Shown here in pieces: positions 1 through 64,000 of a stretch of DNA of 64,000 bases. Origin of the DNA: Candidatus Syntropharchaeum caldarium (GTDB taxonomy: Archaea > Halobacteriota > Syntropharchaeia > Syntropharchaeales > Syntropharchaeaceae). Both the position numbers and the translations under genes were made by a program. Within the stretch, counting starts at the first letter, position 1. Every line of letters begins with the position of its first letter. The DNA lies in the NCBI GenBank assembly GCA_001766815.1, contig LYOS01000002.1, positions 39,777 through 103,776 on the forward strand, in the 5' to 3' direction. A model generated the notes under the pieces. It did not search any database and had not been told where the DNA came from. It saw nothing but the letters and a program-made list of their open reading frames with translations.

Positions 1-318
1 ACAAACAGCGAGCTTACAGGAGAAATAACGGCATTTATAGGTATCGTGATCGAGAATGGTGATGTGATGGGGGTGGTGGATGAACTAAAAAAAAGACCGG
101 ATATTCTCGAGATTTATGAGACGCTTGAACCATACGATATCTTCCTGAAAGTGAGAACCACCGATATCCATACGCTTAAGAACGAACTCATAAATCCGAT
201 TTCAGAGATCGATGGTGTTGTTGAGATCAGAAGCATATTAACAACTCGCCGACACAAGGAACAAACCACAAAGATTGGCATGAATGTAAAAGAGGATCTG
301 AGGAGTTTAAATGTATGA
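1..318 (+). CDS. Lrp/AsnC-family transcriptional regulator, C-terminal (ligand-binding RAM domain) part; 5' end outside window
   Basis: Frame 1 is open from nt 1 (TNSELTGEITAFIGIVIENGD...). The sequence looks like the C-terminal effector domain of Lrp/AsnC regulators. The track ORF at 46..318 is the same frame. Confidence 0.55.
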   Translation, partial: TNSELTGEITAFIGIVIENGDVMGVVDELKKRPDILEIYETLEPYDIFLKVRTTDIHTLKNELINPISEIDGVVEIRSILTTRRHKEQTTKIGMNVKEDLRSLNV

Positions 319-336
319 AACTGGCGTGGAGGAATT

Positions 337-624
337 ATGATGCTTGATATCTTGGAGCAGATGAACGGGCTTATCACAGCAACGATTTTCCTGATAGGTG
401 GAGCACTGATCATCTTTATTTACGATGCGTATAAGCAAACACAGAATAAAAATCTTCTGGCTCTCGCACTCGGGCTTTTCATCCTGATAATTGCAGGCAA
501 TATCCCCTCGCTCGTGTATCTCTTTGCATCGGATAGAATAGAGCTGATCGAAGCGCTAACAATCTCTCAATACACACAGATGGCTGGTATCATTGTAATA
601 CTCTACTCTGCACTTAGAGCGTAG
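337..624 (+). CDS. small hydrophobic membrane protein, hypothetical
   Basis: 95-aa ORF with two or three predicted TM helices (LITATIFLIGGALIIFIY, LALALGLFILIIAG). No recognisable motif. Confidence 0.35.
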   Translation: MMLDILEQMNGLITATIFLIGGALIIFIYDAYKQTQNKNLLALALGLFILIIAGNIPSLVYLFASDRIELIEALTISQYTQMAGIIVILYSALRA

Positions 625-655
625 ATTTTGAGTTGTCAGGATGGAGACAGGATAG

Positions 656-1147
656 ATGGAACGATCTAAACGATTTGCACAGGAATGGCAGGCAATCGGG
701 CTGACAAGCCGCATGAAGTGGAGAAAGAACAGAAAGGGTGAGATCACTCCACTGGTTGCAGCAAAGATCGTTGAAACCTTCGGGGGAAAAGGGCTTGAGG
801 TGCTCTCTGCTGCTTATGAAGAAGTTGGAGAACACGACGGCTCAAAAATCGCAGAGAGTCTCCGTATCAAGAGTGAAGAAATTTCTGCTGCAATATCGGT
901 TGTAGAAACTCTATGCATCATCTATGGAATTCATTCAATCTGTGAGAGAGATGAAGATGGATCATTTGTACTGACACTTGATGCCTGTCCATTTGAGGAT
1001 ACACTGACACTTTACAGGGAGACGCTCTGCATATACTACCTGCGCGGACTCATACATGCGATAAACAGGGATATCGACGTTAAGATTACAGGAAAAATCT
1101 GTGAAGGCGATAAAACGTGCAGGTTCAGGTTTGAGATCAAATCATAG
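656..1147 (+). CDS. hypothetical protein, possible V4R-like small-molecule-binding domain
   Basis: 163-aa ORF. C-terminal region (LDACPFE...GLIHA...GDKTCRFRFE) resembles the Cys-containing 4-vinyl-reductase (V4R) fold of methanogen proteins. Weak assignment. Confidence 0.4.
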   Translation: MERSKRFAQEWQAIGLTSRMKWRKNRKGEITPLVAAKIVETFGGKGLEVLSAAYEEVGEHDGSKIAESLRIKSEEISAAISVVETLCIIYGIHSICERDEDGSFVLTLDACPFEDTLTLYRETLCIYYLRGLIHAINRDIDVKITGKICEGDKTCRFRFEIKS

Positions 1148-1152
1148 TATGA

Positions 1153-1443
1153 TCAGACAAGAACTCCAACCATCGCTTCTGTGAGTTCGTCGAACTTTGA
1201 GATGATCCGATCCACTGCATCCTTCAGGATTGTACGGGGTCCACGATCTCCTTCTTTTGTCCTGATGTACATTATGGGGTTACTGATCGTCGGGAACTTG
1301 ATATCATAGGTTGCAACAAGCACATCTGGATCTTCAAGCAGGGACGATTTCAGGAGATTCATAAATGTATGCCCCTCGCCTACAAACTCAAGTTCAAGTT
1401 CTCCTGCCCCCTCTCGCAGAACTTTAAGCTCGATATCCTTCAT
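1153..1443 (-). CDS. rpoL: DNA-directed RNA polymerase subunit L (Rpb11 homologue)
   Basis: 96 aa. MKDIELKVL...GEGHTFMNLL...ATYDIKFP matches archaeal RpoL. Overlaps the upstream csl4 by 4 nt, a conserved csl4-rpoL pairing. Confidence 0.8.
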   Translation of the reverse strand: MKDIELKVLREGAGELELEFVGEGHTFMNLLKSSLLEDPDVLVATYDIKFPTISNPIMYIRTKEGDRGPRTILKDAVDRIISKFDELTEAMVGVLV

Positions 1444-2051
1444 ACAAGACCTTTCCCATAGTCACTCGATATCTTTCGGGTCTCGGTTCGCTCACATTCT
1501 GGACACTCAAGCACCTTATTCTTGCGTATCATTCCAACCTTGCACTTTGAACAGAATGCTTTGATAACGCCGTGGCGAGGATGAGTTGTATCAATCCTCA
1601 ACGTCGCAGGATCAAGTATACGCCCTTTTATAATATCCTGATATCCAAACTCATGCTTCAGATCTGAGACGTAGGATTTTTTTACATTTGAGACGTGGAT
1701 TGCAGCCATTATATCACCGGCAATCTCCCGATTTTCAGACCCCTCGATGAAAGCGAGGTCAACAAGCACAACAGAACTCTTGATCCCTGAAACGGTTCCA
1801 TAGACGATGTCCCCGCGCTTAATAACTGGTGGTGCATCACACAGTGGTTTTACACCGATAACCCGTTTCTTTGGGTCTTCAACGACCGTACCAACAATGG
1901 TCGCATATATATTACCCTTCTCATCAAAAGCTCCTTCTCCTGTGGTGTACTCCTCAGATATACCGATAATATCACCTGGCAATACGGTCTTTGCCCTTTC
2001 TGCTTTTGGTTCAGTCGCAGCCACGCCTTCTCCATCTACCATTCTTTTCAC
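1440..2051 (-). CDS. csl4: exosome complex RNA-binding protein Csl4
   Basis: 203 aa. N-terminal domain, central S1 fold and a C-terminal Zn-ribbon (CSKCK...CPEC). Order and size typical of archaeal Csl4. Confidence 0.8.
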   Translation of the reverse strand: MKRMVDGEGVAATEPKAERAKTVLPGDIIGISEEYTTGEGAFDEKGNIYATIVGTVVEDPKKRVIGVKPLCDAPPVIKRGDIVYGTVSGIKSSVVLVDLAFIEGSENREIAGDIMAAIHVSNVKKSYVSDLKHEFGYQDIIKGRILDPATLRIDTTHPRHGVIKAFCSKCKVGMIRKNKVLECPECERTETRKISSDYGKGLV

Positions 2052-2154
2052 ACCTGTGATTATCTACCCACCTGATTTAAATAAAGCTTTCGATGGACAG
2101 AGATCTAAATACGCAACCAAACCTAAATATACGATCAGATCGGATGGAAATAAT

Positions 2155-3069
2155 ATGAGCAGGAGAGGGCCACTTGAGCGTTACTTTGAGATCGTGAGAG
2201 GAAAGCGGGATGCTGCGTATCTTATGACAAAACAAACCATCATGGAGGATGGGAGAACGCTTCTTGACCATAAGCTTGCAGCAGCGGAAACAATGATGGA
2301 GAGCTGCCACCTATGTGAACGAAGGTGCAATGCAGACCGCAGGAGTGGAGAAGTTGGATACTGCGGTGTTGATGCCGTATCCAGGATTGCATCTGAGTTT
2401 CTTCATTTTGGTGAGGAGGAAGAACTTGTCCCATCCCACACGATCTTCTTTACAGGCTGCACATTCTCGTGTGTTTACTGTCAGAACTGGGATATTGCAA
2501 CATCTCCACAGTCAGGCACACCAGCCCTCCCTGAAATTGTCTGTGAGGCGATTGTGCGGCGCAATATCGAGGGTGCAAGGAATGTTAACTTTGTTGGCGG
2601 CGATCCAACACCACACATCCCAACAATACTTCGGATTCTCAACCGCTGCAATGTAAACACACCCATCATCTTCAACTCAAATATGTATCTATCAAACGAG
2701 GGGATGGAACTGCTCGATGGTATCGTTGATCTGTATCTCGGTGATTTCAGGTATGGGAATGATGCCTGTGCAAAGAAATACTCAAATGTTGATCGATACT
2801 GGGAGGTTGTAACACGAAACTTCATGTCTGCAGCCGCAGATGCCGAGGTTCTCATCAGACATCTCGTTCTCCCAGGACATCTTGACTGCTGCACCCGTCC
2901 AATAATGGAGTGGACGGCAGCAAATATGGATAGAGTACGGTTCAATCTGATGTTTCAGTACCATCCATCTTACAGGGCAAATCTCTACCCTGAGATTGAC
3001 AGGCGCCTCACACACGATGAGATGGCATATGCGACGGAGATGTATAACAGCTTACTTGCTGAACCATGA
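2155..3069 (+). CDS. radical SAM enzyme, PFL-activating-enzyme-like (possibly the AmmeMemoRadiSam-system radical SAM)
   Basis: CX3CX2C motif (GCTFSCVYCQNW) plus an upstream Cys cluster (CHLCERRCNADRRSGEVGYCG). The first ATG after the csl4 stop is 2155. The track's 1807 start is an antisense extension into csl4. Confidence 0.75.
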   Translation: MSRRGPLERYFEIVRGKRDAAYLMTKQTIMEDGRTLLDHKLAAAETMMESCHLCERRCNADRRSGEVGYCGVDAVSRIASEFLHFGEEEELVPSHTIFFTGCTFSCVYCQNWDIATSPQSGTPALPEIVCEAIVRRNIEGARNVNFVGGDPTPHIPTILRILNRCNVNTPIIFNSNMYLSNEGMELLDGIVDLYLGDFRYGNDACAKKYSNVDRYWEVVTRNFMSAAADAEVLIRHLVLPGHLDCCTRPIMEWTAANMDRVRFNLMFQYHPSYRANLYPEIDRRLTHDEMAYATEMYNSLLAEP

Positions 3070-3911
3070 GAAAAAAACCAGAAAGTGATCCGGATCTGAT
3101 CGCACAGGCAGCCCAGCTTGCGATGCTTCTTGAGGTATCTGCATCCCCAAAGGCTGGAAATGTTGATAGGTGCCACGACTACCCTGATACCAGGTATGAG
3201 GACTTTCTTGCATCCTCTGTCGCTGTATATCCTGTCTTTAGAAAAGCGGCATTAAAGGACACTGGGGTGGGAAAACTCATCTTTGAGGCGGTTGAAGCAA
3301 GTAAAAGGTGGCACACCGGCGGTAACACGCATTTTGGAGCGTTTATACTACTCATCCCACTTGTAATGGCAGGAGGGGTACAGGATCTTGCAAAAGAGAT
3401 TGTTAGAGGCACTGGGTGGCAGGATGCCATAGATTTCTACCGTGCATTCGCTATCGCAGGTGTAAGGGTTGGAAAGGTCAATGATCTCAATCTTGGTAGC
3501 CAGGAGTCTCTTGATCGAATAAGGGAGGAAAAAATTACGCTCTTTGATATATTCAAGATCTCATCATCTTACGATTCGGTATCTGCTGAGTGGATAAACG
3601 GCTTTGAACGATCATTCAAATACGCGTGGATTGTTGGCACCAATGTCCGCGAGTACGGGATGAACGACGGTATTGTCCTAACATTCATGCAACTACTTGC
3701 GGAATATCCTGATACATTCATCGCGATGAAATCTGGAAATGAAACCGCACTCGATATCTCAGCGACTGCCTCAAAACTTGCCTGTGAGTTTGATCTTGAT
3801 AAAATCAGGTCGTTCGATGAAGAACTCATTGAAAGAGGAATAAACCCTGGTGCCACGGCCGATATGATCATCGCATCCATATTTATAGCACTCATCAAGG
3901 GGTGGCTTTAG
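3066..3911 (+). CDS. triphosphoribosyl-dephospho-CoA synthase (CitG/MdcB) family protein
   Basis: 281 aa with SASPKAGNVDR and GGNTHFGAFILL motifs typical of CitG/MdcB-type ATP:dephospho-CoA triphosphoribosyl transferases. 4-nt overlap with the upstream radical SAM gene. Confidence 0.65.
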   Translation: MRKKPESDPDLIAQAAQLAMLLEVSASPKAGNVDRCHDYPDTRYEDFLASSVAVYPVFRKAALKDTGVGKLIFEAVEASKRWHTGGNTHFGAFILLIPLVMAGGVQDLAKEIVRGTGWQDAIDFYRAFAIAGVRVGKVNDLNLGSQESLDRIREEKITLFDIFKISSSYDSVSAEWINGFERSFKYAWIVGTNVREYGMNDGIVLTFMQLLAEYPDTFIAMKSGNETALDISATASKLACEFDLDKIRSFDEELIERGINPGATADMIIASIFIALIKGWL

Positions 3912-5948
3912 ATGCTGTATGATATCATCATCTGGTATCTTTTTTTCCTTTTAGCAGGGCTGATCGCGCTCCCGTTTGTTAAAGATATTGGGTATGCATC
4001 TTCAAAGGCTGTTGCCATTCTTGTTACAACTTATCTCACATTTATAACAGGTTATCTGTATTGCTATGATCTCATAACCGTTGTTACCTCTTTTCTTCTC
4101 CTTGCGACGATTGCTGCAGGATATATGATATATCGCAAGGATTTTAAGATTCAGTGGAAGGTTTTTATCGAGTTTGAACTGGTGTTTGCGGTCGCTTTTT
4201 TCATTTTCGCGCTGGTGCGTGCATTCTCCCCTGAGATCTACTTCACAGGTGGTGAGAAGCTTGGTGAGCTCGGATTTTTGAATGCGATCCTGAGATCGGG
4301 ATCCTTCCCACCGTACGATCCCTACTTTGGCGGTGAGCCGATGCAGTACTACTATTTTGGGCATCTGATCGTTGCAAACATCATAAAACTCACGGGTATA
4401 AGCCCTGAAGTAGGATTTAACCTTGCAACAGCCTCTCTTTTTGCCCTGAGTGTTCAGATTGCATACGGTCTCGGATTCAGGCTGAATATTCGTCGCGCAT
4501 ACGCTATGATAACCGTAGTCTTTCTTCTGATACTTGGAAATCTATCAGGTATCATCCAGTTTCTGCTTCAACATGCATCAGACCCATCTTCTGCCATCTA
4601 CTTCAACTACTGGTATGCATCGCGGATAATCCCGGATACGATCAATGAATTCCCGTACTTCAGCTTTCTGCATGGTGATCTGCACCCCCACATGATCGCG
4701 ATACCGTTTAAAATTATGCTCCTGACCCTCTTTCTACAACTTCTTTCTGAAAAAAAAGATAATACAGCTTTCGTAATTGCAGCTGGATTCTTCACAGGTT
4801 TTTTAGCACCACTTAACACCTGGGATTATCCTGTATTTTTATTGTTGCTTCTTATAATCCTATGGACTGGACGATACGGTCTTGATAAGATTGCTCTTTC
4901 GATATCAGCTGCCATAATCCCCTATCTACCGTTTCTCCTCTCAACCACAGGACGCGGAATCGGTTTTGTCACAGAACGAACAGAGCTTATCAACTTCTTT
5001 GTAATACATGGTTTATTTCTTTTCATACTCTTCTCATACCTCTTATTGAGGCTTGAGAGAAAATATCAGAACTATCTCATCATTATGATCCTTATTCTGC
5101 TTCCGATATCTTATCTCATACAGTTCCAGACACTATTTCTGCTACTGCCGCTCATCATCCTGCCGCTGTGGCTTCGATTCTGGGATGGTGGAGCAGATCA
5201 CGCCTTTATAGATATTCTCATTCTTGTCGGGGCTCTTATCGCGCTTGGTTGCGAACTCTTCTACGTCGATGATGCTTTCACTGGAAAAATTGAGCGCCTG
5301 AACACGGTATTCAAGCTCTACCTGAATGTATGGATCTTCTGGGCAATTGCATCTGCTTATGCACTCAGAAATATCCTCATGCAACCTGGAAGACATGGTA
5401 TGATGAGACGTATCTGGACGATCACACTTACGATACTTCTGATCTCAGCCTCGATCTATCCTGTTTTTGCAACATCGGGGAGATCTCATGCATTTGGGGT
5501 TAAACCAACGCTTGATGGCTTAGCATGGGCAAGAGATGAGTTTACATCTGATATGGATGCTCTTGATTGGATAAATAAGAACATAGATGGACATCCAGTA
5601 TTTCTAACCGTGCCTGCACAGGACTACAGGTGGGATTCGAGGGTTGCATCTGTAACAGGAGTTCCCATCATAATTGGATGGATGGGAGAGGAGATAATGT
5701 GGAGAGGGGATCGCGAAGAAGTTAACAGGAGATTGAAGGATGTATCAAAGGTGCTATCTTCAGATAAAATCGATTCTGAGGTGATAGCGATCCTTGAAGA
5801 TTACAATGTAAGTTATATCTACATAGGGGAGATTGAAAGGACGAAGTTTCCTGAGGGTGTTCTGAAGTTTGATGGCTGGAGTGGGTGCGAGGCTGTCTTT
5901 AAGAATGAGGGGGTTACAATCTTTGAGCTTCTGGATGAAAACGCTTAA
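3912..5948 (+). CDS. large polytopic membrane protein, Chlor_Arch_YYY / DUF2298 family with C-terminal extracytoplasmic domain
   Basis: 678 aa, more than 12 TM helices. Has the signature FPPYDPYFGGEPMQYYYFGH (YYY motif). Start codon abuts the CitG-like stop. Confidence 0.7.
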   Translation: MLYDIIIWYLFFLLAGLIALPFVKDIGYASSKAVAILVTTYLTFITGYLYCYDLITVVTSFLLLATIAAGYMIYRKDFKIQWKVFIEFELVFAVAFFIFALVRAFSPEIYFTGGEKLGELGFLNAILRSGSFPPYDPYFGGEPMQYYYFGHLIVANIIKLTGISPEVGFNLATASLFALSVQIAYGLGFRLNIRRAYAMITVVFLLILGNLSGIIQFLLQHASDPSSAIYFNYWYASRIIPDTINEFPYFSFLHGDLHPHMIAIPFKIMLLTLFLQLLSEKKDNTAFVIAAGFFTGFLAPLNTWDYPVFLLLLLIILWTGRYGLDKIALSISAAIIPYLPFLLSTTGRGIGFVTERTELINFFVIHGLFLFILFSYLLLRLERKYQNYLIIMILILLPISYLIQFQTLFLLLPLIILPLWLRFWDGGADHAFIDILILVGALIALGCELFYVDDAFTGKIERLNTVFKLYLNVWIFWAIASAYALRNILMQPGRHGMMRRIWTITLTILLISASIYPVFATSGRSHAFGVKPTLDGLAWARDEFTSDMDALDWINKNIDGHPVFLTVPAQDYRWDSRVASVTGVPIIIGWMGEEIMWRGDREEVNRRLKDVSKVLSSDKIDSEVIAILEDYNVSYIYIGEIERTKFPEGVLKFDGWSGCEAVFKNEGVTIFELLDENA

Positions 5949-5990
5949 TATATATACTGCTGCTTTAATTTAATATCTGGAGGATCGTCC

Positions 5991-6863
5991 TTGAATCCAT
6001 GTGAATGGGAAGAGAAGCAGCTAATCGAGAATCGACTGAATCGCATTCTTGATGAGATCGATGACTGGCCCCACAACAGGGAAATCATGCAGTATATAAT
6101 TCGTTCAGGTGGTAAACGAACCCGTTCAATCATCGTTCTCCTCACATGCGAGCTTACTGGTGGCGATGCACGTGATGCGGTCGATGCCGCGGTCGCGGTT
6201 GAGTTCTCGCATATCGCATCACTCATTCATGATGACATCCTCGATGCAGGCAAGATGCGGCATGGAATCCCAACGATTTACGAGAAGTACGGGCTCGATC
6301 AGGCGATATTGATCGGTGATTTTCTTATATCAAACTCAATCTTTCTTGGATCAACGTATGACGAGGCTGTGATAAAGGATCTTGCTCTGGCTACGATGAA
6401 CATGGCAGAAGGAGAGATCCTCGATACAGCAAGCAGAACCGATCCATATTTTGACGAGGATAAATACTATGACCTGATAGAAAAAAAGACAGCCTCACTC
6501 TTCTCAGCTGCTGCCTCTATCGGTGGCAGAATCGGGGGTGCATCAGAGAAGGAGGTTTTAATGCTTAAGGAGATTGGCACAAAGGCAGGAATCGCATACC
6601 AGATCCTTGATGACCTTCTTGAATTTTTAAACCTTGAGATAGACAAACACTCAAGCGATGCATCCGTTACACTACCCCTAATTCTAAACAAAACGATGGA
6701 AGAGGAAGAAGTTAAATTTGAATGTATCGAGCGGATCAGGTCGCTTGTTGGTGGCTGCATGGATCTTATAAACGCGTTTCCAGAATCACCTGCTCGCAAA
6801 CGCCTGATTCAGGTGATTGAGTACATGACCCTCGAACAGCTCAAAGATGAATGCTATCTCTGA
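5991..6863 (+). CDS. polyprenyl synthetase family protein (short-chain trans-isoprenyl diphosphate synthase, GGPP-synthase-like)
   Basis: GGKRTR, FARM IHDDILD, second Asp-rich motif degenerate (DDLLE). TTG start as in the track; an internal Met start is possible. Confidence 0.75.
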   Translation: MNPCEWEEKQLIENRLNRILDEIDDWPHNREIMQYIIRSGGKRTRSIIVLLTCELTGGDARDAVDAAVAVEFSHIASLIHDDILDAGKMRHGIPTIYEKYGLDQAILIGDFLISNSIFLGSTYDEAVIKDLALATMNMAEGEILDTASRTDPYFDEDKYYDLIEKKTASLFSAAASIGGRIGGASEKEVLMLKEIGTKAGIAYQILDDLLEFLNLEIDKHSSDASVTLPLILNKTMEEEEVKFECIERIRSLVGGCMDLINAFPESPARKRLIQVIEYMTLEQLKDECYL

Positions 6864-7482
6864 TCTTATCAACCGTCTTCCATGAGTGCCTGATGACGCG
6901 CAACATAGACTCGTCCTGACGCTTCAGTGCTTCAGCCACAAACGCGCGGCTTTCAGGATCCGCGGGGTATCCACTCCCGATCGTGCATCCAAGCTCTTCT
7001 TCGAGTTTCATCATCAGGTTATCTCTTGTGACCTTTGCAACAATCGATGCCGCAGATACGATCAGATATTTTACATCAGCGTTGTGCTCTGATGTGATCT
7101 TTGCAGGAGAAGCGAGAAGCTTTTTGAGATTCAGTCCAAAACGCTGGGCATTTACGTCTGCAGCATCAACATATACTTCATCGGGCATGATCCTGTTGAT
7201 CACCTGTGCATGTGCTTTTAAAACGATCTCATTCATCGTCATAACTTTTCTCAGTTCATCGATCATCTGAGCACCAACCTCAAGCACGTGCCATGATGTG
7301 ATCTCTTTGATCTCAACGGCAAGCGCTTCACGCTTCTTCTTTGAGATCTTCTTTGAATCTTTAATACCAAGCGTTTCAAGATTGTGGAGATCTGCTTTTT
7401 CGAGTGCAACACACGCAACACACATCGGTCCAACAACAGGTCCCTTTCCTGCCTCATCAACGCCCGCAACAACTACCATCAA
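6841..7482 (-). CDS. rnhB: ribonuclease HII
   Basis: VAGVDEAGKGPVVGPM catalytic start, DSK, and full-length similarity to RNase HII (213 aa). Confidence 0.9.
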   Translation of the reverse strand: MMVVVAGVDEAGKGPVVGPMCVACVALEKADLHNLETLGIKDSKKISKKKREALAVEIKEITSWHVLEVGAQMIDELRKVMTMNEIVLKAHAQVINRIMPDEVYVDAADVNAQRFGLNLKKLLASPAKITSEHNADVKYLIVSAASIVAKVTRDNLMMKLEEELGCTIGSGYPADPESRAFVAEALKRQDESMLRVIRHSWKTVDKIRDSIHL

Positions 7483-7521
7483 TCAGAAACTACTTATCTT
7501 ACCACGACTATTAAAGTTATC

Positions 7522-8559
7522 ATGCAGGAGAAATCTAACCATGATCGTATCTTTTATATTATTTGCGGGATTGTCCTGCTTCTTGCATTTCTACTTTTAC
7601 TGAGGGCTGTCTCCCCGCTCTTTGATGGGATTATCCTGGGAGTCGTCTTTGCCTATGTTGCAAGACCGATAAAGAGAAAGCTTACGGTTCTTGGCGAGGT
7701 GCTTTCATCAGCGATCGCAACACTGTGTATCATCATCCCGATCGTATTAATCGTTATACTGGGGATTAGTGAGGCGATACGGCAACTTATCTGGCTAAGT
7801 TCGAAGCAGGAAGAGATCCTGAGTAAAACGTTGGGACTTCTGGGTTCAGATTTAGTTCCAGCGGATATCACAAATATGATCCATCAACGGCTACCAGAGA
7901 TCCTGGATTACGTCACACCCATCCTTCACTCGATAATATCCATCGAGACGACGATAAACATGGGTATCCTCCTCCTTAATGTCTTTGTACTCATCGTTGT
8001 TGCCTACTACCTCCTTGCAGATGGTTCAAAGATCGTCACCGCCATCCTCAAGCTTGTACCTCTCGGAAAAGAGGATGTGGCATTGCAATACATACGTGAG
8101 GTCGATGATATAATTGCAGGGATATATGTTGGAAACTTCTTTGTCGCACTCCTGATCGGTCTTTTATCTGTTCCTTTCCTCTTTGCCTTCAAAGTGCCGA
8201 TGGTTGCGCTGATTGCAAGCCTCGTATTTCTTGCGGCTCTGGTACCACTTCTTGCAAAGTGGATGATCTGGGTTCCAATCTCAATCTATCTCTTCTACAC
8301 ATCCGGGATATATCCTGCAATCGCTTTCTTCATTCTGGTTCTGATTTTCATCGACGTCGCACCTGAGTTTTTTATACGACCAAAGCTCATAGGCTTGACG
8401 TCAAAGATACACCCGCTCCTGCTGCTTCTTGCTTTCATCGGTGGCGGCATTACAGGTGGTATCGCAGGATTCTTTGGGGCGCCTGTACTTGTTGGAATCC
8501 TCGTAGGATCGTATAACGTCTATACCATGAGTGAGAAAGAGGAAGAAACGGAGGTATGA
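7522..8559 (+). CDS. AI-2E family (PerM/UPF0118) transporter
   Basis: 345 aa, about 8 TM helices, with the conserved Gly-rich tail (IGGGITGGIAGFFGAPV). The start was moved to the first ATG beyond rnhB; the track's 7384 start overlaps rnhB antisense. Confidence 0.7.
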   Translation: MQEKSNHDRIFYIICGIVLLLAFLLLLRAVSPLFDGIILGVVFAYVARPIKRKLTVLGEVLSSAIATLCIIIPIVLIVILGISEAIRQLIWLSSKQEEILSKTLGLLGSDLVPADITNMIHQRLPEILDYVTPILHSIISIETTINMGILLLNVFVLIVVAYYLLADGSKIVTAILKLVPLGKEDVALQYIREVDDIIAGIYVGNFFVALLIGLLSVPFLFAFKVPMVALIASLVFLAALVPLLAKWMIWVPISIYLFYTSGIYPAIAFFILVLIFIDVAPEFFIRPKLIGLTSKIHPLLLLLAFIGGGITGGIAGFFGAPVLVGILVGSYNVYTMSEKEEETEV

Positions 8560-8562
8560 CCA

Positions 8563-9489
8563 ATGGGCTCCAGACACTTCGAAGGCGGACTTACTGGACT
8601 CGCTATCGGTGACGCACTCGGAATGCAGGTTGAAGGTTTAAGCTCCTATGAGTTTATCAGTGATTATGGTGATGCAAGGGTTGATTCTGTGAATTACCCG
8701 CTCAAAGCAGGCCAGTACACCGATGATACGCTTCAGATGCTCATCCTCACCGATTCAATCCTTGAGGCAGGTGGGTTTGATATTTCATCCTTCACAGCAG
8801 CACTTAAATCATGGGGCAGGGAGATCATGAATGATCTGACCCTATCCCGTGGGATTGGACCAACCAGTATCGATGCGATCCAGAAACTACTCGATGGTGT
8901 ACACTGGGAAAAATCAGGGGGCATGAATCCAACGTGTGGTTCTGCAATGAGGGTTGCACCGATAGGACTGCTTTATTCTCATGATCTTGATCTGACAGCC
9001 GAAATGGCGGCAAAATCGAGTATTCCAACACACAGAAGTGATGAATCAATTGCAGGAGCTGTTGCAGTGGCTGTTATTATTGCAGGGGTAGCTTCAGGGA
9101 TTGATATATTAAATGCAGCAAAAAAAGCAGTAGATTATGCAGAAGCATACTCAAAAAAGTTTTCTGATAAGATTCGGCTTGCAATCTCGCTCAGAGACGA
9201 TCCACCAGAGATGGTGTTTAAGACAATCGGGACGTCGATTCTCGCCATCGAGAGTGTTCCAGCCGCGATATTTGCTGCACTTCATGGGAGAAACTTCGAG
9301 GATGCGCTGCTCATTGCGGTTAATCATGGCGGTGATACCGATTCAATCGGGGCAATGACAGGTGCGATCAGAGGTACGATGCATGGTCTTGATGGCATAC
9401 CACAGAGATGGCTCGATGGACTTGAGGATTGTGCCAGGATCACCAGCTATGCAAAAAGATTATATGCCTTGCATGAAATGATCTTCTGA
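8563..9489 (+). CDS. ADP-ribosylglycohydrolase family protein (DraG-like)
   Basis: GLAIGDALG, QYTDDT, DTDSIGAM motifs of ADP-ribosyl hydrolases. 308 aa. Confidence 0.8.
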   Translation: MGSRHFEGGLTGLAIGDALGMQVEGLSSYEFISDYGDARVDSVNYPLKAGQYTDDTLQMLILTDSILEAGGFDISSFTAALKSWGREIMNDLTLSRGIGPTSIDAIQKLLDGVHWEKSGGMNPTCGSAMRVAPIGLLYSHDLDLTAEMAAKSSIPTHRSDESIAGAVAVAVIIAGVASGIDILNAAKKAVDYAEAYSKKFSDKIRLAISLRDDPPEMVFKTIGTSILAIESVPAAIFAALHGRNFEDALLIAVNHGGDTDSIGAMTGAIRGTMHGLDGIPQRWLDGLEDCARITSYAKRLYALHEMIF

Positions 9490-10001
9490 TGAGTACGCCA
9501 GAAGAACACAGGAAAGGAGCGAGAGAGCGGTTTGACCTATCTCTGATCACGATATCAACTTCCAAGTACTTTGATCGTGAGCGTGATGACCTGTCAGGTA
9601 AACTTGCAAGAGCGATACTCGAGAAAGCTGGGCACACGGTTTCATCAATGATTATTCTGCCTGATCAGAAAGATATGATCAGACGTGAGCTGCTCCGACT
9701 TATATTATCTGATACAGATGCAATCATAACAAGCGGAGGCACAGGACTTACCCCCGATGATCTCACGATCGAGACGATCGCACCACTCTTCAAGAAAGAG
9801 ATCACTGGTTTTGGTGAGCTATTCAGGAGATTGAGCTATGAGCAAATCGGTACAGCCTCAATGCTTTCGCGTGCTGCTGCTGGTGTGATCGAAGGGAAGC
9901 TGATCATCTGCCTGCCTGGCTCACCAGATGCGGTAAAACTCGCGCTCGAAGAGATAATCGTGCCAGAGCTTCCTCACCTGATGCGCCACATATCAGGGTA
10001 G
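9489..10001 (+). CDS. moaB: molybdenum cofactor biosynthesis protein B (MoaB/MogA family)
   Basis: 170 aa. ITSGGTGLTPDDLT and GSPDA motifs of MogA/MoaB. Confidence 0.8.
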   Translation: MSTPEEHRKGARERFDLSLITISTSKYFDRERDDLSGKLARAILEKAGHTVSSMIILPDQKDMIRRELLRLILSDTDAIITSGGTGLTPDDLTIETIAPLFKKEITGFGELFRRLSYEQIGTASMLSRAAAGVIEGKLIICLPGSPDAVKLALEEIIVPELPHLMRHISG

Positions 10002-10047
10002 ATAACAATACTTATTTAAAACAGCGTGGATAATCACCTGTGATTCA

Positions 10048-11289
10048 ATGAGATATACGATACTGATTCTCGCTATCCAGCTTGCACTTCTAATAATTGC
10101 CCCAACCGCGGCAGGTGCCACAACACCAGTTACTGACTCTTCTGTCACAGTTGCAAACTATACCCTCGATCCACCGATCTTTATATCTGGTGATAAAGGC
10201 ACACTCACGGTTACTATCATCAACAGGGATACGACATCATCCGAGACAACGACCACATCAACCACGACAACAACCGGCACCACATCAACAACATCCACCT
10301 CTCTGATCAAGACAAAGATCGATGACGTCCGCCTTTATAGCAGAAATATCGAGTCGGTTGGAGAAGATGGAAAACGAGTGATATATGACAACCCTGGTGC
10401 ACTTTCACCCGGGGAGAGTATGACACTGACATTCCCGCTTGAGGCAGATGTCGAGGATGGCACGTACTTCCCTGAACTCAGGATCACAGTTGAGGATGGA
10501 ATAAATACTCGCTATCCAATCCCGATAACAGTTGATAGCTCACCCGTTGAGATCATCCCGATCGACATTCCAGGAGAGATCCCGGTCAAAGGATCGCAGT
10601 TGATCCAGCTTGCAGTTGCAAACACAAGACAGAACAGTGTAGAAAGCGTCAGAATCACTCCCAGATCCAGTATCTTTAAATTTGCACCTGAGAGCATCTT
10701 CATCGGCAGGATGGCTCAGAATGAAGAGGTTAACGCCAACTTCACACTCACTCCACTTATTGATGGTGCAGGCGTAGATACGATCACGTTTCGGCTCGAT
10801 TACAGAAACGGAGACAACACCCATGTATCTACACTCGAAAAACGTGTCGAGGTCGTTGAGAGGGAGGATCTGAGAGTTATTGTTGTCTCATATCCTCAAT
10901 CGATACCTGTGGGTGGTACTGGAAGAGTCGAACTGGATATCGCAAACGGCAGATCGAGCGATCTTTCAAGCGTACGTGTGGTGCCGATTACAGATGGGTT
11001 CACACTCTCACCGAAAGAGGTTTTTATAGGTGATATGGAGCAGGATGATGTTTTTTCCGCTGAGTTTGACCTGCGCCCGGTCTCAGGACCAGGTACGTTT
11101 GAAGAGGTCTCATTCAGGGCAATATATCGAGATCTTGGTAATGACAAACTCTATGAGACAGAACCGATCACACTCACAATTGAGATTGGCGAAGAAGAGA
11201 AGGAATCGCCTGCCCTCTCTCCAATTGCGCTTCTTATCGGGTTTGTTATCGCAGTTCGCCTTATTTCCCGTACTCGTCAACATTCTTGA
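10048..11289 (+). CDS. secreted cell-surface repeat protein with poly-Thr/Ser linker and C-terminal TM anchor
   Basis: Signal peptide. A TTSSETTTTSTTTTTGTTSTTSTS linker. Three tandem roughly 95-aa beta-domain repeats (...SVESVRITP...IFIGRMAQNEEV... / ...SSVRVVPI...VFIGDMEQDDVF...). C-terminal hydrophobic helix plus basic tail. Confidence 0.55.
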   Translation: MRYTILILAIQLALLIIAPTAAGATTPVTDSSVTVANYTLDPPIFISGDKGTLTVTIINRDTTSSETTTTSTTTTTGTTSTTSTSLIKTKIDDVRLYSRNIESVGEDGKRVIYDNPGALSPGESMTLTFPLEADVEDGTYFPELRITVEDGINTRYPIPITVDSSPVEIIPIDIPGEIPVKGSQLIQLAVANTRQNSVESVRITPRSSIFKFAPESIFIGRMAQNEEVNANFTLTPLIDGAGVDTITFRLDYRNGDNTHVSTLEKRVEVVEREDLRVIVVSYPQSIPVGGTGRVELDIANGRSSDLSSVRVVPITDGFTLSPKEVFIGDMEQDDVFSAEFDLRPVSGPGTFEEVSFRAIYRDLGNDKLYETEPITLTIEIGEEEKESPALSPIALLIGFVIAVRLISRTRQHS

Positions 11290-11408
11290 AGAGCAGAATT
11301 CAAGCCAACCTGATCTGCACCATTGATCACGGTGCAAATCCGCCGATCGGGATAGATTTTATAATACAGCCCGATCAAGTGTTAATGAAAAAGGTGATTT
11401 GATCGAGT

Positions 11409-13613
11409 ATGCGAGGGATGGAAGAGGTTGAATTGAGCCGTGATATGGGGCTTTTCCATATCACGATGATCGGTATCGGTGCGATGATCGGGGCCGGAAT
11501 ATTTGTTCTGACCGGTATTGCAGCGGGTATCGCAGGACCTGGTTTCATACTCGCGTTTCTTTTAAATGGCATCATCGCAGGCTTAACCGCGATGGCATAC
11601 GCAGAGCTTGGTTCGTGTATGGCAGAGGCAGGTGGCGGGTATGTATGGATAAAACGGTCACTGCCGAATCCACTTGGATTCTTAAGCGGATGGATGGATT
11701 GGTTCGCACACTGCATCGCCTGCAGCCTCTATTCACTCGGATTTGGTGCGTATTTTGTTATTCTTCTGGAGATGGCAGGCGTAAACTTCATGGGAATAGA
11801 TAAAGGAATTCTAATAAAGGTTTTTGCAGTTATTATCTGCGCATTTTTTGCATACATCAATTTTAAGGGTGCATCTCAGACAGGAAAAGCAGAAAGCGTT
11901 GTTACAATGATAAAAATTATAATTCTCGTTATGTTCATCGGATTTGGCGTCCTCGCAATTATAAGAAACGGAGATTATACAAATTTCACGCCCCTCTTCC
12001 CTAAAGGATTTTTCGCGGTCTTCACAGCGATGGGATTGACCTACATTGCCTTTGAAGGCTATGAGATAATCGCCCAGGCAGGGGAAGAGGTTGTAAACCC
12101 AAAGAAGAATATCCCCAGAGCGATATTTATATCACTTTTAATTGTAATTCCGTTATATCTGCTCGTTGGATTTGTCGCTATCGGTGCAACCCATATTGAG
12201 GGGATGGAAACATATCTATATCTTGGCCAGAGTGGTGAGACAGCGATGGTTGAAGCCGCAAAGACTTTTATGCCCGCGGGTGCGCTGATTCTTCTGATAG
12301 GCGGCCTCATGTCGACTGTCTCAGCGCTCAATGCAACGATTTATTCATCCTCCCGTGTCTCGTTTGCGATGGGGCGGGATCATGATCTCCCTGAAGTTTT
12401 TGGCAGAATTCACAACAGAACACGCACCCCCCATATTTCTATTTTCATATCAGCCACACTGATAATCCTGATGGCGATCCTCCTGCCAATCGAGGATGTA
12501 GCGTCTGCAGCAGGTATATTTTTCCTCCTTATTTTCATTGGAGTCAATATCGCCATGATACGAATAAGAAAACAGATGCCAGAACTTGATCGAGGATTTA
12601 TAACGCCCTTATTTCCATTTATCCCGTTATTTGCAATCATAGCTCAGCTTTTCATTGCAGCCTATCTCTTTGGCTACAGCCCTGTTGCCTGGTACACCGC
12701 GTTTTTCTGGATCATAATCGGTGTGATTGCATTCTATCTCTATCCTGTGAAGAAGGAGCGTGAGGAGATCGAAGCACAGATTGTATATGAAGAAAAGGAG
12801 ATCGAGAAGAGACCTTATCGAATCCTTGTTCCAATTGCAAACCCTGAAACCGTAAAGGATCTGATAACGCTTGCATCGATCATCGCAAGAGAGAAAGATG
12901 GTGAGATACTTGCAATGGCAGTCATAAAGGTCCCTGAGCAACTTCCGGTATCAAGCGGCAGAGAGTTCGTGGATGAGAAGAAACCGATCATACAGGATGC
13001 AGTAGAGGCATGTCCTGATGATATACCAATAAATACCCTGATCAGGGTGGGACACAGCATTCCCAGGGCAATTACAGAAACTGCGAAGACAAGAAATTGC
13101 GATCTCATAATACTCGGATGGAGGGGCTGGACGTGGCGGCAGGAGCGTATACTGGGGAGCACAATCGATCCCGTTGTTATTCATGCACCCTGCGATGTTA
13201 TCATCGCCAGGTTCAGGGATTTTGTACCAGAGATGGTAAAAACGATACTTGTTCCAACCATAGGCGGTGTACATGCCAACTTTGCCTATGAGATCGCCAA
13301 AATTTTTGAGCGTGCAGGTGGCAGGATAAGAGCCGTGCGAATTGTGAAAGATCTGAAAGAAGAAAAGACACACATCACCGAGGATGAAATGGATATTGAG
13401 CTTATTCGTGCACCATCTGTTCGAGCCAAGCTTATTGAGCTATCAAAAGAGTCTGATCTGCTCGTGATTGGAGCAACAGAGGAACCGATCTTTAAACGCC
13501 TGGTATTCGGCATTGTTCCTGAAACTGTTGCACGTTCGGCAGACTGCACGGTGATCATGGTCAAACGGTATGAGAATAAGGTTGTATCGATCCTCAAGCG
13601 CTGGCTTGGCTGA
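11409..13613 (+). CDS. APC-family amino acid permease fused to two C-terminal universal stress protein (UspA) domains
   Basis: 12-TM N-terminal half with APC-type Gly-rich helices. C-terminal about 280 aa contains two UspA folds (ILVPIANPET...; ILVPTIGGVH...GATEE...). Confidence 0.8.
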   Translation: MRGMEEVELSRDMGLFHITMIGIGAMIGAGIFVLTGIAAGIAGPGFILAFLLNGIIAGLTAMAYAELGSCMAEAGGGYVWIKRSLPNPLGFLSGWMDWFAHCIACSLYSLGFGAYFVILLEMAGVNFMGIDKGILIKVFAVIICAFFAYINFKGASQTGKAESVVTMIKIIILVMFIGFGVLAIIRNGDYTNFTPLFPKGFFAVFTAMGLTYIAFEGYEIIAQAGEEVVNPKKNIPRAIFISLLIVIPLYLLVGFVAIGATHIEGMETYLYLGQSGETAMVEAAKTFMPAGALILLIGGLMSTVSALNATIYSSSRVSFAMGRDHDLPEVFGRIHNRTRTPHISIFISATLIILMAILLPIEDVASAAGIFFLLIFIGVNIAMIRIRKQMPELDRGFITPLFPFIPLFAIIAQLFIAAYLFGYSPVAWYTAFFWIIIGVIAFYLYPVKKEREEIEAQIVYEEKEIEKRPYRILVPIANPETVKDLITLASIIAREKDGEILAMAVIKVPEQLPVSSGREFVDEKKPIIQDAVEACPDDIPINTLIRVGHSIPRAITETAKTRNCDLIILGWRGWTWRQERILGSTIDPVVIHAPCDVIIARFRDFVPEMVKTILVPTIGGVHANFAYEIAKIFERAGGRIRAVRIVKDLKEEKTHITEDEMDIELIRAPSVRAKLIELSKESDLLVIGATEEPIFKRLVFGIVPETVARSADCTVIMVKRYENKVVSILKRWLG

Positions 13614-13658
13614 TTAAATATTTATATCATTAGATTAAACATTAGACGAGGGATACTG

Positions 13659-14033
13659 ATGTCTAAAGGATTCTTGAATAAGTTATTAGATCCACATGCG
13701 CGAACGAGAGAGGAAGAGTACATCGATCTGGATCTTGCTGAGTACGAGGAGATTCTTGATGAAGAACCTGCTGCACTCTTTGTCAAACTTGCAGAGTTGA
13801 CAGGCGTGAACGACCTCCCGGAGATCAAGAAAGAGGTGTATAACGGTAATATCGTAATTGTAGATATCTCACTTATCAAGAATGATAAGATCACGATGGA
13901 CAGGACGACCAAAGAGCTTAAGCAGGTTGTGGCAGATATAAAGGGAGATATAGCGATGACAGAGCATGATCTGGTGATCGTAACGCCTTCAAATGTCAGG
14001 GTTGATCGGAAGAAACTTGTCAGAAAGTACTGA
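13659..14033 (+). CDS. sepF: cell division protein SepF homologue (DUF552)
   Basis: 124 aa. Acidic N-terminus and a conserved C-terminal SepF core (IVIVDISLIKNDKITMDRTTKELKQVVADIKGDIAMTEHDLVIVTP). Confidence 0.65.
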   Translation: MSKGFLNKLLDPHARTREEEYIDLDLAEYEEILDEEPAALFVKLAELTGVNDLPEIKKEVYNGNIVIVDISLIKNDKITMDRTTKELKQVVADIKGDIAMTEHDLVIVTPSNVRVDRKKLVRKY

Positions 14034-14403
14034 TCCAGCAACATCAAGGATCAAATCTGATACGAGGGGAAGAAGGTTTGAGTTTAGAATTATATCATGT
14101 GAGGACCTTCTGGTAAGGGTCATACGGGCTGAAACCTGTCAGATTGAGATTCCTGAACTTGGTGTTGTGATAGAACCTGGTAACGCCTCTGAAGGATTTA
14201 TCACAAATGTTGAGGGGGTGCTTTTGCGCATCGAGAAGGTTCTTGGTATGACGAAGAACTGGGCGATCAGAGACGGTGATAAAGATAAAATAGAACAGAT
14301 TGAAGAACTCTCTAACCGAATTGATGCGGTGAAAAATGGAGAATTTGCGATAACACTTATTCTGGAGGATGAAACAGGAAACTCGGCAATTCTCGGAGAG
14401 TAA
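13993..14403 (+). CDS. ZPR1-type beta-barrel domain protein lacking the N-terminal zinc ribbon (possible truncated COG1779 protein)
   Basis: EDLLVRVIRAETCQIEIPELGVVIEPG...GFITNVEGVLLRI and the terminal ILEDETGNSAIL match ZPR1-domain signatures (IPELdlei, TvEGlL, DDPlgNS). No CxxC pairs are present. The 5' 41 nt overlap sepF. Confidence 0.4.
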   Translation: MSGLIGRNLSESTDPATSRIKSDTRGRRFEFRIISCEDLLVRVIRAETCQIEIPELGVVIEPGNASEGFITNVEGVLLRIEKVLGMTKNWAIRDGDKDKIEQIEELSNRIDAVKNGEFAITLILEDETGNSAILGE

Positions 14404-14406
14404 TAT

Positions 14407-16236
14407 TCAATCATCAAACTTCGCCTCAATCTCACGTGGAGGTATTCCGTTCTCATCCCAGCCCCGTCGTTTGTAATACAGCGAGAGCAGTTTCTGGAAT
14501 TCATCTTTATCGATCACCTTTCCTGCATTGGGTCCGGTGAGAACGGGTCTGGCATAAACCTTGTAGGGCAGTGTATCATCCTTGCGGTTCACACCCATTC
14601 TTGTATTTATCAATCTCGTCAGATCATAGATATCCTTCGATCGTTCCAGCAACTCTTCGAGCGAGGTTTCTCTGCCGGTCACATATCTGTAGAAATTCTC
14701 ATAGTGACGTTCATTCAACCCCAGTTCAATCCATGGCAACCGACAGACTCCCAGCATATCAAAGAGTGGTCGTAGCGTCTGGTGATAGATCACGATCTCG
14801 ACCTTCTCCTCATCTGTCCAGTTCTGCCCTTCTTCCATCTCCTTGGCGATGGTCCATGCACGTGTGTGGTGCGCACCGATATCAGAGGTAGCATATCCAA
14901 GTGCCATTGATATACCCGCACGACTGTCATAAGCCGACTGTTCAAGCCCTTTGACATGCAGAATTATCTTCTCCATCTCAGGCCACCGTTCAATGATCCT
15001 GAGCGATCCCTGTGAAAGTATATCGCCGACTCCTTCTCTGAATGCGATCTTACGGATAAGGTTAAGGATTGCATCCTCATCTCCCCATGCTATCTCTTCA
15101 TTGTCAATATCAGCAAGCGATAGTATGCCCTGCTCATAACCCTCGATCACAGCCCCTATAATATTGCCGGTGGAGATCGTATCGATACCAAGTTCGTCAC
15201 AAAGCCTGTTGGCAGCAAGCACCGCAGCGAAGTTATCGACACCAAGATTTGAGCCAAGCATCGCGCATGACTCATATTCTGGACCCTCGGTGACGGTTCC
15301 GGTGTATTTACCATTCTTGACCAGGCATATATTACCACAGGTCATGGAACAGGCGAAACAGGCACTATCACCTATCTTGTAACGATCGAGCATCTCTTCG
15401 CCATTTATTCTATCATGTCTTACAAATACCGTATCCCTGAAGTTGTAGGTGGGTAAAATTCCATGCTCATTCGCATACTCAATGACGTTCATCAATCCCT
15501 GCTGCTGCCAGAGTTCAAAATATTTGTGCTTTGATAGGTATTCATAGGCGCGATCAGCCTCTGCCACCAGGCCGTTAACATCATAGACAGGAAGATCCTT
15601 GTGGCCTCTTACAGCGATTGCTTTGAGGTTCTTTGATCCCATAATGGCGCCTATACCCGTCCTTCCCGCATTACGACTCCAGTCAGTATTTACACATGCA
15701 AAAAGAACCTGATTCTCGCCACCAACACCAATGGCAGCAATGTGCATCGCATATGTGCCCAGCTTCTCGAATATGATCCCTTCTGTTTCAAGGCAACTCT
15801 TACCTTTGAGTTCAGGCATTGGTATGATCTCGGTTGAGTCGTTGTCGATGAAGAGAATCGAAAGCTCAGGAGCCCTGCCCTTTATTGAGAGGACATCGAT
15901 TCCTGACTGGCGAAGCTCAACCCCGAATGCACCCCCTGCAGATGAGTCACCATACATCCCTGTAGCAGGCGATATGGAGATGAAAGAGCACTTACCTGAG
16001 GATGGTAAGTACACCCCTGTAAGCGGCCCAGGCGCGATGACAAGCAGATTCTCTGGACCAAGTGGATCAATCTTAAAGTCGTGCATCCTGAGGTTATCCC
16101 AGACAAGTTTTGCACCAAACCCTCTGCCCCCGATATACTTTTCAAGGAAGGTTTCTGATAAATCCAGACGTTCAATCTCTCCATCGGTAAGATTGACATG
16201 GAGATGTTTCCTGAAATACCCGCTCCTGATGTTCAT
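14407..16236 (-). CDS. aor: tungsten-containing aldehyde:ferredoxin oxidoreductase (AOR family)
   Basis: 609 aa. N-terminal AOR domain and typical Cys ligands; full-length AOR architecture. Confidence 0.9.
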   Translation of the reverse strand: MNIRSGYFRKHLHVNLTDGEIERLDLSETFLEKYIGGRGFGAKLVWDNLRMHDFKIDPLGPENLLVIAPGPLTGVYLPSSGKCSFISISPATGMYGDSSAGGAFGVELRQSGIDVLSIKGRAPELSILFIDNDSTEIIPMPELKGKSCLETEGIIFEKLGTYAMHIAAIGVGGENQVLFACVNTDWSRNAGRTGIGAIMGSKNLKAIAVRGHKDLPVYDVNGLVAEADRAYEYLSKHKYFELWQQQGLMNVIEYANEHGILPTYNFRDTVFVRHDRINGEEMLDRYKIGDSACFACSMTCGNICLVKNGKYTGTVTEGPEYESCAMLGSNLGVDNFAAVLAANRLCDELGIDTISTGNIIGAVIEGYEQGILSLADIDNEEIAWGDEDAILNLIRKIAFREGVGDILSQGSLRIIERWPEMEKIILHVKGLEQSAYDSRAGISMALGYATSDIGAHHTRAWTIAKEMEEGQNWTDEEKVEIVIYHQTLRPLFDMLGVCRLPWIELGLNERHYENFYRYVTGRETSLEELLERSKDIYDLTRLINTRMGVNRKDDTLPYKVYARPVLTGPNAGKVIDKDEFQKLLSLYYKRRGWDENGIPPREIEAKFDD

Positions 16237-16769
16237 TATAACTCCTCTTTTCCTATCTCAGCATACTGAATGACCTTCTTCTCACCCTTCTCATAGAACT
16301 CGATCTCCTTCATCTGGGTGTAGCTAAGGACATTGTTGAGGCGCCTGACTTCTCCAAGCGCTGCCTCTGGTATGAGCCTGAGTGCGCCCTTCGGGCATTT
16401 TTTAACACATTCTGGGTCTCCGCCACACATATCACACTTGATTGGAAACTCACAGTCCTCATGGGCATATATCGCACCAAATGGACATGCTTCGATGCAT
16501 TTGAAGCACGAGATACAGACGTCCTTATCCAGCTGCACCACACCATTATCCCGGCGCAGTGCACCCACAGGACATACCTCTTCACATGTTGACCGCTTAC
16601 ACTGGCTGCAAACGATCGGCATTCGCAGAACAGGATGTGGATATACAACAATCACCCTGATTGCCGCCTTTTTGGGGTTGTTCACACCAAATTGCCTGAT
16701 TGAACAGACAAGCTCACATATTTTACAACCAGAACACTGCTCTGGGATTACGGTCAGTTTCCTGGACAT
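16236..16769 (-). CDS. 4Fe-4S poly-ferredoxin-like electron-transfer subunit
   Basis: Four CxxCxxCxxxCP-type cluster motifs. Directly upstream of and overlapping aor by 1 nt on the same strand. Confidence 0.8.
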   Translation of the reverse strand: MSRKLTVIPEQCSGCKICELVCSIRQFGVNNPKKAAIRVIVVYPHPVLRMPIVCSQCKRSTCEEVCPVGALRRDNGVVQLDKDVCISCFKCIEACPFGAIYAHEDCEFPIKCDMCGGDPECVKKCPKGALRLIPEAALGEVRRLNNVLSYTQMKEIEFYEKGEKKVIQYAEIGKEEL

Positions 16770-16841
16770 GATATAGATCTCCCATATATCTATCTGTTAT
16801 TGAGCTATTTATTAAAAACTGTATCTGTACTTTTGGAGATC

Positions 16842-17522
16842 TCATACAGCCATCACATTGAGCAGCCGTTTCATCTCCCCCACACTCATCTGTCCTGGTG
16901 CAACCGCTTCTCTCACAAATCCATAGTTCAGGGCTGATCCATAGATTGGCGCAATGACTCTTGCATGCCTCCCCAGTTCACCCATCGTTATAACAGAAAG
17001 TCGCATCGGAGAATCAAGCAGAAGCTCAAACAGTCTCAGACAGTCATGGAGGTCGTTGACCATCGTCGCAATCTTTCCAATATCGGCTCCACACGCTTTC
17101 ATCCTTGAAACGATCATGGAGAGTTCATCCTCATCTGGAGTTAGCTCAAAGTTGTGGCAGGAGACAATCACTTCAACTCCCTGCTCCTTGGCCTTCCTGA
17201 TCACATCATCCCGCACCCCGCATTCAAGCTCAATATCGACGTAATCAAGAATATCCAGCATGTGAATCAAAAACTCGATTCGAGCCTCTTCATCCTCTTT
17301 AAATCTTCCACCCTCAAGCTCCCATCTGTTTGTTCCGATGATTTCAAGACCGATCCTTTTAAGTTTCAGGAGGAATCGCCTTGTATCCTCCAGTGAGAGC
17401 CCCCAGAGATCGAGCCTCGCCTCAAGGACGTCTGCACCATCCTTCTTTGCAAGTTGAGCACTCTTGAGATCTGGTTCATCGATTACACCAACGATCAGTG
17501 GTTTGAGTTCATCGCCCATCAA
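16842..17522 (-). CDS. aroD: 3-dehydroquinate dehydratase, type I
   Basis: 226 aa TIM-barrel AroD. Conserved LEARLD and SCHNFE segments. Confidence 0.8.
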   Translation of the reverse strand: MMGDELKPLIVGVIDEPDLKSAQLAKKDGADVLEARLDLWGLSLEDTRRFLLKLKRIGLEIIGTNRWELEGGRFKEDEEARIEFLIHMLDILDYVDIELECGVRDDVIRKAKEQGVEVIVSCHNFELTPDEDELSMIVSRMKACGADIGKIATMVNDLHDCLRLFELLLDSPMRLSVITMGELGRHARVIAPIYGSALNYGFVREAVAPGQMSVGEMKRLLNVMAV

Positions 17523-18676
17523 TCGAGTTCCTCCATAAACTCCCTGATGCGAGTCATGGCCTCCCTTATGTCATCAACCGAGACTGCATAGGCACATCTA
17601 ACAAAACCCTTACCACATTCTCCAAAGACCTCACCAGGGACAACAGCAACCTTCTTCTCATTAAAGAGACGCTCTGCAAACTCAGTTGAATTTAGTCCGC
17701 TCGCCTCTATCGAGGGGAATGTATAGAATGCACCGCGTGGGTTGAAGCATTCAAGCCCAGCCTCTTCAAGCCCAGCCACCATCAGCCGCCTGCGTCTGTT
17801 GTACTCATCCACCATCTCGGTACAGGCGTCTTCGCCATTTCGCAAAGCCTCACAGGCTGCGAGTTGTGACTGTATTGGAGCACAGAGCATTGTGTACTGG
17901 TGTATCTTCATCATCGCCTCAATTACATCTCTGTTTCCACAGGCATACCCGATTCTCCATCCTGTCATCGCATAGGACTTTGAGAATCCATTCAGGAGTA
18001 TCGTTCTCTCCCGCATACCGTCCAGGGATGAGAAGCATGTGTGTTTTCCATTATAGGTCAACCTGCTGTAGATCTCATCAGATACCACAAATAAATCATG
18101 CTCGTTTGCAATATCTGCGATTTCTTCCAGCTCTTTTTTTGATAGAATTGCACCTGTAGGATTATTTGGATAACCAAGTATCAATGCTTTTGTTTTCTCT
18201 GTTATCTTCGATTTAATGTCCTCTACAGTTGGTTTGAACTCGTTTGAACTCTCGGTTGGCACAACCACAGGTTTACCATAAGCAAGAATGATGCAGGGCT
18301 TGTATGAGACGTAGCACGGCTCAATCACGATAACCTCATCCCCTGGATCAAGGAGTACACGCATCGCGATATCAAGCGCTTCTGATACACCGCTTGTGAC
18401 GAGCACCTCGCCATGCATATCATAATCAACGTTGCAATCACACTTTACCGACTCTGAGATCAACTCTCTGAGTTCAATTAGACCCCAGTTTGAGGTATAG
18501 GATGTGCGTCCGTCCTCAAGCGCCTTTATCCCTGCTTCTCTGATGTGCCATGGTGTGACAAAGTCGGGCTCTCCAACACCGAGCGAGATCACATCAGGCG
18601 TGTTCAGTATCAGATCGAAGAACCTTCTTATCCCTGATGCAGGTATATCATTTAACCGCTGCGAGATTGGTTTCAT
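17519..18676 (-). CDS. class I/II PLP-dependent aminotransferase (aspartate/aromatic aminotransferase-like)
   Basis: 385 aa. PLP lysine context SFSKSYAMTGWRIGY, NPTG motif. 4-nt overlap with aroD. Confidence 0.85.
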   Translation of the reverse strand: MKPISQRLNDIPASGIRRFFDLILNTPDVISLGVGEPDFVTPWHIREAGIKALEDGRTSYTSNWGLIELRELISESVKCDCNVDYDMHGEVLVTSGVSEALDIAMRVLLDPGDEVIVIEPCYVSYKPCIILAYGKPVVVPTESSNEFKPTVEDIKSKITEKTKALILGYPNNPTGAILSKKELEEIADIANEHDLFVVSDEIYSRLTYNGKHTCFSSLDGMRERTILLNGFSKSYAMTGWRIGYACGNRDVIEAMMKIHQYTMLCAPIQSQLAACEALRNGEDACTEMVDEYNRRRRLMVAGLEEAGLECFNPRGAFYTFPSIEASGLNSTEFAERLFNEKKVAVVPGEVFGECGKGFVRCAYAVSVDDIREAMTRIREFMEELD

Positions 18677-19161
18677 AGCGATACCGCCAGTCGCCCTCCT
18701 CCATCCCGCTGGTAAACGATCTCACCTTCATCCTTGTACATCTTGAGTGAGAAATGAGTGACCGTGCGCTGAACATTATGGATCGTTGCGATCTTATCCT
18801 CGACAAAATATGCCACATCCTTGAGCGTCCTGCCACGCACTACAACTGAGAGATCGTAGCTACCTGATACAAGCCGTACCGATCGAACTTCGGGGAACTC
18901 TGCGATTCGCTTTGCCACAACATCATATCCCTCACCCTCTTCCAGATTGATACTGATCTCAATCAGGGCGTAGACGTACTCCTGTCCTGCCTTCTCCCAG
19001 TCGATCATCGTCTTGTACTTGTGTATGATACCCTCCTCCTCAAGTTGCTTTATCAGAGCTTCGACCTCTTCAACCGATCTTCCAACCATCTTTGCGATCT
19101 CTTCAGTCGGAGTTCTTGCATTCTTCTCAAGAATATCAAGTACATCCATCATAAAGGTCAT
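18673..19161 (-). CDS. Lrp/AsnC family transcriptional regulator
   Basis: 162 aa. N-terminal HTH (DILEKNARTPTEEIAKMVGRSVEEVEALIKQLEEEGII) plus a RAM domain. Confidence 0.85.
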   Translation of the reverse strand: MTFMMDVLDILEKNARTPTEEIAKMVGRSVEEVEALIKQLEEEGIIHKYKTMIDWEKAGQEYVYALIEISINLEEGEGYDVVAKRIAEFPEVRSVRLVSGSYDLSVVVRGRTLKDVAYFVEDKIATIHNVQRTVTHFSLKMYKDEGEIVYQRDGGGRLAVSL

Positions 19162-20201
19162 TTAACTATCCCTCGCTCCACTGCGAATACTTCGGCATTG
19201 AGGACAGACGCTCCAACAGCACCCCTTATCGTGTTGTGCCCCATGGCGATGTACTTCAATCCCATACTATCTGCCCGTATCCTCCCGACAGAGACCGTCA
19301 TCCCCCTGCCAAGATCGCGATCAAGGCGTGGCTGTGGACGATCTTCCTCTTCCATCACCATGATCGGCATCTCTGGAGATGTGGGAGACTCAATCTCTCT
19401 CCTGAAGTCATAAAAAGCCTTTTTAATTTCACTAACTGAGGGATCGGATGTGAACTCAACCCAGATCGCTTCTGTATGTCCATCTATCACAGGAACTCGA
19501 TGGCAGCTCGCACTTATCTTGAAGTTTGCAGGTTTCACGACATCACCATCAAGCTCACCGAGGATCTTCAAAGGCTCTGTTTCCATCTTTCCCTCTTCAC
19601 CACCAATGAAGGGTATGACATTGTCGTGTATCGCCATCGCAGGCAAGCCCGTATATCCTGCACCAGAGATCGCCTGCATCGTTGCAACCCGCACATGCTT
19701 AATCCCAAATTGCATGAGTGGTTTGAGCGTCATGGTCATCACGATGGTTGAACAGTTCGGATTTGTGATGATGCACCCATCCCAGCCGCGCTTTCTTTGC
19801 TGGACCTCGATCAACGCGAGATGATCACGGTTAACCTCAGGAATTACAAGTGGAACATCTGCATCCATACGGTGAGCTGCTGCGTTGCTTGCCACGGTAA
19901 AACCGGCCTCTGCAAATTCGACTTCAGTCTTTTTAGCGATATTTGCAGGTATAGCTGAGAATAGAAGTTCAATATCACTATTTTTGAGTGATTCGGGTCT
20001 TGCAAGCTTGACCTCCATCGTCTTGAGATCTTCGGGCAACGCTGTCTCGATGAGCCACTTTGTAGCATCCCTGTACTTCTTTCCAGCACTTCGTTCAGAT
20101 GCAAGAAGTTCTGTAATCTCAAACCATGGATGTTCTGAGAGTATCTGGATAAAACGTTGTCCCACAGCTCCTGTTGCTCCAAGTACGCCTACTTTTATCA
20201 T
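19158..20201 (-). CDS. asd: aspartate-semialdehyde dehydrogenase
   Basis: 347 aa. GATGAVGQ NAD(P) site. Active-site Cys context (ITNPNCSTI) and His (ASCHRVPV). Confidence 0.9.
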   Translation of the reverse strand: MIKVGVLGATGAVGQRFIQILSEHPWFEITELLASERSAGKKYRDATKWLIETALPEDLKTMEVKLARPESLKNSDIELLFSAIPANIAKKTEVEFAEAGFTVASNAAAHRMDADVPLVIPEVNRDHLALIEVQQRKRGWDGCIITNPNCSTIVMTMTLKPLMQFGIKHVRVATMQAISGAGYTGLPAMAIHDNVIPFIGGEEGKMETEPLKILGELDGDVVKPANFKISASCHRVPVIDGHTEAIWVEFTSDPSVSEIKKAFYDFRREIESPTSPEMPIMVMEEEDRPQPRLDRDLGRGMTVSVGRIRADSMGLKYIAMGHNTIRGAVGASVLNAEVFAVERGIVK

Positions 20202-20334
20202 TTTATACCCACCTTTAAAACCTACAAATCTACTCCTTTATATACTTATACTTTTCGATTGACCGTATTTTACCCACAAATTCACATATCCCTCACCAAT
20301 TCTTTAATAGATCCAGCATCATATATTTATCTAC

Positions 20335-21210
20335 ATGATCGAAGTGAGGGAGTTGCGAAAGGAGTATGGCAAATTTGTAGCGGTTGAGGGTCTGGATTTT
20401 ACGGTTGAAAAAGGCGAGATATTTGGTATTGTGGGCCCAAACGGGGCTGGAAAGACGACAACTCTCAAGATGATCTCAACACTCATCCAGCCAACCTCTG
20501 GAAAAGTGCGCATTGGAGGTTTTGATGCGATTGATGATGAGATCGAGGTCAGGAAACGACTTGGTTTTCTGCCGGAAGAATCACCACTCTATGAAAACAT
20601 GACGATCGATGGGTATCTCCTTTTTTTCTCAGAGCTTTATGGACTTGAACCAGAGGATGCACTTTTGAAAATAGATAAGCTACTGTCAATGCTTAATTTA
20701 GAGAACAATGGAAAGAGACTCGGTAATCTCTCGAAAGGAATGAAAAGAAAGGTCGTAATTGCAAGATCTCTCCTGAACGACCCTGATGTTTTGATCTATG
20801 ATGAGCCAACATCTGGACTTGACCCAATGACCTCAAAGCAGATCATTGACTTCATTTATGAGATGAAACAGGAAGAGAAGACGATTGTTTTCAGTGCACA
20901 CAATCTCTATCAGGTTGAGAAGATCTGTGACAGAATTCTGATCATGAAAAATGGTAGATCAGTTGTTATCGGGACTGTTGACGAGATTAGAAAAAGATGG
21001 GGCGAGGAGAGCTATTTTGTGGAGTTTGTCTCCGCGAACCCTCCTCAGGGAGATCTCTGGCGTGAGAACGGACATTATAAAATGAAGTGCAGAGGTTCAC
21101 ACGAGATGAACGATGTGACGCGCTTCATACTGGAGCATGGGGGAGAGATCCTCAGGATAACGCCATACGAATCAACGCTCGAGGAGATCTTCATACGTGT
21201 TGTGGAGTAG
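20335..21210 (+). CDS. ABC transporter ATP-binding protein (ABC-2 / CcmA-NosF type), no permease gene adjacent
   Basis: Walker A GPNGAGKTT, signature LSKGMKRKV, Walker B LIYDEPTSGLD. Confidence 0.85.
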   Translation: MIEVRELRKEYGKFVAVEGLDFTVEKGEIFGIVGPNGAGKTTTLKMISTLIQPTSGKVRIGGFDAIDDEIEVRKRLGFLPEESPLYENMTIDGYLLFFSELYGLEPEDALLKIDKLLSMLNLENNGKRLGNLSKGMKRKVVIARSLLNDPDVLIYDEPTSGLDPMTSKQIIDFIYEMKQEEKTIVFSAHNLYQVEKICDRILIMKNGRSVVIGTVDEIRKRWGEESYFVEFVSANPPQGDLWRENGHYKMKCRGSHEMNDVTRFILEHGGEILRITPYESTLEEIFIRVVE

Positions 21211-21221
21211 ATGTAACACCA

Positions 21222-22613
21222 TCAGGCTTGCTGTTCAAGTAGTGCTATCGCAAAAGTAATCATATTCTTGTACTGATCATCCACCCGCTCTTTTGCATCA
21301 CGCAGAGCGTCGATAACACTTTTATCCCCCAGATACCCAAGTGCAACCGCTGCACCACCAGTAAGATCCCCATCCTCTGAGTTTAGAAGCTCAGTGAGCA
21401 GATCACGGGCGCCTTCAACGCCTTTCATCTGTGCGAGACAGTTGAATAGAATCACTGCCCTGTTTCTTCTATTATAAGATTCTGAACTTGTGAGTTCCTC
21501 TTTCAGGAATGGAAGCATGTCTTCGCCTGATTCAACAATTTTATCCACAAACGCACCGATGACAGCCTCATCAAAGACTTTGATTCCGTCGATCATAACC
21601 CTTTTAGATGAGTCACCACCGATCTTTGAAAGGATCTCAGGTGCATCCAGTGAAATTGGATCACCGCGCAGGATGGCAGATCGAAGATATGGTATCGCAT
21701 CCTCGCCGAGCTCAACGATCTCATCAACTTCACCGCCCGCAACGATCGCGCAAAGATCAGAGTCCGTGTCAACAGTGCCTGCTGATTCAAGTGCCATGAT
21801 CTCATTCACGCGCCATATCAGGTTATCAAACTCCTCTCGATTAAGATATCTGGTCTCTGGATCACCAGCATGCTCATTATATTTTATTGCGAGTTCTACT
21901 CCCTCTTCTGCGAGTTTTAAAGCCTCATCATAGGTGCCGGTCTTTATCATGCCCTCGATCAGTTTTGCACGGCTTAAAAGATCCTCTGGGTAGCGTGATG
22001 CGATCTTACCCCCAACCTCGATAAGCTCATCAACCCGGTTCTCCCGGTCAAAGAATGCCATGAGATTTACAAGGGCTGAATAATCGTCTGGATTAACCTC
22101 CAGAACCTCCTTAAATTCTTTCTCAGGATCTTTTACCTCCACATATCCTGCAACAAGGTAATCAGCGAGCCTATCAAAGATCTCTTCCCCTCTTGCCTCT
22201 TCTACAATTGAGATTGCACGCTCAAGATCTGCTATCTCACGTCTCACAATGTGATACTCTCTGCTTTCCTCGTCGAGCTTCTCACATAATTCCTTGCCAT
22301 GCTTTGACATCTCTTCAAGGCGCGTCTTGAGTGCATCAACCCAGACGGGGTCATTGATATCCTTCAAGTTCTTGAGCCTGTAGCCTGTCTCGATCTGATC
22401 AAAAACGGGCATCATCTCACGAGCTATAAGTTTCCATGCTCCATTCTCTATTGTTCCAACGTCTATGGGCTTGAATTCTTTGATCTGGTCATAAAATTTA
22501 GCGATGCGTTCTGCAAACTCCTTCTGTGACTCAGTACCACGTTTTTTAAGCAGTCTTATGGCACGCCTGACCTCTTTCTCCGGTTTATTCCTTGCCATAC
22601 TATCACATTCCAT
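21222..22613 (-). CDS. HEAT/PBS-lyase-type repeat protein, hypothetical
   Basis: 463 aa. Coiled-coil N-terminus. C-terminal half contains HEAT-like repeats (...DGDLTGGAAVALGYLGDKSVIDALRDA...). Confidence 0.5.
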   Translation of the reverse strand: MECDSMARNKPEKEVRRAIRLLKKRGTESQKEFAERIAKFYDQIKEFKPIDVGTIENGAWKLIAREMMPVFDQIETGYRLKNLKDINDPVWVDALKTRLEEMSKHGKELCEKLDEESREYHIVRREIADLERAISIVEEARGEEIFDRLADYLVAGYVEVKDPEKEFKEVLEVNPDDYSALVNLMAFFDRENRVDELIEVGGKIASRYPEDLLSRAKLIEGMIKTGTYDEALKLAEEGVELAIKYNEHAGDPETRYLNREEFDNLIWRVNEIMALESAGTVDTDSDLCAIVAGGEVDEIVELGEDAIPYLRSAILRGDPISLDAPEILSKIGGDSSKRVMIDGIKVFDEAVIGAFVDKIVESGEDMLPFLKEELTSSESYNRRNRAVILFNCLAQMKGVEGARDLLTELLNSEDGDLTGGAAVALGYLGDKSVIDALRDAKERVDDQYKNMITFAIALLEQQA

Positions 22614-22743
22614 GCGACATACTACACCATACTAAAAAGTATTTTCCTGTTCCCGTCTGCCATGAGATAGATCAGATAGATCATCAGACAACTCTTATAT
22701 AGACTGTTAAATCTATTTTTTTAAGTACGCGAGGTGCAAAGGT

Positions 22744-24336
22744 ATGACAACAGCGGGAAGCTCTCCCATCGTTATTCTCAGTAAAGGTACAGCCAGTTCA
22801 AGGGGAACTGAGGTGCAAAACAATAACATTTCTGCAGCAATGGCAGTTGCAGAAGCAGTAAGAACAACACTCGGACCACGAGGAATGGACAAGATGCTTG
22901 TCGATACAATTGGAGATGTGGTGATCACAAACGATGGCAGCACAATCCTCAAGGAGATCGATATTGAGCATCCTGCGGCAAAGATGGTCGTCGAGATCTC
23001 AAAGACACAGGATACAGAAGCAGGTGATGGAACAACAACCGCGGTTGTGATCGCTGGTGAACTCCTGAAAGGTGCAAAAGAACTTATTGAACTTGACGTG
23101 CACCCCGCCGCAATCATCTCTGGCTATCGCAGCGCGCTCAAACTGGCGAAAGAAGCGCTCGATGAGATCGCGATCGATATGGACGCAATTGAGAATGATG
23201 AAACGCTCCTCAAGATCGCAAGAACATCACTCACTGGCAAGGGCGTTGATGTGGCACACGATCATCTCGCTGAGGTTGTGGTTGCTGCTGCAAGGGCGGT
23301 TGCAGACGAGGAGGGGGTTGATATCGATCGAATCAATGTGGAGCGGAAGGTCGGAGGCAGGGTGAATGATACATTCATGATAAATGGGGTTGCGATCGAC
23401 AAGGAGAAGGTACATTCAGGTATGCCTGATAGAATCAGGGACGCAAAGATCGCACTCATCAACTCATCGCTTGAGATTAGAAAGACCGAGTTCAGTTCAG
23501 AGATCGCCATAAAAAGCCCTGATCAGCTTCAGACATTTTTGGAGCGGGAAGAGGCGTTGATGAAGGAGATGGTGGAGAAGATCAAAGCGAGCGGTGCAAA
23601 CGTTGTTTTCTGCCAGAAAGGAATGGATGATCTGGTACAGTTTTATTTCGCAGATAAAGGTATACTCGCCCTAAGGAGAGTCAAAAAAAGCGATATGGAG
23701 CGTATTTCAAGAGCGACAGGGGCACAGGTCATCACAAACATCGATATGATCGATGAAGAAGCTCTTGGAAGGGCAGAACTTGTCGAGGAGCGGCGGTTTG
23801 GTGGGGATAAGATGACGATCATAGAGGGATGTCTCGATCCAAAAGCAGTATCGATTGTTCTGCGCGGTGGGACGGATTATGTTGTTTCAGAGTTAGAACG
23901 GGCGATTCACGATGCATTGAATACGGTTGGGTCTGCGATTGAGGATAGAAAGATTGTAGCTGGCGGAGGATCACCAGAGGTCGAACTCGCGATGCGGTTG
24001 CGGTCATACAGCAGCAGACTCAAAGGAAAGGAGCAACTCGCTCTTAAGAAATTTGCAGATGCGCTTGAGGTGATACCAGAGACACTTGCCGAGAACTCAG
24101 GATTTGATCCAATGAACAAACTCGTTGAACTGCGTGCTATGCACAATAAAGGTCAAAAAACGGCTGGAATCGATGTCCAAACTGGAAAAATCAGCGATAT
24201 GCTTGAGCAGGGTGTGATCGAACCGTTGCGCGTGAAGCGCCAGGCTTTAAACTCGGCTGTAGATGCCGCAACGATGCTCCTGCGAATAGATGATGCAATT
24301 CCTATGAAAGGATCATCGCCCGGGGAGAGAAAGTGA
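22744..24336 (+). CDS. ths: thermosome subunit (group II chaperonin)
   Basis: [21 protein letters not shown]-binding motif. 530 aa with a C-terminal tail. Confidence 0.9.
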
Positions 24337-24362
24337 TATGCCTCCGGTGATATTATATTACT

Positions 24363-25694
24363 ATGCAACATATGGATCTGAGTACAATCAATATCAGCAC
24401 AAAGGATAGAGAACTACTGAAGAAGAACGGTATCCGTACTGTGGAGGCGCTCGCGATTTTAACTCCAGGCGAGCTCCCGTTCGGAAAGCAGAAAGCAAGT
24501 GCGATGATACAGAACGCAAGGAATGTGATCGCATCGAATAATATCGAAGCGATCGAGATAGAAGATGAAGAGGTGAGGGTGATCTGTTCTGAGCTTGATC
24601 CTGTGATTGAAGCATCGATCAAAGCAGTACTCGGGCTTGATAACCCACACAATCTCATCGAGGTCGAGGATAAAGAATTTTTGATAACTCCAAAGTGGGG
24701 GGCTGAACTCACATGGCGAAGGCTTGTCCTACCACAGATCGTTAAATGGAAGTATGTACTCGATAGTTCAAAAGAGGAACTTCTAAAGGAAAACAGTGGC
24801 TTATCGCTTGATCCAAGCGCAATCATCGATTTTGCTAAGAGCAAAGGCTTTGATGGCTTCTGCAGAGATGTTTTTGAGGATATAAAGGGCAATGAGATCA
24901 TGAAGATGGCGATCACAACCGCACTCTTCTCCACTTTTGATGAACCTGTTCATATTGCGATTGTGGGACCACCCGCATCATCAAAGACCCTTGCACGGGA
25001 GATAATCTCTGACAATATCTCATCTGTTGAGCGAATTGGTGGGAACAGCACAAGAGCAGGGCTTGTTATAAATTATTCTACAGGAGAGCTTGGATCGATC
25101 GCTTATGCAGATGAGCGTCTTGTGCTTGCAGATGAGTTTGATAAAGTCCCGAAAGGAGATATCGAGATGATCTATGAGCTCATGAGCAACGGAACCTGCG
25201 ATGTCCACTCGGGCAGGGTCCACAGAACGATACGCTCAAAGTTCATCATGATAGCAACGATGAATCCCAGAAGAGATGTATTCTCAGCCAATGCGATCGA
25301 AGATATCGGACTGCCACCGACACTGGCATCAAGGTTTGCACTGATCGTTAAGACCGACGATCTCGGTAAACCTGACAGGCTTGATCTCTTCAAAAAGAAG
25401 TTTTACACAGGAAATGAACTCAAAAAGTTCTCGCTCTACTTTGATGAGTGGGTAAAACTTGCACGGACTCATGAACCAGGTATTGTAGCCTCAAACGTTG
25501 ATGAATACCTTGAGAAGATCAATGAGATCGTTGAGGAGTTTGGGTCATCGCCCCTGAGGCGAGATAACAGAATGGGGGAATATGCAAGAAATATTGCATT
25601 CGCGATCGCAAGGTCTGAGTTTACCGATGTCGACGATCGTGTGCTTGATAAGGCACTGGAGATCATCGAAGGTTCTGTGAGGGAGTGGTTGTAA
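24363..25694 (+). CDS. MCM-family AAA+ ATPase domain protein with N-terminal helix-hairpin-helix, lacking the MCM N-terminal OB/Zn domain
   Basis: HhH (LKKNGIRTVEALAILTPGELP). Walker A IVGPPASSKT, Walker B LADEFDKV, sensor-1 IATMNP, Arg finger SRFAL. These are MCM-like motif spellings, not RFC or Lon-like. Confidence 0.55.
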   Translation: MQHMDLSTINISTKDRELLKKNGIRTVEALAILTPGELPFGKQKASAMIQNARNVIASNNIEAIEIEDEEVRVICSELDPVIEASIKAVLGLDNPHNLIEVEDKEFLITPKWGAELTWRRLVLPQIVKWKYVLDSSKEELLKENSGLSLDPSAIIDFAKSKGFDGFCRDVFEDIKGNEIMKMAITTALFSTFDEPVHIAIVGPPASSKTLAREIISDNISSVERIGGNSTRAGLVINYSTGELGSIAYADERLVLADEFDKVPKGDIEMIYELMSNGTCDVHSGRVHRTIRSKFIMIATMNPRRDVFSANAIEDIGLPPTLASRFALIVKTDDLGKPDRLDLFKKKFYTGNELKKFSLYFDEWVKLARTHEPGIVASNVDEYLEKINEIVEEFGSSPLRRDNRMGEYARNIAFAIARSEFTDVDDRVLDKALEIIEGSVREWL

Positions 25695-26951
25695 TCAGAG
25701 CGCCTGCATAATCTCCCTGGCTCGATCCATACGAATTGCTCCTTCTTTAATCATGATCTCCGCGACCTTATCGATCTGATCGCCTGTTGCACCCGCTGCA
25801 ATCGCGATATTCTTTGCATGAAGTTTCATATGTCCACGCTGTATCCCCTCGGTTGCAAGCGCTCTCAGTGCTGCAAAATTCTGGGCAAGCCCTACTGCAG
25901 CGATCACCTCAGAAAGCTCTGACGCGGTTTTAACACCAAGCATCCTGATCGAAGCCCTTGCTACAGGATGTGTTCTCGTTGCACCACCCACAAGTCCCAC
26001 CGCGACAGGCATCTCGATTGTACCAGCAAGATCTCCGTTCTCGGTCTTTTCCCATCTTGTAAGTGGCTGGTAGTTACCGTTTCTGGCAGCATACGCATGT
26101 GCACCTGCCTCGATCGCCCGTGTATCGTTTCCTGTTGCAAGCACAACCGCGCTGACGCCGTTCATTATCCCTTTGTTATGGGTTGCCGCCCGATAGGGAT
26201 CAAGCTTTGCAAGCCTGTAGGCATCGATGATCCGATCAACGACCTCTTCCCCCCCGATCACATTTTTGGGAAAGATCGCCCCAGCCATCGCAACCCTTCT
26301 ATCTGCAAGATTTGAAATAATCTTCAAAATCGCTTCTCCACCTGTAATCTCCTCAAGAATTGGGGAAACACTCTCTGCCATTGTGTTAACAGCATTTGCA
26401 CCCATTGCATCGCGACAATCGACCAGCAGATGTACTACAAGCATCGACTCTCTGCCATCCTCGATGACGCGTACCTCAAGATCCTTTGCACCACCCCCCA
26501 TCTTAACAAGCATTGGATCCTGTGCATTTGCGTGCTCTATAATTCTCTTCTGTGCCTTAAGTACCTCAAACCTTGCAGCAAAAGGATCTTTGATACCAAC
26601 AAGCTGTATCTGACCAATCATTACTGGATCACTCGAACTTGTCGTGAATCCGCCCCCCTCTCGCGCCATCTTTGCCGCGTTGCTCGCTGCTGCAATAACA
26701 GAAGCTTCTTCTATCGCCATGGGGATGAGGTAATCCTTATCATTTATCCTGAAGTTCAGTCCCACCCCGAGCGGCATCTCCAGATAGCCGATCACATTCT
26801 CAACCATCCGATCGAGATCCGTAATCGTTGCACCGCTGCCAGCAATCGCTGATGTTTCTTCGTCAGAGAGATCGGCGAAAGCTTTCACGATTTCAAGCCG
26901 CTCTTCGGGATTTTTCTTGAAAAAACCTGAGATCCTTGAGTTTTTCTCCAC
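25695..26951 (-). CDS. hmgA: 3-hydroxy-3-methylglutaryl-CoA reductase, class II (bacterial/P. mevalonii type)
   Basis: [54 protein letters not shown](K)LHA. Nearly collinear with class II MvaA as remembered. Class II enzymes are known in Archaeoglobus. Confidence 0.88.
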
Positions 26952-26991
26952 AATTGCGCCCCCTTATGAACGCTATGCTATGATCATTATC

Positions 26992-28170
26992 CTACAGTAT
27001 TCCAACAAGATCTTTCAGTATCAATGGATTCTTCCTGATGATCCTGATTATGAACTCGGTGCTGCTTAACCCCTCGATATCTTCCCCATCAAGCGAGGCT
27101 GCGATTCTGTTAAGCTCAGCATCACTCAGTTTTAATAAAACATTCTTTGTCCTGAGCATCTTACTGAGTTTCTTGCCGATCTCTTCGCGCCATCGCACCT
27201 CATACTCATCAAGCCCGCTGGCAGATGTATCACCACGCGATATGGCATCTGCTGCAACCTCACCTGCGATGACCCCTGCATTCATTGCGTTGATAATTCC
27301 ACCCCCTGTCAATGGATCGCTCTGTCTCGCAGCATCGCCGACAAGCATCAAACCATCTGCAACTGTCTGTTTGATCGGTCCACAAACTGCAACACCGCCA
27401 AGAACAACCTCAAGGATCTTTCCCTCAGGAAACCTGGATTTTACGAATCGGTTGAGGTAATCGATCGGCCTGAGATCGCCCATCATCGTGCTATTGAGCC
27501 CTATGCCGACGTTTGCCATCTGCTCACCCTTGGGAAAGACCCACGCATAGCCGCCTGGGGCAATCTCATTCCCAAGATAGAACTCGGTGAAGAAGCCATC
27601 AAGCTCAATCCCTGTGATTAAATACTGGGCGCATGTTACAATATCCTCCAGTCCGAGGCAGGTATCAATTCCACCCCACCTTCCAACCTTCGACTCAATC
27701 CCATCTGCACCGACCACAATATCAGATTTTATACTGTGATGTTCACCAAGATGGACAACCTCGACACCAGCAATCCTACCATTATCAAACAGAAGCCCTG
27801 ATGCCCGACACTTGACAACCACATCGGCACCAGCTCTAACCGCATTCTGTGCAAGTACACGATCAAATATCTTACGCTCAAGGATGCATCCGCTTTTACT
27901 GGCACTTGCGATCTTGAGGTGAGACCCGTTTGGCGCATATATCTTTGCAGCCTCAATTTCACATGCTATCCAGCGATCATCCAGGGTTACATAGCGAGCC
28001 AGCTCTTTTGTACCAACCCCTTCCGCACATCTAACAGGCGTCCCGATCTCCTGTCGCTTCTCGATCATGAGAACTTCAAGTCCTGCTTCTGCAGCAGTCT
28101 TTGCCGCCATCGATCCCCCTGGACCTGCGCCAACAACTATGAGGTCATATTTATCCTTAAATTCCATCAT
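26992..28170 (-). CDS. geranylgeranyl reductase (digeranylgeranylglycerophospholipid reductase), FAD-dependent
   Basis: DLIVVGAGPGGSMAA FAD fold, RCAEG, and full-length GGR architecture (392 aa). Confidence 0.9.
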   Translation of the reverse strand: MMEFKDKYDLIVVGAGPGGSMAAKTAAEAGLEVLMIEKRQEIGTPVRCAEGVGTKELARYVTLDDRWIACEIEAAKIYAPNGSHLKIASASKSGCILERKIFDRVLAQNAVRAGADVVVKCRASGLLFDNGRIAGVEVVHLGEHHSIKSDIVVGADGIESKVGRWGGIDTCLGLEDIVTCAQYLITGIELDGFFTEFYLGNEIAPGGYAWVFPKGEQMANVGIGLNSTMMGDLRPIDYLNRFVKSRFPEGKILEVVLGGVAVCGPIKQTVADGLMLVGDAARQSDPLTGGGIINAMNAGVIAGEVAADAISRGDTSASGLDEYEVRWREEIGKKLSKMLRTKNVLLKLSDAELNRIAASLDGEDIEGLSSTEFIIRIIRKNPLILKDLVGIL

Positions 28171-28364
28171 TCAACCTCCATCGCGAGAGCACCGACAGGA
28201 CAGACATCGACACATGACCTGCAATCTGAACAGCTATCCTGATCGATCTCAAGCCACAACTCAATAAGATCGAGTGCGTTTGACGGACAGACGCCAACGC
28301 ATGTTCCACAATAGCCACATTTATATCTGTTTACAAGAATCAAAACCTCATCACCCCTGAGCAA
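28167..28364 (-). CDS. small 2x[4Fe-4S] ferredoxin co-transcribed with geranylgeranyl reductase
   Basis: CGYCGTCVGVCP and CSDCRSCVDVCP. 4-nt overlap with the GGR gene. The track start at 28388 overlaps the tRNA, so the true start is probably TTG 28364 or TTG 28343. Confidence 0.65.
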   Translation of the reverse strand: MLRGDEVLILVNRYKCGYCGTCVGVCPSNALDLIELWLEIDQDSCSDCRSCVDVCPVGALAMEVE

Positions 28365-28439
28365 TAGCGGGGGATGGATTCGAACCATCGATCTTCGGGT
28401 TATGAGCCCGACGGGATCTCCTGACTACCCCACCCCGCT
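28365..28439 (-). tRNA. initiator tRNA-Met (CAU), archaeal type
   Basis: The minus strand folds into a cloverleaf. A1:U72 acceptor start (AGCGGGG/CCCCGCU), U8, three G-C pairs closing the anticodon stem, loop CUCAUAA, T-loop UUCGAAU. No encoded CCA. Confidence 0.9.
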
Positions 28440-28530
28440 AATGTAACCTAATAACGATGGGTTAATAAAGGTTGTGGATTGTTTTCGCTGATGGCAATAT
28501 TGATTAACAGCTTCTCATATATTTAATACA

Positions 28531-29577
28531 ATGAATTCCAGAACGATTAGATTACTCACACTTCAGATCATCATCGTCTCACTTCTAATTCCAATAATAG
28601 CGGCAGCCCAGCCTGTAATTGAGATCAACTACTTCTATGGCAAAGACTGCCCACACTGCCAGGCTCTCAATCCCATAATCGATGAGATCGAAGCTGATCA
28701 TCCCAACCTGGTAATTCACCGCTATGAAGTCTATTATAATGACACAAACTACGAGATATTCGATGAGTTTCGAGATCGTTATGGGATAAAAGTCGGGGGT
28801 GTGCCGGTAATTTTCTTCAACGATACATACCTCTCAGGCGATATCACAAAAGAAGAGATTGAACGCGAGATCGCGCGGATAGAGGCAGGTGAAACGGACA
28901 AAACGCCTGAATCAAAGGTTTCAATCCCTTTTCTGATTATTTCAGGTATTGTAAATGGTCTGATCAACCTCTGCACATTCGCTGTCTTCATACTTCTTTT
29001 AACATCACTTCTCATCCTCAATGACCGGCGAAAGATAATTATAATCGGGATTACATTCATCATTGCAGTTTATCTGACCTATCTACTCGTTGGAGTCGGT
29101 CTGATAAACACATTCCTCTTTGCAGGCACAGAGCGGTATATAAGAAGTGCTGTAATCATCATAGCGCTTCTGGCAGGGGTTATAAACATAAGAGACTTTT
29201 TCACAGGCGAATCAACGCTTGCAATTCCCAAATTTGCAAAACCAGGGATCAAACGGATGATCGAGTACGCTTCACTCCCCACAGCAGGGGTGCTTGGTGT
29301 GTTTGCAACACTTGTCGGACTTCCCTGCACGGTTGGTGTCTATCTGCCAGTTCTGACTGCACTCTCTGCTGAGCCACCACTTCAGGCAATTCTCTACCTC
29401 CTGTTTTATAATATCATCTATATCTTACCATTATTTGGGATAATCGCACTCGTTTACTTTGGTACAGACCCTGAGGAACTCGATGAGATGAGAGAAAGTA
29501 AAAAAAGATATGTCAGACTCTTTGGAGGTATTGTGATACTTTCAATCGGAATATTGATGCTTATAGGGGTTATATAG
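28531..29577 (+). CDS. thiol:disulfide interchange protein: periplasm-facing DsbA-like thioredoxin domain (CPHC) fused to a CcdA/DsbD-type membrane domain
   Basis: Signal/anchor helix. Thioredoxin fold with YGKDCPHCQ. Polytopic C-terminal domain with the two conserved membrane Cys (LINLCTFAV; GLPCTVGVYLP) of the CcdA family. Confidence 0.7.
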   Translation: MNSRTIRLLTLQIIIVSLLIPIIAAAQPVIEINYFYGKDCPHCQALNPIIDEIEADHPNLVIHRYEVYYNDTNYEIFDEFRDRYGIKVGGVPVIFFNDTYLSGDITKEEIEREIARIEAGETDKTPESKVSIPFLIISGIVNGLINLCTFAVFILLLTSLLILNDRRKIIIIGITFIIAVYLTYLLVGVGLINTFLFAGTERYIRSAVIIIALLAGVINIRDFFTGESTLAIPKFAKPGIKRMIEYASLPTAGVLGVFATLVGLPCTVGVYLPVLTALSAEPPLQAILYLLFYNIIYILPLFGIIALVYFGTDPEELDEMRESKKRYVRLFGGIVILSIGILMLIGVI

Positions 29578-29850
29578 GATGGAAAAATGATCTTCGATTT
29601 TCACATGGAAACCTTTAGAAGAGAGGTTTTTGAAAGTGAAGAGATTATGGAAACTTTTGTTGCAGAAGGGGTAGTGTAATGAAGTTCCCAAAAGATGCAT
29701 AGGCGAAAGGTCATAAAAATGGGACTAAAACTCCTTTAACCATGCCTAACCATGATAGGATAAAAGGTTCGAGACTGAGAGTTATTTGCAGGCAATCAGG
29801 TATAAAGTGGGAGGAGTTTTTAAAAGCTTATGAAGAAACATGAGCAACTT

Positions 29851-29970
29851 CGCATAACAGCGTGTATCTGGCTCCGTGCCTTAGGCACTCCGCTCAAATT
29901 CCACCTGCGGGAACTTCGGATACACTCGGAACGTTATATGAAATTGAAAAGGGGGCTTTGGCTTTTTTAG
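29851..29970. repeat. copy A of a short non-coding repeat family (about 95-120 nt)
   Basis: cgcataacagcgtgtatctggct...gtgccttaggcac hairpin...caaattccacctgcgggaacttcggatac...cgttatatgaaatt, followed by ggctttggcttttttag. Shares its 5' and 3' ends with copy B and an internal block with copy C. Confidence 0.5.
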
Positions 29971-30045
29971 TGGTTGATGTTTGGCTTATTGCTTATAGCA
30001 AGTATTTTATAGCAATTGCTACACAATGTATAGCAGGCGATATAG

Positions 30046-30345
30046 ATGACAACACAGATAAATGTCAAGTTAGAAGAACAGTTGCTTAGAGAAGTTGATG
30101 CTTTAACTAAAGTATTGCACATTTCCCGAAGCGAATGGCTCAGGAATAAAATCGCGTACGCTGTGAAAGAAGAAGCACTTCATCTTAGAGAAGCTATTGT
30201 GATGGAATATGCAAGAGGGCATATCACTGAGGAAGAACTTGAGGAGTTGTTAGGTGCTGATGCAGAGGATGTTGAATATATTTTAAGGAAGGTCCAGGAG
30301 GGGAAGGGCAGGGTTGATGAGATGTTGAAGAAGTGTAACATATGA
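30046..30345 (+). CDS. ribbon-helix-helix (CopG/VapB-like) antitoxin
   Basis: N-terminal RHH signature (INVKLEEQLLREVDALTKVLHISRSEWLRNKI). 99 aa. Overlaps the downstream PIN gene by 4 nt. Confidence 0.6.
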   Translation: MTTQINVKLEEQLLREVDALTKVLHISRSEWLRNKIAYAVKEEALHLREAIVMEYARGHITEEELEELLGADAEDVEYILRKVQEGKGRVDEMLKKCNI

Positions 30346-30809
30346 AGGTGACCTTTGGATTCGATACATCTGCTTTGGTATCATTAGGACATACAGGTTT
30401 AGTAGAGGAGATAGTTAATACATGTAACATCGTTGTCACGGAAAGTATCTTGGATGAATTATACGACATAGGGAATTGGGGTGACCTAGATGCTAAATCA
30501 GCCAAAATGTGGTTAAAATGCTTAGGAGATTTAGATGTAAGATATTCTGAAAGACGAGAAAACGCAGAAGACGAGTTATTTATCATTTGCAACCAGGAAG
30601 GTATACCTATAGTGATTGATGACATTAAAGCATTTAAGAGGTTTGATGGCCTGATTGAGTGCTTATTCAGCGTTCATATAGTGTATTTCTTATACAAGAG
30701 CAACAAGATTACTCGGGAGAGTGCCTTGCTTTCTATTGAAAAGATGAGGGTAGAAAGAGATTGGAAAAGAAACATAATAGCGCTTACTGGGTGGATACTC
30801 TTTGAGTAA
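30342..30809 (+). CDS. PIN-domain (VapC-like) toxin
   Basis: FGFDTSALV N-terminal Asp motif, further acidic residues (ESILDEL, DDIKAF). 155 aa. Translationally coupled to the RHH gene. Confidence 0.55.
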   Translation: MKVTFGFDTSALVSLGHTGLVEEIVNTCNIVVTESILDELYDIGNWGDLDAKSAKMWLKCLGDLDVRYSERRENAEDELFIICNQEGIPIVIDDIKAFKRFDGLIECLFSVHIVYFLYKSNKITRESALLSIEKMRVERDWKRNIIALTGWILFE

Positions 30810-30810
30810 T

Positions 30811-30945
30811 CATAACCCGCTCAAGCCAAAGCCATTTCCCCTTTCAACTCTGCGGAAACCTTCGGTTTCCTCGCCTTCGCTACGCTACGCCCAAATTGCC
30901 CTCGGGAACTTCTTTTATCCGCAATCCGTTATGCGCCATCGGCTT
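30811..30945. repeat. copy C (diverged) of the short repeat family
   Basis: cataacccgctcaagccaaagcc... (contains the reverse complement of ggctttggctt) ...cccaaattgccctcgggaacttc...ccgttatgcg. Compare with the copy A block caaattccacctgcgggaacttcgga. Confidence 0.4.
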
Positions 30946-31001
30946 TAGAGGCCCAAGGCAAAAGTATTTTTATGTTGGGTAATCAAAGAGGTGATTGAGA
31001 G

Positions 31002-31370
31002 ATGTCGAATATCATCGAGTGGTATATAGCGGTCATAGTTGCTTTTCCTACCATCCTCATGCTTGCAGATGCGTATATTGGGTATAAAAAGGGTGGAAGT
31101 GCCCTTAAGGGAATATCCGGTTTTCGCAGAGCCATCATAGCTCTTACTGTAATTTTAATCCTTGGCATAGCCGTCTTTCACCTACTTGTCAATGATACTG
31201 ATTCTAACTCCAGAGCAGTGGTCAACAACATTCTGAGCATGCTTGCAGGACTCGTTTCTGCCATCGCTGGATTTTACTTCGGAGGTAGATTTACAGAAAA
31301 GAGAGCTGAAGATGCGGAGAGAAGGGCGAAAGGGGTTGAAGAAAGAGCAAGGAAAGCTGAGGAAGAGTAG
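31002..31370 (+). CDS. hypothetical membrane protein with charged C-terminal tail
   Basis: Three predicted TM helices and a C-terminal KRAEDAERRAKGVEERARKAEEE tail. No known motif. Confidence 0.4.
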   Translation: MSNIIEWYIAVIVAFPTILMLADAYIGYKKGGSALKGISGFRRAIIALTVILILGIAVFHLLVNDTDSNSRAVVNNILSMLAGLVSAIAGFYFGGRFTEKRAEDAERRAKGVEERARKAEEE

Positions 31371-31384
31371 AAATGTTTCGTTGA

Positions 31385-31452
31385 CGCGTATAACAGCGTC
31401 TATCTGGCTTTGGCTTACGCTTTCGGATACCCCGCCGCCCGTTATATGAAAT
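31385..31452. repeat. copy B of the short repeat family
   Basis: cgcgtataacagcgtctatctggctttggcttacgctttcggatac...cccgttatatgaaatgcg. Its ends match copy A (ataacagcgtNtatctggct ... cgttatatgaaat). Confidence 0.5.
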
Positions 31453-31491
31453 GCGAACGAGCCAAATGAAATGTTATTAAAGGTTTAAATC

Positions 31492-31683
31492 ATGAATATG
31501 AGAAAAAGTGAAATAATCGTCCTGGGGATAATTCTTTTCTCCTTCATCGTTGGTATTTATTTTTATCCTCAGATGCCAGAGCAGATGGCATCGCACTGGA
31601 ATGCTCAGGGACAGATGGATGGATATATGTCAAAATTCTGGGGATTGTTCCTGATGCCGCTGATCTCTGTGGCACTATTTTAA
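31492..31683 (+). pseudogene. truncated N-terminal fragment of a DUF1648/SdpI-like membrane protein
   Basis: 63-aa ORF (…IYFYPQMPEQMASHWNAQGQMDGYMSKFWGLF…) matches only the first roughly 60 residues of DUF1648-type proteins, which are normally about 150–200 aa. A stop follows, then the next gene. Confidence 0.4.
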
Positions 31684-31741
31684 TATCGTACTACCAAGAC
31701 TTAAATCTATCCTGAATTAACTAATTCCTCAGGAGAGAAGG

Positions 31742-32293
31742 ATGATTGCTGTTGTGATGGCAGGCGGTAAAGCTACAAGGCTTGGATGTGTGGAAAAACC
31801 AATGGTTAAGCTTGGAGGCATTCCACTTATAGACCATGTCATGCGCCCGCTCATTGAACTGGATATTGAGACCATTGTTGCTGTATCGAAGAATACACAG
31901 GATACGACCGTCTACTGTCAGCGATCAAATTATGAGGTCGTGATGACATCGGGAAATGATTACCACGAGGATCTATTCCATCTCACAGAACAGTTCGGTG
32001 CGATCCTTACGATTGTATCAGATATCCCTTTCCTGACTCCTGCTCACATCAAGGCGATTTTAAAGGCAGATCGAATGAGAGATTCTGTTGTTGGATGCAC
32101 GATGGTGCATGATGTGATCACGCCTTTTGGACTCAACATCGTTGATGGAACCACGGATCGCTATCTGCTTTTTGATGATTATTATGTCGGTATCAATATC
32201 AACTCACAGGAAGATCTTGATCTTGCAGAAAAGATTTCTGGAGAGGTAGATTACAACCGCACGGTTGGATCAAAGCTTCTTGAGAAGATTTAA
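31742..32293 (+). CDS. NTP-transferase domain protein (CobY/MobA-like nucleotidyltransferase)
   Basis: MIAVVMAGGKATRLG...EKP N-terminal nucleotidyltransferase motif. 183 aa, the size of archaeal CobY. Confidence 0.55.
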   Translation: MIAVVMAGGKATRLGCVEKPMVKLGGIPLIDHVMRPLIELDIETIVAVSKNTQDTTVYCQRSNYEVVMTSGNDYHEDLFHLTEQFGAILTIVSDIPFLTPAHIKAILKADRMRDSVVGCTMVHDVITPFGLNIVDGTTDRYLLFDDYYVGININSQEDLDLAEKISGEVDYNRTVGSKLLEKI

Positions 32294-32320
32294 AAAAGAA
32301 AAAATAGTCTGTTTCCAGAC

Positions 32321-33394
32321 CTATTTTAGCTGACCGTACTTCCTGGTTGCTGCAACCATTGCCTCGATGTTTTCATCAGGTGTCTTCACGAAGAAATCGC
32401 ATCCAGGAGAGACAACATCGATCTTTGCATTTTCGATGATATTTTTCACCCACGCATCGATCTTATCCGCACTATTCTTCTTCTTGAGAAGTGACATCGT
32501 TGGCAGGTTTCCAGCGAGCGCGACACCTGTTCCAGCAGAATCAACACTCTCCCGTGCCTTTACTGCATCGGTCTTCTCATCGATTACAATCATCTTTGCA
32601 CCAACCTCGGCACAATCTTTCATGATTGGCCCGGCTGTACCTGACATTGTAAGAATCTCCATTGGAGATTTTGCAAATATCTCGCTGATTGGTGCTTTGA
32701 ATAGATCAACAAAGTCCTTTGGTGAGACATTGTCACAGCAGGCACCGTCTTCCCTGTACACGACATAGTCTGCGCCTGCTTCCTTGTAGATCTTTCCGAG
32801 TTCGATCGGAAGATCCAGCACTGCATTATAGAACGCCTTCACCTTCTCTGGATCCGTCCTCACCAGCATCATGAACTGGATCGTATCAAGGACGTATCCG
32901 AGCAATGTCGTGAAAATTCCCATTGACCAGACAAATATTGGTACCTCACCATAGTACTTTTCATGGAGTATCTTGAGGGCCTCTGTGATCACAGGAACCC
33001 TTCCTGAATTTGCGATATCATCCGGGATTGTGAGATCAGAGGGCTCCTTAATCTCGACACCATCTTTTGTGAAGCCAGGTCGCAGAACACCTGGCCAGAG
33101 GATCTTACCCTTCTTGAGCTGTTTCTCCCTGAAGTCCACAGCCATACCAAGTATCTCTGCCTCGACTACCGCATCAAATGGCACAACCACACTTTCAAGC
33201 CCAAATTTCTCATAAGCCGCGGAACCGAGTATAGCCATCTTTTCAGGATCTTTGTGAGCTTCAGGCCATCCTGCATTGAATTCCTTCATCAGGTTCTCTG
33301 TGTATGTCCCAACTCCCGGGCAGGCGCAGGGTATCCGATCGATCTCCCCTTTCTTGCCTTCCAGGATCAACTTCATCCTCTCGTACGAATTCAT
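32321..33394 (-). CDS. uroporphyrinogen-decarboxylase-family methyltransferase (MtaA/CmuA-like methylcobamide:CoM methyltransferase homologue)
   Basis: 357 aa URO-D fold. N-terminal ERMKLILEGKKGEIDRIP and the overall architecture of MtaA/MtbA-type proteins. Confidence 0.75.
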   Translation of the reverse strand: MNSYERMKLILEGKKGEIDRIPCACPGVGTYTENLMKEFNAGWPEAHKDPEKMAILGSAAYEKFGLESVVVPFDAVVEAEILGMAVDFREKQLKKGKILWPGVLRPGFTKDGVEIKEPSDLTIPDDIANSGRVPVITEALKILHEKYYGEVPIFVWSMGIFTTLLGYVLDTIQFMMLVRTDPEKVKAFYNAVLDLPIELGKIYKEAGADYVVYREDGACCDNVSPKDFVDLFKAPISEIFAKSPMEILTMSGTAGPIMKDCAEVGAKMIVIDEKTDAVKARESVDSAGTGVALAGNLPTMSLLKKKNSADKIDAWVKNIIENAKIDVVSPGCDFFVKTPDENIEAMVAATRKYGQLK

Positions 33395-33513
33395 CCTATC
33401 ACACCTTCATCTCTTTGTTAAACCATGTATTTGATTCATAATCTTCTCTGTCGTTTATAAGGATTTGGGTTTGCATCGTTGAAGGCGTGATTAAAAGTAA
33501 ACTGGGTAAATAG

Positions 33514-34443
33514 TTACAAGAAAAAAAGATAAACGACGATCGCACACAGCAACAGCAACAGGAGAACTATCATCACATCCGTGCTCTTTATGATAAGCGT
33601 CTTCTTATCCTTTAATACACCATCGAACGGGGCAAGCTTCTCATGCAACCACAGCCTGCTCTTTTCTGTATCTGGGGGTCTAAACGCGGGTAAATTGAAG
33701 ACAAGAACACCTTTTTTGTGATATAGCGCCCATGAATAGTAAACCAGTACAAAGACCGCAAGACCTCCAAAAAGGATGCCGATCATCGCATTGAGGCTGA
33801 AGAGTGCATGGAGGAAGATCGCACCTATCGGAATAATGAGTATCGGGATCGCTACAAATATCCATGCGGCAGTCTCCTCAAATAGCTCAAACTCATTGGT
33901 GATGAATAGCCACCATACAAGATAAAAAATGAGTGTTACATAATGCGCCACACCTATAGGAAACTCAAGCACGTAGAGAAAGCCAGCCATCGTAAATATC
34001 GCAAGGAGCATTGTTTTTGTAGCAAACTTCGGCGTGACTCCAGGTGCAATTATCTCAGGTGATCTATTTACCTGCTCATCTATCAATGCTGCCACCTTGC
34101 GATTTACAAGATCAATCTCTTCTTTCATCTCATCGATCTCAACCCCAACCTCTGCAACTTTCCGCAGGACCGGCTCAAGCCGACGATAAATCCCCTTCTC
34201 AAAAGAGGCATCGATGACCTTTTCATAATAGAGAACCTTTCCAAATGTGCGAGTCGCAAATAATCCAACCTCAAAAGCAATGAAGATAAATATGATATCA
34301 AGAAGAATGCCCGTTGGGTTAAACTCCACAAAAAAATCGATGACAAATGAGTATAATGCGATGAAGAAAAGGATAATACTCGCTGTAAGTGAGCCTACCA
34401 GTCCAACTTTATCAGATAAGGATGTCTTACTCTTAACTTCCAT
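33514..34443 (-). CDS. hypothetical polytopic membrane protein with central coiled-coil
   Basis: 309 aa, 7 or more TM segments, a central soluble coiled-coil (EIDEMKEEIDLVNRKVAALIDEQ). No known motif. Confidence 0.45.
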   Translation of the reverse strand: MEVKSKTSLSDKVGLVGSLTASIILFFIALYSFVIDFFVEFNPTGILLDIIFIFIAFEVGLFATRTFGKVLYYEKVIDASFEKGIYRRLEPVLRKVAEVGVEIDEMKEEIDLVNRKVAALIDEQVNRSPEIIAPGVTPKFATKTMLLAIFTMAGFLYVLEFPIGVAHYVTLIFYLVWWLFITNEFELFEETAAWIFVAIPILIIPIGAIFLHALFSLNAMIGILFGGLAVFVLVYYSWALYHKKGVLVFNLPAFRPPDTEKSRLWLHEKLAPFDGVLKDKKTLIIKSTDVMIVLLLLLLCAIVVYLFFL

Positions 34444-34646
34444 GCCTGCATCACGTCTACTCTTTCATTTCCATCTATTTATATGAACCTTTCTATTTTT
34501 CAACTTCCCCCCTTCTTACCAGAACCCCACAGCAAAAACTGCTACGATCCAGGCAGAGCCTCCAAACCCTGGCGTTCTCTGCTGCTATAACTCATGAGAA
34601 CATCGAGATTAAAATAAAATTAAAAAAGAAGGGATTGACCCTTCAC

Positions 34647-35381
34647 TTATGGGTAGGTATAACTTTCCACATAGGCGTTTTCGTAGCCAGACTCTGTCAC
34701 GTTGTCACCGAGTGCCTGGAAGTTATCGACTGTCCACTCGCCATCCTCATCCTCTTCGGCATCGAAATCAAGGACAACATTCTTCGTCCATGAGATGTTG
34801 ACACCAACGCGGGTATGACATCCAATGCATGCCTCGTTCGAGTCGATCATAAGGTCATCATCGATCGCCTGCTGGATGAATGCGTTGTGTGCGGCCTTCG
34901 TCCCATTTCTGCCACCGGCATCATAGGAGTACTGGTAAGGATCGTTTGTCTCATCGCCGTTGTAATCACCAACACCATCTGGCTGATCGAATCCACCCGC
35001 GTGTGGGTAACCACCGAGCCCATCATTTCCATACTCATGGCAGATCATACATGCGATCGTCTCTGCTGCGTGCGAGGTCGTACCTGGGGTTGAACCTGAG
35101 GTATCACCTGATGCAACACCTGTTGGCTTCTGCACCTGTGAGGAGTTCACCCTGTGACAGTCACACCCAGGGGATGCAAGGCCTTTGTGCACACCATTAT
35201 CAGAATCGATCATCTCTGCGTTGATATCGCCATGACACTTCACACAGGGTAGCTGGTTTCCATCATCACTCAGGTTATACCAGCTGTGCTGTCCACTGAA
35301 GAGTGCTGCTGTCTGTGGGAGTGCGAATATTCCGATTGCTACGATTGCAACCAGTAGCAGTCCAGTTGTATTCCTTCTCAT
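34647..35381 (-). CDS. secreted multiheme c-type cytochrome (3 canonical CxxCH + one CxCH site)
   Basis: Signal peptide. CVKCH, CMICH, CIGCH, plus an atypical GCDCH. N-terminal 45 aa nearly identical to the 42871 cytochrome (IGIFALPQ[TS][AV][12 protein letters not shown]). Confidence 0.85.
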   Translation of the reverse strand: MRRNTTGLLLVAIVAIGIFALPQTAALFSGQHSWYNLSDDGNQLPCVKCHGDINAEMIDSDNGVHKGLASPGCDCHRVNSSQVQKPTGVASGDTSGSTPGTTSHAAETIACMICHEYGNDGLGGYPHAGGFDQPDGVGDYNGDETNDPYQYSYDAGGRNGTKAAHNAFIQQAIDDDLMIDSNEACIGCHTRVGVNISWTKNVVLDFDAEEDEDGEWTVDNFQALGDNVTESGYENAYVESYTYP

Positions 35382-35671
35382 CTATCTCACCTCCTTCTCA
35401 GTTGTTCAGATTTTGATTTCTGGGTTTCTCTCGTCTCCAGATTTTTTAGTTTTGAAAGAGGTGGTACGAGATTTTAAATTTTATCGCATCTCTTCCTCTT
35501 ACCTCTACGTCTATCTACTCGCGTATAGTTTATAAAAGAGATGGGTGTGATCATTTAGAAAAAAAGTTAATATTAATGATTAATACTCACTTTTGACCGA
35601 TTTTAATAAATATAACATAGTTATTTCATAATTGTAATAAAAAATCCCTAAGAGATAGTCCGGGACGAAAG

Positions 35672-36160
<489 letters not shown>

Positions 36161-36166
36161 TTAAAA

Positions 36167-37075
36167 CTATACTGTCTCAGATGAGAAATAGATCGTATCA
36201 CCTGTTTTCAGATCATTGAGAAGTTCACGGTTTTCTGTCACTGTGCCCACGATGTTACTTGCTTTGAAGTTCTCGCCTGTTGGCCCATATTTTTCACTTG
36301 GTTTGAGTCGTATGCCTATCGTCCCCGCACCTTCTTTTGCCATATTTGTCACACCAATTGTAAAGCTCTCCATCACATCAGGGGTATTCTCTGGCATTAT
36401 ACTCCGCTTATATCCTGCTCGTTCATCGAAGAGAACGAACGCACGGTATTTCTTCTTGACGCTCAGTTTTCCAACACCAGCCCTCATAAAGGTTGCATAT
36501 CTGAAGTAGTGAAGTGTCTGGTCTATATTTTCACATAGTTTTATCCTGAGGATCTTATCTGATGATATGCCGTATGTCCTGACCTCTCCTGTTTTAAGAA
36601 TGGATATCGTATAGACTGGGTTCTGTTCTACAATGATTGCGTCGTCCTCGATCGCGCCCTCCCGGATTTGATGGATTCCACGCGCACTGAGCATCCTGTA
36701 TGCCTCCTCCTGTTGCATTCCGATCGCCATTATTCGTGGTGGTTCAACAGAAAGCATAACCTCATCGGATGCCTTCAGCCCTTCCAGAACCTCTGTATTC
36801 TCCAGTATGCCCACAACATCGTGCGATCTTGAGGGTAAAACATTGCGTCGATAGATGTAAACATTACCAATGCCATTTCCCGTGTTTCTCACTGTTACAG
36901 TGTTACTTGAACGAAAACCTGTGGGATCGTCACCATTTCCATAGAAATCAGCCGACCCCACGATCTTTACGTACGTATCGTTAATCTCTTCTACCTTCAA
37001 AGTTCGATCTGCTACGACGTAGATATAGTCGCTTGCCTCATTCTCACTGATGACCTTCAATCGTATTTCTTTCAT
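36167..37075 (-). CDS. conserved hypothetical protein in the A2-like ATPase operon (possible methanogenesis-marker-type protein)
   Basis: 302 aa, soluble. 4-nt overlap with the upstream gene. No motif I can assign confidently. Confidence 0.45.
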   Translation of the reverse strand: MKEIRLKVISENEASDYIYVVADRTLKVEEINDTYVKIVGSADFYGNGDDPTGFRSSNTVTVRNTGNGIGNVYIYRRNVLPSRSHDVVGILENTEVLEGLKASDEVMLSVEPPRIMAIGMQQEEAYRMLSARGIHQIREGAIEDDAIIVEQNPVYTISILKTGEVRTYGISSDKILRIKLCENIDQTLHYFRYATFMRAGVGKLSVKKKYRAFVLFDERAGYKRSIMPENTPDVMESFTIGVTNMAKEGAGTIGIRLKPSEKYGPTGENFKASNIVGTVTENRELLNDLKTGDTIYFSSETV

Positions 37076-37617
37076 GTCTGCAGGCTCTGGAAGACCTGAT
37101 CAAGTCTTTGTGTACTCAGGACTTCCTCTGATGCTACCACCAGAAGTGCGTTCTTCTCTTTCTTTACATTCCATATCCTGAACCCCTCTGGCGCCAGTAA
37201 TTCAAGGAAGGTGATGATATCGTCGAGAAATTCTTCAGACGGCTCAAATATGACAGATTGCATGAAATCCTCCTCTATCTCGGTCTTTACCAAAATTTCA
37301 AGTCTATTTGGCTGTTCCACCATACTGCGTCCAAAGGCATCCCAGAGGTATCGAAGCAACGTTGGCGCGTATGTTTCATCCTTTATGCGAAATATCGTCT
37401 CTCCATCTTCACTTTCGCTCTCCGCTATATTTGCTATTGTAACAAATGATCCACGAGCTTCTTTATAGGCAAGACGAGCCGCAAAGACTCCTTCTTCGGG
37501 ATCAATCTCCATCTCTATCTTATCTATTTCTACTGGAAAGTCATGTGCTCTGATCTCTGCAACTCTGCGATAGGCATCAGCCCCCTTTGCATCCTGGGAT
37601 CTTACAATAATATCCAT
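37072..37617 (-). CDS. conserved hypothetical protein in the A2-like ATPase operon
   Basis: 181 aa, acidic, soluble. Immediately downstream of the tandem ABC ATPase. Confidence 0.45.
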   Translation of the reverse strand: MDIIVRSQDAKGADAYRRVAEIRAHDFPVEIDKIEMEIDPEEGVFAARLAYKEARGSFVTIANIAESESEDGETIFRIKDETYAPTLLRYLWDAFGRSMVEQPNRLEILVKTEIEEDFMQSVIFEPSEEFLDDIITFLELLAPEGFRIWNVKKEKNALLVVASEEVLSTQRLDQVFQSLQT

Positions 37618-37620
37618 CTT

Positions 37621-39207
37621 TCAGATAATGCCACTTTTCAGTGCGTATTCGATGCCTGTGTCAGTATCTCCGGTGAAGATCGCCTTGCCCTTATCCATTA
37701 CCGTAACCCTGTCACACACGAGCCGTACAAACTCAAGGTCATGGCTCACGATAAGAAACGTGGTCTTATGTTCGTTGCGACGGTTAATAATAGAGTTGGT
37801 TATCTGGTACATTGTCATCTCATCCAGTGTGCCTGTTGGTTCATCCAGTATCATTATCTTGGGGTCCTTGAGGATAATCGATGCAAATATTATCCGATGC
37901 TTCTCTCCCTCGCTAAGCTCATCGGGATATCGTTTCAAAATTCCCTCAATTCGTTCTTCACTAAACCCAACAAGCTCAAGGACGTCATAAATTTTCTCCT
38001 CTAAGATCTCTTCCGGCACTCCTGGTACAAATCCCTGCATATTTCTGTAAACTGTCTGGTATGCGGATAGCCCATATTCCTGGTGAAGTATGGCGATCTT
38101 TTCTTTGACACGCCCCCTTTGTATGCCACGTTCACGCATATCCACACGTTCACCATCCAGTCGAACTGTGCAGACACCTTCAAATTCGGAACTGTCACCA
38201 TTGATAATTGTAACAAGTGTTGTCTTACCTGCACCGCTATGTCCCAGAATCCCGTGTATCTCGCCTTCATAAATATCGAGCGATACGCCATCCAGTGCTT
38301 TTATAACACCCTCATCCACCGTGAAGTATTCCCTGCGAAGATCTCTGCACTGAATTATTGGTTCACCTTCAAAGTTAACAACCTGTTTCTTCGACAGACG
38401 TCGTTCAGCGATGAAACGTTCCATTACCTTGCTTGTCTCTCCCTCAAAGACTGCCTTTCCTTCTATAAGCAATATCGATCGCGGGGCCACCTCAGGTATA
38501 TACGATGTCAGATGTGACGCGATGAACGTTGTTCGCTCTTTCGAGATCTCTTTTATCACATCATACATCTCTTCTGATGATTTGGGGTCAAGCGTTCCCG
38601 TAGGCTCATCAAGCAGAAGCACCATCGGATCTTTTGCGATCTGTCTTGCCATCACGACTCTTTGCTTCTCACCGCCGCTCAGGTCCCGTGCAATATGTTT
38701 GATCCTGTGTTCAAGTGAGACGATCTTCACGATCTCATGTGCCCGTTCCATACGTGCATCGATCGGATAATCAGAGCTATGCAGAGCTGCAAGCACATTC
38801 TCGATAACAGACCGCATCGAATAAATCCCGGTGGCTTCCTGAAACATGATCGCAACCCGCCGTTTTATCACATCGCGCATACCTTTATCAATCTCCCAGA
38901 AGTCAACCCGCTGGAGTTCCATCGCCGAACCACAGCGCGGGCATTCTGTGCGTGATGGAGTATCAACCCGCTCGCAATTCTCACAAAAGCGAATGTTGTA
39001 GTATATATGCCCGGCTGTTGGTCTATATTCCTCCATGCCGCGCAATGTGTACATTAGTGCGCTTTTTCCAGCTCCACTTGCTCCAATAACACCGATTATA
39101 TCGTTTTCTTCCACGCTCAGGTTTATATTATCGAGTATCTTGTTGCCTCCCTTTTCGATGGAAAGATTTTCTATCTCTATAATCTTCATAGACCCACTCC
39201 GTTGCAA
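37621..39207 (-). CDS. soluble tandem-ABC ATPase with zinc-ribbon insertion, methyl-coenzyme M reductase component A2 (AtwA)-like
   Basis: Two complete ABC domains (GASGAGKS/LSGGEKQRV/LLLDEPTGTLD and GHSGAGKTT/LSEGEKHRI/ILDEPTGTLD). A CENCERV...CPRCG insert in domain 1. No TM domain. Confidence 0.65.
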   Translation of the reverse strand: MQRSGSMKIIEIENLSIEKGGNKILDNINLSVEENDIIGVIGASGAGKSALMYTLRGMEEYRPTAGHIYYNIRFCENCERVDTPSRTECPRCGSAMELQRVDFWEIDKGMRDVIKRRVAIMFQEATGIYSMRSVIENVLAALHSSDYPIDARMERAHEIVKIVSLEHRIKHIARDLSGGEKQRVVMARQIAKDPMVLLLDEPTGTLDPKSSEEMYDVIKEISKERTTFIASHLTSYIPEVAPRSILLIEGKAVFEGETSKVMERFIAERRLSKKQVVNFEGEPIIQCRDLRREYFTVDEGVIKALDGVSLDIYEGEIHGILGHSGAGKTTLVTIINGDSSEFEGVCTVRLDGERVDMRERGIQRGRVKEKIAILHQEYGLSAYQTVYRNMQGFVPGVPEEILEEKIYDVLELVGFSEERIEGILKRYPDELSEGEKHRIIFASIILKDPKIMILDEPTGTLDEMTMYQITNSIINRRNEHKTTFLIVSHDLEFVRLVCDRVTVMDKGKAIFTGDTDTGIEYALKSGII

Positions 39208-39224
39208 ACTTAAATCAAGGCTTA

Positions 39225-40004
39225 TTAATTCTTTTCTGTTTTTGCAGACAATGGCATGAGCGTAGAGGTTCTGTAATATAGATCATTTATACGCGCATAT
39301 TTTGCACCCCAGAACTCAACCACCTCTTCAACCGTGCCTGCTGTACCTGTGGCAGTATAGGTAACCTCCATCCCCTCCTCAATCTCTGGTGCTGTTTCGA
39401 TGGCTTTCTCTTCGCCAGACTCGACAAAGACGATTCGTTTTATTTCCTCAGTACTTCGCAGTGGAGTGATATGCCCCCTGATGACACCTGTGATAATACC
39501 AACAACCCTACCTTTTGTGAGTCTCTTCTCTGGTAGGGGGCGAACATACTTGGTATCAACCCCCTCACGTGCCAGATCCTCGTAATCGATTGGACACTGG
39601 CATATCACGATCGATGGCTTATCGAAGAGTTTGAGAAAGTAGATTTGCTTATAAATTATATGTCGTGCGACATTGCCGTGGTGAAATATGAGTAGTTTTG
39701 AACGTTCGATCCGTTCGCGCTCATCCTCTTCCAGTTTGAATTCAACCTTCACAAAATGCTGTTCCGCCTTGATACCTTTTCCCTTACGAAGGACAAGCAC
39801 CGATGCTTTGATCCCATACGCACGCAACCGCTGTGTTATATCACAGACTGGATATGGGATGTGTCGATCCGAAAAGTCCATCGCGATTATCAGTGCATCC
39901 TCGCCATACTCATCCGAGTGCGTGCCTCCACGCGCTATACCGTAACCAAGCCCCCCTCCAAACTTTGCCCTACAGTTGACATAGTGGGCCTTTCTGCCTA
40001 TCAT
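39225..40004 (-). CDS. conserved hypothetical protein in the A2-like ATPase operon
   Basis: 259 aa, soluble, Gly-rich N-terminus (GGGLGYGIARGG). Confidence 0.45.
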   Translation of the reverse strand: MIGRKAHYVNCRAKFGGGLGYGIARGGTHSDEYGEDALIIAMDFSDRHIPYPVCDITQRLRAYGIKASVLVLRKGKGIKAEQHFVKVEFKLEEDERERIERSKLLIFHHGNVARHIIYKQIYFLKLFDKPSIVICQCPIDYEDLAREGVDTKYVRPLPEKRLTKGRVVGIITGVIRGHITPLRSTEEIKRIVFVESGEEKAIETAPEIEEGMEVTYTATGTAGTVEEVVEFWGAKYARINDLYYRTSTLMPLSAKTEKN

Positions 40005-40018
40005 AAATCACACCTTTC

Positions 40019-40879
40019 TTATACAGATGGAACACTCAGCGGAAGTTCAATGATTATATCGTCCTGTGTGCCCCTCTTTATGCTGCCAAACTCACCGAGT
40101 TTACCAAAGTAAAATTCCATCTCTCCGAGTTTCTCTGCATATTCATCATAGGATGCGTTCACTCTGAGACCGCTCATTTTGAGTACCACGTTCACACCAA
40201 ACTTTGATTCAATCTCGGTTTTTATATAGGGATAGGTTGCAGGAACATCAGGTCGAAGGCTTCCGATGATCGAGATTACACTCTCCATAAATGCACCTAT
40301 TATCCGTTTATCATCAGGATCATCGAACATCGTTGGTATCCTTGTAATAGACGGGATGAAAATCAGCTCATCATCAGACTCAAGATCTGCATAGCCTGTC
40401 ACGATCACAGGTACATTAAGCCTTCTGCAGAGTTCCATCTTCTCACGGATACAGTGCTCAAAACATCCAAACATGAAGATCGCCAGATCGTGCTCCTCGA
40501 TCATCATCCGCTCTTCCCTCATCAGAATCGCCTTTCTGCCAACGCCTCTTGCAGGTGCGATTGTGTTCACCTTTGCGCCAGCCTGCCGCAGTGTCTCAAC
40601 CGTGCTGCAGTGTGGAAAGGGTGTGTGATGAAGATTAAATGAGGGGATGATCACCGCAACTTCGATACCATAGAGCGGTACAGTGATAACCCTTCCTGAA
40701 TGCTTACGGAGAGCTGCCCGTTTACGCAGAATGTTCACCGATTCATGATCTATCATCACATCAAATTCTGCAACACCACCCATCTGGTCTATGTTCAGGA
40801 CAAAACCGCCAAGATCCTCTATGAACTCAATTATTTCGTCTGATTCAAACGCATTTCCGATATATTTTAGCGGCATCAT
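40019..40879 (-). CDS. conserved hypothetical protein in the A2-like ATPase operon (Mmp7-sized, unverified)
   Basis: 286 aa, soluble, directly downstream of the second tandem-ABC ATPase. Confidence 0.45.
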   Translation of the reverse strand: MMPLKYIGNAFESDEIIEFIEDLGGFVLNIDQMGGVAEFDVMIDHESVNILRKRAALRKHSGRVITVPLYGIEVAVIIPSFNLHHTPFPHCSTVETLRQAGAKVNTIAPARGVGRKAILMREERMMIEEHDLAIFMFGCFEHCIREKMELCRRLNVPVIVTGYADLESDDELIFIPSITRIPTMFDDPDDKRIIGAFMESVISIIGSLRPDVPATYPYIKTEIESKFGVNVVLKMSGLRVNASYDEYAEKLGEMEFYFGKLGEFGSIKRGTQDDIIIELPLSVPSV

Positions 40880-40897
40880 TTTTATTCCACGCCGTAT

Positions 40898-42679
40898 TCA
40901 GCTCAGATGGAAATACCTGTATGCATCTCCCGTATCCTCAATCTCACCGCCTTTTGAGACAAAGTCGGCGTACTTTCGATTGACAAATTCATTACAGATA
41001 GTCTCAGGATCGCCTGTCATCAGAATTTCGCCACGGTGTATCAGCAGTGCCCGGTGTGCAAGCTCCTTCACCGCATCCAGTTGATGGCTCACGAGGATTA
41101 TTGTGAGGTTGTGCTCCTTGTTGAGGGTTTTTATTGCATTTATACATTTACGCAGCGAGATAGGATCGAGATCTCCGAAAGGCTCATCGAGCAAGAGGAC
41201 CTCTGGCTTCTCCGTCATGTGAAGAGCAAGCGCAACCCGTATCTGCTCACCTGCACTGAGTTCATATGTATAGTGATCCATGAGAGAAAGAGGAAGATCG
41301 AGCGCTTCAAATATGGGTTTCATCCGCTTTTTAGCTTCGTCTGCAGGTATCGTTGGGAATAACTTCCTCAGAATCCCTGGATCAAGTTTCAGCTCCCTGA
41401 GCATGTCTTTCATCTCATCTTCTGGCAGATCTGCAAGTCTATAAAGTACATCCAGCTTCACGTCACTTAGTCCCATTTCTCTCGCCCGTTCGACCACCTC
41501 AGGCAGGAATCGCACGTCCTTTAGCCCAAGTTTCTGCTCAAAGAGGTGCAGCACGATTTCATAGTGCGTGAGCGCAAACTCCTGATGTAACGTTGAGATG
41601 TTAAGACGCGCCTTTACAGCATCATAACCATAGGTACAGATATTTGTCCAGCGCTCTTCACCACCATCGTTGATCCTGTAGGTAACCTCACCAAACTGAG
41701 GAGGTTCAAGTCCTGCAAGCAACCTGATCAGTACTGTCTTTCCAGCAGCACATGGTCCAACGAGTGCAAGTATCTCGCCTTCGTAGATATCGAAGTTGAG
41801 ATTTTTCATCTGGATCGTCTCGATAAACTTTGCACCTGATGTGGTTATCTGGTAACGCTTCCAGAGGTTGGTGAGGCGCATCTTCGGCACTTCTCGTGGT
41901 ATCGATGGCTCAACGGGTTGATCGATCTTTGCAACAAACTTTTTAATGATCTCATCTGGTTTCCCCTCATCAACCACCTTTCCTTCCTCAATCCAGAGCA
42001 CCCTATCAGCGAGAGTTTCGTGTATTTCTGGCATATGAGAGACAAATACAACAGTAACACCAGCATTCTCATTTATTTTTTTTATCGCATCAAGCATCAT
42101 CCCTCGACCAACAGGATCTATCATGGTGGCTGGTTCATCTACAAGAAGAACACGTGGATTTGCTGCGAGCTGTCTCGCAAGCAGAACACACTGCTTCTCA
42201 CCGCCGCTGAGGATATTGTAGTAGTAATACTTCTTATCCAACATGCCAACAATATCAAGAATCTCGGAGGCCCGTTTGAAGAGTCGTTTATAGTCGTTTG
42301 AACCTGTTGTAGGTATCTCTTCAAAACCTGTCTCAAGCTTTCCCAGTTTTCGCATCACATTATTTATCACACTCTCAGGCCATAGTGCAAACGAACGTTG
42401 CAGATGCAGTGCGGTTATCTTCTGGAGTTCAAGCTGTTCATTGGAATTAGAGTCAGGTGTGAGTGTGATACCATCAACCCTTACAGATCCTTCTTTAAAT
42501 GATTCCACGCCCCTTAAAATTCGCAAGAGTGTGGTTTTTCCTGCACTGCTCCTTCCTAATATACCCAGAACTTCACCCTCATCGACTGAGAACGAGACGT
42601 TCTCAAGAGCAGTGTGTTCTTTCTCAATCTTTGAGATCTGATAAGTCTTCGTTAAATTTTCTACTTCGATGATCTTCAT
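40898..42679 (-). CDS. soluble tandem-ABC ATPase, divergent paralogue of the A2-like protein (no zinc ribbon)
   Basis: GRSSAGKTT/LSGGEKQCV/LLVDEPATMID and GPCAAGKTVL/LSAGEQIRV/LLLDEPFGDLD. No Fe-S N-domain, so not ABCE1. No TM domain. Confidence 0.65.
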   Translation of the reverse strand: MKIIEVENLTKTYQISKIEKEHTALENVSFSVDEGEVLGILGRSSAGKTTLLRILRGVESFKEGSVRVDGITLTPDSNSNEQLELQKITALHLQRSFALWPESVINNVMRKLGKLETGFEEIPTTGSNDYKRLFKRASEILDIVGMLDKKYYYYNILSGGEKQCVLLARQLAANPRVLLVDEPATMIDPVGRGMMLDAIKKINENAGVTVVFVSHMPEIHETLADRVLWIEEGKVVDEGKPDEIIKKFVAKIDQPVEPSIPREVPKMRLTNLWKRYQITTSGAKFIETIQMKNLNFDIYEGEILALVGPCAAGKTVLIRLLAGLEPPQFGEVTYRINDGGEERWTNICTYGYDAVKARLNISTLHQEFALTHYEIVLHLFEQKLGLKDVRFLPEVVERAREMGLSDVKLDVLYRLADLPEDEMKDMLRELKLDPGILRKLFPTIPADEAKKRMKPIFEALDLPLSLMDHYTYELSAGEQIRVALALHMTEKPEVLLLDEPFGDLDPISLRKCINAIKTLNKEHNLTIILVSHQLDAVKELAHRALLIHRGEILMTGDPETICNEFVNRKYADFVSKGGEIEDTGDAYRYFHLS

Positions 42680-42807
42680 GTTAAAACCTCCTTAGAATCC
42701 TCAGAATCATCATAATCTTAACCTGTTCATCATATATAAGAAGATCTATTTTTGGATTGAGGAGGGTTAATCATTTAATTTTTCTAAAGAGCTGTCATGT
42801 CCACAAC

Positions 42808-42816
42808 CTTTATATC
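42808..42816 (+). promoter_or_regulatory. candidate archaeal TATA box for the cytochrome operon
   Basis: ctttatatc about 55 nt upstream of the 42871 ATG, preceded by a purine-rich BRE-like stretch. Sequence inspection only. Confidence 0.25.
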
Positions 42817-42870
42817 TCGCACATGCGATAAGTTAATGTAAGGTAAAGAGTCAGAAATGATCAGCGAAAG

Positions 42871-43566
42871 ATGAAAAAACACACACCGCTTCTGCTCATG
42901 ATCGCCGTACTTGCGATCGGTATATTCGCACTCCCCCAGAGCGTTGCGCTTTTCTCAGGTCAGCATTCATGGTATAATCTCACTCCACAGGGTAACGATG
43001 TACCCTGTGAAAAATGTCATGGCGACATCGCTTCAGAGATTGCATCAAGTGGTGCACACAAAAATATCGAGTGCGGCGGATGTCACAGAGCAGATGCAAG
43101 GGTTGGCTATGCCGGGGACTGGGAGGGGGATGTGGATCCAGGACAGGGTGCACACGCGGCATCGACTATTGAGTGTATGATCTGCCATGACAGGGGCACA
43201 AACTTCACACACTCCAATATCGGAAGTGATGAGTGTTCTGACTGTCACACCTCGCCTTTTGTGGCGCCTGGGGCAGGAGGCTTCAATCTGACTGATCCTT
43301 CTGTCTTGCCGTCTGATACCGGCACAAAAGCCGCACACATGCAGTTTGTCCATGACGCGATCAACGAGACGCTCATGGAGGGTGCAAACGAAGCCTGTAT
43401 AGCATGTCATACGCATGTGGGTGTCAACATCACATGGACGAAGAACGTGGTGCTCAACTTTGAAGCATCAGAGAATGAGACTGGAAGCTGGTCGATCCCT
43501 GAGTTTTCAGCAACAGGGGATAATGTGACAGAATCAAACTATACAAACACCTGGGTAAATACTTAA
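42871..43566 (+). CDS. secreted pentaheme c-type cytochrome
   Basis: Signal peptide plus five CxxCH motifs (CEKCH, CGGCH, CMICH, CSDCH, CIACH). 14 nt upstream of the giant cytochrome gene. Confidence 0.85.
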
Positions 43567-43579
43567 AAGGGGGGTTAAA

Positions 43580-46500
43580 ATGAATGAAGGAATGAAAAAG
43601 GTCAAAATCTTTATTCTCGTATTGCTTATGATCGCATCACCGTTTTCGATGCTTACTGCAGGTGCTGCTATCGATGGCTCAAAGCATGACTTCACGTTTG
43701 AGAGTGAACTTACGCCAAATGGTGCGTGTTCCGCCTGCCATGAGTGGCGTACCATGACGTGGGCACGAAACCTGAGTGAAGAGGAGGCTTATTTTAACCA
43801 GACAGAAGATCCAAACTACGTCCATGATCCTACCATAAAATGCTATGACTGTCACAGTGGCACTGCGGCAGACAATGATCCCAGTTACACGCTTTTTATC
43901 AATACAACACTTGGCAGATATATCCCGCAGGACGTTGCCTTTGATGCCAATATGAAGGGAAACGATCTATCCTATGACAGCTCACCCTCTGATGATGAGA
44001 CCGGATACTACGAGTCATCGACATCAGGCCACTACATAAAGACGAACGCAACAGGCCTGACGAATATTGAACCTGGTGATAAGCTCCCATGCACCGACTG
44101 TCATGAACCACACGAGACAGAACCCACAAATGAGGTCTTCATAAAAGGAAGCTCCGAATATCCACTTGGTGGAAAGGTTGTATCAAACTTAAAAGCAAGC
44201 ACAAACACCCGATCTGGTACTGGCACTGGACGTGAGATCTGTGCGGTATGTCATGGATACAGCGATTCAGGCATAGCTGTCAGGTTTGTTGATGTTAATC
44301 CCCTCTATGGCTCGACCGATAGGATCGTTCAGACCCCGTCAACGGTATCCCAGCATGCAGAGAATGATTCAACACCATGCACAGACTGCCACTCACATAG
44401 CACCCCGGCATCGTATTTTGTCGGAATCAGCAGCCACAACACCCACTTAACCGCCGAGTTTGGACCCAAAATATCCTCGTGCACAGGTGCCGATGGCTGT
44501 CACAGTGAGGGAAACTTCAGCCGCTTCAACGACAACCTCACACTCTCAGCGACTCATGCCTGCGATAACTGCCACAGCCCGAATGGAACATACAATGGTG
44601 TCACCCTTGCCAAGGCAAGCTGGGAAGAAGGCGTCTACAACGGCACAGACTTAAAATCAAGCAAGGAGAAGTGGTGTGCAAGCTGTCATGATAAAGAACC
44701 TGCCAGCTCTATGGGGAATGGAAGCGGTATAAACGCCCCGAATATCGTCGGGATGAATCTAAGCGGTAGCTGGCAGAGCCCCGTCGCTATTATAACAAAT
44801 CAGACGGAAAACGTCAGTGATGCAACAAACCTGCTGGATGGTGACGTTGAGACCGGTGCGAGTGTGAGTGGGGCATCCCAGATCGTCTTTGATCTTGGAG
44901 AGAGTACAGAAGTCTCCCATATCAGGCTTTACACATCTGCCAGTTCCACGGTCAAGTGGGAGGTGTACGGGAGCAATGATCTTTCAAACTGGACGAGAAT
45001 ACTCTATGGTCAGGATGTGATCTTTTCCGCTCCTGCATGGCTTACAGGTGAAGATGAGGGATGGGATGAGAGCAGGGTTGACAGGATCATACCTGTGAGA
45101 TACATCAAGCTCTACAAGAGGAGTCCGTGGCCCGTGGGGAGTGGTTCTCAGCGTGAGTTTGAGTATAAAGCAGATATACGGTATGGATACTATACCACCG
45201 GTCACAAGATTGCCTGCACCAACTGCCACAATAGAAGTAGCGCGCATATCGATGGAACCTCACAGACCTACAACACAACCCTTGATAACTATCAGACAGG
45301 TTTCAGGCTGAAATATCTTGAGGTTGAGAATGAAACCGTCCCCTCACTTGAGATACCAAGAGTCGACTGTAACTGGGGTGATTATCCAAAAACCTCAAAC
45401 GACTTTGCACTCTGTTTCTCATGCCACAACAAGTATAACCTCCTCGGGGATGCGAGTGGTACAGGCGACTACCATAAGGATCCACCCCAGACAAACTTCA
45501 GGAACAACACCACAAACGCCCACCTCATCCATCTGCAGGGAAGGGGATACTGTGGAAACAATCCTGACTGGGACTCAGACTGGAACGGCACAGCAGACTC
45601 ACCACAGAGTTGCACCGCGTGTCACAATGTTCATGGCTCTCCTGCTCCTGCGATGACAAGACACGGAGAACTTGTGAGTATCAACGATACCCTTGAGAAG
45701 GCTCCCCTCCTGAACCTGAAGTACATAAACGCAGACGGAGAGCTTGATCATAATCTCTCAGATGCCACCCAGAGTATCGGCGGAAGGACACAGTTCTATG
45801 GTGCAGGACCCGGAAACGTTGCGAAGAATAAGGTGTGTAACATGTGCCACAATGATCAGATTACCTATTATCGCACACCAGTACCTCCCACCGTAACCTG
45901 TGGTAATGGATCAGGAACAGGAGGCTGCCACAGCCCCACCGCATACTCTTCCTCTGCAGCAGGCAGCCACAATACTCATCTAACCGCACCCAGGGGACCA
46001 AACATAACATCCTGCACAGGTGCTGATGGCTGCCACAAAGGCAACCACACCGGTCTCTTCAACGATGGTTTACCGCTATCAACAACCCACAGATGTGATA
46101 ACTGCCACAGCCCGAACGGGACATACGATGGTGTGAATGACTCCACAATCGGAGCAAAACCCAACTGGGAAAATGGAGTGTACAACAATTCCACGACATT
46201 AAAGTCAGGCAAAGAGAAGTGGTGTGCAGGATGCCATGATGACGAACCGGCGTATAGTAAGGCAGAGTACAGCGAGGTCATCGTGGATAACACCGAAGCT
46301 TCTTTTGCTGGTTCATGGAGTACATCCTCTCACTCAACCGATTATGGAAGCAACTACAGATACAATGGTGCAGGTTCAGGCACTGAAACAGCAACGTGGA
46401 CACCTAACCTGCCAGAATCTGGTAATTACTCGGTCTATGCATGGTGGCCCATATATGTTTCAGGAAGAGCAACGAATGCACCGTACACCGTGTACTACAG

Positions 46501-49500
46501 CAGCGGGTCTGAGACGGTAAGGGTGAACCATAAAGCAGGAGGGGGTGGCTGGAACTACATCGGCACATGGAACTTCTCTGCTGGAACATCAGGTTACGTT
46601 GTGCTCAGTGATGATGCCGATGGAATTGTAATGGCTGATGCCATCAGATTTGTTAAAGGCGGGAATGCCACGTACGCACCCAATATCATCGGTGATAATA
46701 CAAGCTATGGGTTCTATGCAACAGGTCATGGTCGAAGCGGTGTTGTGGATTGCCTGTCCTGTCATGATTCAGATAAAACCCATATCGATGGAATTCAGCG
46801 AACGTATGAAGCAAATGAGACAACAGGTGATGCGATCACACCCTACAATAACAGCTACCGTTTAAAGGATCTTGATGGGTTGCCAGCGATGGTAATGCCA
46901 AGAAAAACAACATCCACATTTAATATGCAGGCCTACTGGCGGGATTTTAACCTCTGTTTTGACTGTCACAACAGGTTTGAGGTGCTGGGTGAAACATCAT
47001 CGGATATCAGTAACACCAACTTCTGGAATAATGATTCAAGTATCTCAAACTCACACTGGCTCCATCTCGGGATAGATAGCAAGCACTTTGACTCTGATTA
47101 TGACAGTTCTGCAGACTCACGTGAGAGCTGCATCGCATGCCACAACGTACACGGTTCGCCAACAGGACCGATGATAAGACATGGAGAACTTATAAGCTAT
47201 CCAAGTACAGCGAACAAGGAGCCTGCGCATAATTTCTACTATCTTCTCCCTGGAGATGGTTCAGCCACTGCCAGGTTTACACCCACACTTGCAGGCGGAA
47301 CATATGATATCTATGCATGGTGGAGCTCGCACTCAAACCGTGCGACAAATGCAAAGTATATAATATACCATGATGGTGGTAGCGCTGAGGTAATCGTCAA
47401 TCAGGAGGAGAACGGCTCACAGTGGAACCTCCTTGGCGAGTACAATATTACAACTTCAAACGGCACGGTCGTTCTGACATCAGATGGCGCCAACGAGTAC
47501 ATCATGGCAGACGGAATCCAGTGGAACAGAACAGATGGCGGAGATACTGTCTATGTTGATGAACCTGATGCCACCTATACTGGAAGCTGGACTGTGGAGA
47601 CCTCAAACCCAGACAAATATTACGGAGATAGCACGAGATACTACTATGCACCCATCAGGAATGCGACTGCAAACGTGAATAAGAGTACTGGCGGCACCTT
47701 CTATGTAAGCGGTGTAATCACTGCAAATCATCTCTGTCAGATGTGTCATAGCAACGTCCAGTACAACAGAGACCCGTATACCGGACCAAGAGTTCCATAC
47801 AGTGATGCAACCCCTGATAACATCTCAAACTTTGAGAGTAACACTGTAACATTCACGGCTTTCGTTACCGATGTGGATGAGAACATAGCAAATGTTACCA
47901 TCGATCTCTCAAGTTTTGGTGGTAACGTTAGCCAGAGGATGTACGATGACGGAACCCACGGTGATACCAAGGCAAATGATGGTGTGTATAGCTACCAGTT
48001 CACAGTGCCTGCAGGTGTTGATGATGGTCCAAGGAGTATCACAGTCACCGCAACAGACGATGATGGTAATAGCGGTGAAGGTCTGATCGATCTTACCGTC
48101 TATCAGCCAGGCGCACTGATCATCGATGATGAAGATGCAAGCTTCACCGGAACATGGGGAGAATCCACGGCAGACGAGACGACGTATGGAACAGGATACC
48201 GCTGGCATGCTTCAGGCACCGGGAGCAATACAGCAACGTGGAGTGTCAACATCACAACCGCCGGTAACTACACCGTCTACGCACGATGGGTTACAGGAAG
48301 CAACCGTGCTACAGATGCACCCTACACGATTAACTATGAAGGAGGCAACGAAACAGTAAGGGTTTCACAGCGGATAAAAGGAGGAAAGTGGAACCGTCTT
48401 GGCAACTACTACTTTGACGTCGGCGAGTACTCGGTCGTTCTCACAGATGATGCTGATAACTACGTTATAGCTGATGCGATAAAGCTTGAATCTGAAGCCC
48501 CTCCAGCTTACCACCCATGGCCAATCGCCGACAATCCCGATGCTGAATACAACGGAACAGGATGGTATACTGGAACAGCCGATAGCGGTTATTATGGCTC
48601 AGACTTCTACTACCATGCCTCAGGCACAGGAGAAAATACCGCAACATGGACACTCGCAGTTCCAGAAGCTGGAAAGTACGATGTGTACGCATGGTGGGCA
48701 GACGGCTCAAACCGTGCAACCAATGCACCCTATATGATTAACTACGAAGGAGGCAGTGAAACAGTAAGGGTTTCACAGAAAATAAATGGAGGAAAGTGGA
48801 ACCTGCTTGGGACATATTCATTCAATGCAGGTAACTATTCAATAGTACTCAGTGACGATGCAGATGGATTCATCATTGCCGATGCAGTGAAGTTTGAGCT
48901 TAACCAATCTGTATGGCTCACCCCTTCCTCAATCCAGTGCACAAACCTCACCAACGCTTCACTCCTGATCGATAACAGCACATCAACTGCCAACGCGCTT
49001 GATACCGGAGATGAACAGTATGTGGTCTTTGATCTTGGTGCAAGATACACCGTTCCATCGATCAAGATGTACACTGATGGTAGCGGCAACTACACATGGG
49101 ATGTCTATATGGGGGATAACATATCTGATCCTGCCTGTTGCAACCATTCAAGCTGGGGCACGCCTGTCCTTGAGAACTGGACTCCCTCTACTTCGGGGTG
49201 GAACGAGGTCAACCTGACAACACCCGCCACAGCGAGATACATAAAGCTCATGCGAAACGATACAGGTGATGATCTTGCCGCAGACAGCCTCTATGAGTTC
49301 ATGTTCGACCCACCAACGGCAACGCTCACCTTTGAACTCCACTCATACGCTGATATGCATATCTATGACCCGGAGGATCGCCATCTCGGGATGAACTACA
49401 CGACAGGCGAGATCGAGAACCAAATTCCCGGAGCAGTATATGACTTCGGTGATGTCCAGACTGCTACCCTGCCAAAGCTTGCAGTGGGGGAGTACAGGGT

Positions 49501-50482
49501 GATACTCAAAGGAACGGGGACAGGTGGATATGAACTGACCGTCACGGGCGAGGATGATGATGGTGTACTCACCAGTGAGACCGTTGCTGGAAATATCACA
49601 GCAGGTGAGATCCATGATGCAACCGCAGCGGTTAACACCACAGACATCACAAACATCACGATAGCACTCGAAGATGAGCCAGAGCCAACGATCAATGCAG
49701 ACGGAGTTGATAATGTCACACTCGCTGATCTCTATCCTGATATCGATGAGGTTGATATCGACCCCCTCGATCCTGAGACGATCGATACCACAGGGATGCC
49801 AGATATTGCCATTCACACCGCCTACATGGTCAACGCCTCAGGAGATGGTGAGTACACACTGAGGTTTGAGGATGTGGAGAACGCTGAGCTTATCACTGCA
49901 GTCTATAAGATCAATGAAGAGGGTGAATGGATCGAGCTTCCAGCAGTGATCAATGGATCGAGAGTTGAGGTTACGATGGAAGCAGGTGATCCACCGGTTA
50001 TTTTTGCATATCCAGCACCAGAAACACCGACTACAGATGACACAAACACCGCATCAACAGGTGGTAGTGGTGGTGGGGGCGGCGGAGGTGCAGGCCCGAA
50101 GGACTCAGATGGTGATGGTGTACCCGATCGTCAGGAGCAGCTTGATGGGACAGATCCTCTCAACCCTGATACAGATCATGATGGACTGAACGACTTTGAG
50201 GAGCGTGTGGCAGGAACAGACCCGAACAATCCTGATACCGATGGTGACGGAATAATCGATGGTGAAGATCCGGATCCAGCGATTATGAACTTCACACAGA
50301 AGGTGAAGAAGACCTTCTCTGATATTTCAGATACCATCTTTAGATCGGGTTCAGAGAATGCGCCGGTACCATCTTCAGAGAGCGGTGCAGAAGAGAAGAC
50401 GCCAGGGTTTGGAAGCTTTGCCTGGATCGTAGCAGTTCTTGCTATGGGGTATCTGGTAAGAAGGGAAAAAGTTGAAAAATAG
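43580..50482 (+). CDS. giant (2300 aa) cell-surface multiheme c-type cytochrome with PGF-CTERM anchor
   Basis: Signal peptide. At least 17 canonical CxxCH motifs plus CX5CH/CX8CH variants. Internal duplication of a heme-rich module. Two discoidin-like domains, five or more roughly 100-aa beta-sandwich repeats (…SNRATNAPY…), an Ig/CARDB-like domain, a poly-Gly linker, TSP3-type DxDxDG repeats, and a C-terminal [23 protein letters not shown] signal. Confidence 0.9.
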
Positions 50483-50503
50483 AAAAGGCTGGATTCACTT
50501 AAA

Positions 50504-51814
50504 TTAAAATATCTGCTGTGGAGGAGTGTTAGCTCCTCCCGGTGTTGTATTCTCAAAGATTGCAAAGTCGTTGCTATCAACGTCTGTATCCATGCCATCG
50601 GGGTATCTGCCTGCAGACGCACCATCTTCTGGTGCCTCAGCATTGTCTGAAACGTCGCCATCATCGAAGTCACCGTATGTAACTCTATCGATCACATTCC
50701 CGCCATTTTTCAGGATGATGGTATCTCCGCCATTGTTGAGTCCGAACGAGAAATCAGTGGACTTGTTCAGCAGCAAGAACCCATTTGCAGGTATTGTTTT
50801 TCCGTTTAGACTTGCAGGTGAAGCAGTGTTATCCTCGATCGTCCAGTCATCAAGCGAAATATCCTCGTCCATCAGGTTGTAGAGTTCGATCCATTCTGAA
50901 TCACCTGGTAAAGGATCTGAAAGAAACTCATTCACAACAACCTTCGGGACAGCATCACCCGCTTCGATCGTAAATGTCCCATCAACCACCCTATGTGTGA
51001 TCTCATCCACACCGTCTGTGAGTGATATAACCGTAAGATCGAGTGGGCTTGTGTCACCAATAGCCCCAACTGCTTCAAAGGTAATCTGAGCAAAGACCAC
51101 ATCGCCTGTAAGGCTCGTTGGGAAGTTGAGGGCTGTGTACTGGATAGATCCAGCGCTGTTGTTGATATCTCTATATAGCGGGAAGTTGAACTCGCCATCG
51201 GCAACATCAAGCACCTGCACGACATCTGGGTCGAAGTTCAGGATGATGTTTGCTCCCAGTCCCTGGTAGAGGTTCTCGATCATGATCGGAACTGTGGTAG
51301 TCTCACCTGCTTCACAGCTTAGATTCTCTATCGATACGATCGTATCAAGCACGGTAAATGTCCCGTCAACCACTGTATGCGTGATCTCATCCATGCCGTC
51401 TGTGAGTGATGTAACCGTAAGATCGAGCGGGCTTGTGTCACCACCCTCACCAACTGCCTCAAAAGTTACCTCTGCAAAGACCACATCGCCTGTAAGGCTC
51501 GTTGGGAAGTTGAATGCCGCGTACTGCACATATCCTGCCTCATTATCGATCTGGCTATAAACCGGGAAGTTGAAATCACTTCCATCTATATCAAGCACCT
51601 GCACGACATCTGGGTCGAAGTTCAGGATGATATTTGCTCCCAGTCCGCCATCAAGATTCTTGATTATGATTGGAACGGTCACACTCTCGCCTTTGCCAGC
51701 AGCCACATCCTCGATCGAGATGACCGTCTCTTCGTTTGCAGCTGCTGTAATTACAAGAGCTGATGCTACAATGAGTATGGCAACCACAGATGCAGCCAGT
51801 TTATGCCTCATCAT
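50504..51814 (-). CDS. secreted protein with two tandem cohesin domains and a C-terminal lamin-tail domain (LTD)
   Basis: Signal peptide. Two roughly 135-aa repeats of cohesin type (…GESVTVPIIIKNLDGGLGANIILNFDPDVVQVLD…FAEVTFEAVGEGGDTSPLDLTV…). C-terminal LTD (EFLSDPLPGDSEWIELYNLMDEDISLDDWTIED…). Confidence 0.65.
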   Translation of the reverse strand: MMRHKLAASVVAILIVASALVITAAANEETVISIEDVAAGKGESVTVPIIIKNLDGGLGANIILNFDPDVVQVLDIDGSDFNFPVYSQIDNEAGYVQYAAFNFPTSLTGDVVFAEVTFEAVGEGGDTSPLDLTVTSLTDGMDEITHTVVDGTFTVLDTIVSIENLSCEAGETTTVPIMIENLYQGLGANIILNFDPDVVQVLDVADGEFNFPLYRDINNSAGSIQYTALNFPTSLTGDVVFAQITFEAVGAIGDTSPLDLTVISLTDGVDEITHRVVDGTFTIEAGDAVPKVVVNEFLSDPLPGDSEWIELYNLMDEDISLDDWTIEDNTASPASLNGKTIPANGFLLLNKSTDFSFGLNNGGDTIILKNGGNVIDRVTYGDFDDGDVSDNAEAPEDGASAGRYPDGMDTDVDSNDFAIFENTTPGGANTPPQQIF

Positions 51815-51825
51815 GGTAAACCACC

Positions 51826-52737
51826 TCAGCGAAGCAGTTCATAGCCAGCAATCCCGTTAATATGTGATGCCAGATAGACCGCATCGAGCAGGTTGACAAC
51901 ACCGCTGCCATCAACGTCTGCAATTCTCTCGTTCAGGTCATATCCAGGGACCCCGAGTGCATAGCATCCAAGATACACAACGTCATCCTCATCCACATCA
52001 CCATCATCATCGACATCGCCGTTCTTTTTCACAGTGAGCTCAACACTGACCGATGTCTCTGAGAGACCGGGTGCATTTGTTGCGTTGACTGGCAGGAGAT
52101 ACGTACCTGGTGTGGTTCCATCACTTGCATTTGTTACAATTGTGTAAACACCTCCGCCAGTATCAGTCATCACTGCTTCACTATCTCCACCTATCTGAGA
52201 TAGATCGATCGTAACCGAATCGATAGCGCAGATATCGGTGACAGTAACAGATAGCTCTGCTTCTTCTCCCCAGAGAGGGGTATCATCCGTATCGTCAGGG
52301 ATTATCGCAGGATTTGCAGATGGATCTGTCACAAGTGGTGGTGCAACTCCGGTCAGATCAACTTTTCTCGGTGGCTGCATGCGCCCCCATTCTGCAGTCT
52401 CCTGTGCAGTCATCACCCTTCCATCAGGTAGCGTTATCACGAATGTAATTATCTTTCCACGATCATATAGCGTGCCTGTAACCGCCAGATAATTGAGATT
52501 GTTTCCATATTCTCCTTCAATACCTACTGTTGTAGTTCCTCTGAGTTCACCATCGATATACGCCTCTATGATTGTATCTGTGGGCGCGTCAACACCGTTA
52601 ACGCTCACATTTCCCCAGAATTTATTTGGTAGTGCTGGAGGAGGGGAAACCGCTGTTGCTGCTATCACACCAAGCAATAAGAGCAGGCTAATAATAAGAA
52701 TGCCTCCAGTTACCTTTTTCGTTACTTCTTTTTGCAT
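51826..52737 (-). CDS. secreted protein with N-terminal beta-domain, Ig/CARDB-like domain and C-terminal type-I-like dockerin
   Basis: Signal peptide from the internal Met (MQKEVTKKVTGGILIISLLLLLG); the track's 52797 start adds a non-signal extension. The dockerin duplicated F-hand is KNGDVDDDGDVDEDDVVYLGCYALG / ADVDGSGVVNLLDAVYLASHING. Confidence 0.65.
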   Translation of the reverse strand: MQKEVTKKVTGGILIISLLLLLGVIAATAVSPPPALPNKFWGNVSVNGVDAPTDTIIEAYIDGELRGTTTVGIEGEYGNNLNYLAVTGTLYDRGKIITFVITLPDGRVMTAQETAEWGRMQPPRKVDLTGVAPPLVTDPSANPAIIPDDTDDTPLWGEEAELSVTVTDICAIDSVTIDLSQIGGDSEAVMTDTGGGVYTIVTNASDGTTPGTYLLPVNATNAPGLSETSVSVELTVKKNGDVDDDGDVDEDDVVYLGCYALGVPGYDLNERIADVDGSGVVNLLDAVYLASHINGIAGYELLR

Positions 52738-53014
52738 ACACATGCCTCCATTCCTCGTGGTGGCCAACCTACATCTCTTCAAAAGCAGTCGCATCAAAAT
52801 GACAAAATGCCATAATTATTTGACATTTCTTGTACTGTTGGACTGCTATATGACCACCAGAAGCGCATCATCGTTTATACTATTTAAAACTATCGATCTC
52901 AAATATCGTTGTTCTGATGTGAATTTGACAGATGAATAAAAATACAAAAAGAACAAATAAGTCAATCATGGAAGTAATGATAAATTTAAATTGATAAGAC
53001 CCTGAACTGGATTA

Positions 53015-53704
53015 TTACAATACGATGAGTCCGTCGACCGCAAGCACACCCTTCTCATATCCGAGAAGTGGATTTATATCAAGCTCGGTTATCGCTTCGA
53101 ATGTCTCCATAATCGTTGCAACCTTCAATATAACATCAATAATCGCCTCAATATCGAGTGGGGGCATCCCCCTGAAACCATCAAGCACAGGCGCACCCTT
53201 GATCTCACGCACCATTCTGCGGGCTTCTTCTCGATCGATGGGAGGTATGCGAATCGATACATCATCGAGAATCTCGGTAAATACACCTCCAAGACCGAAA
53301 ATAAGTGCAGGACCAAATGTTGGATCTCGTTTTGAGCCCACAAGAAGCTCCTGACCCGCTTCTGCCATCTCCTGCACGAGAAATGCGAACTCAATTCCTT
53401 CTGCCAGCGCTTGCTCTCTGATATTGGAAGCTGCCAGCTCAAGTTCTGCCTCATCCCTGAGTCCCACGTACACACCACCAAAGTCTGATTTGTGACGCAC
53501 GTCAGGAGAAGAGATCTTTAAAACAAGTGGATAACCGATCTTTGCACCTGCTGCAATCGCATCTTCAATTGTTTCTGCAAGTATTTCTTCTGTTACGGGT
53601 ATTCCAGCTGCCCTAAAGATCTTCTTTGATTCATACTCTGTCAAAACTCTACCATTACCTGTCCCTACCCCTTCCAGCAGATTTTTTGCAACTTTCGATT
53701 GCAT
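53015..53704 (-). CDS. acetyl-CoA synthetase (ADP-forming) beta subunit / ATP-grasp domain
   Basis: 229 aa. KIGYPLVLKISSPDVRHKSDFGGV and the ATP-grasp fold of ADP-forming acetyl-CoA synthetase beta subunits. Confidence 0.75.
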   Translation of the reverse strand: MQSKVAKNLLEGVGTGNGRVLTEYESKKIFRAAGIPVTEEILAETIEDAIAAGAKIGYPLVLKISSPDVRHKSDFGGVYVGLRDEAELELAASNIREQALAEGIEFAFLVQEMAEAGQELLVGSKRDPTFGPALIFGLGGVFTEILDDVSIRIPPIDREEARRMVREIKGAPVLDGFRGMPPLDIEAIIDVILKVATIMETFEAITELDINPLLGYEKGVLAVDGLIVL

Positions 53705-53986
53705 TTAAACTTCAATACTTGCCAGGTCACGGGTGTCGTACCTGAGTTTATTCATATCGATGGTTACAACATCCTTTGCAGCTTTGACCGCCACAAATGG
53801 AATGCGTATAAAGTCACCCTCCATATCTAAACCACTTGTATCAAAACTTATATCTGGCTTTATAAGAATATTGATGAGTTCACCTGTTCGCATATCTGCT
53901 ATAACACTCTCAAGTTTCCCCACTTCAGTTCCATCAGTTGCCACAACCTTCTTTCCAGTAAGACCTTTTGCATAGATGCTTGGCAT
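53705..53986 (-). CDS. PRC-barrel domain protein
   Basis: 93 aa. GKKVVATDGTEVGKLESVIADMRTGELINILI matches the PRC barrel. Confidence 0.65.
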   Translation of the reverse strand: MPSIYAKGLTGKKVVATDGTEVGKLESVIADMRTGELINILIKPDISFDTSGLDMEGDFIRIPFVAVKAAKDVVTIDMNKLRYDTRDLASIEV

Positions 53987-54012
53987 CCAATCACCCCATA
54001 ATATGATGAACT

Positions 54013-56220
54013 CTATCCTATATAAGCGTTGGCTTCCACTGATCTCCTGCTGCCCCTGAAAATGCGTTCCATTCGCTCATAGAAGTCACGAGCATTCTCA
54101 TCCATCGTTGGCTTGACAATTGACAGTGCCTCTATAAAATGCCTCATCTTCACGCTGGTGGCGTCAAAATCCTCTCTCAGCGCTATAAGTCCTGCTTCTG
54201 TGCATAACGCCTCAATATCAGACCCCAGATAATCTTCTGTTAGATCTACAAGCTCACTGAGATTGACATCATCTGAAAGCGGCATAGAAGCAGTATGTAT
54301 CTGGAATATCTGCCTTCGATCCTCTTTTGATGGTGGCGATACAAAGATGATCCTGTCAAACCTACCAGGTCGCAAGATGGCAGGATCAATTGCATCATAG
54401 GATCGGTTCGTTGCAGCAAGCATAACAACTCCTTCAAGCCCCCTGATTCCATCCATCTCCGTTAGAAGCTGGTTCACAACCCGTTCTGATGTCTGTGACC
54501 CATTCATGCCTCTGGCGGGTGCTATTGCATCAATCTCATCGAAGAATATTATAGAGGGTGCAGCCTGCCTCGCCTTCCTGAATATCTCCCTTATTCCGCG
54601 TTCTGATTCTCCGAGCCACTTTGACAAGATCTCAGGACCATTGACCGCGATGAAGTTTGCAGATGACTCATGTGCGATAGCTTTGGCAATGAGTGTCTTG
54701 CCGCAACCGGGCGGACCGATCAAGAAGATGCCACCTGAAGTTTTAATTCCCATCCGTTCAAGATGCTCGGGGTATTTGATTGGCCACTCAACCATCTCAA
54801 TAAGCTTCTTCTTAACATCTTCAAGACCCCCAACATCCTTCCAACCAACCTTTGGCGTCTCGATAAGAACGTCTTTTATTATCGATGGTTCGAGATCGTT
54901 CAAAGCCATCTTGAAATCTTCGGACGTTACAACCAGTTCTTCAAGCCTCTCTTCAGGTATTGAATCGTCTTCAAGCTCGATCCCTGAGAGGAATCTTCTC
55001 AAAGCACACATCGCAGCTTCTCTGCAGACTGCCTCAAGATCTGCCCCGACATACCCGTGCAGCTTTTCCGAGAGCTTCGCAAGATCAACATCCTTCCCAA
55101 GCGGCATATTGCGGGTATGGACCTGTATGATCTCAAGGCGATCCTCATAATCAGGTACCTTGAGTTCGATCTCCCTATCAAATCTGCCAGGACGCCTCAG
55201 TGCGGGATCGATCGCGTTCAACCTGTTTGTCGCTCCGATCACAACGATCTCACCACGATCCACCAGCCCATCCATGATCGTTAGAAGCTGCGCAACCACC
55301 CTCCGTTCGACTTCTCCCGAAACTTCCTCGCGTTTTGGGGCAATTGAATCTATTTCATCAATAAAAATGATAGAGGGAGCATTTTCACGCGCTTTTTCGA
55401 ATACTTCTCGAAGGTGTTTCTCGGATTCACCGTAATACTTTGATACGATCTCCGGTCCTGCGATATCGAAGAAACTTGCGCCTGCTTCGTTAGCCACAGC
55501 TTTTGCGATCAGGGTCTTGCCACACCCGGGGGGACCATGCAGAATCACGCCTTTTGGGGGTTTCACGCCAAGTCGGTTGAATACCTCAGGGTGCTTGAAC
55601 GGCAGCTCTATCATCTCTCGGACTCGCTGTATCTCAGTTTTCAATCCACCAATATCCTCATAGGTGATTCCAGATAGGTTAAAATCTGTTTCAGCCTCGA
55701 TCGCGTCGGTGAGAAGTTCAACCTCTGTATCTGCTGTCACAACAACCGCGCCATCTGGTTCGAGATCGCGGACAACAAATGGCAGAAACTCACCAAGCGT
55801 TGTGTTACTCATTACAGGGATAATGTCCCCCTTGCAGAGCGCACGTTTCATGATCTGAGCATGTACAAGTTCTGTAACGTTCTTTCCACCAAAGACAACG
55901 TGACTTCCTTCAATTGGGGCAAGTTTGACACGAATTGCATTATTGATTTCCACTCGCCTCAGAACAACCCGCTCTCCGATCGCGACATTTGCATTCTCAC
56001 GAGTGTAACGATCGATCTTCACGATTCCTTTCTCCCAATCCTGTTTACTGAGCCTTGAAAGTCGTGCAACCGTCTTTCGTTTCCCCTCAATCTCGATAAC
56101 ATCCCCATAAGAGACTTTTAGATTGATCACGACATCGGGAGATACAGCTGCTCGCCCTCGCTCAAGATCTCTCGGATACGCCTTTGATACAATAAGATCT
56201 ACTTCTTCCTTCATTTTCAC
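54013..56220 (-). CDS. cdc48: CDC48/VCP-type AAA+ ATPase
   Basis: 735 aa. N-domain plus two AAA modules (GPPGCGKT twice, DEID Walker B, second-region-of-homology Arg fingers). Confidence 0.9.
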
Positions 56221-57296
56221 CCCTCAAACAAACTCTTCTGATAGCTTTTTATTCGTTTAACTGCATCCTCTGCTATCGCCGGATTTATCTCGTACCCAGC
56301 ACCATCCCGTTTCAAATCCCTTGCAGCAACCAGAGTCGTTCCTGAGCCCAGAAAAGGATCAAGCACCGTCTCTCCGATGAAACTGTATGCCTTTATTAGC
56401 CTGTAAGGCAGTTCATAAGGAAATGGTGCAACATGATCCCGTCTATCTCCACTTCCCTCTGGATTTATCAACCACACATCACTCTTCTTAAGCGAGAGCC
56501 AGAACTCTTTATCGAGCTTTGATGCTTCCTTTGCTTCAGGAGTGAGGTGTGCGTACTTTCTATAACCTGCTGGAGATGGCTTCTCAAACTCAAGGATAAA
56601 CTCATGGGCATGATTCAAAAGGATACCACCAGGATAGGGGTACGTCCCAAAATGCGCCCTTACCGAGTTTGTCTTATGCCAGATAATATCCCGTTTGAAG
56701 ATGAATCCGATCCTCTCACAGAGGTCGATCGTTCTTCCCACAAGATTTAAAGTTTTAAAACTCCCCTCTGTCCTTATCGGCAGGTTCATGATATTGATAA
56801 ATGCCTTTCTTCCGGGCTGTAAAACCCTGAAGACCTCCTCCCAGACATTGCTGATCTCATCAAACCATTCATCCAGGTCATGAATATCGCCAAGATCGCT
56901 CTCTATAGGCTCTCTGGAGTACATCTTTGCATTAAAATACGGTGGAGAGGTTACCATTAAGTGTATCGAGTTATCCTCTATCTCAGACATCACCTGTGCA
57001 TTCCTGACATAGATACGTTGACTGGTCCCGTTGACCTCAATGACGCTGGTTTCGCCGAGCACACTGCCTGTTTCATTCCTGCTAAACCCCTCGACTTCAA
57101 TTTTCTGTAACGCATCAAGTGTGAATCGATATTGTCCACTGGCTGATCTGTACGTCTCTATGGCATTTCGCTTAACAAGCTCATGGAGGTTACTCACCGA
57201 TATTCCAAGATATTTTGCAGCTTCTCCTGATGATAGGTAACTTCTATTCCTATAATCTGTTATCATCGCTTTATGACTATTTTTATCTCTTTCCAC
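56217..57296 (-). CDS. DNA methyltransferase (beta-class N4-C/N6-A, SPPY...DPFLGSGTT order) with N-terminal HTH DNA-binding domain
   Basis: Motif IV SPPY precedes motif I FLDPFLGSGTT. N-terminal MerR/excisionase-like HTH (YLSSGEAAKYLGISVSNLHELV). 4-nt overlap with cdc48. The start may instead be the internal Met at 57266. Confidence 0.75.
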   Translation of the reverse strand: MERDKNSHKAMITDYRNRSYLSSGEAAKYLGISVSNLHELVKRNAIETYRSASGQYRFTLDALQKIEVEGFSRNETGSVLGETSVIEVNGTSQRIYVRNAQVMSEIEDNSIHLMVTSPPYFNAKMYSREPIESDLGDIHDLDEWFDEISNVWEEVFRVLQPGRKAFINIMNLPIRTEGSFKTLNLVGRTIDLCERIGFIFKRDIIWHKTNSVRAHFGTYPYPGGILLNHAHEFILEFEKPSPAGYRKYAHLTPEAKEASKLDKEFWLSLKKSDVWLINPEGSGDRRDHVAPFPYELPYRLIKAYSFIGETVLDPFLGSGTTLVAARDLKRDGAGYEINPAIAEDAVKRIKSYQKSLFEG

Positions 57297-57427
57297 TCTT
57301 TATCAACGCCATTGAGTTCCCCCACAAAGCCGCCAATAACGCCAAGTGTCAGTCTTCTAACAAATGGATTTGTATCAATCTCCTGTCCGTCAGCAACAAT
57401 CGTAACCTCAATATCCTTCTCATCCAT
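57254..57427 (-). CDS. small (57 aa) hypothetical ORF between the methyltransferase and moaA
   Basis: MDEKDIEVTIVADGQEIDTNPFVRRLTLGVIGGFVGELNGVDKEWKEIKIVIKR. Not in the track (under 60 aa). Overlaps the methyltransferase N-terminus as annotated. Could be spurious. Confidence 0.2.
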
Positions 57428-57444
57428 GATGACTCCCCCTCGTT

Positions 57445-58392
57445 TTATCCTTTAAAGAACGGTTCTCTCAGAGCCAGTGATCTCATAAATGCGTCCATGA
57501 TGGCATCATTTCCCAGATCCTCGATCGCAACGAGGTTATCATCCCTCAGGAGACATGGTTTAAACTTTCCGTCAGATGTCACCCTCAATCGGTTGCAGTT
57601 TGCGCAAAACTCCGAGTTATCCATCGGACGCACCACTTCCACCTCTACTTCATCTATTAAATACTTTCGCCTGTGGTGCATCGTTCTACACCTGATTGAA
57701 TCACATTTAAGAGCAAGTTCGCTTTCAATCGCCTTCATGTTACCCCTCAGTTCTTCAATTCCGTTAAAATCAAGCAGTTCAATGAGCTGAAGTATCACCG
57801 ATCCCTTACCCCAGCGGGCATTGAGTTTGCGGATGTATTCCACCACATCCCAGATCTCATCATCGTTGATACCCTGTAGCAACACAAAATTGAGTTTAAG
57901 TGGAGAGAATCCAAGTTCACATGCCCTGTTAATCCCTGCAAGGGTGCGAGCAAGCATTTTTCCAGGTGCACCGGTAATCCGCGCATATCGCTCAGCCCTC
58001 AATGTATCAAGACTCACGTTTATACGAAGTCCACAAGCTGGAAGCGATGGTGCGACATCTTCAAGGAGTGTGCCATTTGTTGTGAGTGAGATATCACTTA
58101 ACGCTGGCAACGCTGCAAGAATCTCCGGGAGGTCATCTCTGAGGAGTGGTTCCCCTCCTGAAAACTTGACTCGATCAATACCAGCAGTAGTTTTCAGTAC
58201 CTCAACGATCTTTACAACCATCTCTGCGCTGATCTCGTCATTCTGCTTCTTATTATTATGATTCTCACCTTCGTGGTGACAGTACAGGCAATTGAGGTTA
58301 CATCGCTGGGTAAGTGATATCCTGAGGCTCCTTATCTGCCGACCATACAGGTCACAGAATATCCGAGGTTGTTTCATCGTATCAGCGCGCAT
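57445..58392 (-). CDS. moaA: GTP 3',8-cyclase MoaA (molybdenum cofactor biosynthesis radical SAM)
   Basis: CNLNCLYCHHEGE radical SAM motif, a C-terminal second cluster (CANCNRLRVTSDGKFKPCL). 315 aa. Confidence 0.9.
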   Translation of the reverse strand: MRADTMKQPRIFCDLYGRQIRSLRISLTQRCNLNCLYCHHEGENHNNKKQNDEISAEMVVKIVEVLKTTAGIDRVKFSGGEPLLRDDLPEILAALPALSDISLTTNGTLLEDVAPSLPACGLRINVSLDTLRAERYARITGAPGKMLARTLAGINRACELGFSPLKLNFVLLQGINDDEIWDVVEYIRKLNARWGKGSVILQLIELLDFNGIEELRGNMKAIESELALKCDSIRCRTMHHRRKYLIDEVEVEVVRPMDNSEFCANCNRLRVTSDGKFKPCLLRDDNLVAIEDLGNDAIMDAFMRSLALREPFFKG

Positions 58393-58490
58393 GCTCTACA
58401 TCAGCTGATTGGAAGACGTTACATAAAAATATTATTAAAAATGACCTGTACGGATAACATTTATCAGCTATCTGCAGATTAAGTTAATAG

Positions 58491-60125
58491 GTGTCTTTGA
58501 TGAGCAAGAGAAGAAGCAGTCGTGTCCTATCCGGGATTGAACGAGCACCACATCGAGCGTTGTTCAGAGCGGTTGGGCTTGGTGAAGCAGATTTTAAGAA
58601 ACCACTTGTTGCGATCGCAAACTCATACAACGAGATAGTGCCAGGGCATATCCACCTCAACGAGCTTGCAAAGTTTGTAAAAGAAGGTGTGAGAGAAGCA
58701 GGGGGAGTTCCACTTGAGTTCAACACGATCGGTATATGTGATGGAATAGCGATGTCACACGAGGGCATGAAGTCATCACTCCCATCAAGAGAGATTATCG
58801 CAGACTCTGTTGAGCTTATGTTGAATGCTCATGCCTTTGATGCCGTGGTTGCGATCGCATCATGTGATAAGATCGTGCCAGGGATGCTGATGGCACTTGC
58901 ACGCTGCAACATTCCATCAATCATGTTAACAGGTGGTGCGATGCTCCCGGGTGTTCTTGACGGGAAGAACTGCGACCTTGCCGATGTCTTTGAGGCCGTT
59001 GCACCCGTGAAGACTGGATCAGCAGATTCTGAGAAGATCGATAGACTTGAGCAAATTGCATGCCCTGGTGCTGGATCATGTGCAGGGATGTTCACGGCAA
59101 ATACGATGCAGTGCCTCACCGAGGCGATGGGGATGTCACTTCCAGGCTCTGCGACCGTGCCTGCTGTATCTGGAGAGAAACGTGCGATCGCAAAGGCGAC
59201 AGGAGTGAAGGTGATTGAACTTCTTGAGAAAGGTATAACACCTGAGAAGATCATAACACCCCAATCGATTGATAATGCCATCACCGTTGATCTGGCACTT
59301 GGCGGTTCAACAAACTCGGTACTTCACATAATGGCGATTGCCAATGAAGCAGGGGTTGAGCTTGAGATTGAGCGCTTCGATGAGTTATCGAGGCGTGTAC
59401 CTCATCTGTGCAATATGTCACCTGCAGGCGATCACATGATTGTGGATCTGGATGAGGCTGGGGGAATTCCTGCGCTTATGAACGAACTGAGAGATCTTTT
59501 GAACCTTGATGTCATGACTGCATCTGGCATGGTACTGGAGGATGCAATAAAGGGTGCTGCTGTTACAAGGCGTGATGTAATCCGCACTGTATCGGATCCG
59601 TACCATCCAGAGGGGGGGCTTGCGATCTTAAAAGGCAGTCTTGCACCTGATGGATCTGTCATCAAGCAGTCTGCGGTATCTGAAGCGATGCAGATACACA
59701 GCGGGCCTGCACGGGTCTTTGACTCGGAGGAGGAGGCAGCAGATGCGATATATGGTGGTAAGATCGAGAACGGTGACGTGATCGTGATACGATACGAAGG
59801 AGCGAAAGGAGGGCCTGGTATGCGTGAGATGCTTGGACCCACTGCCGCAATCACAGGGATGGGGCTTGATCGGGTTGTGCTCATCACGGATGGGAGGTTT
59901 TCAGGTGCAACCCGTGGTCCGTGTATCGGTCATGTGATGCCCGAGGCAGCGGTGGGCGGTACGATCGCGCTTGTGAAGGATGGAGATACAATCAGTATCA
60001 ATATACCCGAGAGAAGGGTTGATATTGAGGTTGATGAGGAGGAACTTTCACGCCGCAGGGCGGAGTGGAGGGCGCCACCACCGAAAGTTAAGAAGGGAGC
60101 ACTACTCAGGTTTGCAAAGGGATAA
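58491..60125 (+). CDS. ilvD: dihydroxy-acid dehydratase
   Basis: [28 protein letters not shown]. Full IlvD/EDD fold, 544 aa. Confidence 0.9.
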
Positions 60126-60205
60126 GTTTAATCCCATAGATTCTTATCAGTATTCGAGGATAATTATATTAAGATAACCGAAGTATATTGATGTAGAATC
60201 ATTTA

Positions 60206-60967
60206 ATGAATGATGGAGGGGTTAGCATAACACTGGAACGGGTAGCTACCGGAATTATGGGACTGGACGAGTTGATTGGTGGCGGTTTTCCCGCAAAGAC
60301 CGTAAATCTTATTTCAGCACCTTCAGGTAGTGGAAAGACACTCTTTGCCATGCAGTATATATACAATGGTGCGAAGGATCATGGAGATGTTGGAATCTTT
60401 ATCACGACAGAGGAAGGCTATGGCAGCATACAGCGGGCAATGAGTGCATTTGGAATGGATATCACCAGATACGAAAACGAAGGTAAACTTTTCATCTTCG
60501 ATATCGCAGAACTGAGGAAAGAGATTGGTATCTCTAAATCCGAAAGACAGATAATGACGTTTGAGGCATTGCAGGATGCACTGGCGGGGATATTGAAGTA
60601 CACCCGAGCAAAAAGACTCGCTCTTGACTCACTTGTGGGAATAGGACTTGCGTACCATTCTAACACCAGTCTGCGTGAAGATATCTTCAGGTTCAGCTGG
60701 TATCTTCGCGATATGAATCTAACATCACTTTTGACGACCGAGTCTGTTGAAGGCGTAGCAGGACTTACAAGATATGGGGTCGAACAGTTCATCTCAGACT
60801 CACTCATTGTTCTCGGGCTTGAGGATAACAACGGCGAACTCGTGCGAACGATCAGGGTGAGAAAGATGCGTTTTACAGCGCATGATCGTGGAAAACACCC
60901 GTTCCTCTTCACTTCAAAGGGTATAGAGGTCTCACCCGGAGAGAAGATTTTTTTAGTTCATGGATGA
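60206..60967 (+). CDS. KaiC/RecA-superfamily ATPase (single KaiC-like domain)
   Basis: GLDELIGGGFP, Walker A SAPSGSGKT, Walker B-like LALDSL, KaiC-type core. 253 aa. Confidence 0.7.
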   Translation: MNDGGVSITLERVATGIMGLDELIGGGFPAKTVNLISAPSGSGKTLFAMQYIYNGAKDHGDVGIFITTEEGYGSIQRAMSAFGMDITRYENEGKLFIFDIAELRKEIGISKSERQIMTFEALQDALAGILKYTRAKRLALDSLVGIGLAYHSNTSLREDIFRFSWYLRDMNLTSLLTTESVEGVAGLTRYGVEQFISDSLIVLGLEDNNGELVRTIRVRKMRFTAHDRGKHPFLFTSKGIEVSPGEKIFLVHG

Positions 60968-62501
60968 AGCCGTAGCAATATCGTCTCGATTGCTGGAAGG
61001 AGTGATAAGAGAGATTGGTCTGATCATCGGTTCAGACCCGATCAGAATGTTGATCTCGCGCCTATCCAGGGATGAAGAGGTTCTGAAATCACTTGAAGTT
61101 GGAGATAATTTCAGTGTGTGTTTTGCTGGTCTCAATAACTCAGATATCGATTCCGGGCAAACATTGAATGCACTGAAAATACTCATGGATCACCTCGTAG
61201 ATTTTTCAGCGAATATTTTTGGTGATGAAGCTTCAGAAAGGATGATGGCTCGTGCACTGGAACCCTTTGATCAGGAGATTGCACGAATGTGCGAACTCAA
61301 TCTTGCAGCGTTTCTCCCTCGCATTGTTGATACTGAAATACACGAGAAGAAGCGGGGTGTGGCTGCAATAATTGACAAAAACAGGATTGAACAGGTTCTT
61401 GTGATATTTGAAGATATTTTATCTGCTTATCTGGAAGATGCGAGTGCCATCGGCTTGATTGAGCTCTACAGACGAAAGATAAGTTCACTACCACCCATCA
61501 ACTCCATATCTTCACCAATAGTGATTACAGATGATGGTAGTGTAAGCCTCTCCAGACTTAATAATGCTGATCTGGATGTGAGACTGCTGGTTGATGAACT
61601 CGCATCGATATCCGACTCATTTATCGATACCGCATCTTTTCTAATCGGAAAAAAAGAGGCACTAAGTCGCGCAGAAAACAGTATAAACCCGGTCCTTGCA
61701 AGATTTCAGCCTTTAACCGATGAACTCGGGATAACAGATAAAATTCTAAAAGGTAATCTTGCAAGACGAATCTCAACAGGTGTGAACGGTTTTGATGAGA
61801 TTATTGAAGGAGGTTTCCCACGATCAGGCTCGATTCTTCTGCAGGGACCACCGGGCATTGAGAAAGACGCTTTCATCAACGCATTCCTGAGATCAGGACT
61901 TTCAAAGGGTTATGCTGCGATGGCGGTTCTTTCAAAGTACACGCCAGCAGACCTCAGGATTCAGATGCGAGATACTGGAATTGATTTGATCAAGTACGAG
62001 GATGAAAATGTATTTGGCATGGTTGACTGGAACGCATGGCGCGGGGAAAACGTGAACGGGGTTGAGGAGGGAGATCGGAGTTCGGTTCTTCGATCATCAA
62101 GGGATCTTTCGTATCTGAGTATAGCTATAAACAAGGTACTTGCCAATCTTGATGAAGTTCCGACACGGCTCGCAGTCATTGATATACTCTCACCTGCCAT
62201 AAATGACTTTGATTTTGAGACGGTTTACGATTTTACCCAATCACTCAGGATAAAATTCAAGAAAGAGGATGTTACAGCTTTATTTTTGATAGATAATGAG
62301 ATGCATGATGGTAAATCACTATCTGCGATTCAGGAGATCTTCGATGGAGTGATCGAGATCGAGCGTCAACGGGTAGATGATCAGATCATAAGAAAGATCG
62401 GTGTGATACACATGGATAGAACATACTTTGATTCAAAATATAAGACGCTTAAACTCTCAAGGGAAGGTATTAAAGTTGTATCAGAGGAGGAATCGTTATG
62501 A
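60960..62501 (+). CDS. two-domain protein: novel N-terminal about 270-aa domain plus C-terminal KaiC-like domain with degenerate P-loop (pseudo-ATPase)
   Basis: GFDEIIEGGFPRSGSILLQGPPGIEKDAF: the P-loop is GIEKD instead of GxGKT/S. Overlaps the upstream KaiC-like gene by 8 nt. Confidence 0.55.
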   Translation: MDEAVAISSRLLEGVIREIGLIIGSDPIRMLISRLSRDEEVLKSLEVGDNFSVCFAGLNNSDIDSGQTLNALKILMDHLVDFSANIFGDEASERMMARALEPFDQEIARMCELNLAAFLPRIVDTEIHEKKRGVAAIIDKNRIEQVLVIFEDILSAYLEDASAIGLIELYRRKISSLPPINSISSPIVITDDGSVSLSRLNNADLDVRLLVDELASISDSFIDTASFLIGKKEALSRAENSINPVLARFQPLTDELGITDKILKGNLARRISTGVNGFDEIIEGGFPRSGSILLQGPPGIEKDAFINAFLRSGLSKGYAAMAVLSKYTPADLRIQMRDTGIDLIKYEDENVFGMVDWNAWRGENVNGVEEGDRSSVLRSSRDLSYLSIAINKVLANLDEVPTRLAVIDILSPAINDFDFETVYDFTQSLRIKFKKEDVTALFLIDNEMHDGKSLSAIQEIFDGVIEIERQRVDDQIIRKIGVIHMDRTYFDSKYKTLKLSREGIKVVSEEESL

Positions 62502-62806
62502 ACGGAATTGAGATGTCTTTTGACCTTTTAAAGACAGTGGCTGCGTTTGCCCTCTTTGTCTATACGATCAGGATGGCGGGTAGTGTCAGGCGTGGAACAA
62601 CCGCATGGGTCTTCTTCGCAATGATGGGTGCGTTCTTTGTATTTGCAAGGATATACGACTGGATAGGACTTATCGCACCGATCGTGGCAGGGACGGTCCC
62701 AGCATGGGAGATGATGTTCACTCTCTCAGAGGAACTGAGCAATCTATTTGCGATCTTCTGCGGGATGATGGGCGTGAAAGAGCTGTATGATGTTATGGTG
62801 AGGTGA
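62498..62806 (+). CDS. small membrane protein (3 TM), paralogue 1
   Basis: 102 aa. Overlaps the upstream gene by 4 nt. Topology and C-terminal …G(M/F)KELxxxxV motif similar to the next ORF. Confidence 0.4.
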   Translation: MNGIEMSFDLLKTVAAFALFVYTIRMAGSVRRGTTAWVFFAMMGAFFVFARIYDWIGLIAPIVAGTVPAWEMMFTLSEELSNLFAIFCGMMGVKELYDVMVR

Positions 62807-63138
62807 GCGTGATGAACGAGATTGTGACATTTGTGGTGCTACAGGAAGTTATGAATGGTCTCACCTTTGTTACGGTGATGCTTGCAGGAAGTTTGGCTCT
62901 CATGGCTGCGATGCTTGCAACGATCACATACAGCGTGCTCAAAGGTGGAACGATCGCATGGATGTATCTGATGCTTGGGTTCTGGATGTTTCTTGTATCA
63001 TTCATTTTGAGGCTCTTTGGGGATGCATGGGTAACTATGGGAATTGCAACCGATATCTCTTACCTCTTTGGGCTTGCAATGATGATCGCGGGCTTCAAAG
63101 AGCTATCAGGTATCTACGTTGATTACCAGCAGACTTAA
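62803..63138 (+). CDS. small membrane protein (3-4 TM), paralogue 2
   Basis: 111 aa. Overlaps paralogue 1 by 4 nt. Shared pattern with the previous ORF: TIAW…FxxxxxLxxxxGxxAxxxxxLFxxxxMIAGFKEL. Confidence 0.4.
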   Translation: MSVMNEIVTFVVLQEVMNGLTFVTVMLAGSLALMAAMLATITYSVLKGGTIAWMYLMLGFWMFLVSFILRLFGDAWVTMGIATDISYLFGLAMMIAGFKELSGIYVDYQQT

Positions 63139-63187
63139 ATATGGTTGGATGATTCTAAGGCATAAAGAGATAGGGTAAGGTGAAGGT

Positions 63188-63376
63188 ATGCCGACGTTTC
63201 AGGTAAAGGGTGTATTCAAGATGGGTAGCAGAAATAACCGATTTACAAAGGTAATCGAGAGTAACAACGAGAAAAATGCGATCGAGAAGGTTTACTCGCT
63301 TCTTGGTAGTGAGCAGCGATTGAAGCGAAGAAACATCAAAATAAAAGAGGTGATGGCGTATGGCAACGAATATTGA
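63188..63376 (+). CDS. rplX: 50S ribosomal protein LX (L18Ae/eL20 family)
   Basis: 62 aa. FQVKGVF…KVIESNNEKNAIEKVYSLLGSEQRLKRRNIKIKEV resembles archaeal LX. Followed by pfdA and ftsY, the conserved archaeal order. Confidence 0.65.
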   Translation: MPTFQVKGVFKMGSRNNRFTKVIESNNEKNAIEKVYSLLGSEQRLKRRNIKIKEVMAYGNEY

Positions 63377-63794
63377 TAAAGAAACTGTTCAGGGAATGAT
63401 TATCAAGCACAGACAGCTCCAGCTTCAGGCTGAGAGCTACACGCAACAGATCGGTGTAATCCAGGCATCACTGGAAGAGCACGAAAAAGCCCTTACAACC
63501 ATGAAAGCACTCGAGAATATAGAGGAGGGTGGAGAACTGCTTGTATCTATTGGTGCTGGTACTGCCATATATGCAACGCTTGATAGAAAGGATAAAGTTA
63601 TCGTCTCGTTCGGGGGTGGGGTGAGCGCTGAAAAGGATCTTAAAAGCGCAATCGATATTGTTACAAAACGTCAGAAAGATCTTTTGGAGACCCAGAAACG
63701 GCTTGCAGAGGCGGTTTCAGGTGTTGAAGCAGAAATACAGAAACTTGAGCAGAATCTTCAGGTGGTTGCAGCACAGATGGAACACAAAGGATAA
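63360..63794 (+). CDS. pfdA: prefoldin alpha subunit
   Basis: 144 aa. Coiled-coil / beta-hairpin / coiled-coil architecture (…ELLVSIGAGTAIYATL…). Confidence 0.8.
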   Translation: MATNIDKETVQGMIIKHRQLQLQAESYTQQIGVIQASLEEHEKALTTMKALENIEEGGELLVSIGAGTAIYATLDRKDKVIVSFGGGVSAEKDLKSAIDIVTKRQKDLLETQKRLAEAVSGVEAEIQKLEQNLQVVAAQMEHKG

Positions 63795-63797
63795 TCA

Positions 63798-64000
63798 ATG
63801 TTTGGAAAGTTAAAAGAAAAGCTTACAAATTTTAAAAAGAACGTAAGCTCAACGATAAAAGAGAAACTCACGAAAGAAGAGAAGATCACGAAAGAAGAGA
63901 AGATTATTGAGGCAGAGCCACCCACACAGAAGGTAGAAGAGGAAAAGAAAAGTATTGGAGAGAAGATAAAGTCACTTGTCGTTGAGCGAGAGGTTACAAT
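63798..64000 (+). CDS. ftsY: signal recognition particle receptor FtsY, N-terminal part (3' end outside window)
   Basis: MFGKLKEKLTNFKKNVSSTIKEKLTKEE… Lys/Glu-rich A-domain start typical of archaeal FtsY. Position after pfdA is conserved. Confidence 0.55.
   Translation, partial: MFGKLKEKLTNFKKNVSSTIKEKLTKEEKITKEEKIIEAEPPTQKVEEEKKSIGEKIKSLVVEREVT

What the first reader, a model, noticed from the sequence alone, without database searches (positions are those of the whole stretch)
24363..25694. Stand-alone MCM-type AAA+ ATPase with N-terminal HhH but no MCM N-terminal (OB/Zn) domain, between thermosome and HMG-CoA reductase
The motif spellings are MCM-like (Walker B DEFDK, sensor-1 TMNP, Arg finger SRFAL). 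The 443-aa protein carries only a helix-hairpin-helix DNA-binding element upstream of the ATPase and no zinc or OB-fold hexamerisation domain. Such 'mini-MCM' proteins are poorly characterised. They may act in repair or plasmid/provirus replication rather than as the replicative helicase. Chromosomal housekeeping context makes it unlikely to be part of a mobile element.
Basis: partly seen in the sequence, partly recalled or inferred. Interest (0 to 1): 0.55.

Follow-up and report, generated by a model that had tools for sequence, protein, structure and literature searches.

The report
Short MCM-type ATPase with RAD51-like head
This archaeal gene encodes a shortened relative of the replication helicase MCM in which the usual front half is replaced by a DNA-binding domain like the one at the start of the recombinase RAD51; it belongs to a conserved, apparently unstudied protein family that probably moves along or grips DNA but is unlikely to be the cell's main replication helicase.

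Summary
The ORF is real (24363..25694, +, 443 aa; start may be 24372). Its ATPase half is MCM-type by Pfam, profile-profile and fold comparison, and it scores below threshold for Mg-chelatase and BrxL/Lon. All ATP-site motifs are invariant across the family. It has no OB fold, zinc module or C-terminal winged helix. The helix-2-insert pore loop is 7-8 residues shorter than in canonical MCMs. The pre-sensor-1 hairpin spacing is unchanged.

The N-terminal HhH is specifically RAD51/RadA-N-like.

The protein (source: Ca. Syntrophoarchaeum caldarius) belongs to a sharply delimited ~440-aa family. The family occurs in at least 94 species-level genomes (mostly Thermoplasmatota, plus Syntrophoarchaeum) and in a Bathyarchaeia MAG. 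Members are almost always solitary among housekeeping genes and are absent from sequenced viruses and plasmids.

A few divergent relatives sit in defence-like contexts, including a rare four-gene module with a BrxD-like ATPase.

Most likely it is a ring-forming, DNA-dependent ATPase or translocase for genome maintenance, not the replicative helicase. The biological role is inferred. Verdict: real, a new variant of a known kind, moderately interesting.

The parts
24363..25694 (+). Whole ORF, 443 aa including stop. The alternative start ATG at 24372 gives the 440-aa protein in NCBI.
24346..24351 (+). GGTGAT Shine-Dalgarno-like motif in the 26-nt spacer after the thermosome stop codon, 11 nt before ATG 24363.
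   Evidence: read directly from the sequence; function not tested
24372..24542 (+). RAD51/RadA-type N-terminal (HhH)2 domain, residues 4-60. G23 is invariant and the second hairpin G-K-Q-K is basic.
   Evidence: Profile of the N-terminal 150 aa against PDB: best hit RAD51 N-domain 1B22, E = 5e-5, then RadA and DMC1. Foldseek: RAD51, RAD51C and RadA N-domains, rmsd 1.5-1.7 A over 54-62 residues, probability 1.00.
24543..24692 (+). Small beta-beta-alpha-beta-beta domain, residues 61-110, with no confident structural relative. It is not an OB fold.
   Evidence: AF2 models with pLDDT >90 in this region. Foldseek gives only weak ArgR-C-, RRF- and designed-protein-like hits. No MCM_OB hit.
24705..24872 (+). 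Two long helices (residues 115-170) leading into the ATPase. They contain the family-invariant GFDGF motif (F163, F166) and align to the segment between the OB fold and the ATPase of canonical MCM (MCM profile ~236-290).
24894..25361 (+). MCM-type AAA+ alpha/beta subdomain, residues 178-333.
   Evidence: Pfam PF00493, PDB phmmer, Foldseek, hhalign
24966..24989 (+). Walker A GPPASSKT. G202, P204 and K208 are invariant.
25059..25106 (+). Shortened helix-2 insert, GLVINYSTGELGSIAY (residues 233-248), 7-8 residues shorter than in canonical MCM.
   Evidence: Walker A Lys to Walker B is 49 residues (48-51) in 125 family members against 57 (56-59) in canonical MCMs. hhalign shows two 4-residue gaps here.
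25131..25145 (+). Walker B DEFDK. D257, E258, D260 and K261 are invariant.
25194..25235 (+). Pre-sensor-1 beta-hairpin TCDVHSGRVHRTIR (residues 278-291). Its length is retained. The canonical pore lysine is replaced by H282-S283, with a basic residue at position 285.
   Evidence: Model strands 278-283 and 286-291. Walker B to sensor-1 spacing is 39 in both the family and canonical MCMs. Alignments.
25257..25268 (+). Sensor-1 TMNP. N301 and P302 are invariant.
25329..25343 (+). Arginine finger SRFAL. S323 and R324 are invariant. It aligns to the MCM SRFDL motif.
25368..25682 (+). Five-helix AAA+ lid, residues 336-440. The protein ends here and has no winged helix.
   Evidence: The tail after the Arg finger is ~123 residues against ~226 in canonical MCMs.
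25554..25571 (+). Invariant LRRDxR block (L398, R399, R400, D401, R403). R403 aligns with the sensor-2 arginine of canonical MCM.

Best explanation
The ORF encodes a catalytically intact, ring-forming AAA+ ATPase of the MCM clade. The N-terminal tier that defines replicative MCMs (helical subdomain A, zinc module, OB fold) is replaced by a RAD51/RadA-type (HhH)2 duplex-DNA-binding domain plus a small alpha/beta domain. The C-terminal winged helix is absent.

Proposed mechanism, in steps. (1) Subunits assemble into a ring, probably a hexamer. The active site needs Walker A/B and sensor-1 from one subunit and the SRF arginine finger and sensor-2 arginine from its neighbour, and all of these are invariant. 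The conservation is shown; the oligomer is inferred. (2) The HhH domains hold DNA by its backbone without sequence specificity at the entry face (inferred from the RAD51-N fold). (3) The retained pre-sensor-1 hairpin drives DNA through the pore as ATP is hydrolysed (inferred from MCM). (4) The helix-2 insert is naturally shortened by 7-8 residues, and the OB, zinc and allosteric-loop tier is missing. The motor is therefore more likely a duplex- or branched-DNA-bound, DNA-stimulated ATPase or translocase than a processive unwinding helicase. This is inferred by analogy with the MtMCM h2i-deletion mutant.

In Syntrophoarchaeum it is a solitary chromosomal gene. I therefore assign it to genome maintenance (recombination, repair or fork remodelling), working alongside a canonical MCM that I expect but did not verify elsewhere in the genome.

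Confidence by tier: identity and architecture ~0.9; DNA-dependent ring ATPase that is not the replicative helicase ~0.6; genome-maintenance role ~0.35.
For: MCM-clade identity:
- Pfam PF00493 scores 51.6 bits against a cut-off of 23.3.
- The 60 PDB sequence hits listed are all MCM.
- All top-50 Foldseek hits are MCM, over about 320-340 aligned columns at E ~1e-17.
- hhalign against 37 canonical MCMs gives probability 100% and E = 1.4e-41, reaching the end of the lid.

Active site and pore loops:
- The active-site residues are invariant in 35 aligned members.
- Pre-sensor-1 hairpin spacing is retained (39 against 39). The h2i is 7-8 residues shorter. The tail is ~100 residues shorter. There is no CxxC motif in the first 200 residues of 124 of 128 members.

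N-terminus:
- RAD51-N is the best PDB hit by profile (E = 5e-5) and by structure (rmsd ~1.5 A).
- There is no OB or MCM_N hit.

Cellular, solitary, conserved:
- At least 94 species-level genomes carry it.
- The family scores 400-595 bits in an exhaustive search; everything else scores 150 bits or less.
- Neighbours are housekeeping genes in the window and in most loci.
- No member occurs in virus or plasmid collections.
- The module partner g3 is known from only six metagenomic proteins.

Literature: h2i deletion in MtMCM abolishes unwinding, raises dsDNA-stimulated ATPase about 12-fold and tightens duplex binding (PMC4619765).
Against: - There are no biochemical or genetic data for any member.
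- No repair or recombination gene is a conserved neighbour.
- Divergent relatives, including the closest outgroups of the Syntrophoarchaeum clade, lie beside restriction-modification, McrBC or CARF genes or inside a BrxD-like module. This points towards defence.
- The h2i is shortened, not deleted.
- The isolated MCM AAA+ core can unwind DNA (PMC4619765), so helicase activity is not excluded.
- I did not confirm the presence of a canonical MCM in this genome.
- The distribution across archaea is patchy, which fits an accessory rather than a core function.
Confidence: 0.5

Rival explanations
1. It is an anti-invader (defence) motor. Like BrxL, it would be an MCM-type ring that loads on foreign DNA and blocks its replication or marks it for nucleases. 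In Syntrophoarchaeum it would act alone or with unlinked partners.
For: - Three divergent members end a conserved four-gene operon: g1, a BrxC/BrxD-type ATPase, g3, then the MCM-like gene. The operon is flanked by N6_N4 methyltransferases and Mrr or PD-(D/E)xK nucleases. The accessory genes are homologous between loci.
- P0059 lies between McrBC and a CARF protein.
- P0008 lies beside an 831-aa methyltransferase/NmeDI_C protein, and P0009 beside an EVE-domain protein.
- There are weak hits to the PADLOC candidate PDC-M37B and to BrxL models.
- BrxL is an MCM-family AAA+ DNA-binding ring with non-MCM N-terminal DNA-binding domains (PMC10164562 and PMC12839542).
Against: - The window holds no defence genes near the ORF. 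The only DNA methyltransferase is about 30 kb away.
- Homologues of those defence neighbours are absent from the other ~85 loci examined.
- The g3 partner family has only six members, none named from Syntrophoarchaeum or Thermoplasmatota.
- No PADLOC system model is matched convincingly.
- 25 Thermoplasmatota species keep the gene between a KH-domain gene and NAD synthase, with protein identities of 67-98%.
Confidence: 0.2
2. It takes part directly in chromosome replication. It could be an alternative replicative helicase. It could also be a subunit or regulator that co-assembles with, loads or caps the canonical MCM ring.
For: - The full MCM-type catalytic site and the pre-sensor-1 hairpin are present.
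- The MCM AAA+ core alone can unwind DNA without the N-terminal tier (PMC4619765).
- The literature reports heteromeric MCM assemblies in Methanococcales (PMC12680538).
Against: - It lacks the N-terminal tier, the zinc module and the winged helix found in replicative MCMs.
- The h2i is shortened.
- The full-length NCBIfam MCM model scores 38.5 against a cut-off of 940.
- In my searches the family appeared only in some archaeal lineages, so it cannot be a universal replisome part.
- It sits on a long branch apart from canonical MCMs.
Confidence: 0.12
3. It is a relic or cargo of an integrated virus or plasmid, where MCM-like proteins serve as the element's own replication helicase.
For: - MCM genes occur on archaeal viruses and plasmids (hits).
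- The protein matches PHROG 10371 'DNA helicase' at 63.5 bits.
- The best BFVD structural match has E = 1.3e-16.
Against: - Those hits are canonical viral or plasmid MCMs, at 25-32% identity over the ATPase core only. No family member is found in 50,697 phage or virus records or 72,556 plasmid records.
- The flanking genes are thermosome, HMG-CoA reductase and geranylgeranyl reductase.
- Local GC content is the same as the rest of the window.
- No integrase was found among the scanned ORFs.
- The gene is conserved at the same locus in three Syntrophoarchaeum species.
Confidence: 0.04
4. It does not act on DNA. It would be a protein-remodelling AAA+ (MoxR/Mg-chelatase-like) that is functionally linked to the thermosome.
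For: - The gene lies next to a thermosome gene in all three Syntrophoarchaeum species and in Bathyarchaeia.
- There are sub-threshold Mg_chelatase, AAA_3 and AAA_5 matches.
Against: - The thermosome adjacency is absent from all Thermoplasmatota loci, and the gene order differs between the two lineages that show it.
- The N-terminal domain is a nucleic-acid-binding HhH of RAD51 type.
- MCM is clearly the closest relative by every measure.
Confidence: 0.04

Closest known systems
Archaeal replicative MCM (for example SsoMCM, MthMCM; PDB 8EAG, 6MII, 4R7Y)
   Same: It shares the AAA+ alpha/beta subdomain and lid, with MCM-style Walker A, Walker B (DExDK), sensor-1 (NP), SRF arginine finger, sensor-2 arginine and a pre-sensor-1 hairpin of identical spacing. 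Foldseek gives E ~5e-18 and hhalign probability 100%.
   Different: It has no subdomain A, zinc module, OB fold or winged helix. The h2i is 7-8 residues shorter. The canonical pore lysine of the pre-sensor-1 hairpin is not conserved. It is 443 aa against about 650-690 aa. It scores 38.5 against 940 on the NCBIfam MCM model.
BrxL of BREX systems (especially the type-4 form described without a Lon domain)
   Same: The concept is the same: an MCM-family AAA+ core preceded by non-MCM DNA-binding domains. BrxL forms chambered ATP-dependent DNA-binding rings for which no helicase activity could be shown (PMC10164562 and PMC12839542). Some relatives of the window protein lie next to a BrxD-like ATPase and methyltransferases.
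   Different: All BrxL models score below threshold: Pfam 16.3 against 25, TIGR02688 18.6 against 329, and no PADLOC BrxL hit for the window protein. There is no Lon-like domain. No PglX, PglZ or BrxC gene lies nearby in the window. The N-terminal domains are different.
RAD51/RadA/DMC1 N-terminal domain
   Same: The fold is the same and sequence similarity is detectable. By profile, E = 5e-5 to 1B22. By structure, rmsd 1.5-1.7 A over 54-62 residues. This domain is part of DNA-binding recombinases.
   Different: The second hairpin is 4 residues shorter (alignment). It is followed by an alpha/beta domain and an MCM ATPase, not a RecA-type core. No Pfam HhH model reaches its threshold.
BcMCM, the MCM-like helicase of a Bacillus cereus prophage
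   Same: [quoted passage not shown]
   Different: In BcMCM the replacement has weak homology to primases and the gene lies within an integrated phage. Here the replacement is a RAD51-type HhH and the gene is chromosomal and archaeal. No close sequence relative was found in the phage collection.
MCM8/MCM9 (eukaryotic recombination-associated MCM paralogues)
   Same: They are MCM-clade motors used for recombination and repair rather than bulk replication (abstracts listed). This is the functional analogy I favour.
   Different: MCM8/9 keep the N-terminal domain (described in PMC10400076, listed) and are eukaryotic. They have no RAD51-type HhH domain. I have not shown any specific relationship to this family.

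Membership tests
MCM family (replicative helicase) | MCM P-loop AAA+ domain (PF00493) above the curated threshold | tested here: met
   51.6 bits against a cut-off of 23.3, residues 162-333.
MCM family (replicative helicase) | Walker A, Walker B DExDK, sensor-1 N, SRF arginine finger, sensor-2 arginine | tested here: met
   K208, D257/E258/D260/K261, N301, S323/R324 and R403 are invariant in 35 members and align to the MCM motifs.
MCM family (replicative helicase) | Pre-sensor-1 beta-hairpin | tested here: met
   Model strands 278-283 and 286-291. Walker B to sensor-1 spacing is 39, the same as canonical. The canonical pore lysine aligns to S283; the basic residue is at position 285.
MCM family (replicative helicase) | Full-length helix-2 insert hairpin | tested here: not met
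   It is 7-8 residues shorter in all 125 family members measured: 49 against 57 residues from Walker A Lys to Walker B. hhalign shows two 4-residue gaps.
MCM family (replicative helicase) | N-terminal OB fold (PF17207) and helical subdomain A (PF14551) | tested here: not met
   No Pfam hit at E <= 1, whereas 36 of 37 canonical MCMs hit MCM_OB. Foldseek of the N-terminal model finds no OB or MCM N-domain in the top 50. hhalign extends weakly into the OB region (family 47-120 against MCM 170-236), but no other test supports this.
MCM family (replicative helicase) | Zinc-binding subdomain B | tested here: not met
   The protein has only three cysteines (75, 167, 279) and no CxxC. 124 of 128 family members have none in the first 200 residues, against at least one in 36 of 37 canonical MCMs.
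MCM family (replicative helicase) | MCM AAA-lid (PF17855) | tested here: inconclusive
   No Pfam hit at E <= 1. However, hhalign aligns through to MCM position 580 including sensor-2, and Foldseek aligns about 335 columns.
MCM family (replicative helicase) | C-terminal winged-helix domain | tested here: not met
   The model ends with the lid helices. The tail after the Arg finger is ~123 against ~226 residues.
MCM family (replicative helicase) | Full-length NCBIfam model NF040949 | tested here: not met
   38.5 bits against a cut-off of 940, matching profile positions 325-474 only.
MCM family (replicative helicase) | Hexamer formation and 3'-5' helicase activity | not testable with these tools
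   This needs biochemistry or a multimer model.
RAD51/RadA N-terminal (HhH)2 domain | Sequence-profile similarity to solved RAD51/RadA N-domains | tested here: met
   1B22 E = 5e-5, full-length RAD51 chains ~3e-4, Pyrococcus RadA 1PZN 0.009. The next class of HhH proteins has E >= 0.12.
RAD51/RadA N-terminal (HhH)2 domain | Structural superposition | tested here: met
   RAD51, RAD51C and yeast Rad51 N-domains superpose at rmsd 1.5-1.7 A over 54-62 residues with probability 1.00. SsoRadA 2bke matches more loosely (79 columns, rmsd 6.2 A).
RAD51/RadA N-terminal (HhH)2 domain | Pfam HhH model (for example HHH_5) above threshold | tested here: not met
   Only sub-threshold hits to DUF4332, TfoX_C, RNA_pol_A_CTD and HHH_5, each in 2-5 of 22 members.
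BrxL (BREX) | BrxL-specific ATPase models, a Lon-like C-terminal domain and a BREX gene neighbourhood | tested here: not met
   PF13337 16.3 against 25. TIGR02688 18.6 against 329.3. No PADLOC BrxL hit for the window protein. No C-terminal domain after the lid. No PglX, PglZ or BrxC in the window.
Mg-chelatase ChlI / YifB | PF01078 above threshold over the ATPase | tested here: not met
   20.1 bits against a cut-off of 20.3, covering residues 230-304 only.

The most novel reading that the evidence does not exclude
The family would be a natural 'tier-swapped' MCM motor whose ancestral setting is a loader-plus-motor pair. An ORC/Cdc6-type (BrxD-like) ATPase would load a RAD51-N-headed MCM ring onto duplex DNA, as in the four-gene module of L088, L089 and L092. 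That would be a licensing-like mechanism turned against foreign DNA or used at damaged forks. The solitary Syntrophoarchaeum and Thermoplasmatota genes would then be domesticated descendants. They would serve as a dedicated duplex-DNA translocase or branch-migration motor, and would represent a previously unrecognised archaeal genome-maintenance enzyme class.
Probability: 0.17. Interest if true: 0.75.

Novelty: new variant of a known kind. Interest (0 to 1): 0.5.

Why it matters
- **A natural experiment on the MCM mechanism.** MCM is the core motor of archaeal and eukaryotic replication. How its N-terminal tier and its two pore hairpins couple ATP hydrolysis to unwinding is still studied through engineered deletions. 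This family is a conserved MCM ATPase that has lost the whole N-terminal tier and the winged helix, has shortened one pore hairpin and has acquired a recombinase-type DNA-binding head. It occurs in about a hundred species-level genomes.
- **What characterisation would show.** It would reveal what an MCM core does when freed from replication-specific parts: translocase, clamp, or branch-migration motor.
- **A candidate maintenance or defence factor.** Characterisation could uncover an unrecognised genome-maintenance or defence factor in uncultured archaea, including alkane-oxidising Syntrophoarchaeum and sediment Thermoplasmatota.
- **Annotation.** Naming this protein 'replicative DNA helicase Mcm2', as one source does, is misleading.

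Tried and rejected
1. **Hidden or frameshifted MCM N-terminal domain upstream.** Rejected. The thermosome gene stops 27 nt before the start, and a canonical-MCM HMM hits only this ORF in six-frame translation of the window.
2. **Vestigial OB fold in residues 61-110.** hhalign extends the alignment to MCM positions 170-236. Pfam MCM_OB does not hit, and Foldseek of a confident N-terminal model finds no OB or MCM N-domain. I treat this as unproven.
3. **Mg-chelatase, YifB, Lon or BrxL identity.** All are below threshold.
4. **A catalogued defence system.** PADLOC gives only weak, partial hits.
5. **Virus or plasmid origin.** No family member occurs in either collection.
6. **A conserved functional neighbourhood.** Within Thermoplasmatota the recurrent neighbours are eIF-1A, RIO1, a KH protein and NAD synthase. 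This is lineage synteny at 67-98% protein identity and says nothing about function.
7. **Unlinked module partners.** The g1, g2 and g3 profiles find nothing in the window or in the other loci. The g3 family has six members in the large database.
8. **Locating the canonical MCM of this genome.** It is not in the window or in the locus flanks. Cluster look-ups of ten canonical MCMs gave no usable close relative to use as a query. I ran no further search on an untargeted attempt.
9. **Literature.** Searches for an HhH- or RAD51-headed MCM, for 'mini-MCM', and inside the BREX and archaeal replisome papers found no description of this family. No supplementary files were held for the replisome survey.
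Full report
**Observation**

The window contains the ORF exactly as reported: 24363..25694 on the + strand, 443 codons, ATG start, TAA stop. The motif spellings are correct: GPPASSKT (202-209), DEFDK (257-261), TMNP (299-302), SRFAL (323-327). The upstream gene (22744..24336, +) is a thermosome subunit (Cpn60_TCP1, E = 1.6e-185). The downstream convergent gene (25695..26951, -) is HMG-CoA reductase, followed by a geranylgeranyl reductase.

The start is uncertain by three codons. The identical NCBI protein P0001 is 440 aa and most homologues begin at the second ATG (24372). A GGTGAT motif at 24346-24351 lies 11 nt before the first ATG. The source organism is Candidatus Syntrophoarchaeum caldarius, where the protein is named 'DNA-dependent ATPase MCM'.

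**The ATPase half**

Pfam's MCM P-loop model matches residues 162-333 at 51.6 bits (gathering score 23.3). Mg_chelatase (20.1 against 20.3) and BrxL_ATPase (16.3 against 25) stay below threshold. The 60 PDB sequence matches listed are all MCM subunits; the best is 4R7Y at E = 3.9e-11.

An AlphaFold2 model built on 35 family sequences is confident (pLDDT 90.1, pTM 0.77). Its 50 best Foldseek matches in the PDB are all MCM subunits. The best is SsoMCM 8EAG_F at E = 5.2e-18, and typical matches align about 320-340 columns.

I compared the family profile with a profile of 37 canonical archaeal MCMs. All 37 carry MCM and MCM_lid, and 36 carry MCM_OB. The comparison gives probability 100% and E = 1.4e-41 and runs to the end of the lid.

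**What is kept and what is lost**

Across 35 members the following are invariant: Walker A (G202, P204, K208), Walker B (D257, E258, D260, K261), sensor-1 (N301, P302), the SRF arginine finger (S323, R324) and an LRRDxR block. R403 in that block aligns with the MCM sensor-2 arginine. Because the arginine finger and sensor-2 act across subunit interfaces in MCM, their conservation argues for an active oligomeric ring. That step is inference.

Spacing measurements on 125 family members and canonical MCMs show:
- **Pre-sensor-1 hairpin:** length unchanged (Walker B to sensor-1 is 39 in both).
- **Helix-2 insert:** 7-8 residues shorter (Walker A Lys to Walker B is 49 against 57).
- **Tail after the arginine finger:** about 100 residues shorter (123 against 226), so there is no winged helix.
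- **CxxC motifs in the first 200 residues:** none in 124 of 128 members, against at least one in 36 of 37 canonical MCMs.

The full-length NCBIfam MCM model scores 38.5 against a cut-off of 940. The protein is an MCM-clade ATPase. It is not a member of the replicative MCM family in the full sense.

**The N-terminal part**

A profile of the first 150 residues finds the human RAD51 N-terminal domain as its best solved relative (1B22, E = 5e-5). Full-length RAD51, Pyrococcus RadA, yeast Rad51 and DMC1 follow. Other HhH proteins start at E >= 0.12.

A separate confident model of residues 1-150 (pLDDT 92.3) superposes on RAD51, RAD51C and yeast Rad51 N-domains at 1.5-1.7 A over 54-62 residues with probability 1.00. 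It finds no OB or MCM N-domain in the top 50. No Pfam HhH model reaches its threshold.

It has only weak resemblance to ArgR C-terminal and RRF-type folds. hhalign extends weakly into the second half of the MCM OB region, but nothing else supports a vestigial OB.

**The family**

An exhaustive profile search of 1.84 billion representatives shows a sharp boundary. Full-length ~440-aa members score 400-595 bits. The next proteins score 150 bits or less, and canonical 640-690-aa MCMs score 85-120 bits. A crude NJ tree places the family as one clade on a long stem.

In species-representative genomes, 94 stretches encode it. Nearly all are uncultured Thermoplasmatota, plus two further Syntrophoarchaeum species. 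A Bathyarchaeia member also exists.

No member occurs in 50,697 phage or virus records or 72,556 plasmid records. Only canonical viral or plasmid MCMs match, at 25-32% identity over the core.

**Gene context**

In the window and in most loci the neighbours are housekeeping genes. Within one Thermoplasmatota clade the gene sits in eIF-1A / RIO1 / KH / [gene] / NAD-synthase synteny. That covers 25 loci with 67-98% protein identity. A thermosome gene is adjacent in all three Syntrophoarchaeum species and in Bathyarchaeia, but nowhere else.

Divergent branches look different.
- P0020, P0011 and P0064 end a conserved four-gene operon: g1, a BrxC/BrxD-type ATPase, g3, then the MCM-like gene. The operon is flanked by DNA methyltransferases and Mrr or PD-(D/E)xK nucleases. 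The accessory genes are homologous between loci.
- P0059 lies between McrBC and a CARF protein.
- P0008 and P0009 are the nearest outgroups of the window's clade. They lie beside a large methyltransferase and an EVE-domain gene respectively.

These associations do not extend to the bulk of the family. Homologues of those defence genes are absent from the other ~85 loci. The g1-g3 profiles find nothing in the window. The g3 family has six members in 5.8 billion proteins. PADLOC gives only weak, partial hits.

**Mechanism**

Published work on MtMCM shows that deleting the h2i abolishes unwinding. It also raises dsDNA-stimulated ATPase about 12-fold and tightens blunt-duplex binding from >1 uM to ~8 nM. 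The AAA+ core can unwind without the N-terminal tier, but less processively (PMC4619765). BrxL is another MCM-family core with foreign N-terminal DNA-binding domains. It forms ATP-dependent DNA-binding rings for which no helicase activity could be shown (PMC10164562; PMC12839542).

By analogy, a ring with six RAD51-type HhH heads, an intact pre-sensor-1 hairpin and a shortened h2i is best read as a DNA-stimulated ATPase. It would grip or track along duplex or branched DNA rather than act as a replicative helicase.

Given its solitary, stable chromosomal setting, I favour a genome-maintenance role. A defence role (0.2) and a direct replication role (0.12) remain open. Mobile-element and non-DNA readings are unlikely.

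**Limits**

- I did not establish that the genome also encodes a canonical MCM. None lies in the window or in any locus flank, and I had no targeted way to search the rest of the assembly.
- No oligomer model or biochemistry is available.
- The tree is a distance tree.
- My literature searches found no description of this architecture, but the library is incomplete.

**Verdict**

It is a new variant of a known kind and moderately interesting (0.5).

Noticed in passing
L088:3252-8329, L089:1429-6328, L092:405-5474: A conserved, tightly spaced four-gene operon. Its order is g1 (~340-358 aa, no domain hit), a BrxC/BrxD-type ATPase (~390-410 aa), g3 (~452-476 aa, no confident domain) and the RAD51-N/MCM-like ATPase. 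N6_N4 DNA methyltransferases and Mrr or PD-(D/E)xK nucleases flank it. The literature describes BrxD as ORC/Cdc6-like. The operon pairs an initiator-type and an MCM-type AAA+ and matches no PADLOC system convincingly. It may be an undescribed defence-like module.
   Followed up: partly
window 22744-25694; L006:3915-7174; L007:861-4159; L004:2911-6402: The gene lies next to a thermosome (Cpn60_TCP1) gene in three Syntrophoarchaeum species and, in the opposite order, in a Bathyarchaeia MAG. It does not do so in any Thermoplasmatota locus. This may be coincidence or lineage synteny. I found no functional link.
   Followed up: partly
P0062, P0065, P0066 (for example L087:3274-4716): Three family members carry a Cys/His-rich insert of about 35-40 residues just after the alpha/beta middle domain. 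It gives a sub-threshold B-box zinc-finger hit (21.2 bits against a cut-off of 24.1). So a zinc module has been added in one branch of a family that otherwise lacks one.
   Followed up: partly
P0081 (613 aa), P0071 (622 aa), P0067 (479 aa): These are architectural variants. P0081 replaces the HhH and alpha/beta head with an unrelated ~285-residue N-terminus that includes a low-complexity Ala-rich linker. P0071 and P0067 carry extra N-terminal extensions of ~180 and ~140 residues ahead of the HhH. None of the extensions has a Pfam hit. Miscalled starts or gene fusions are not excluded.
   Followed up: partly
P0093 (378 aa), P0095 (609 aa), P0101 (403 aa): These proteins form a second group of short MCM-like proteins and are the nearest outgroup (about 130-150 bits to the family profile). 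By eye, from the sequences, they have a similarly short helix-2-insert region but quite different N-termini. P0093 matches PHROG 10371 'DNA helicase' at 141 bits. The h2i shortening may predate the RAD51-N fusion.
   Followed up: no
L001, L011-L084 (Thermoplasmatota loci): There is recurrent same-strand synteny of HD-domain protein, eIF-1A, RIO1 kinase, KH (Pno1/Krr1-like) protein, [MCM-like gene] and NAD synthase. I found 25 loci with both the KH and NAD-synthase neighbours, at 67-98% protein identity.
   Followed up: yes
window 42871-50482 (+): This stretch holds a 231-aa multihaem cytochrome followed by a 2300-aa protein. The large protein has cytochrome c7/c3 and paired-CXXCH motifs, four Golvesin_C domains, a galactose-binding-like domain and TSP3 repeats. 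It looks like a giant extracellular multihaem cytochrome. From my own knowledge, that would be of interest for interspecies electron transfer in this syntrophic alkane oxidiser.
   Followed up: no
window 56217-57296 (-): This ORF encodes a stand-alone DNA methyltransferase (HTH_17 plus N6_N4_Mtase, E = 6e-42). I noticed no adjacent restriction gene. It lies about 30 kb from the MCM-like gene. It is 36% identical over 117 residues to the methyltransferase beside the L088 module. It is probably unrelated to the finding.
   Followed up: partly
window 40019-40879 (-), 54013-56220 (-), 60960-62501 (+): Other notable genes in the window are a methyl-coenzyme M reductase operon protein C, a CDC48/p97-type double AAA ATPase and a KaiC-like ATPase with a DUF7504 region. 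From my own knowledge, the first fits an alkyl-CoM reductase organism.
   Followed up: no
window 24353-24934 (-): A 193-aa antisense ORF lies entirely within the conserved MCM-like coding region. I think it is most likely a spurious ORF, because the opposite strand encodes the conserved protein. I did not test this directly.
   Followed up: no

What the first reader, a model, noticed from the sequence alone, without database searches (positions are those of the whole stretch)
29851..31700. Three copies of a short structured non-coding repeat flank a toxin-antitoxin pair and a gene fragment downstream of tRNA-iMet
Copies A (29851–29970) and B (31385–31452) share the ends 'cgcRtataacagcgtNtatctggct' … 'ttcggatac' … 'ccgttatatgaaat'. 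The terminal ataac/gttat and inner gtgtatc/gatacac segments can pair, and copy A contains a perfect gtgcc-tta-ggcac hairpin. Copy C (30811–30945) shares the 'caaattcc.cc.gcgggaacttc' block and the ggctttggctt motif in reverse complement. Between the copies lie an RHH–PIN module, an orphan membrane protein and a truncated DUF1648 gene. The tRNA-iMet is 1.4 kb upstream. The arrangement looks like a decayed integrated element or MITE-like repeats, or alternatively a family of small regulatory RNAs.
Basis: seen in the sequence. Interest (0 to 1): 0.55.

Follow-up and report, generated by a model that had tools for sequence, protein, structure and literature searches.

The report
Decayed integron-like gene-cassette array in archaeon
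The three repeats are worn-down copies of a hairpin-forming DNA recombination site that separates mobile gene cassettes in many candidate-phyla bacteria, so this stretch of an alkane-oxidising archaeon looks like a fossil integron-type cassette array of an unusual kind.

Summary
Copies A and B share ends far beyond chance, and C is a weaker relative on the same strand.

The window comes from Candidatus Syntrophoarchaeum caldarius. The repeats are not MITEs and probably not sRNAs. Each lies just 3' of a co-oriented gene or gene pair, inside a low-GC insert between two housekeeping genes.

The same element occurs in bacterial metagenome genomes, mostly Patescibacteria. There it forms co-oriented arrays of one ORF plus one site. 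Of 108 model hits, all lie upstream of, and divergent from, a ~270-aa tyrosine recombinase.

Two covariance models built only from bacterial sites score:
- A at 70-71 bits,
- B at 22-25 bits,
- C at 14 bits.
Nothing else in the 64 kb scores.

The stems covary almost purely by Watson-Crick changes, with no G·U excess. This fits a folded-DNA site like an integron attC.

The geometry is not canonical. The spacer is 1x4 nt rather than about 5x5, the extra bases sit on the opposite arm, and the centre is conserved. The linked recombinase lacks the IntI-specific insertion.

No recombinase lies in the window. A is intact, B has lost its centre, C is degenerate, and hicA is a pseudogene. My verdict is a decayed, integrase-less cassette cluster of a non-canonical integron-like system.

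The parts
29569..29575 (+). GTTATAT at the last codons of the DsbD-like gene (28531-29577). It is identical to the 3' core of sites A and B and is the putative left junction of the array.
   Evidence: Read from the sequence. Orthologues in relatives also end GGGGTTATATAG, GGAGTTATATAA or GGGGTTGTATAG, so the motif is native. Its use as an insertion point is an inference.
29588..29844 (+). Decayed content of cassette 1: a 30-codon ORF (29588-29680) followed by a hicA pseudogene (29680-29844) with an in-frame stop.
   Evidence: Translations. The C-terminal part gives a weak HicA_toxin match, E 0.0056, below the Pfam cut-off.
29846..29946 (+). Site A, an intact family member. R'' ATAAC 29854-58; L'' 29860-70; hairpin 1 29876-88; CTCCGCTCAAATT 29888-29900; L' 29917-27; spacer GGAAC 29928-32; R' GTTAT 29933-37; flank ATGAAAT.
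   Evidence: R1 scores 69.6 bits, E 1.1e-14. R2 scores 71 bits, E 6.7e-14. Both models were built without window sequences. Alignments.
30046..30345 (+). RHH (CopG-like) antitoxin gene, in cassette 2.
   Evidence: Pfam RHH_1, E 8.2e-5. The same gene pair occurs in other archaea.
30342..30809 (+). PIN-like (DUF3368 / PIN_9 type) toxin gene, in cassette 2.
   Evidence: Homologues at 50-56% identity carry PF11848 or PF18477. The query itself has no significant Pfam hit.
30810..30834 (+). Orphan 5'-arm-like piece, TCATAAC-C-CGCTCAAGCCAAAGCCA, directly after the PIN stop codon. It is probably the remnant of another site.
   Evidence: Read from the sequence. CATAAC pairs with GTTATG at 30928-33, but no L partner exists. 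The segment is complementary to the centre of B (inverted repeat I16, 12/12).
30836..30941 (+). Site C, degenerate. The centre (CGCTACGCTACGCCCAAATT-hairpin-AACTTC) and the 3' end (ATCC-GTTATGCGCCAT) are typical of the family. The R and L stems are largely lost.
   Evidence: R1 scores 13.9 bits, E 0.027, and R2 14.1 bits, E 0.05. It is the third-best hit in a 5-kb search with filters off, on the same strand as A and B. Its 3' end matches GTTATACGCCAT of bacterial sites and integrase-proximal junctions at 11 of 12 positions.
31002..31370 (+). 122-aa predicted membrane protein with no family assignment, in cassette 3.
   Evidence: ORF list. No significant Pfam hit.
31382..31454 (+). Site B. Both ends are kept (R'' ATAAC 31390-94, R' GTTAT 31441-45). 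The centre, with hairpins 1 and 2, is deleted, and the L stem is interrupted (GCG/CGC plus TATCTG/CGGATA).
   Evidence: R1 scores 21.7 bits, E 0.012. R2 scores 24.6 bits, E 0.0025 over the whole window. Alignment.
31492..31683 (+). 63-aa ORF containing only a DUF1648 domain, with no site after it. It is the last, probably truncated, cassette remnant before the MobA/CobY-like gene (31742-32293).
   Evidence: Pfam DUF1648, E 3.7e-22. Independent metagenome contigs break or diverge inside it.

Best explanation
The three repeats are recombination sites of an integron-like gene-cassette system, and the 29.57-31.74 kb stretch is a decayed cassette array without its integrase.

**In the donor system (shown in bacterial metagenome contigs).** Each cassette is one short ORF followed by a 90-210-nt site. 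The sites lie head-to-tail on one strand, immediately upstream of and divergent from a ~270-aa tyrosine recombinase.

**Site anatomy.**
- A conserved outer stem, ATAAC/GTTAT.
- An asymmetric 1x4-5-nt internal loop.
- An 11-12-bp second stem that covaries freely.
- Two inner hairpins around a conserved CCGCCCAAATT motif.
- A conserved 3' flank, GAAAT.

**Inferred mechanism.** As with integron attC sites, one DNA strand folds. Recombinase subunits bind the outer and inner stems and cut in the AAC/GTT core. Site-by-site recombination excises a cassette circle. Site-by-attachment-site recombination inserts it.

**In the archaeon.** The cassettes would be:
- 29570-29933: hicA pseudogene plus site A,
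- 29934-30928: RHH/PIN toxin-antitoxin plus site C,
- 30929-31441: membrane protein plus site B,
- a DUF1648 remnant.

The array begins at a native GTTATAT at the end of the DsbD-like gene. Only A is intact and no recombinase lies within 64 kb. The array is therefore most likely immobile now. The toxin-antitoxin pair is the only content that looks functional.
For: **Position and orientation in the window.**
- Every site starts 1-27 nt after the stop codon of a + strand ORF, and all three are on the + strand.

**Family membership.**
- An exact 21-mer from A and B hits 14 bacterial MAG contigs.
- Model R1, built from 12 bacterial sites only, gives A 69.6 bits (E 1e-14) and B 21.7 bits. These are the only hits in the 64 kb.
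- With filters off over 5 kb, C is the third hit at 13.9 bits.
- Model R2, built from 64 further sites, gives 71, 24.6 and 14.1 bits.

**Cassette arrays.**
- All hits within a locus are on one strand.
- In 25 of 25 inter-site intervals with an ORF of at least 50 aa, that ORF is on the site strand.

**Recombinase linkage.**
- 80 metagenome loci were fetched by recombinase similarity alone.
- They contain 108 R1 hits at E <= 0.01. All are on the strand opposite the recombinase and all are upstream of it.
- None lies in the 328 kb downstream, against 221 kb upstream.
- 26 of 31 loci with more than 2.5 kb upstream have at least one site.
- The nearest site lies 146-1582 nt from the start codon.

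**Folded structure.**
- 89.9% of cells are paired, against 67.9% in shuffles and 32-45% when the partners are slid.
- 21 of 27 pairs show double changes.

**DNA rather than RNA.**
- In the covarying helices there are 1082 Watson-Crick, 22 G·T and 26 A·C cells.

**Foreign origin of the insert.**
- GC is 0.411 against 0.466-0.469 in the flanks.
- The insert is absent after the orthologous gene in three relatives.
- The left junction is confirmed by independent assemblies.

**Cassette content.** Toxin-antitoxin and membrane proteins are typical integron cargo, including in Archaea (PMC9668308).
Against: - No recombinase was found in the window (tblastn), and the rest of the genome could not be scanned.
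- Only A is a strong match. B is weak and C marginal (E 0.03-0.05 even in 5 kb).
- Defining features of canonical attC are not met. The spacer is 1x4-5 rather than about 5x5. There are no extrahelical bases in the L stem. The excess bases are on the opposite arm.
- The linked recombinase lacks the IntI-specific insertion. That element is thought to have enabled single-strand recombination (PMC7790495, seen).
- Recombination of these sites has never been tested.
- The function of the conserved centre (CCGCCCAAATT) is unexplained.
- The A5 alignment is fitted to the model, and the A4 seeds were chosen partly by L-stem pairing. Both inflate the percentage paired, although hairpin 2 was not used in the selection.
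- No other archaeal example was found: relatives and PIN-homologue loci have no sites.
Confidence: 0.75

Rival explanations
1. The same recombinase-linked cassette system, but the sites act as duplex DNA (Xer/dif-like, as in the pdif modules of Acinetobacter plasmids). Crossover would occur in the conserved ATAAC or AACGTTAT sequences. The hairpins would serve another purpose, such as termination or protein binding.
For: - The recombinase passes the archaeal XerA model NF040815 (229-240 bits, cut-off 220) and lacks the IntI insertion.
- Acquisition of the I2 helix is held to underlie the shift from double-strand to single-strand recombination (PMC7790495).
- The site ends are sequence-conserved, not only structure-conserved. 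From my own recollection of the E. coli dif sequence, they resemble its arms (GCGCATAA / TTATGTTAAAT). This is a lead, not a test.
Against: - An 11-12-bp stem that changes sequence freely yet stays 95% paired, together with the fixed 1x4 asymmetric loop next to the AAC/GTT core, is hard to explain for a duplex site.
- pdif modules alternate site orientation. Here all sites are direct.
Confidence: 0.1
2. The elements are structured RNAs transcribed with the upstream gene. They could be 3'-UTR stabilisers, terminators, processing sites or small regulatory RNAs.
For: - They are always on the sense strand, directly after stop codons.
- The secondary structure is conserved and covarying.
- A conserved G·T occurs at the top of the L stem in 59 of 63 sites.
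Against: - No Rfam family matches at gathering or permissive thresholds.
- G·U pairs make up only 1.9% of cells in the covarying helices and are no more frequent than A·C. This is unlike known RNA families; that comparison rests on my own knowledge.
- There is exclusive linkage to a divergent tyrosine recombinase.
- In the window, two of the three copies have lost the structure.
Confidence: 0.08
3. The elements are MITE-, REP- or other selfish non-autonomous repeats that inserted independently between genes, or the similarity is due to chance.
For: - They have terminal inverted repeats (ATAAC/GTTAT), a small size and intergenic positions.
- Three copies lie within 1.6 kb.
Against: - No target-site duplication is seen at A or B.
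- There are no further copies in the 64 kb.
- Copies differ in length (72-106 nt) and by compensatory changes rather than by random drift.
- Orientation is strictly co-linear with the genes (25 of 25).
- Chance is excluded for A and B: 0 of 100 shuffles and E 1e-14.
Confidence: 0.03

Closest known systems
Integron attC sites and CALINs (clusters of attC sites lacking an integrase), including the archaeal integrons of Ghaly et al. 2022 (PMC9668308)
   Same: - Arrays of short co-oriented ORFs, each followed by a 60-200-nt imperfect palindrome.
- The palindrome has an invariant AAC...GTT core and a second, covarying inverted repeat.
- The arrays lie divergent from a tyrosine recombinase.
- Cargo is rich in toxin-antitoxin and membrane proteins.
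- Integrase-less clusters are common.
- The R boxes GCATAAC/GTTATAT resemble those of experimentally active archaeal attCs, for example GCATAAC...GTTATGT.
   Different: - The spacer between the R and L stems is 1x4-5 nt rather than about 5x5-6.
- The L stem is a perfect 11-12 bp without extrahelical bases.
- The surplus bases lie on the 3' arm of the coding strand rather than the 5' arm.
- The centre carries conserved motifs and two hairpins instead of a free 'variable terminal structure'.
- About 10 further flanking bases are conserved.
- The linked recombinase is ~270 aa and lacks the IntI-specific insertion.
- S. caldarius does not appear among the integron-bearing genomes in the supplementary tables of the 2022 survey.
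Archaeal XerA/dif and bacterial XerCD/dif systems; Acinetobacter pdif modules
   Same: - The recombinase scores above the cut-off of the NCBIfam XerA model.
- Its best PDB match is Pyrococcus XerA (4a8e, E 5e-48).
- pdif modules are likewise small gene modules, often toxin-antitoxin pairs, bounded by recombinase sites.
   Different: - dif is a single 28-bp duplex site per replicon, not a 100-200-nt covarying hairpin repeated after every gene.
- pdif sites alternate in orientation.
- Xer genes are not flanked by cassette arrays.
MITEs and REP/BIME repeats
   Same: They are short, intergenic, palindromic and repeated.
   Different: There are no target duplications and no genome-wide scatter in the window. 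Orientation relative to the genes is strict, the stems change by compensatory substitution, and the sites are linked to a recombinase.

Membership tests
Canonical integron attC site | Outer inverted core R'' (RYYYAAC) and R' (GTTRRRY) with invariant AAC/GTT | tested here: met
   A has GCATAAC...GTTATAT, B has GTATAAC...GTTATAT and C ends in GTTATGC. One position of each 7-mer departs from the R/Y code, as it does in functional archaeal attCs such as GCATAAC/GTTATGT. AAC/GTT pairs in 60-63 of 63 family sites.
Canonical integron attC site | Second inverted repeat L''/L' that keeps pairing while its sequence varies | tested here: met
   In the family the L stem is 95% paired, and 10 of 12 pairs show double changes. 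Site A pairs at 9 Watson-Crick positions plus 1 G·T of 11. B is interrupted and C has lost the stem.
Canonical integron attC site | Unpaired central spacer of about 5x5-6 nt, and extrahelical bases on the L'' arm (bottom-strand selectivity) | tested here: not met
   Constrained DNA folds. Where the fold resolves the spacer, canonical archaeal attCs show 5x5 to 7x7 spacers, and 7 of 9 carry a 1-2-nt surplus on the 5' arm. Family sites and A show 1x4 to 2x4 loops, perfect stems of 11-13 bp, and a 3-6-nt surplus on the 3' arm.
Canonical integron attC site | Score above threshold with the IntegronFinder attC covariance model or HattCI | not testable with these tools
   Neither model is available here, and Rfam holds no attC family. 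S. caldarius does not appear among the integron-bearing genomes in the supplementary tables of the survey that used IntegronFinder, which is weak indirect evidence.
Canonical integron attC site | Recombined by an integron integrase as folded single-stranded DNA | not testable with these tools
   This needs an experiment.
Integron (platform) | IntI: a tyrosine recombinase with the IntI-specific additional domain (I2 helix region) | tested here: not met
   There is no recombinase in the window. The recombinases next to the bacterial arrays score 212-224 bits on TIGR02249, below its cut-off of 265. They align to VchIntIA (2a3v) in two pieces, with IntI residues 185-241 replaced by 14 residues. 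All 80 relatives are about 270 aa.
Integron (platform) | Array of co-oriented, mostly single-ORF cassettes, each ending in a site, adjacent to the recombinase gene | tested here: met
   In 25 of 25 intervals the ORF is on the site strand. All 108 sites are upstream of and divergent from the recombinase.
CALIN (at least 2 attC sites less than 4 kb apart, no integrase nearby) | Two or more sites within 4 kb and no integrase | tested here: inconclusive
   The spacing and the absence of an integrase are met. The sites, however, are not canonical attC, and only A and B reach significance over the whole window.
MITE | Terminal inverted repeats plus target-site duplication, in many near-identical dispersed copies in either orientation | tested here: not met
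   There is no duplication at the borders. No other copy exists in the 64 kb. All copies have the same orientation as the genes.
Known structured RNA family (Rfam) | Match to a curated covariance model | tested here: not met
   Only the tRNA matches at gathering thresholds in the window and in 10 bacterial loci. Nothing credible appears at E <= 10 in 29500-31800.

The most novel reading that the evidence does not exclude
The repeats are the first archaeal footprint of a class of integron-like elements for which I found no description. The class is abundant in Patescibacteria (CPR). It uses a minimal XerA-like tyrosine recombinase without the IntI I2 insertion. Its hairpin sites have an asymmetry that is the mirror image of attC.

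If these sites are recombined as folded single strands, then the I2 helix is not a prerequisite for hairpin recombination. The system could be either a proto-integron or an independent invention. Cassettes of this class would be shared between Bacteria and Archaea.
Probability: 0.4. Interest if true: 0.85.

Novelty: new variant of a known kind. Interest (0 to 1): 0.68.

Why it matters
**Evolution of integrons.** Integrons are the main known device for capturing and shuffling genes. Their reliance on folded single-stranded sites is attributed to a specific insertion in the integrase. A large family of cassette arrays served by an integrase without that insertion, and with differently built hairpins, would make two questions directly testable: how hairpin recombination evolved, and whether it needs the I2 helix.

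**Missed elements.** Standard integron finders require the IntI-specific domain, and possibly the canonical attC model as well. They may therefore miss a major reservoir of mobile cassettes in candidate-phyla bacteria.

**This archaeon.** For a cultured-consortium butane oxidiser, the cluster documents the acquisition of cassette-type DNA whose site type is otherwise seen in bacteria. This is a concrete trace of cross-domain gene traffic.

Tried and rejected
- **Rfam.** Searches of the window, the region and 10 bacterial loci returned only tRNAs.
- **Single-sequence folding.** Z-scores for A, B and C on both strands ranged from -1.1 to +1.0 and were uninformative.
- **tRNA-linked island.** Rejected. 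A conserved gene separates the tRNA from the insert, there is no tRNA duplication, and there is no integrase.
- **Model from published attCs.** I tried to build a canonical-attC model from the nine published archaeal attCs. MAFFT misaligned the 3' halves, and no positive control could be searched. I compared geometry by constrained folding instead. That method is noisy for individual sites.
- **Cargo elsewhere.** Loci of RHH/PIN homologues in other archaea (L025-L027) and of DsbD-like orthologues (L021, L023, L024) contain no family sites, even with filters off.
- **Other collections.** The plasmid and phage collections and the viral contigs gave no match.
- **Source genome.** The genome-collection scan did not return the source genome, although the window holds two exact matches to the pattern. 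The rest of the S. caldarius genome could therefore not be examined.
- **Literature.** Searches for integrons in Patescibacteria/CPR or in Syntrophoarchaeum found no description of this system in the held library.
Full report
**1. Observation**

- The 23-nt start of A (29851-29873) recurs at 31387-31409 with two mismatches. None of 100 dinucleotide shuffles gave any match.
- The 13-nt CGTTATATGAAAT is identical in A and B.
- In A, ATAAC/GTTAT and GTGTATC/GATACAC can pair, and a perfect gtgcc-tta-ggcac hairpin lies at 29876-29888.
- C shares CAAATT...GGGAACTTC with A. It carries the ggctttggctt motif as its reverse complement.

Two corrections apply. C as an element is on the same strand as A and B. 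A hicA pseudogene (29680-29844) precedes A.

**2. Setting**

The window belongs to Candidatus Syntrophoarchaeum caldarius. The 348-aa DsbD-like protein is 100% identical to an NCBI entry from that organism, on a 410-kb contig.

The stretch 29578-31741 has 41.1% GC, against 46.6% and 46.9% in the 20 kb on either side. All its ORFs are on the + strand, and each repeat begins 1-27 nt after a stop codon.

Orthologues of the DsbD-like gene in three relatives (86%, 77% and 66% identity) are followed by unrelated DNA with no such repeats. Independent assemblies confirm the left junction.

The tRNA-Met(CAT) is separated from the insert by the conserved DsbD-like gene. No 18-mer of it is duplicated in the window.

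**3. The same element elsewhere**

An exact search of one genome per species with GYATAACAGCGTNTATCTGGC found 14 contigs. All were bacterial MAGs by record title: eight Patescibacteria (CPR), four Gammaproteobacteria, one Pelolinea and one unclassified.

Reading these loci gave the full anatomy:

5'-(T/A)ACAnCnY-ATAAC-A-[11-nt L'' with central TAT]-GYTnCGG-[hairpin 1]-CCTCCRCCCAWATTT-[hairpin 2]-AAACWTC-[L']-[4-5 nt ending in C]-GTTAT-nn-GAAAT

Length is 90-210 nt. The L stems are perfectly paired but differ between sites (GCGTGTATCTG, CTGCGTATGCG, CGGGATAAGCG, GAGACTATGAG, CGGCATATCTG).

Window copy A has every module.

**4. Statistics of membership**

Covariance model R1 was built from 12 bacterial sites only.
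- A scores 69.6 bits (E 1e-14) and B scores 21.7 bits (E 0.012). These are the only hits in the 64 kb.
- With filters off over 5 kb, the three best hits are A, B and C. C (30836-30941) scores 13.9 bits, E 0.027. All three are on the + strand.

A second model, R2, was built from 64 sites found next to recombinases in metagenomes. It gives 71, 24.6 and 14.1 bits.

In summary:
- A is intact.
- B keeps both ends but has lost the centre and part of the L stem.
- C keeps the centre and the 3' end. Its GTTATGCGCCAT compares with GTTATACGCCAT in bacterial sites. It has lost the stems.
- A 25-nt orphan 5' arm (30810-30834) precedes C.

**5. What the family does in bacteria**

Within each bacterial locus all hits are on one strand and 0.3-2 kb apart. 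In 25 of 25 intervals containing an ORF of at least 50 aa, that ORF is on the site strand and fills most of the interval.

Four of the 14 loci have a ~270-aa tyrosine recombinase a few hundred bases from the first site, transcribed divergently. In L003 and L008 a GTTATACGCCAT junction without a 5' arm lies about 170 nt from the recombinase start. This is what an attI-like junction would look like.

I then fetched 80 metagenome loci by recombinase similarity alone (48-79% identity) and scanned them with R1.
- 108 hits reached E <= 0.01.
- All were on the strand opposite the recombinase and all were upstream of it.
- None lay in the 328 kb downstream, against 221 kb upstream.
- 26 of 31 loci with more than 2.5 kb upstream have at least one site, and 20 have two or more.
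- The nearest site lies 146-1582 nt from the start codon, median 704.

This is the architecture of an integron.

**6. Folded DNA or RNA?**

On the 12 seed sites, 87% of cells pair, against 67% after shuffling and 26-42% when the partners are slid. Nine of 12 L-stem pairs and all six hairpin-2 pairs show changes on both sides.

On 63 distinct further sites the figure is 89.9%, against 67.9% after shuffling and 32-45% when slid. There are 392 doubly changed cells.

Two caveats apply. The seeds were chosen partly by L-stem pairing, and A5 is fitted to the model. Hairpin 2 was not used in the selection.

In the covarying helices there are 1082 Watson-Crick cells, 22 G·T and 26 A·C. The lack of any G·U surplus and of any strand bias argues for pairing at the DNA level rather than for an RNA. 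It does not say which strand folds.

**7. Comparison with canonical integrons**

The R boxes fall within the range of attC sites shown to recombine, for example GCATAAC...GTTATGT from a Hydrothermarchaeota MAG (PMC9668308, Data S9). Three features differ.

- **Geometry.** Constrained DNA folding of nine canonical archaeal attCs gives, where the fold resolves the spacer, 5x5 to 7x7 spacers, and 7 of 9 sites carry one or two surplus bases on the 5' arm. The family, including A, has a 1x4-5 loop, an uninterrupted 11-13-bp stem, and three to six surplus bases on the 3' arm. Reviews define attC by the unpaired central spacer, the extrahelical bases and the variable terminal structure (PMC8946536).
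- **Centre.** The centre is conserved rather than free.
- **Recombinase.** It passes the NCBIfam archaeal XerA model (229-240 bits, cut-off 220). It fails the integron-integrase model (212-224 bits, cut-off 265). It aligns to VchIntIA in two blocks that skip IntI residues 185-241. The family is large: 2619 proteins at E <= 1e-40, about 273 aa, mostly Patescibacteria. NCBI labels them 'site-specific tyrosine recombinase/integron integrase'.

The I2 helix within that insertion is held to be the innovation that moved IntI from double-strand to single-strand recombination (PMC7790495, abstract seen). A recombinase without it, paired with sites that lack extrahelical bases, is internally consistent. 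That link is my inference.

**8. Reading of the window**

With crossover at G|TT of the 3' core, the cassettes are:
- 29570-29933: hicA pseudogene plus site A,
- 29934-30928: RHH/PIN plus site C,
- 30929-31441: membrane protein plus site B,
- a site-less DUF1648 remnant.

The array starts at GTTATAT, which is the native end of the DsbD-like gene in relatives too. Insertion at this pre-existing GTT is plausible but unproven.

No recombinase homologue lies in the 64 kb. The RHH/PIN pair has its closest homologues (50-56% identity) in other archaea, where it is not flanked by such sites.

By contrast, site A's 5' arm and 3' flank are nearly identical to sites in Pelolinea and Uhrbacteria MAGs. 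Either an archaeal platform of this class exists and has not been sampled, or archaeal genes were packaged and moved by a bacterial-type system.

**9. Novelty**

Archaeal integrons and CALINs are known: 75 MAGs, mostly CALINs, with frequent toxin-antitoxin cargo (PMC9668308). S. caldarius does not appear among the integron-bearing genomes in the supplementary tables of that study.

I found no paper in the held library that describes integron-like arrays in Patescibacteria or I2-less integron integrases. The library is incomplete, so the system may already be described elsewhere.

I rate this a new variant of a known kind.

**10. Verdict**

The best explanation is a fossil, integrase-less cluster of integron-like cassette recombination sites of a non-canonical family (confidence 0.75).

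What is shown: family membership, array architecture, recombinase linkage and covarying DNA-type structure.

What is inferred: single-strand folding in vivo, the cleavage position, the insertion at GTTATAT, and present-day immobility.

Noticed in passing
The Pfam HicA_toxin match is weak (E 0.0056).
   Followed up: partly
window 29954-29964 (+), 30823-30834 (-), 31405-31416 (+): The motif GGCTTTGGCTT occurs three times: just after site A, inverted in the orphan arm before C, and in the centre of B. Its origin is unexplained. It may record rearrangements between sites.
   Followed up: no
window 31390-31477: ATAAC of site B can also pair with a second GTTAT at 31473-31477. In that case TCTATCTGGCT pairs with AGCCAAATGAA (score 9 of 11: 8 Watson-Crick plus 2 G·T) and the loop asymmetry is reversed. 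ATGAAATG is directly repeated at 31446 and 31466. This may be the remnant of a further site.
   Followed up: partly
window 31643-31690; loci L015, L017-L020: Independent metagenome assemblies break or diverge inside the DUF1648 ORF. L015 carries a variant DUF1648 sequence. This suggests a multi-copy gene or strain variation at the right end of the array.
   Followed up: partly
L013:408-692, 1584-1957, 2828-3189, 4641-4840 (Gracilibacteria MAG): A ~190-nt ORF-less unit recurs four times at 85-100% identity between cassettes. It starts TTAGCCAACATCGCTACGC and ends TCTAACAGCGATTATCC...GTTAT. It looks like a repeated empty cassette with its own short site.
   Followed up: partly
L003, L007, L008, L010, L011, L012, L013 (long-type site, about 195-210 nt): One long variant of the site is nearly identical across MAGs assigned to different Patescibacteria phyla. 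In L003 and L008 it is the first full site after the recombinase and one cassette. This suggests recent spread or a special role.
   Followed up: no
L002:3400-5100: A long ORF that looks by eye like a transposase sits between the recombinase and the cassette array in a MAG labelled Gammaproteobacteria. No family search was run on it. The labelling of four such MAGs as Gammaproteobacteria may reflect binning error.
   Followed up: no
Genome-contig scan: The exact pattern matches the window twice, yet no Syntrophoarchaeum contig was returned. The source region is probably absent from, or masked in, that collection.
   Followed up: no

Follow-up and report, generated by a model that had tools for sequence, protein, structure and literature searches.

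The 64,000-nucleotide stretch of DNA analysed here (the window) encodes a 2300-aa giant multiheme cytochrome at positions 43580–50482 of its + strand, to which all coordinates below refer; this is a kind of protein already known, in an architecture that is a new variant. The reading frame is intact from ATG to stop, as a single ORF, and corresponds to public record OFV67993.1 of Ca. Syntrophoarchaeum caldarius, where it is annotated as a "Fibronectin type III domain protein" and is therefore easily missed in cytochrome surveys. Its hemes form five tetraheme units in the order OmcE-like, A-type, OmcE-like, A-type, OmcE-like, with lectin-like modules (over the whole protein, a pair of discoidin domains resembling CBM32, four Golvesin_C copies and one fragment of the latter type) between or inside them, while the last ~900 residues are heme-free and comprise a stalk of beta-sandwich domains, then TSP3 repeats, and at the C-terminus a PGF-type tail. 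With moderate confidence, we favour the reading that OFV67993 is an electron relay tethered at the cell surface, which binds the matrix or the partner and works with the AvECN-type cytochrome encoded upstream; it probably belongs to the wiring by which electrons reach a sulfate-reducing partner.

Exactly 17 CxxCH motifs were counted (the first-pass annotation had claimed at least 17), compared with a mean of 0.02 in residue shuffles. Besides these, two CX5CH motifs (CTGADGCH at residues 301 and 812) and one CX8CH motif (at 774) were present. Since homologues have canonical CxxCH or CX4CH sites at the aligned positions of these three expanded motifs, the protein likely carries ~20 hemes in total; C301, C307 and H308 were, moreover, invariant in the alignment of the N-terminal heme region (A1). 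All hemes lie within residues 50–1390, and the histidines counted in each unit suffice for bis-His ligation of every heme.

The first unit (U1; 43667–44269, with C50, C88, C171, C221 and 8 His) could be tied directly to a solved structure, namely that of the Geobacter nanowire subunit OmcE (PDB 7TFS, confirmed as such in PMC12954529). Its profile A1 matched 7TFS with an E-value of 1.2e-7 over profile positions 30–201, covering three CxxCH sites and shared flanking motifs such as (S/T)KHD(F/L)S and DNDP/HNDP, with the fourth heme (C221) falling just outside the aligned span. The other two OmcE-like units are U3 (45137–45889; C546, C612, C678 and C753, from hhalign and alignment) and U5, of which the first three hemes (U5a; 46661–47230; C1058, C1126 and C1184, from self-comparison and alignment) are separated by an insert from the fourth (U5b; 47690–47794; C1386, CQMCH). 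Removal of the Golvesin insert brought back the alignment of U5 with U3, C1386 then aligning with C753. U1 and the joint U3/U5 profile (B+t) matched one another in hhalign with 95.8% probability (E 8e-9). Because direct profile comparison of the B module with OmcE was weak (40% probability), the OmcE-likeness of U3 and U5 rests on U1 as intermediate; against the PDB, the B profile gave only a marginal match (9yuq, E 0.0076).

The two A-type units are U2 (44270–44770; C267, CX5CH at 301, C328 and C366, with Pfam Cytochrome_C7 at 318–378 and covered by A1) and U4 (45890–46270; CX8CH at 774, CX5CH at 812, C839 and C882), a duplicate of U2 at 57–60% identity. In searches against the PDB no significant solved relative of these units was found, c7-like and MtrC matches all having E>0.5. 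An internal duplication of ~370 aa had been proposed at first, and self-comparison indeed aligned residues 270–400 with 783–915 (57–60% identity) and 532–716 with 1040–1222 (32–56%). Nevertheless, because the fourth heme motif (753 and 1386, respectively) is also part of the unit, the repeat is longer than proposed, running from about 270–770 versus 771–1400.

The two discoidin (F5/8 type C) domains that had been called were confirmed at residues 398–514 and 1779–1893. The first is inserted between U2 and U3 (44771–45136; Pfam F5_F8_type_C_2, with weak matches to PDB 4a42 and 2jd9), and the second (48905–49264; Pfam and self-comparison) holds nine sequons, the densest such stretch. Their PF22633 matches were marginal (30.5 bits vs. 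a gathering threshold of 27.8, in two stretches), and the copies matched one another with E-values of 5.5e-9 and 3.7e-8. The ~100-aa beta-sandwich repeat, initially counted at five or more copies, proved to be Golvesin_C (PF25275; 419.5 bits vs. a gathering threshold of 31.6, in four stretches) and to be present as four full copies and a 50-aa N-terminal fragment; the repeats matched the C-terminal module of xanthan lyase (PDB 6f2p) with an E-value of 3e-24. Golvesin_C domain 1 is inserted between U4 and U5 (46271–46660; PF25275 and 6f2p), whereas domain 2, which lacks the N-terminal strands, forms the loop insert in U5 together with the N-terminal-like fragment (47231–47689; Pfam and alignment). 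Domains 3 and 4 stand in tandem (48110–48904; Pfam and self-comparison), preceded by an Ig-like or choice-of-anchor-X-like beta-sandwich (47795–48109; NCBIfam NF041940 at 37 bits, with weak Big_13 and Big_9 matches). Judging solely from family membership, the lectin modules are predicted to bind sugars.

Downstream follow two tandem beta-sandwich "stalk" domains (49265–50059). The AF2 model of residues 1902–2167 was all-beta with a mean pLDDT of 68, and its Foldseek matches in the PDB were generic two-domain Ig or adhesin stalks, none at E<1e-3, so that neither a family nor an S-layer link could be assigned. A Thr/Gly-rich linker (50060–50125) contains a run of seven rather than nine glycines, and is followed by the TSP3-type Ca-binding repeats (50126–50305; PF18884 at 39 bits vs. 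a cut-off of 25), which had been called correctly. At the extreme C-terminus, a tripartite signal of PGF, hydrophobic helix and basic cluster (50396–50479; TPGF, 16 hydrophobic residues and RREKVEK) is present, and the same tail occurs in the relatives L002 and L003. The proposed PGF-CTERM anchor is thus there in form, although it scores under both curated cut-offs (PF18204, 17.1 bits vs. 18.8 at model positions 1–22/23; TIGR04126, 12.5 bits vs. 24.5), and we refer to it as PGF-CTERM-like. The scanned ORFs of the 64-kb window contained no archaeosortase; in a different organism, Ca. Ethanoperedens E50, two expressed Exosortase_EpsH genes are annotated, one of them beside an archaetidylserine decarboxylase gene.

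At the other end, residues 1–29 (43580–43666) make up a Sec-type signal peptide that is likely cleaved, and 68 N-x-S/T sequons were counted against 29.8 ± 4.7 in shuffles, bearing out the dozens noted before. A giant multiheme cytochrome that is secreted, rich in sequons and anchored at its C-terminus, in an archaeon that oxidises alkanes, is supported. The label "S-layer-style", in contrast, applies to the anchor and glycosylation sequons only: no S-layer domain was found in OFV67993 with Pfam (E<=0.1) or NCBIfam (E<=0.01), and the C-terminal model is generically Ig-like.

Immediately upstream, positions 42871–43566 encode a secreted pentaheme cytochrome of 231 aa (OFV67992.1, an exact record match) that is homologous to the AvECN family, matching AvECN itself (PDB 8E5G) in phmmer with an E-value of 2e-37 (residues 8–231 vs. 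8–242). Four of its five CxxCH motifs (CEKCH, CGGCH, CMICH and CIACH) align with those of 8E5G. A TATA-like box (TTTATATC; 42809–42816), a putative promoter element, is located ~55 nt 5′ of this gene, and the cassette kept in other genomes begins at 42797, where homology with L002 and L003 starts. The spacer between the two genes is only 13 nt long (43567–43579; AAGGGGGGTTAAA) and holds a purine-rich ribosome-binding site, implying that they may be co-transcribed as an operon. The giant cytochrome has an AvECN-like gene at its side in L002, L003, L005, L006, L007 and L008 as well as in the window. Among archaeal loci, this pairing was seen wherever there was room for it, except in the rearranged Ethanoperedens copies. 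U1 was also considered as a relative of the small cytochrome and dropped, the similarity being limited to the heme motifs without global homology. A family of small multiheme cytochromes that is widely distributed and highly transcribed in ANME, Syntrophoarchaeum and Archaeoglobales has been described (PMC9012536). The genes within ~7 kb include atwA/MCR_C genes, the AvECN-like gene, and genes for cohesin and dockerin proteins; farther away, the ORF at 28531–29577 was considered as a thioredoxin–CcdA fusion and dropped, having a weak thioredoxin match only.

A nanowire-like electron conduit of the kind proposed for ANME-2 and iron-reducing archaea had been suggested in the first-pass annotation. 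The host is instead the butane oxidiser Ca. S. caldarius, which makes up ~2% of the cells in the Butane50 culture with partner Ca. Desulfofervidus auxilii, and is described there as a minor member whose role is unclear (PMC11543930). OFV67993, OFV67992, the thermosome and atwA all match records of Ca. S. caldarius exactly, and an initial assignment to Ca. Ethanoperedens, prompted by the 95% match described below, was dropped for this reason. The OmcE-homologous units and the upstream AvECN homologue lend the nanowire-like idea concrete support; however, since ~900 heme-free residues lie between the hemes and the anchor, the polypeptide alone cannot be a continuous conduit from membrane to outside. 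In the relay that we favour, Sec export and Ccm-dependent heme attachment would come first, after which the tail would be lipid- or TM-anchored and the glycosylated stalk would position the heme-bearing N-terminal "head" level with the S-layer or outside it. Electrons might then enter this head from AvECN-type cytochromes, which are small and abundant, or from filaments of that type, and would move on to cytochromes or pili of Ca. Desulfofervidus auxilii, while the lectin modules would tie the head to the partner surface or to the exopolysaccharide matrix. The heme chain itself is expected to be unbroken, because the lectin modules appear to be loop or linker insertions. For the N-terminal heme domain, AF2 with the 9 sequences of alignment A1 gave a model that was discarded (pLDDT 33), so this continuity is argued from domain-insertion logic alone.

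A copy with 95% nucleotide identity, anchorless and flanked by transposases, occurs in Ca. Ethanoperedens, which belongs to a different class but has the same partner bacterium, and the best protein match of OFV67993 is likewise a GB50 protein (95%). The Ethanoperedens copies E37 and E50 have neither the anchor nor an adjoining AvECN gene. Nevertheless, the orthologue FHEFKHOI_00149 reaches 250–273 RPKM in the Ethane50 culture (PMC7175092, Table S3). Because copies that have neither feature are transcribed, the heme/lectin part does not depend on the anchor or on the AvECN neighbour.

The same observations weigh on an alternative in which the anchored giant cytochrome is the base, cap or adaptor of an AvECN-type filament, i.e., its cell-attached (or tip) element, with the OmcE-like N-terminal unit docking on the filament end and coupling it electrically and mechanically to cell or partner. 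This alternative gains from the close coupling of the gene to an AvECN homologue, seen in six lineages of archaea, from the distal position of the heme head, opposite the anchor, and from the literature, in which the factors for filament anchoring, initiation and termination are stated to be unknown and a "stopper" resembling OmcE is anticipated (bioRxiv 10.1101/2025.10.22.684050). We nonetheless regard it as unlikely. In A. veneficus, whose AvECN filament is solved, the giant-cytochrome neighbour that it predicted is missing and a paralogue stands beside the AvECN gene; the units of the giant protein are of the OmcE type rather than the AvECN type, without global homology to the small cytochrome; the E37 and E50 copies lack anchor and neighbour; and AvECN-like genes far outnumber giant-cytochrome genes. 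In a more specific version, which we hold to be just as doubtful, the lipid-anchored, lectin-bearing protein would be a "plug", the missing base or partner-contacting tip of an AvECN-type nanowire, matched to Ca. Desulfofervidus auxilii, and the 95% nucleotide identity between Syntrophoarchaeum and Ethanoperedens, across classes, would reflect recent exchange of the cassette between unrelated alkane oxidisers that share this partner.

The heme head might also reduce Fe(III)/Mn(IV) minerals, sulfur species or humics directly instead of serving a partner cell, after the model of the large cytochromes of Geoglobus, Ferroglobus and Methanoperedens. Relatives of the heme modules are indeed present in hundreds of sediment and groundwater proteins of bacteria and archaea, Geobacteraceae and Nitrospirota MAGs among them, and large multiheme cytochromes of iron-reducing archaea are cited in PMC9012536. 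Such a terminal reductase is nevertheless improbable, given that host and Ethanoperedens recipient are known solely as obligate syntrophs of a sulfate reducer and that the lectin modules indicate glycans rather than minerals. Only a slim likelihood is left for a protein that is primarily an adhesin or aggregation factor binding consortia together, with secondary or redox-sensing hemes. The seven lectin or Ig-type modules, the adhesin-like stalk fold, the TSP3 Ca repeats and the adjoining cohesin and dockerin surface proteins would suit it, but twenty heme sites set in units of the nanowire type come at a cost and have been conserved in different lineages, and the simpler relatives L005 and L006 do without Golvesin_C while keeping the hemes, the C-terminal discoidin module and the anchor (in L005–L007 a plain TM tail without PGF).

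Finally, an assembly chimera of two strain variants, joining a long anchorless type to the C-terminus of a short anchored type, had been named beforehand as what would undo the ORF; it was prompted by E37/E50-type homology ending at 48904, short L002/L003-type homology resuming at 48914 and a Logan contig stopping at 48943 (~k-1 bases past 48914, suggesting a graph branch), and is very improbable, as this Logan contig, assembled independently from SRR3669912, agrees with the window at 100% identity from 34539 to 48943 and so crosses the junction, no repeat shared by both sides was found at 48904/48914, contig L007 is collinear at 77% identity over 45962–50025 and likewise encodes four Golvesin domains and a C-terminal TM, and homologues P0003 and P0004 (46–48%) both span the junction.

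The relay reading bears on how electrons leave alkane- and methane-oxidising archaea for their sulfate-reducing partners, which is still argued from gene lists. Here, one operon-like unit joins an AvECN-type nanowire subunit with a giant anchored cytochrome built of OmcE-type units, two elements previously studied apart, and the lectin modules could account for the placement of such wiring in the intercellular matrix. The near-identity of the Syntrophoarchaeum and Ethanoperedens copies further suggests that wiring modules move horizontally between syntrophs. OFV67993 is thus a concrete, testable candidate for the element by which cytochrome filaments of archaea are anchored or make contact.

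Among known systems, the large multiheme cytochromes of ANME (types A, B and C; Chadwick et al. 2022, PMC9012536) resemble OFV67993 in being giant (>10 hemes), secreted proteins of syntrophic alkane- or methane-oxidising archaea, many with a C-terminal anchor and some with putative sugar-binding domains, for which extracellular or interspecies electron transfer has been proposed. OFV67993 shares with types A and B its more than 10 heme motifs (17 CxxCH plus 3 expanded) and a C-terminal transmembrane helix (the hydrophobic tail, then RREKVEK), but not the S-layer domain (DUF1608-type) whose linker holds a heme motif, and because of this missing S-layer domain it fits none of the three types. 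In addition, its N-terminus is an OmcE-like heme unit instead of the heme-free, peptidase-M6-like region of type B, no CcmF2 gene (another type B trait) was seen among the neighbours within ~7 kb, and, unlike type C, it has an anchor and no pectin-lyase-type Pfam match. Its lectin modules, moreover, are CBM32-like and Golvesin_C, and its hemes lie far from the anchor. The GoM-Arc1 clades were not specifically considered in that survey, which reports at most 10 heme motifs in ANME-1.

U1 agrees with OmcE of Geobacter sulfurreducens (7TFS) in how its four heme sites are ordered and in the motifs around them, as do U3 and U5 transitively. OmcE, however, is a protein of ~230 aa that polymerises non-covalently, whereas OFV67993 carries three such units in one chain, alternating with another unit type and bearing domain insertions. 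AvECN of Archaeoglobus veneficus (8E5G; "MmcX" family) is matched over its full length by OFV67992.1, which keeps all four AvECN heme motifs and adds a fifth CxxCH (CSDCH at 122); A. veneficus has no adjoining giant cytochrome. The C-terminus resembles ArtA/PGF-CTERM substrates such as the S-layer glycoprotein of Haloferax volcanii in its Ser/Glu-rich linker, PGF, hydrophobic helix, basic tail and dense sequons, but differs in its sub-threshold HMM scores and the lack of an S-layer fold. The four ~130-aa repeats, lastly, are clear homologues of the C-terminal module of Paenibacillus xanthan lyase (6f2p; Golvesin_C), here grafted into a cytochrome and, in one case, inside a heme unit.

The ORF at 43580–50482 (+) is intact and encodes a product of 2300 residues that exactly matches OFV67993.1 of Candidatus Syntrophoarchaeum caldarius (annotated as "Fibronectin type III domain protein", with OFV67992.1 upstream and OFV67994.1 downstream), a host distinct from the ANME-2 and iron-reducing archaea to which the first-pass annotation referred. 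The thermosome and atwA encoded in the window likewise match this MAG exactly, on a contig of 410,801 bp. This giant cytochrome contains exactly 17 CxxCH motifs (mean of 0.02 in residue shuffles), in line with the at least 17 heme sites read earlier, and its "dozens" of N-x-S/T sequons number 68 (29.8 ± 4.7 in shuffles). The internal duplication of a heme module was recovered as self-matches between residues 270–400 and 783–915 (57–60% identity) and between residues 532–716 and 1040–1222 (32–56% identity). Pfam identified Cytochrome_C7, Cytochrom_c3_2 and Paired_CXXCH_1 domains, four Golvesin_C stretches (419 bits), and the previously noted discoidin-like domains (two F5/8 type C stretches) and TSP3 repeats (two), while NCBIfam placed a choice-of-anchor-X-like Ig domain at about residue 1453. 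The beta-sandwich repeat, put at five or more copies, comprises four full copies and one fragment of 50 aa, and the glycine run has seven residues (G7) rather than nine.

When the first 400 residues were aligned with homologues from archaea and bacteria, C301, C307 and H308 of the CTGADGCH motif proved invariant, with an ordinary CxxCH at the same place in other members. This CX5CH form was found again in five lineages, with variable inner residues, and the CX8CH motif at 774 lines up with CxxCH or CX4CH sites of homologues. Since the CX5CH and CX8CH positions thus correspond to CxxCH or CX4CH sites, the protein is predicted to carry about 20 heme sites; its heme region contains 50 histidines, bis-His ligation needing 40. 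Moreover, a profile of the N-terminal region matched PDB 7TFS (E-value of 1.2e-7, about 170 columns), i.e., the OmcE tetraheme nanowire of Geobacter sulfurreducens (PMC12954529). Profile-profile comparison showed homology between residues 29–224 (U1) and the "B+t" module (520–770; 95.8% probability, E-value of 8e-9) and, once the Golvesin insert at 1225–1365 is left out, residues 1030–1402 align with 525–772, the last heme C1386 pairing with C753. This homology, and the alignment of U5 with U3 after splicing out the insert, divide the heme region into five tetraheme units, i.e., the OmcE-like U1 (C50, C88, C171, C221), U3 (C546, C612, C678, C753) and U5 (C1058, C1126, C1184, C1386), and the A-type U2 (C267, C301, C328, C366) and U4 (C774, C812, C839, C882). 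Since the B-module matched OmcE weakly when both were compared directly, U3 and U5 are tied to OmcE through U1 as an intermediate. AF2 modeling of the heme domain gave no usable fold (pLDDT of 33).

Lectin-type modules are situated between U2 and U3 (CBM32-1), between U4 and U5 (Golvesin-1) and within a U5 loop (Golvesin-2). A Paenibacillus xanthan lyase has a C-terminal module (6f2p; E-value of 3e-24) homologous to the Golvesin_C repeats, and the discoidin domains bear a weak resemblance to CBM32 modules. Golvesin_C copy 2 (47231–47689, aa 1218–1370) lacks its N-terminal strands, and the 50-aa fragment following it resembles exactly those missing strands; inside U5, the two represent a tandem copy that has decayed or else an arrangement like a circular permutation. 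Downstream of heme 20 (C1386), the protein has zero heme sites and continues with an Ig-like domain, two Golvesin domains, CBM32-2, two beta-sandwich domains (AF2 pLDDT of 68; matches to generic adhesin stalks only), a Gly/Thr linker, the TSP3 repeats and the tail. The tail, read earlier as a PGF-CTERM anchor, matched the PGF-CTERM models along their length but with scores under both cut-offs; relatives in L005–L007 carry a plain TM helix at the C-terminus, without PGF.

The suspicion that the ORF is an assembly chimera was reasonable, since its closest relatives are mosaics of it. Specifically, the E50 and E37 copies of Ca. Ethanoperedens thermophilum match window positions 43636–48904 at 95% and then end, while a 1707-aa "short" variant (in L002, and in L003 from another Syntrophoarchaeum MAG) matches 42797–46134 and 48914–50468 at 96–99% with a different middle. 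However, SRR3669912 as assembled independently in Logan is 100% identical to 34539–48943 and therefore covers the 48904/48914 junction, at which no shared repeat was found. In addition, contig L007 ("Archaeoglobus sp. JdFR-22"), which encodes four Golvesin domains as well as a TM helix at the C-terminus, is collinear with 45962–50025 (77% identity), and two homologues (P0003 and P0004, 46–48%) likewise extend across the junction, all of which argues against a chimera. The Logan contig ends about 30 nt past the point where the short-variant sequence converges, as a de Bruijn graph branch would cause should the sample contain a second allele.

The gene 13 nt upstream on the same strand (42871–43566 (+); purine-rich RBS in the spacer) encodes a 231-aa cytochrome that is a full-length homologue of PDB 8E5G (E-value of 2e-37), i.e., AvECN, the extracellular cytochrome nanowire of Archaeoglobus veneficus; it has five CxxCH motifs where AvECN has four. 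Together with the OmcE-like units, this neighbor strengthens the nanowire link proposed earlier. AvECN-like genes flank the giant cytochrome in the window and in L002, L003 and L005–L008, and are absent from about 70 bacterial loci with the heme module. Their family counts more than 400 cluster representatives, mostly from ANME-1, Syntrophoarchaeum and other Halobacteriota, and is probably the broadly distributed and very highly transcribed small MHC group of Chadwick et al.

A second AvECN-like cytochrome, a paralogue of the first, is encoded at 34647–35381 (–) (244 aa). Alongside three CxxCH motifs, it shows an unusual GCDCH (CxCH) at the place where AvECN and the 231-aa cytochrome have CGxCH; this heme site is either variant or decayed. 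A methanogenesis-marker cluster (36167–42679 (–); Mmp3, DUF2113, two atwA-like ABC ATPases and two MCR_C-like genes) lies upstream of the cytochrome genes and is transcribed divergently from them. Downstream, two adjoining genes encode a secreted protein that combines a lamin-tail domain with two cohesin domains (50504–51814 (–)) and a dockerin protein (51826–52797 (–)). They suggest a cluster of surface proteins oriented convergently to the cytochrome operon; the Ig-like domain of the dockerin protein resembles residues 1406–1510 of the giant cytochrome. Elsewhere in the window, the secreted 413-aa product of 10048–11289 (+) has a linker rich in Thr and beta-rich segments that are repeated, and ends in a TM helix; it yielded no family match and may be another envelope protein. 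The product of 28531–29577 (+), an N-terminal CPHC thioredoxin-like domain joined to a multi-pass membrane domain, resembles a CcdA/DsbD-type reductant channel for cytochrome maturation, although its sole match is a weak one to thioredoxin. Finally, 3912–5948 (+) encodes a large Chlor_Arch_YYY/DUF2298 membrane protein (552 bits), a family for which we know of no established function and which might be linked to surface glycosylation.

The U1+U2 module family counts 1172 representatives at 50% identity (E ≤ 1e-3; 267 at E ≤ 1e-30), being modular cytochromes mostly from uncultured bacteria. In a bacterial cytochrome (P0029, Thermodesulfobacteriota MAG, 32 CxxCH), an A-type heme unit is directly followed by Golvesin_C (47% identity to residues 797–956), and this same junction makes the heme-lectin fusion common to different domains of life. 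In L003 (Syntrophoarchaeum sp. 12019_3), the stretch corresponding to 42797–50468, i.e., a TATA-like box with the small and giant cytochrome genes, resides in another genomic context; since homology begins 12 nt before the TATA-like box and stops 14 nt short of the stop codon, with unlike flanking genes, this unit behaves as a movable cassette. Ca. S. caldarius belongs to NCBI class Ca. Syntropharchaeia, and Ethanoperedens to the order Methanosarcinales and hence to another class. The E37 and E50 copies are nevertheless 95% identical in DNA to the window gene over 5.3 kb (E50: L001 10060–15332), and this identity across classes likely reflects recent horizontal transfer. They have an unlike signal peptide, lack the anchor and end one residue past Golvesin-4 owing to a 1-nt difference, after which the sequence is unrelated; DDE-transposase fragments lie upstream, and the AvECN-like neighbor is missing. 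The Ethanoperedens copy FHEFKHOI_00149 reached 250–273 RPKM in the Ethane50 culture (PMC7175092, Table S3). In the thermophilic Butane50 culture from the Guaymas Basin, Ca. S. caldarius is the minor archaeon, at ~2% of cells, and grows in aggregates with Ca. Desulfofervidus auxilii (PMC11543930). It shares both origin and partner with Ca. Ethanoperedens.

The giant cytochrome thus combines a secretion signal, nanowire-type heme units, lectin-family insertions, a heme-free stalk and an anchor-like tail, and is paired in a conserved, operon-like manner with a nanowire-subunit homologue. It would be exported, matured by the Ccm system and N-glycosylated, with the tail as tether and the stalk raising the heme head to the S-layer or beyond. 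Electrons could then pass from AvECN-type cytochromes or filaments via the heme head to the partner, and the lectin modules may fix this head within the matrix or to the surface of the partner. Since about 900 heme-free residues separate the last heme from the anchor, the protein is no self-sufficient conduit through the envelope. That it is an anchoring or contact element of an AvECN-type filament, which would speak to a question the nanowire field calls open, seems unlikely. The anchorless Ethanoperedens copies speak against its holding in general, as does A. veneficus. There, a 272-aa paralogue and an unannotated 196-aa gene come after the AvECN gene solved by experiment, and no large cytochrome was found within 10 kb (CP002588.1, 65805–86593).

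Overall, the feature is real and mostly as first described, apart from the host, the label "S-layer-style" and where the hemes lie with respect to the anchor. Because no S-layer domain was found in it, the giant cytochrome falls outside the definitions of ANME MHC types A, B and C (PMC9012536); it belongs, as a variant, with the giant extracellular cytochromes of syntrophic archaea.

Follow-up and report, generated by a model that had tools for sequence, protein, structure and literature searches.

KaiC-like ATPases are numerous in archaea and have been suggested to be the principal signalling hubs native to that domain, yet to our knowledge an input, an output or a partner is established for almost none of them. 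In KaiC itself, two stacked homologous domains of unequal activity form a working switch. For the archaeal proteins, KaiC together with inactivated KaiC (iKaiC) has been put forward as a signal-transduction hub (Makarova et al. 2017, as summarized in Galperin et al. 2018, PMC5847659), and ArlH/FlaH and Haloferax volcanii CirA are KaiC-like regulators that work by binding nucleotide or by autophosphorylation and not as motors (PMC8978795; PMC10983859). The locus described here occupies positions 60206-63138 of the window (the whole 64,000-nucleotide stretch of DNA that was analysed) on a contig of Ca. Syntrophoarchaeum caldarius, and consists of four close-packed plus-strand ORFs, G1 to G4. As those hubs are summarized (PMC5847659), the locus resembles them in encoding an apparently active KaiC-like ATPase with a catalytically dead KaiC-like protein, and in having input and output domains that vary by lineage (REC, TPR, Zn-ribbon and a weak wHTH-like protein). 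Compared with the same summary description, the G2 family differs by a duplicated N-terminal module of ~110 aa and a MEDS match below threshold, and in Syntrophoarchaeum the pair is joined by two dedicated membrane proteins of three segments each. The most likely interpretation is that G1-G4 are a lineage-specific, membrane-linked form of a widespread archaeal signalling pair; that the four genes constitute one operon for a membrane-coupled version of the archaeal KaiC-type signalling module we rate at a probability of roughly 0.55.

An ORF check bore out the four genes at the positions and on the strand given in the first-pass annotation. G1 (60206-60967, 253 aa) encodes a single-domain KaiC-like ATPase, G2 (60960-62501, 513 aa) a protein with an inactivated KaiC-like domain behind a duplicated N-terminal module, and G3 (62498-62806, 102 aa) and G4 (62812-63138, with an alternative GTG start at 62803; 108 aa) membrane proteins with about three transmembrane segments each. 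Neighboring genes overlap or are spaced by 5 nt, and Shine-Dalgarno sites sit within the preceding genes, that of G3 (GAGGAGG) lying within the 3' end of G2. The reported 8-nt overlap of G1 and G2 is present (ATGGATGA). Overlaps of 4 nt had also been claimed for G3 and G4; the one between G2 and G3 exists (ATGA), whereas the one between G3 and G4 needs the GTG start at 62803. Since GGTGAGGTGA lies upstream of the ATG at 62812, the orthologues start with M(S/N)EIVT and the NCBI protein has 108 aa (recorded as a 'membrane protein' of Ca. Syntrophoarchaeum caldarius), this ATG is the more likely start of G4, leaving a 5-nt gap after G3. The 8-nt G1/G2 overlap is peculiar to this genome, the orthologous loci having a 3-nt gap there. 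A TATA-like AT-rich element read by eye (ATAATTATATTAAG, 60160-60173, plus strand, 33-46 nt 5' of the G1 start) is a candidate archaeal promoter for a G1-G4 operon. Relative to two orthologous loci, dN/dS ranges from 0.05 to 0.22 across the four genes (G1, 0.09-0.14; G2, ~0.19; G3, 0.05-0.22; G4, 0.10-0.16), and this purifying selection on all four indicates that they are real genes.

G1 matches the Pfam KaiC family (PF06745) at 211.9 bits and E 1.1e-62, far above the gathering threshold of 26.6 bits, and among PDB sequences it comes closest to KaiC (E 4e-63 for the whole sequence) and PH0186 (2.9e-49). We defined a competent KaiC/RecA-type ATPase by a Walker A of the form [AG]xxxxGK[ST], a Glu-Glu pair after strand 2, a Walker B Asp and a trans Lys/Arg finger. 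The canonical P-loop noted at first reading, SAPSGSGKT, was seen at 60314-60340 (plus strand, residues 37-45), and the G1 motifs APSGSGKT, TTEE, LALDS and RKMR align with those of the CI half of KaiC; because all four elements (K[ST] in Walker A, the Glu pair, the Asp of Walker B and the K-M-R finger) are retained, in five orthologues as in G1, the protein is predicted to be catalytically competent. G1 is also like cyanobacterial KaiC in aligning best with the CI half (146.8 bits, versus 68.9 bits for CII) while keeping Walker A, Glu-Glu, Walker B and the Lys/Arg finger; the systems differ in that the two KaiC-type domains are here on separate polypeptides, one of them fully inactivated.

With KaiC, CI half ahead, as its best PDB match and KaiC models at the top of its NCBIfam matches, G1 might be taken for a true circadian or hourglass KaiC and the module for a timing device. 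This is extremely improbable, however: G1 has one domain instead of the two that make up the ~500-aa KaiC and stays below the KaiC equivalog cut-offs (185.1 versus 408 bits for NF006799; 148 versus 546 bits for TIGR02655), a Pfam scan of about 50 window ORFs (the larger ones and some of those shorter than ~160 aa) showed neither KaiA nor KaiB, and the host is an anaerobic, sediment-dwelling oxidizer of short-chain alkanes. A second reading would make the module an accessory to an archaellum, a pilus or a secretion apparatus, since ArlH is a single-domain KaiC-like regulator tied to a membrane machine (PMC8978795) and G1 falls in the same fold class. The first-pass annotation had drawn this ArlH/FlaH analogy to motility or secretion, which was not supported: against NCBIfam cut-offs of 215 (NF052589) and 194 (NF004723), G1 scored 36.8 and 42.5 bits and G2 18.4 and 32.9 bits, G1 lies far nearer to PH0186 and to the CI half of KaiC than to ArlH, and the recommended search for archaellum, pilus or chemotaxis neighbors found no arl neighborhood, with no ArlI/ArlJ, pilin, PilB/C or Che gene among the roughly 50 larger window ORFs scanned with Pfam or at the related loci. 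An ArlH-like role is accordingly highly unlikely; ArlH and CirA also differ from G1/G2 in being without an iKaiC or small membrane partners. An anti-phage defense function was likewise considered and rejected, the PADLOC-DB models giving just a generic match of the G1 P-loop region to mad8 (28.3 bits, residues 34-141) and no match to G2, G3 or G4.

The C-terminal domain of G2 (61770-62489, plus strand, residues 271-510) matches PF06745 at 102.4 bits (E 3.2e-29; threshold 26.6). Residues 355-467 also match DUF7504 (PF24336; 36.4 bits, gathering threshold 27), but this match overlaps the KaiC domain and is functionally uninformative, and MEDS (PF14417) is reached at only 14.5 bits (E 0.032; threshold 29.8). 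With the full-length AF2 model (pLDDT 86), Foldseek recovered PH0284, PH0186 and KaiC-CI at E ~1e-14 and target-normalized TM scores of 0.81-0.87 (for PH0284, E 1.4e-14 and 0.84-0.87). PH0186 (2zts), PH0284 (2dr3) and SSO2452 (2w0m) share the fold and size of G1 and the fold of the G2 C-terminal domain, but they have intact P-loops and are without a described inactive partner or membrane partners.

By the motif definition applied to G1, G2 is not a competent ATPase. Its Walker A is degenerate (GPPGIEKD, 61845-61868, plus strand, residues 296-303), with Gly to Glu and Thr to Asp changes that are kept in orthologues, S-KYT replaces the Glu pair and HMD replaces KMR, while the Walker A Lys and an Asp at the Walker B position persist. 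Neither a canonical Walker A nor the Glu pair occurs in any of 17 G2-type domains, whose Walker B and finger are variable, and most of the family reads G-x-E-[KR]-[DENK] at Walker A. The degenerate motif described at first reading is therefore a family-wide feature that recurs in independent assemblies, and an intact Walker A on resequencing, which was named there as an event that would refute the module, did not materialize: because the same losses are common to all orthologues and to distant relatives, sequencing error is excluded. The pairing of an active with an inactive KaiC was likewise upheld by motif analysis of about 20 homologues. An iKaiC, as summarized in PMC5847659, combines a KaiC fold and broken ATPase motifs with a gene in a signaling context; the G2 C-terminal domain is one by its Foldseek matches, its motif loss and the REC, TPR and Zn-ribbon domains among its relatives.

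Residues 1-270 of G2, left unassigned as a novel N-domain by the first-pass annotation, indeed have no Pfam or NCBIfam match. Foldseek with this region modelled separately (pLDDT 85) found no match in the PDB (best E 0.41, TM <0.21), and matches with the whole G2 model were confined to the KaiC domain. The description can, however, be refined, since the region consists of one ~110-aa module duplicated in tandem, with copy 1 at 60978-61283 (plus strand, residues ~7-108; helix-helix-beta hairpin-helix-helix in the AF2 model) and copy 2 at 61404-61721 (plus strand, residues ~149-254), which hhalign aligns to each other with a probability of 96.9% and E 1.4e-10. The duplicated module marks out a larger protein family, present in both Thermoplasmatota and Halobacteriota, whose short-form members retain copy 2 alone. 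Two small soluble proteins encoded 5' of G1 in Thermoplasmata, which belong to no Pfam family, were tried as relatives of the module and rejected (hhalign probability ≤8%).

The order G1-G2-G3-G4, whose conservation was the first test proposed for the locus, recurs in three Syntrophoarchaeum-like contigs (L001, L002 and L011), and on L002 the flanking genes are NucS and class-I LysRS in place of ilvD and L18Ae. The lack of synteny in every related genome that would have refuted the module is thus not what is seen. The conserved core is G1 plus G2 rather than all four genes. At six loci of Thermoplasmatota a G1 orthologue (49-63% identity) lies directly 5' of a G2-family gene, and in one Halobacteriota MAG a REC response regulator gene stands between the two orthologues. 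Adjacency is not obligatory, since the G1 and G2 orthologues of the Halobacteriota MAG GCA_034190245.1 are on separate contigs; G2 homologues without a neighboring G1 were found at four loci. Elsewhere the partners of the pair are a response regulator, a weak wHTH-like protein and small soluble proteins; at these related loci the REC domain matches at 2.6e-17, and the MarR-like wHTH match is weak and under the Pfam cut-off. G2 relatives often carry TPR, Zn-ribbon or helix-hairpin-helix (HhH) extensions, the latter two also on short-form relatives. Together, the REC, weak wHTH, TPR, Zn-ribbon and HhH accessory domains of the relatives point to a role in signaling or regulation, although the HhH and Zn-ribbon fusions could instead reflect a nucleic-acid function.

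If the latter held for the pair itself, G1 and G2 would be RadB/Rad55-57-like recombinase paralogues acting in DNA repair, with G3 and G4 as incidental neighbors. The HhH and Zn-ribbon domains of the short-form G2 relatives would fit, as would the Lhr helicase gene adjoining the G1 orthologue at one locus and the public annotation of relatives as 'RAD55 family ATPase'. Yet 'RAD55' is a generic pipeline label, the models for RadB and RadA give 19-26 bits (G1, 26.3 and 22.1 bits versus cut-offs of 172 for TIGR02237 and 361 for TIGR02236), the Syntrophoarchaeum G2 is without a DNA-binding domain, and G3 and G4 travel with G1/G2 across genomic contexts and are translationally linked to them, all of which make this reading very unlikely. 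The parallel with Rad55-Rad57 and other Rad51-paralogue heteromers extends to their being a RecA-superfamily pair of paralogues with an ATPase site that is degenerate or dispensable in one of the two; the differences are that G1/G2 belong to the KaiC rather than the RadA/Rad51 branch and that the Syntrophoarchaeum proteins are membrane-linked and lack a DNA-binding domain.

Hydropathy gives about three hydrophobic segments in each of G3 and G4, in agreement with the three-TM assignment made earlier, and the middle segment of G3 is long and may be split. The shared tail motif, originally given as G(M/F)KEL, is actually G(V/F)KEL (GVKEL in G3, GFKEL in G4), and each protein has a conserved loop (RRGTTAW in G3, KGGTIAW in G4). 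The positive charges of G3 gather at its RRGTT loop and at its KEL tail; by the positive-inside rule, both would lie on the cytoplasmic side. The two proteins are probably paralogues, as had been stated more firmly, judging from sequence comparison: BLASTP gives 28% identity across 72 aa, and hhalign gives E 5e-5 to 4.5e-4 at a probability of just 33-67%, with scores of 26-31 compared with 12.0 ± 2.2 (maximum 19.8) for 100 column shuffles. They are the best-conserved genes of the operon, evolving more slowly than G1/G2 (identity to the L001, L002 and L011 orthologues, 84-94% for G3 and 82-93% for G4). A word-seeded profile search of 5.8 billion proteins returned four near-identical clusters, a metagenome contig scan added one further locus, and tblastn over all retrieved loci found no homologue outside Syntrophoarchaeum. 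In none of the protein and metagenome contig searches were G3/G4 seen without G1/G2, in keeping with the 'dedicated membrane partners' of the first-pass annotation, and by these searches they appear to occur only in Syntrophoarchaeum as a lineage-specific addition.

Such a conserved pair could itself be the effector, a minimal channel or transporter gated or regulated by the G1/G2 KaiC complex. SemiSWEET-type and other paired small membrane proteins dimerize, and the adjacent paralogous genes match this pattern; the third hydrophobic segment contains polar and acidic residues (SEELSN in G3, ATDISY in G4), and the strong conservation of G3/G4 would fit as well. At E ≤0.1, however, Pfam and NCBIfam (semiSWEET/MtN3, SMR and CrcB among their small-membrane-protein families) yielded no family for G3 or G4, nor was there a meaningful PDB-sequence match to any transporter family: the PDB profile search gave no match for G3 and, for G4, a weak one to three helices forming a unit of VGLUT2, an MFS transporter (E 0.004, 19-21 bits), which on inspection is no better than hydrophobic composition predicts and was set aside as most likely compositional. 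Moreover, Gly replaces one of the two G3 glutamates in L011, and we know of no precedent for a KaiC-like protein gating a transporter. We regard a channel or transporter as possible but unlikely.

In the favored membrane-coupled signaling module, G1 would be the engine, a predicted ring-forming KaiC-like ATPase with slow hydrolysis and/or autophosphorylation, and G2 its dedicated non-catalytic partner. The dead KaiC domain of G2 probably either stacks onto the ring of G1 or assembles jointly with it, and its duplicated N-terminal module may provide a family-specific surface for interaction or sensing. For G3 and G4 the likeliest arrangement is a parallel membrane heterodimer; the conserved loop, (R/K)GGT.AW, and the tail, G.KEL, on its predicted cytoplasmic side would be where the G1/G2 complex docks. 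We infer from this arrangement of contacts between G1 and G2 and between G2 and G3/G4 that a membrane-derived cue may control the nucleotide or phosphorylation state of G1; alternatively, signaling could run in the other direction, with the G1/G2 complex acting on G3/G4. In Thermoplasmatota the role of G3/G4 might be filled by extensions of the G2 homologues (TPR, Zn-ribbon, HhH or coiled-coil) or by separate partners such as the small soluble proteins, the weak wHTH-like protein and the response regulator.

A bolder version, in which G3/G4 are an unprecedented membrane signaling or conductance unit wired directly to a KaiC double ring divided between an active and an inactive protein and coupled to it via the G2 N-module, seems to us decidedly doubtful. 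If true, G1-G4 would be the first membrane-coupled KaiC system, and the module could report membrane energization or redox state to cell regulation. The host is a syntrophic butane oxidizer that depends on extracellular electron transfer, and its anaerobic oxidation of short-chain alkanes is of biogeochemical interest. The analysis extends current ideas on KaiC hubs and overturns none of them. It defines a conserved pair, an active KaiC and a dead KaiC with a duplicated module, in Thermoplasmatota and Syntrophoarchaeum-like Halobacteriota, and the addition of G3/G4 in one lineage offers a concrete system for studying how a KaiC hub may be connected to the membrane.

Four consecutive forward-strand genes, G1 (60206-60967, 253 aa), G2 (60960-62501, 513 aa), G3 (62498-62806, 102 aa) and G4 (62803-63138), form the module at 60206-63138, and the listing of open reading frames bears out the same-strand run described in the first-pass annotation, together with its overlaps of 8 nt between G1 and G2 (junction ATGGATGA) and 4 nt between G2 and G3 (junction ATGA). 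The 4-nt overlap that it placed between G3 and G4 exists only if translation of G4 begins at GTG 62803 (111 aa). ATG 62812 is the more likely start, leaving a spacing of 5 nt and giving a protein of 108 aa, since GGTGAGGTGA precedes this ATG at Shine-Dalgarno distance, the N-termini of G4 orthologues read M(S/N)EIVT and the protein in the public database has 108 aa. A strong Shine-Dalgarno sequence for G3 (GAGGAGG) sits within the 3' end of G2, and a putative TATA-like, AT-rich element lies 33-46 nt 5' of G1. Relative to two orthologous loci, for which dS reaches ~1.1, dN/dS was 0.09-0.14 for G1, ~0.19 for G2, 0.05-0.22 for G3 and 0.10-0.16 for G4. All four genes are evolving under purifying selection, and the operon is real and well conserved.

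G1 consists of a single KaiC domain (Pfam KaiC, 1.1e-62). The top match in a sequence search of the PDB was KaiC (E 4e-63 over the whole sequence), with 146.8 bits against the CI half and 68.9 bits against CII, and archaeal PH0186 represented a second class of match (2.9e-49). The Walker A (APSGSGKT) and Walker B (LALDS) motifs are intact, as are the catalytic Glu pair (TTEE) and the Lys/Arg finger (RKMR), and all four are retained in five orthologues from other lineages. Because it scores below every one of the equivalog cut-offs of circadian KaiC, ArlH and RadB, we assign G1, on sequence grounds, to the KaiC-like ATPase family and to none of these three groups. We consider it extremely improbable that the module is a true clock and quite improbable that G1 and G2 constitute a RadB/Rad55-like DNA-repair pair. 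The G1 subfamily comprises more than 400 clusters at 90% identity (E < 1e-40), mostly from Thermoplasmatota. Several orthologues at related loci that we fetched (L002 2217-2942, L009, L013, L015 and L016) have Ala instead of Gly ahead of the Walker A lysine (GGAKT, GSAKS), unlike the canonical GSGKT of G1 in the window.

Residues 271-510 of G2 are also a KaiC domain (Pfam 3.2e-29; DUF7504 likewise exceeds its threshold), and the AlphaFold2 model of G2 (pLDDT 86) superposes on PH0284, PH0186 and KaiC-CI (Foldseek E ~1e-14, target-normalised TM 0.81-0.87). Walker A reads GPPGIEKD, S-KYT stands in for the Glu pair and HMD occupies the position of the Lys/Arg finger. The degeneracy of this Walker A, pointed out in the first-pass annotation, recurs in orthologues from independent assemblies (GPPGMEKD, GPPGREKD); most of 17 aligned G2-type domains conform to G-x-E-[KR]-[DENK], and all 17 lack the Glu pair. 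The presence of a degenerate Walker A in independent assemblies and in most G2-type domains excludes sequencing error as the source of the motif loss. By fold and motif loss, G2 qualifies as an inactivated KaiC-like (iKaiC) protein, and the conserved Glu adjoining the P-loop Lys/Arg suggests that its phosphate site is self-occupied and binds no nucleotide. G2 is not a member of the MEDS family.

The N-terminal 270 residues of G2 had no match in Pfam or NCBIfam, and phmmer, run exhaustively against 1.84 billion representatives, recovered only 24 clusters of relatives. In nearly all relatives scanned, this region directly precedes a KaiC-like domain, and several also have C-terminal TPR repeats and Zn-ribbons; short-form relatives carry only its second half, then an iKaiC domain, then a helix-hairpin-helix (HhH), TPR or Zn-ribbon. 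Profile-profile comparison (hhalign) aligned the two halves (residues ~7-108 and 149-254) with a probability of 96.9% (E 1.4e-10), which shows, as judged from the sequence, that a ~110-aa module is duplicated in tandem within the region, with copies at 60978-61283 and 61404-61721. Some Thermoplasmatota relatives have one copy only. The predicted secondary structure of each copy is helix-helix-beta hairpin-helix-helix, and the model of the N-terminal domain (pLDDT 85) had no structural neighbour in the PDB (best E 0.41, TM < 0.21).

G3 and G4 are hydrophobic, with ~3 transmembrane segments apiece, and neither matched an entry in Pfam, NCBIfam or PADLOC. The two are colinear and have in common (R/K)GGT.AW, AW..M and, at the C-terminus, a motif that had been given as G(M/F)KEL and that reads, slightly differently, G(V/F)KEL. 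BLASTP aligned them at 28% identity across 72 aa, and their hhalign score (26-31) clearly exceeds that of 100 column-shuffled controls (12.0 +/- 2.2, maximum 19.8), but the hhalign probability was just 33-67% (E 5e-5 to 4.5e-4), so that their proposed paralogy is held with moderate confidence. Positive charges in G3 are concentrated at the RRGTT loop and the KEL tail, which by the positive-inside rule implies an N-out, C-in topology with the conserved motifs on the cytoplasmic side. The sole external match for either protein, found in the PDB sequence search, is of the G4 profile to a three-helix unit of VGLUT2, an MFS transporter (E 0.004, ~20 bits), and probably reflects hydrophobic composition bias. 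G3 and G4 might instead make up a minimal channel or transporter under the control of G1 and G2; the supports for this reading are the pairing of the two genes, the polar residues inside their membrane segments and the weak, probably compositional VGLUT2 match, and we consider it unlikely.

The four-gene order was found in three further contigs: a JGI metagenome contig (L001, G2 82% identical) with the same neighbours as in the window, a second metagenome contig (L011) that ends inside G2 and shares its downstream neighbours with the window, and GCA_030596445.1 (L002, G2 67% identical). The module moves as a unit, since the order recurs and L002 has different flanks, with NucS on the upstream side and a convergently oriented class-I LysRS on the downstream side. 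Relative to L001 and L002, respectively, identity was 92 and 76% for G1, 82 and 67% for G2, 94 and 87% for G3 and 93 and 87% for G4; G3 and G4 are the slowest-evolving part of the operon. In the searches run, their homologues were confined to Syntrophoarchaeum-like contigs bearing the module, with none in the other fetched loci.

The G1/G2 pair is far more widespread than G3 and G4. In six Thermoplasmatota loci (L009, L010, L013, L014, L015 and L016) a G1 orthologue lies directly upstream of a G2-family protein. In L010:25-6016 it is followed by two differing tandem paralogues, one of 841 aa (N-module, two iKaiC domains and a TP_0179 coiled coil) and one of 938 aa (N-module, one iKaiC domain, TPR repeats and Zn-ribbons), and in L016 the partner exceeds 2000 aa and starts with a G2-type iKaiC domain. 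Between the two orthologues of L004, from the tar-biofilm Halobacteriota MAG55, lies nothing but a REC response regulator gene on the opposite strand (4953-5609, -), whose product has a coiled-coil tail, and in L003 the G2 orthologue adjoins a 1492-aa hybrid sensor kinase. Exceptions to adjacency are GCA_034190245.1, where the two orthologues are on separate contigs, and four loci with a G2 homologue and no adjacent G1. Accessory genes vary with lineage. In Thermoplasmatota, two conserved small soluble proteins of ~92-161 aa, outside any Pfam family, overlap or abut the G1 orthologue on its 5' side (L013:3998-4650, L014:4452-4996 and L015:4248-5008; the pairs of L013 and L014 share 73-84% identity), and L009:4484-5268 encodes at this position a weak, sub-threshold MarR-like wHTH protein. 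The small upstream proteins are probably additional components of the G1/G2 module. Neither the larger open reading frames scanned in the window nor the related loci contain archaellum, pilus, secretion or chemotaxis genes, and G1 misses the ArlH cut-off; the analogy to ArlH/FlaH drawn earlier thus loses its footing, and an ArlH-like accessory to motility or secretion is very improbable.

Elsewhere in the window, 42871-50482 (+) encodes a 231-aa multihaem cytochrome c and then a giant 2300-aa protein. In the latter, multihaem c-type motifs (Cytochrome_C7, c3, paired CXXCH) occur together with a bacterial TSP3 repeat, an F5/8-type-C-like domain and four Golvesin_C domains (2.5e-127), and it is plausibly an extracellular electron-transfer conduit of a syntrophic alkane oxidiser. 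The adjoining 436-aa protein with cohesin and lamin-tail domains (50504-51814, -) may be a cell-surface scaffold. A cluster tied to methyl/alkyl-coenzyme M reductase maturation (37072-42679, -) comprises McrC (40019-40879), a second MCR_C/DUF2098 protein (39225-40004), two double-ABC, component A2-like ATPases (37621-39207 and 40898-42679) and DUF2113 (37072-37617). At 11409-13613 (+), an amino-acid permease carries two universal stress protein (Usp) domains fused to its C-terminus. A 359-aa open reading frame (56217-57296, -) overlaps the start of the CDC48 gene by 4 nt, and its translation has an N-terminal HTH-like segment together with SPPYF and DPFLGSGTT, motifs typical of N4/N6 DNA methyltransferases.

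The duplicated N-module, G3 and G4 are outside known families and solved folds; the G2 family may already be catalogued as an arCOG in a 2017 study of archaeal KaiC hubs. A literature search for KaiC in Syntrophoarchaeum returned nothing. These loci demonstrate that a KaiC-like ATPase with intact motifs has a conserved, dedicated partner, a KaiC-like protein whose motifs are dead and which carries a family-specific duplicated module, and that in one lineage the pair has translational links to two dedicated membrane proteins. KaiC, PH0186 and ArlH form nucleotide-dependent hexameric rings that act as slow switches and not as motors, and in KaiC the CI and CII domains stack. By analogy, G1 would be the active ring, on which the iKaiC domain of G2 would stack as CI and CII do, or with which it would co-assemble, and the N-modules would provide an interaction surface. 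G3 and G4 could form a parallel heterodimer whose cytoplasmic loop and tail bind the G1/G2 complex, coupling a membrane cue to the nucleotide or phosphorylation state of G1, or the reverse. KaiC and inactivated KaiC have been proposed to serve archaea as signalling hubs whose inputs and outputs can be exchanged (PMC5847659), and the module resembles such hubs in its proposed working; the REC, weak wHTH-like, TPR, Zn-ribbon and HhH partners and fusions among relatives fit this proposal. Overall, we favor, with a probability of roughly 0.55, the reading that in Ca. Syntrophoarchaeum caldarius the four genes encode a membrane-coupled KaiC/iKaiC signalling hub.
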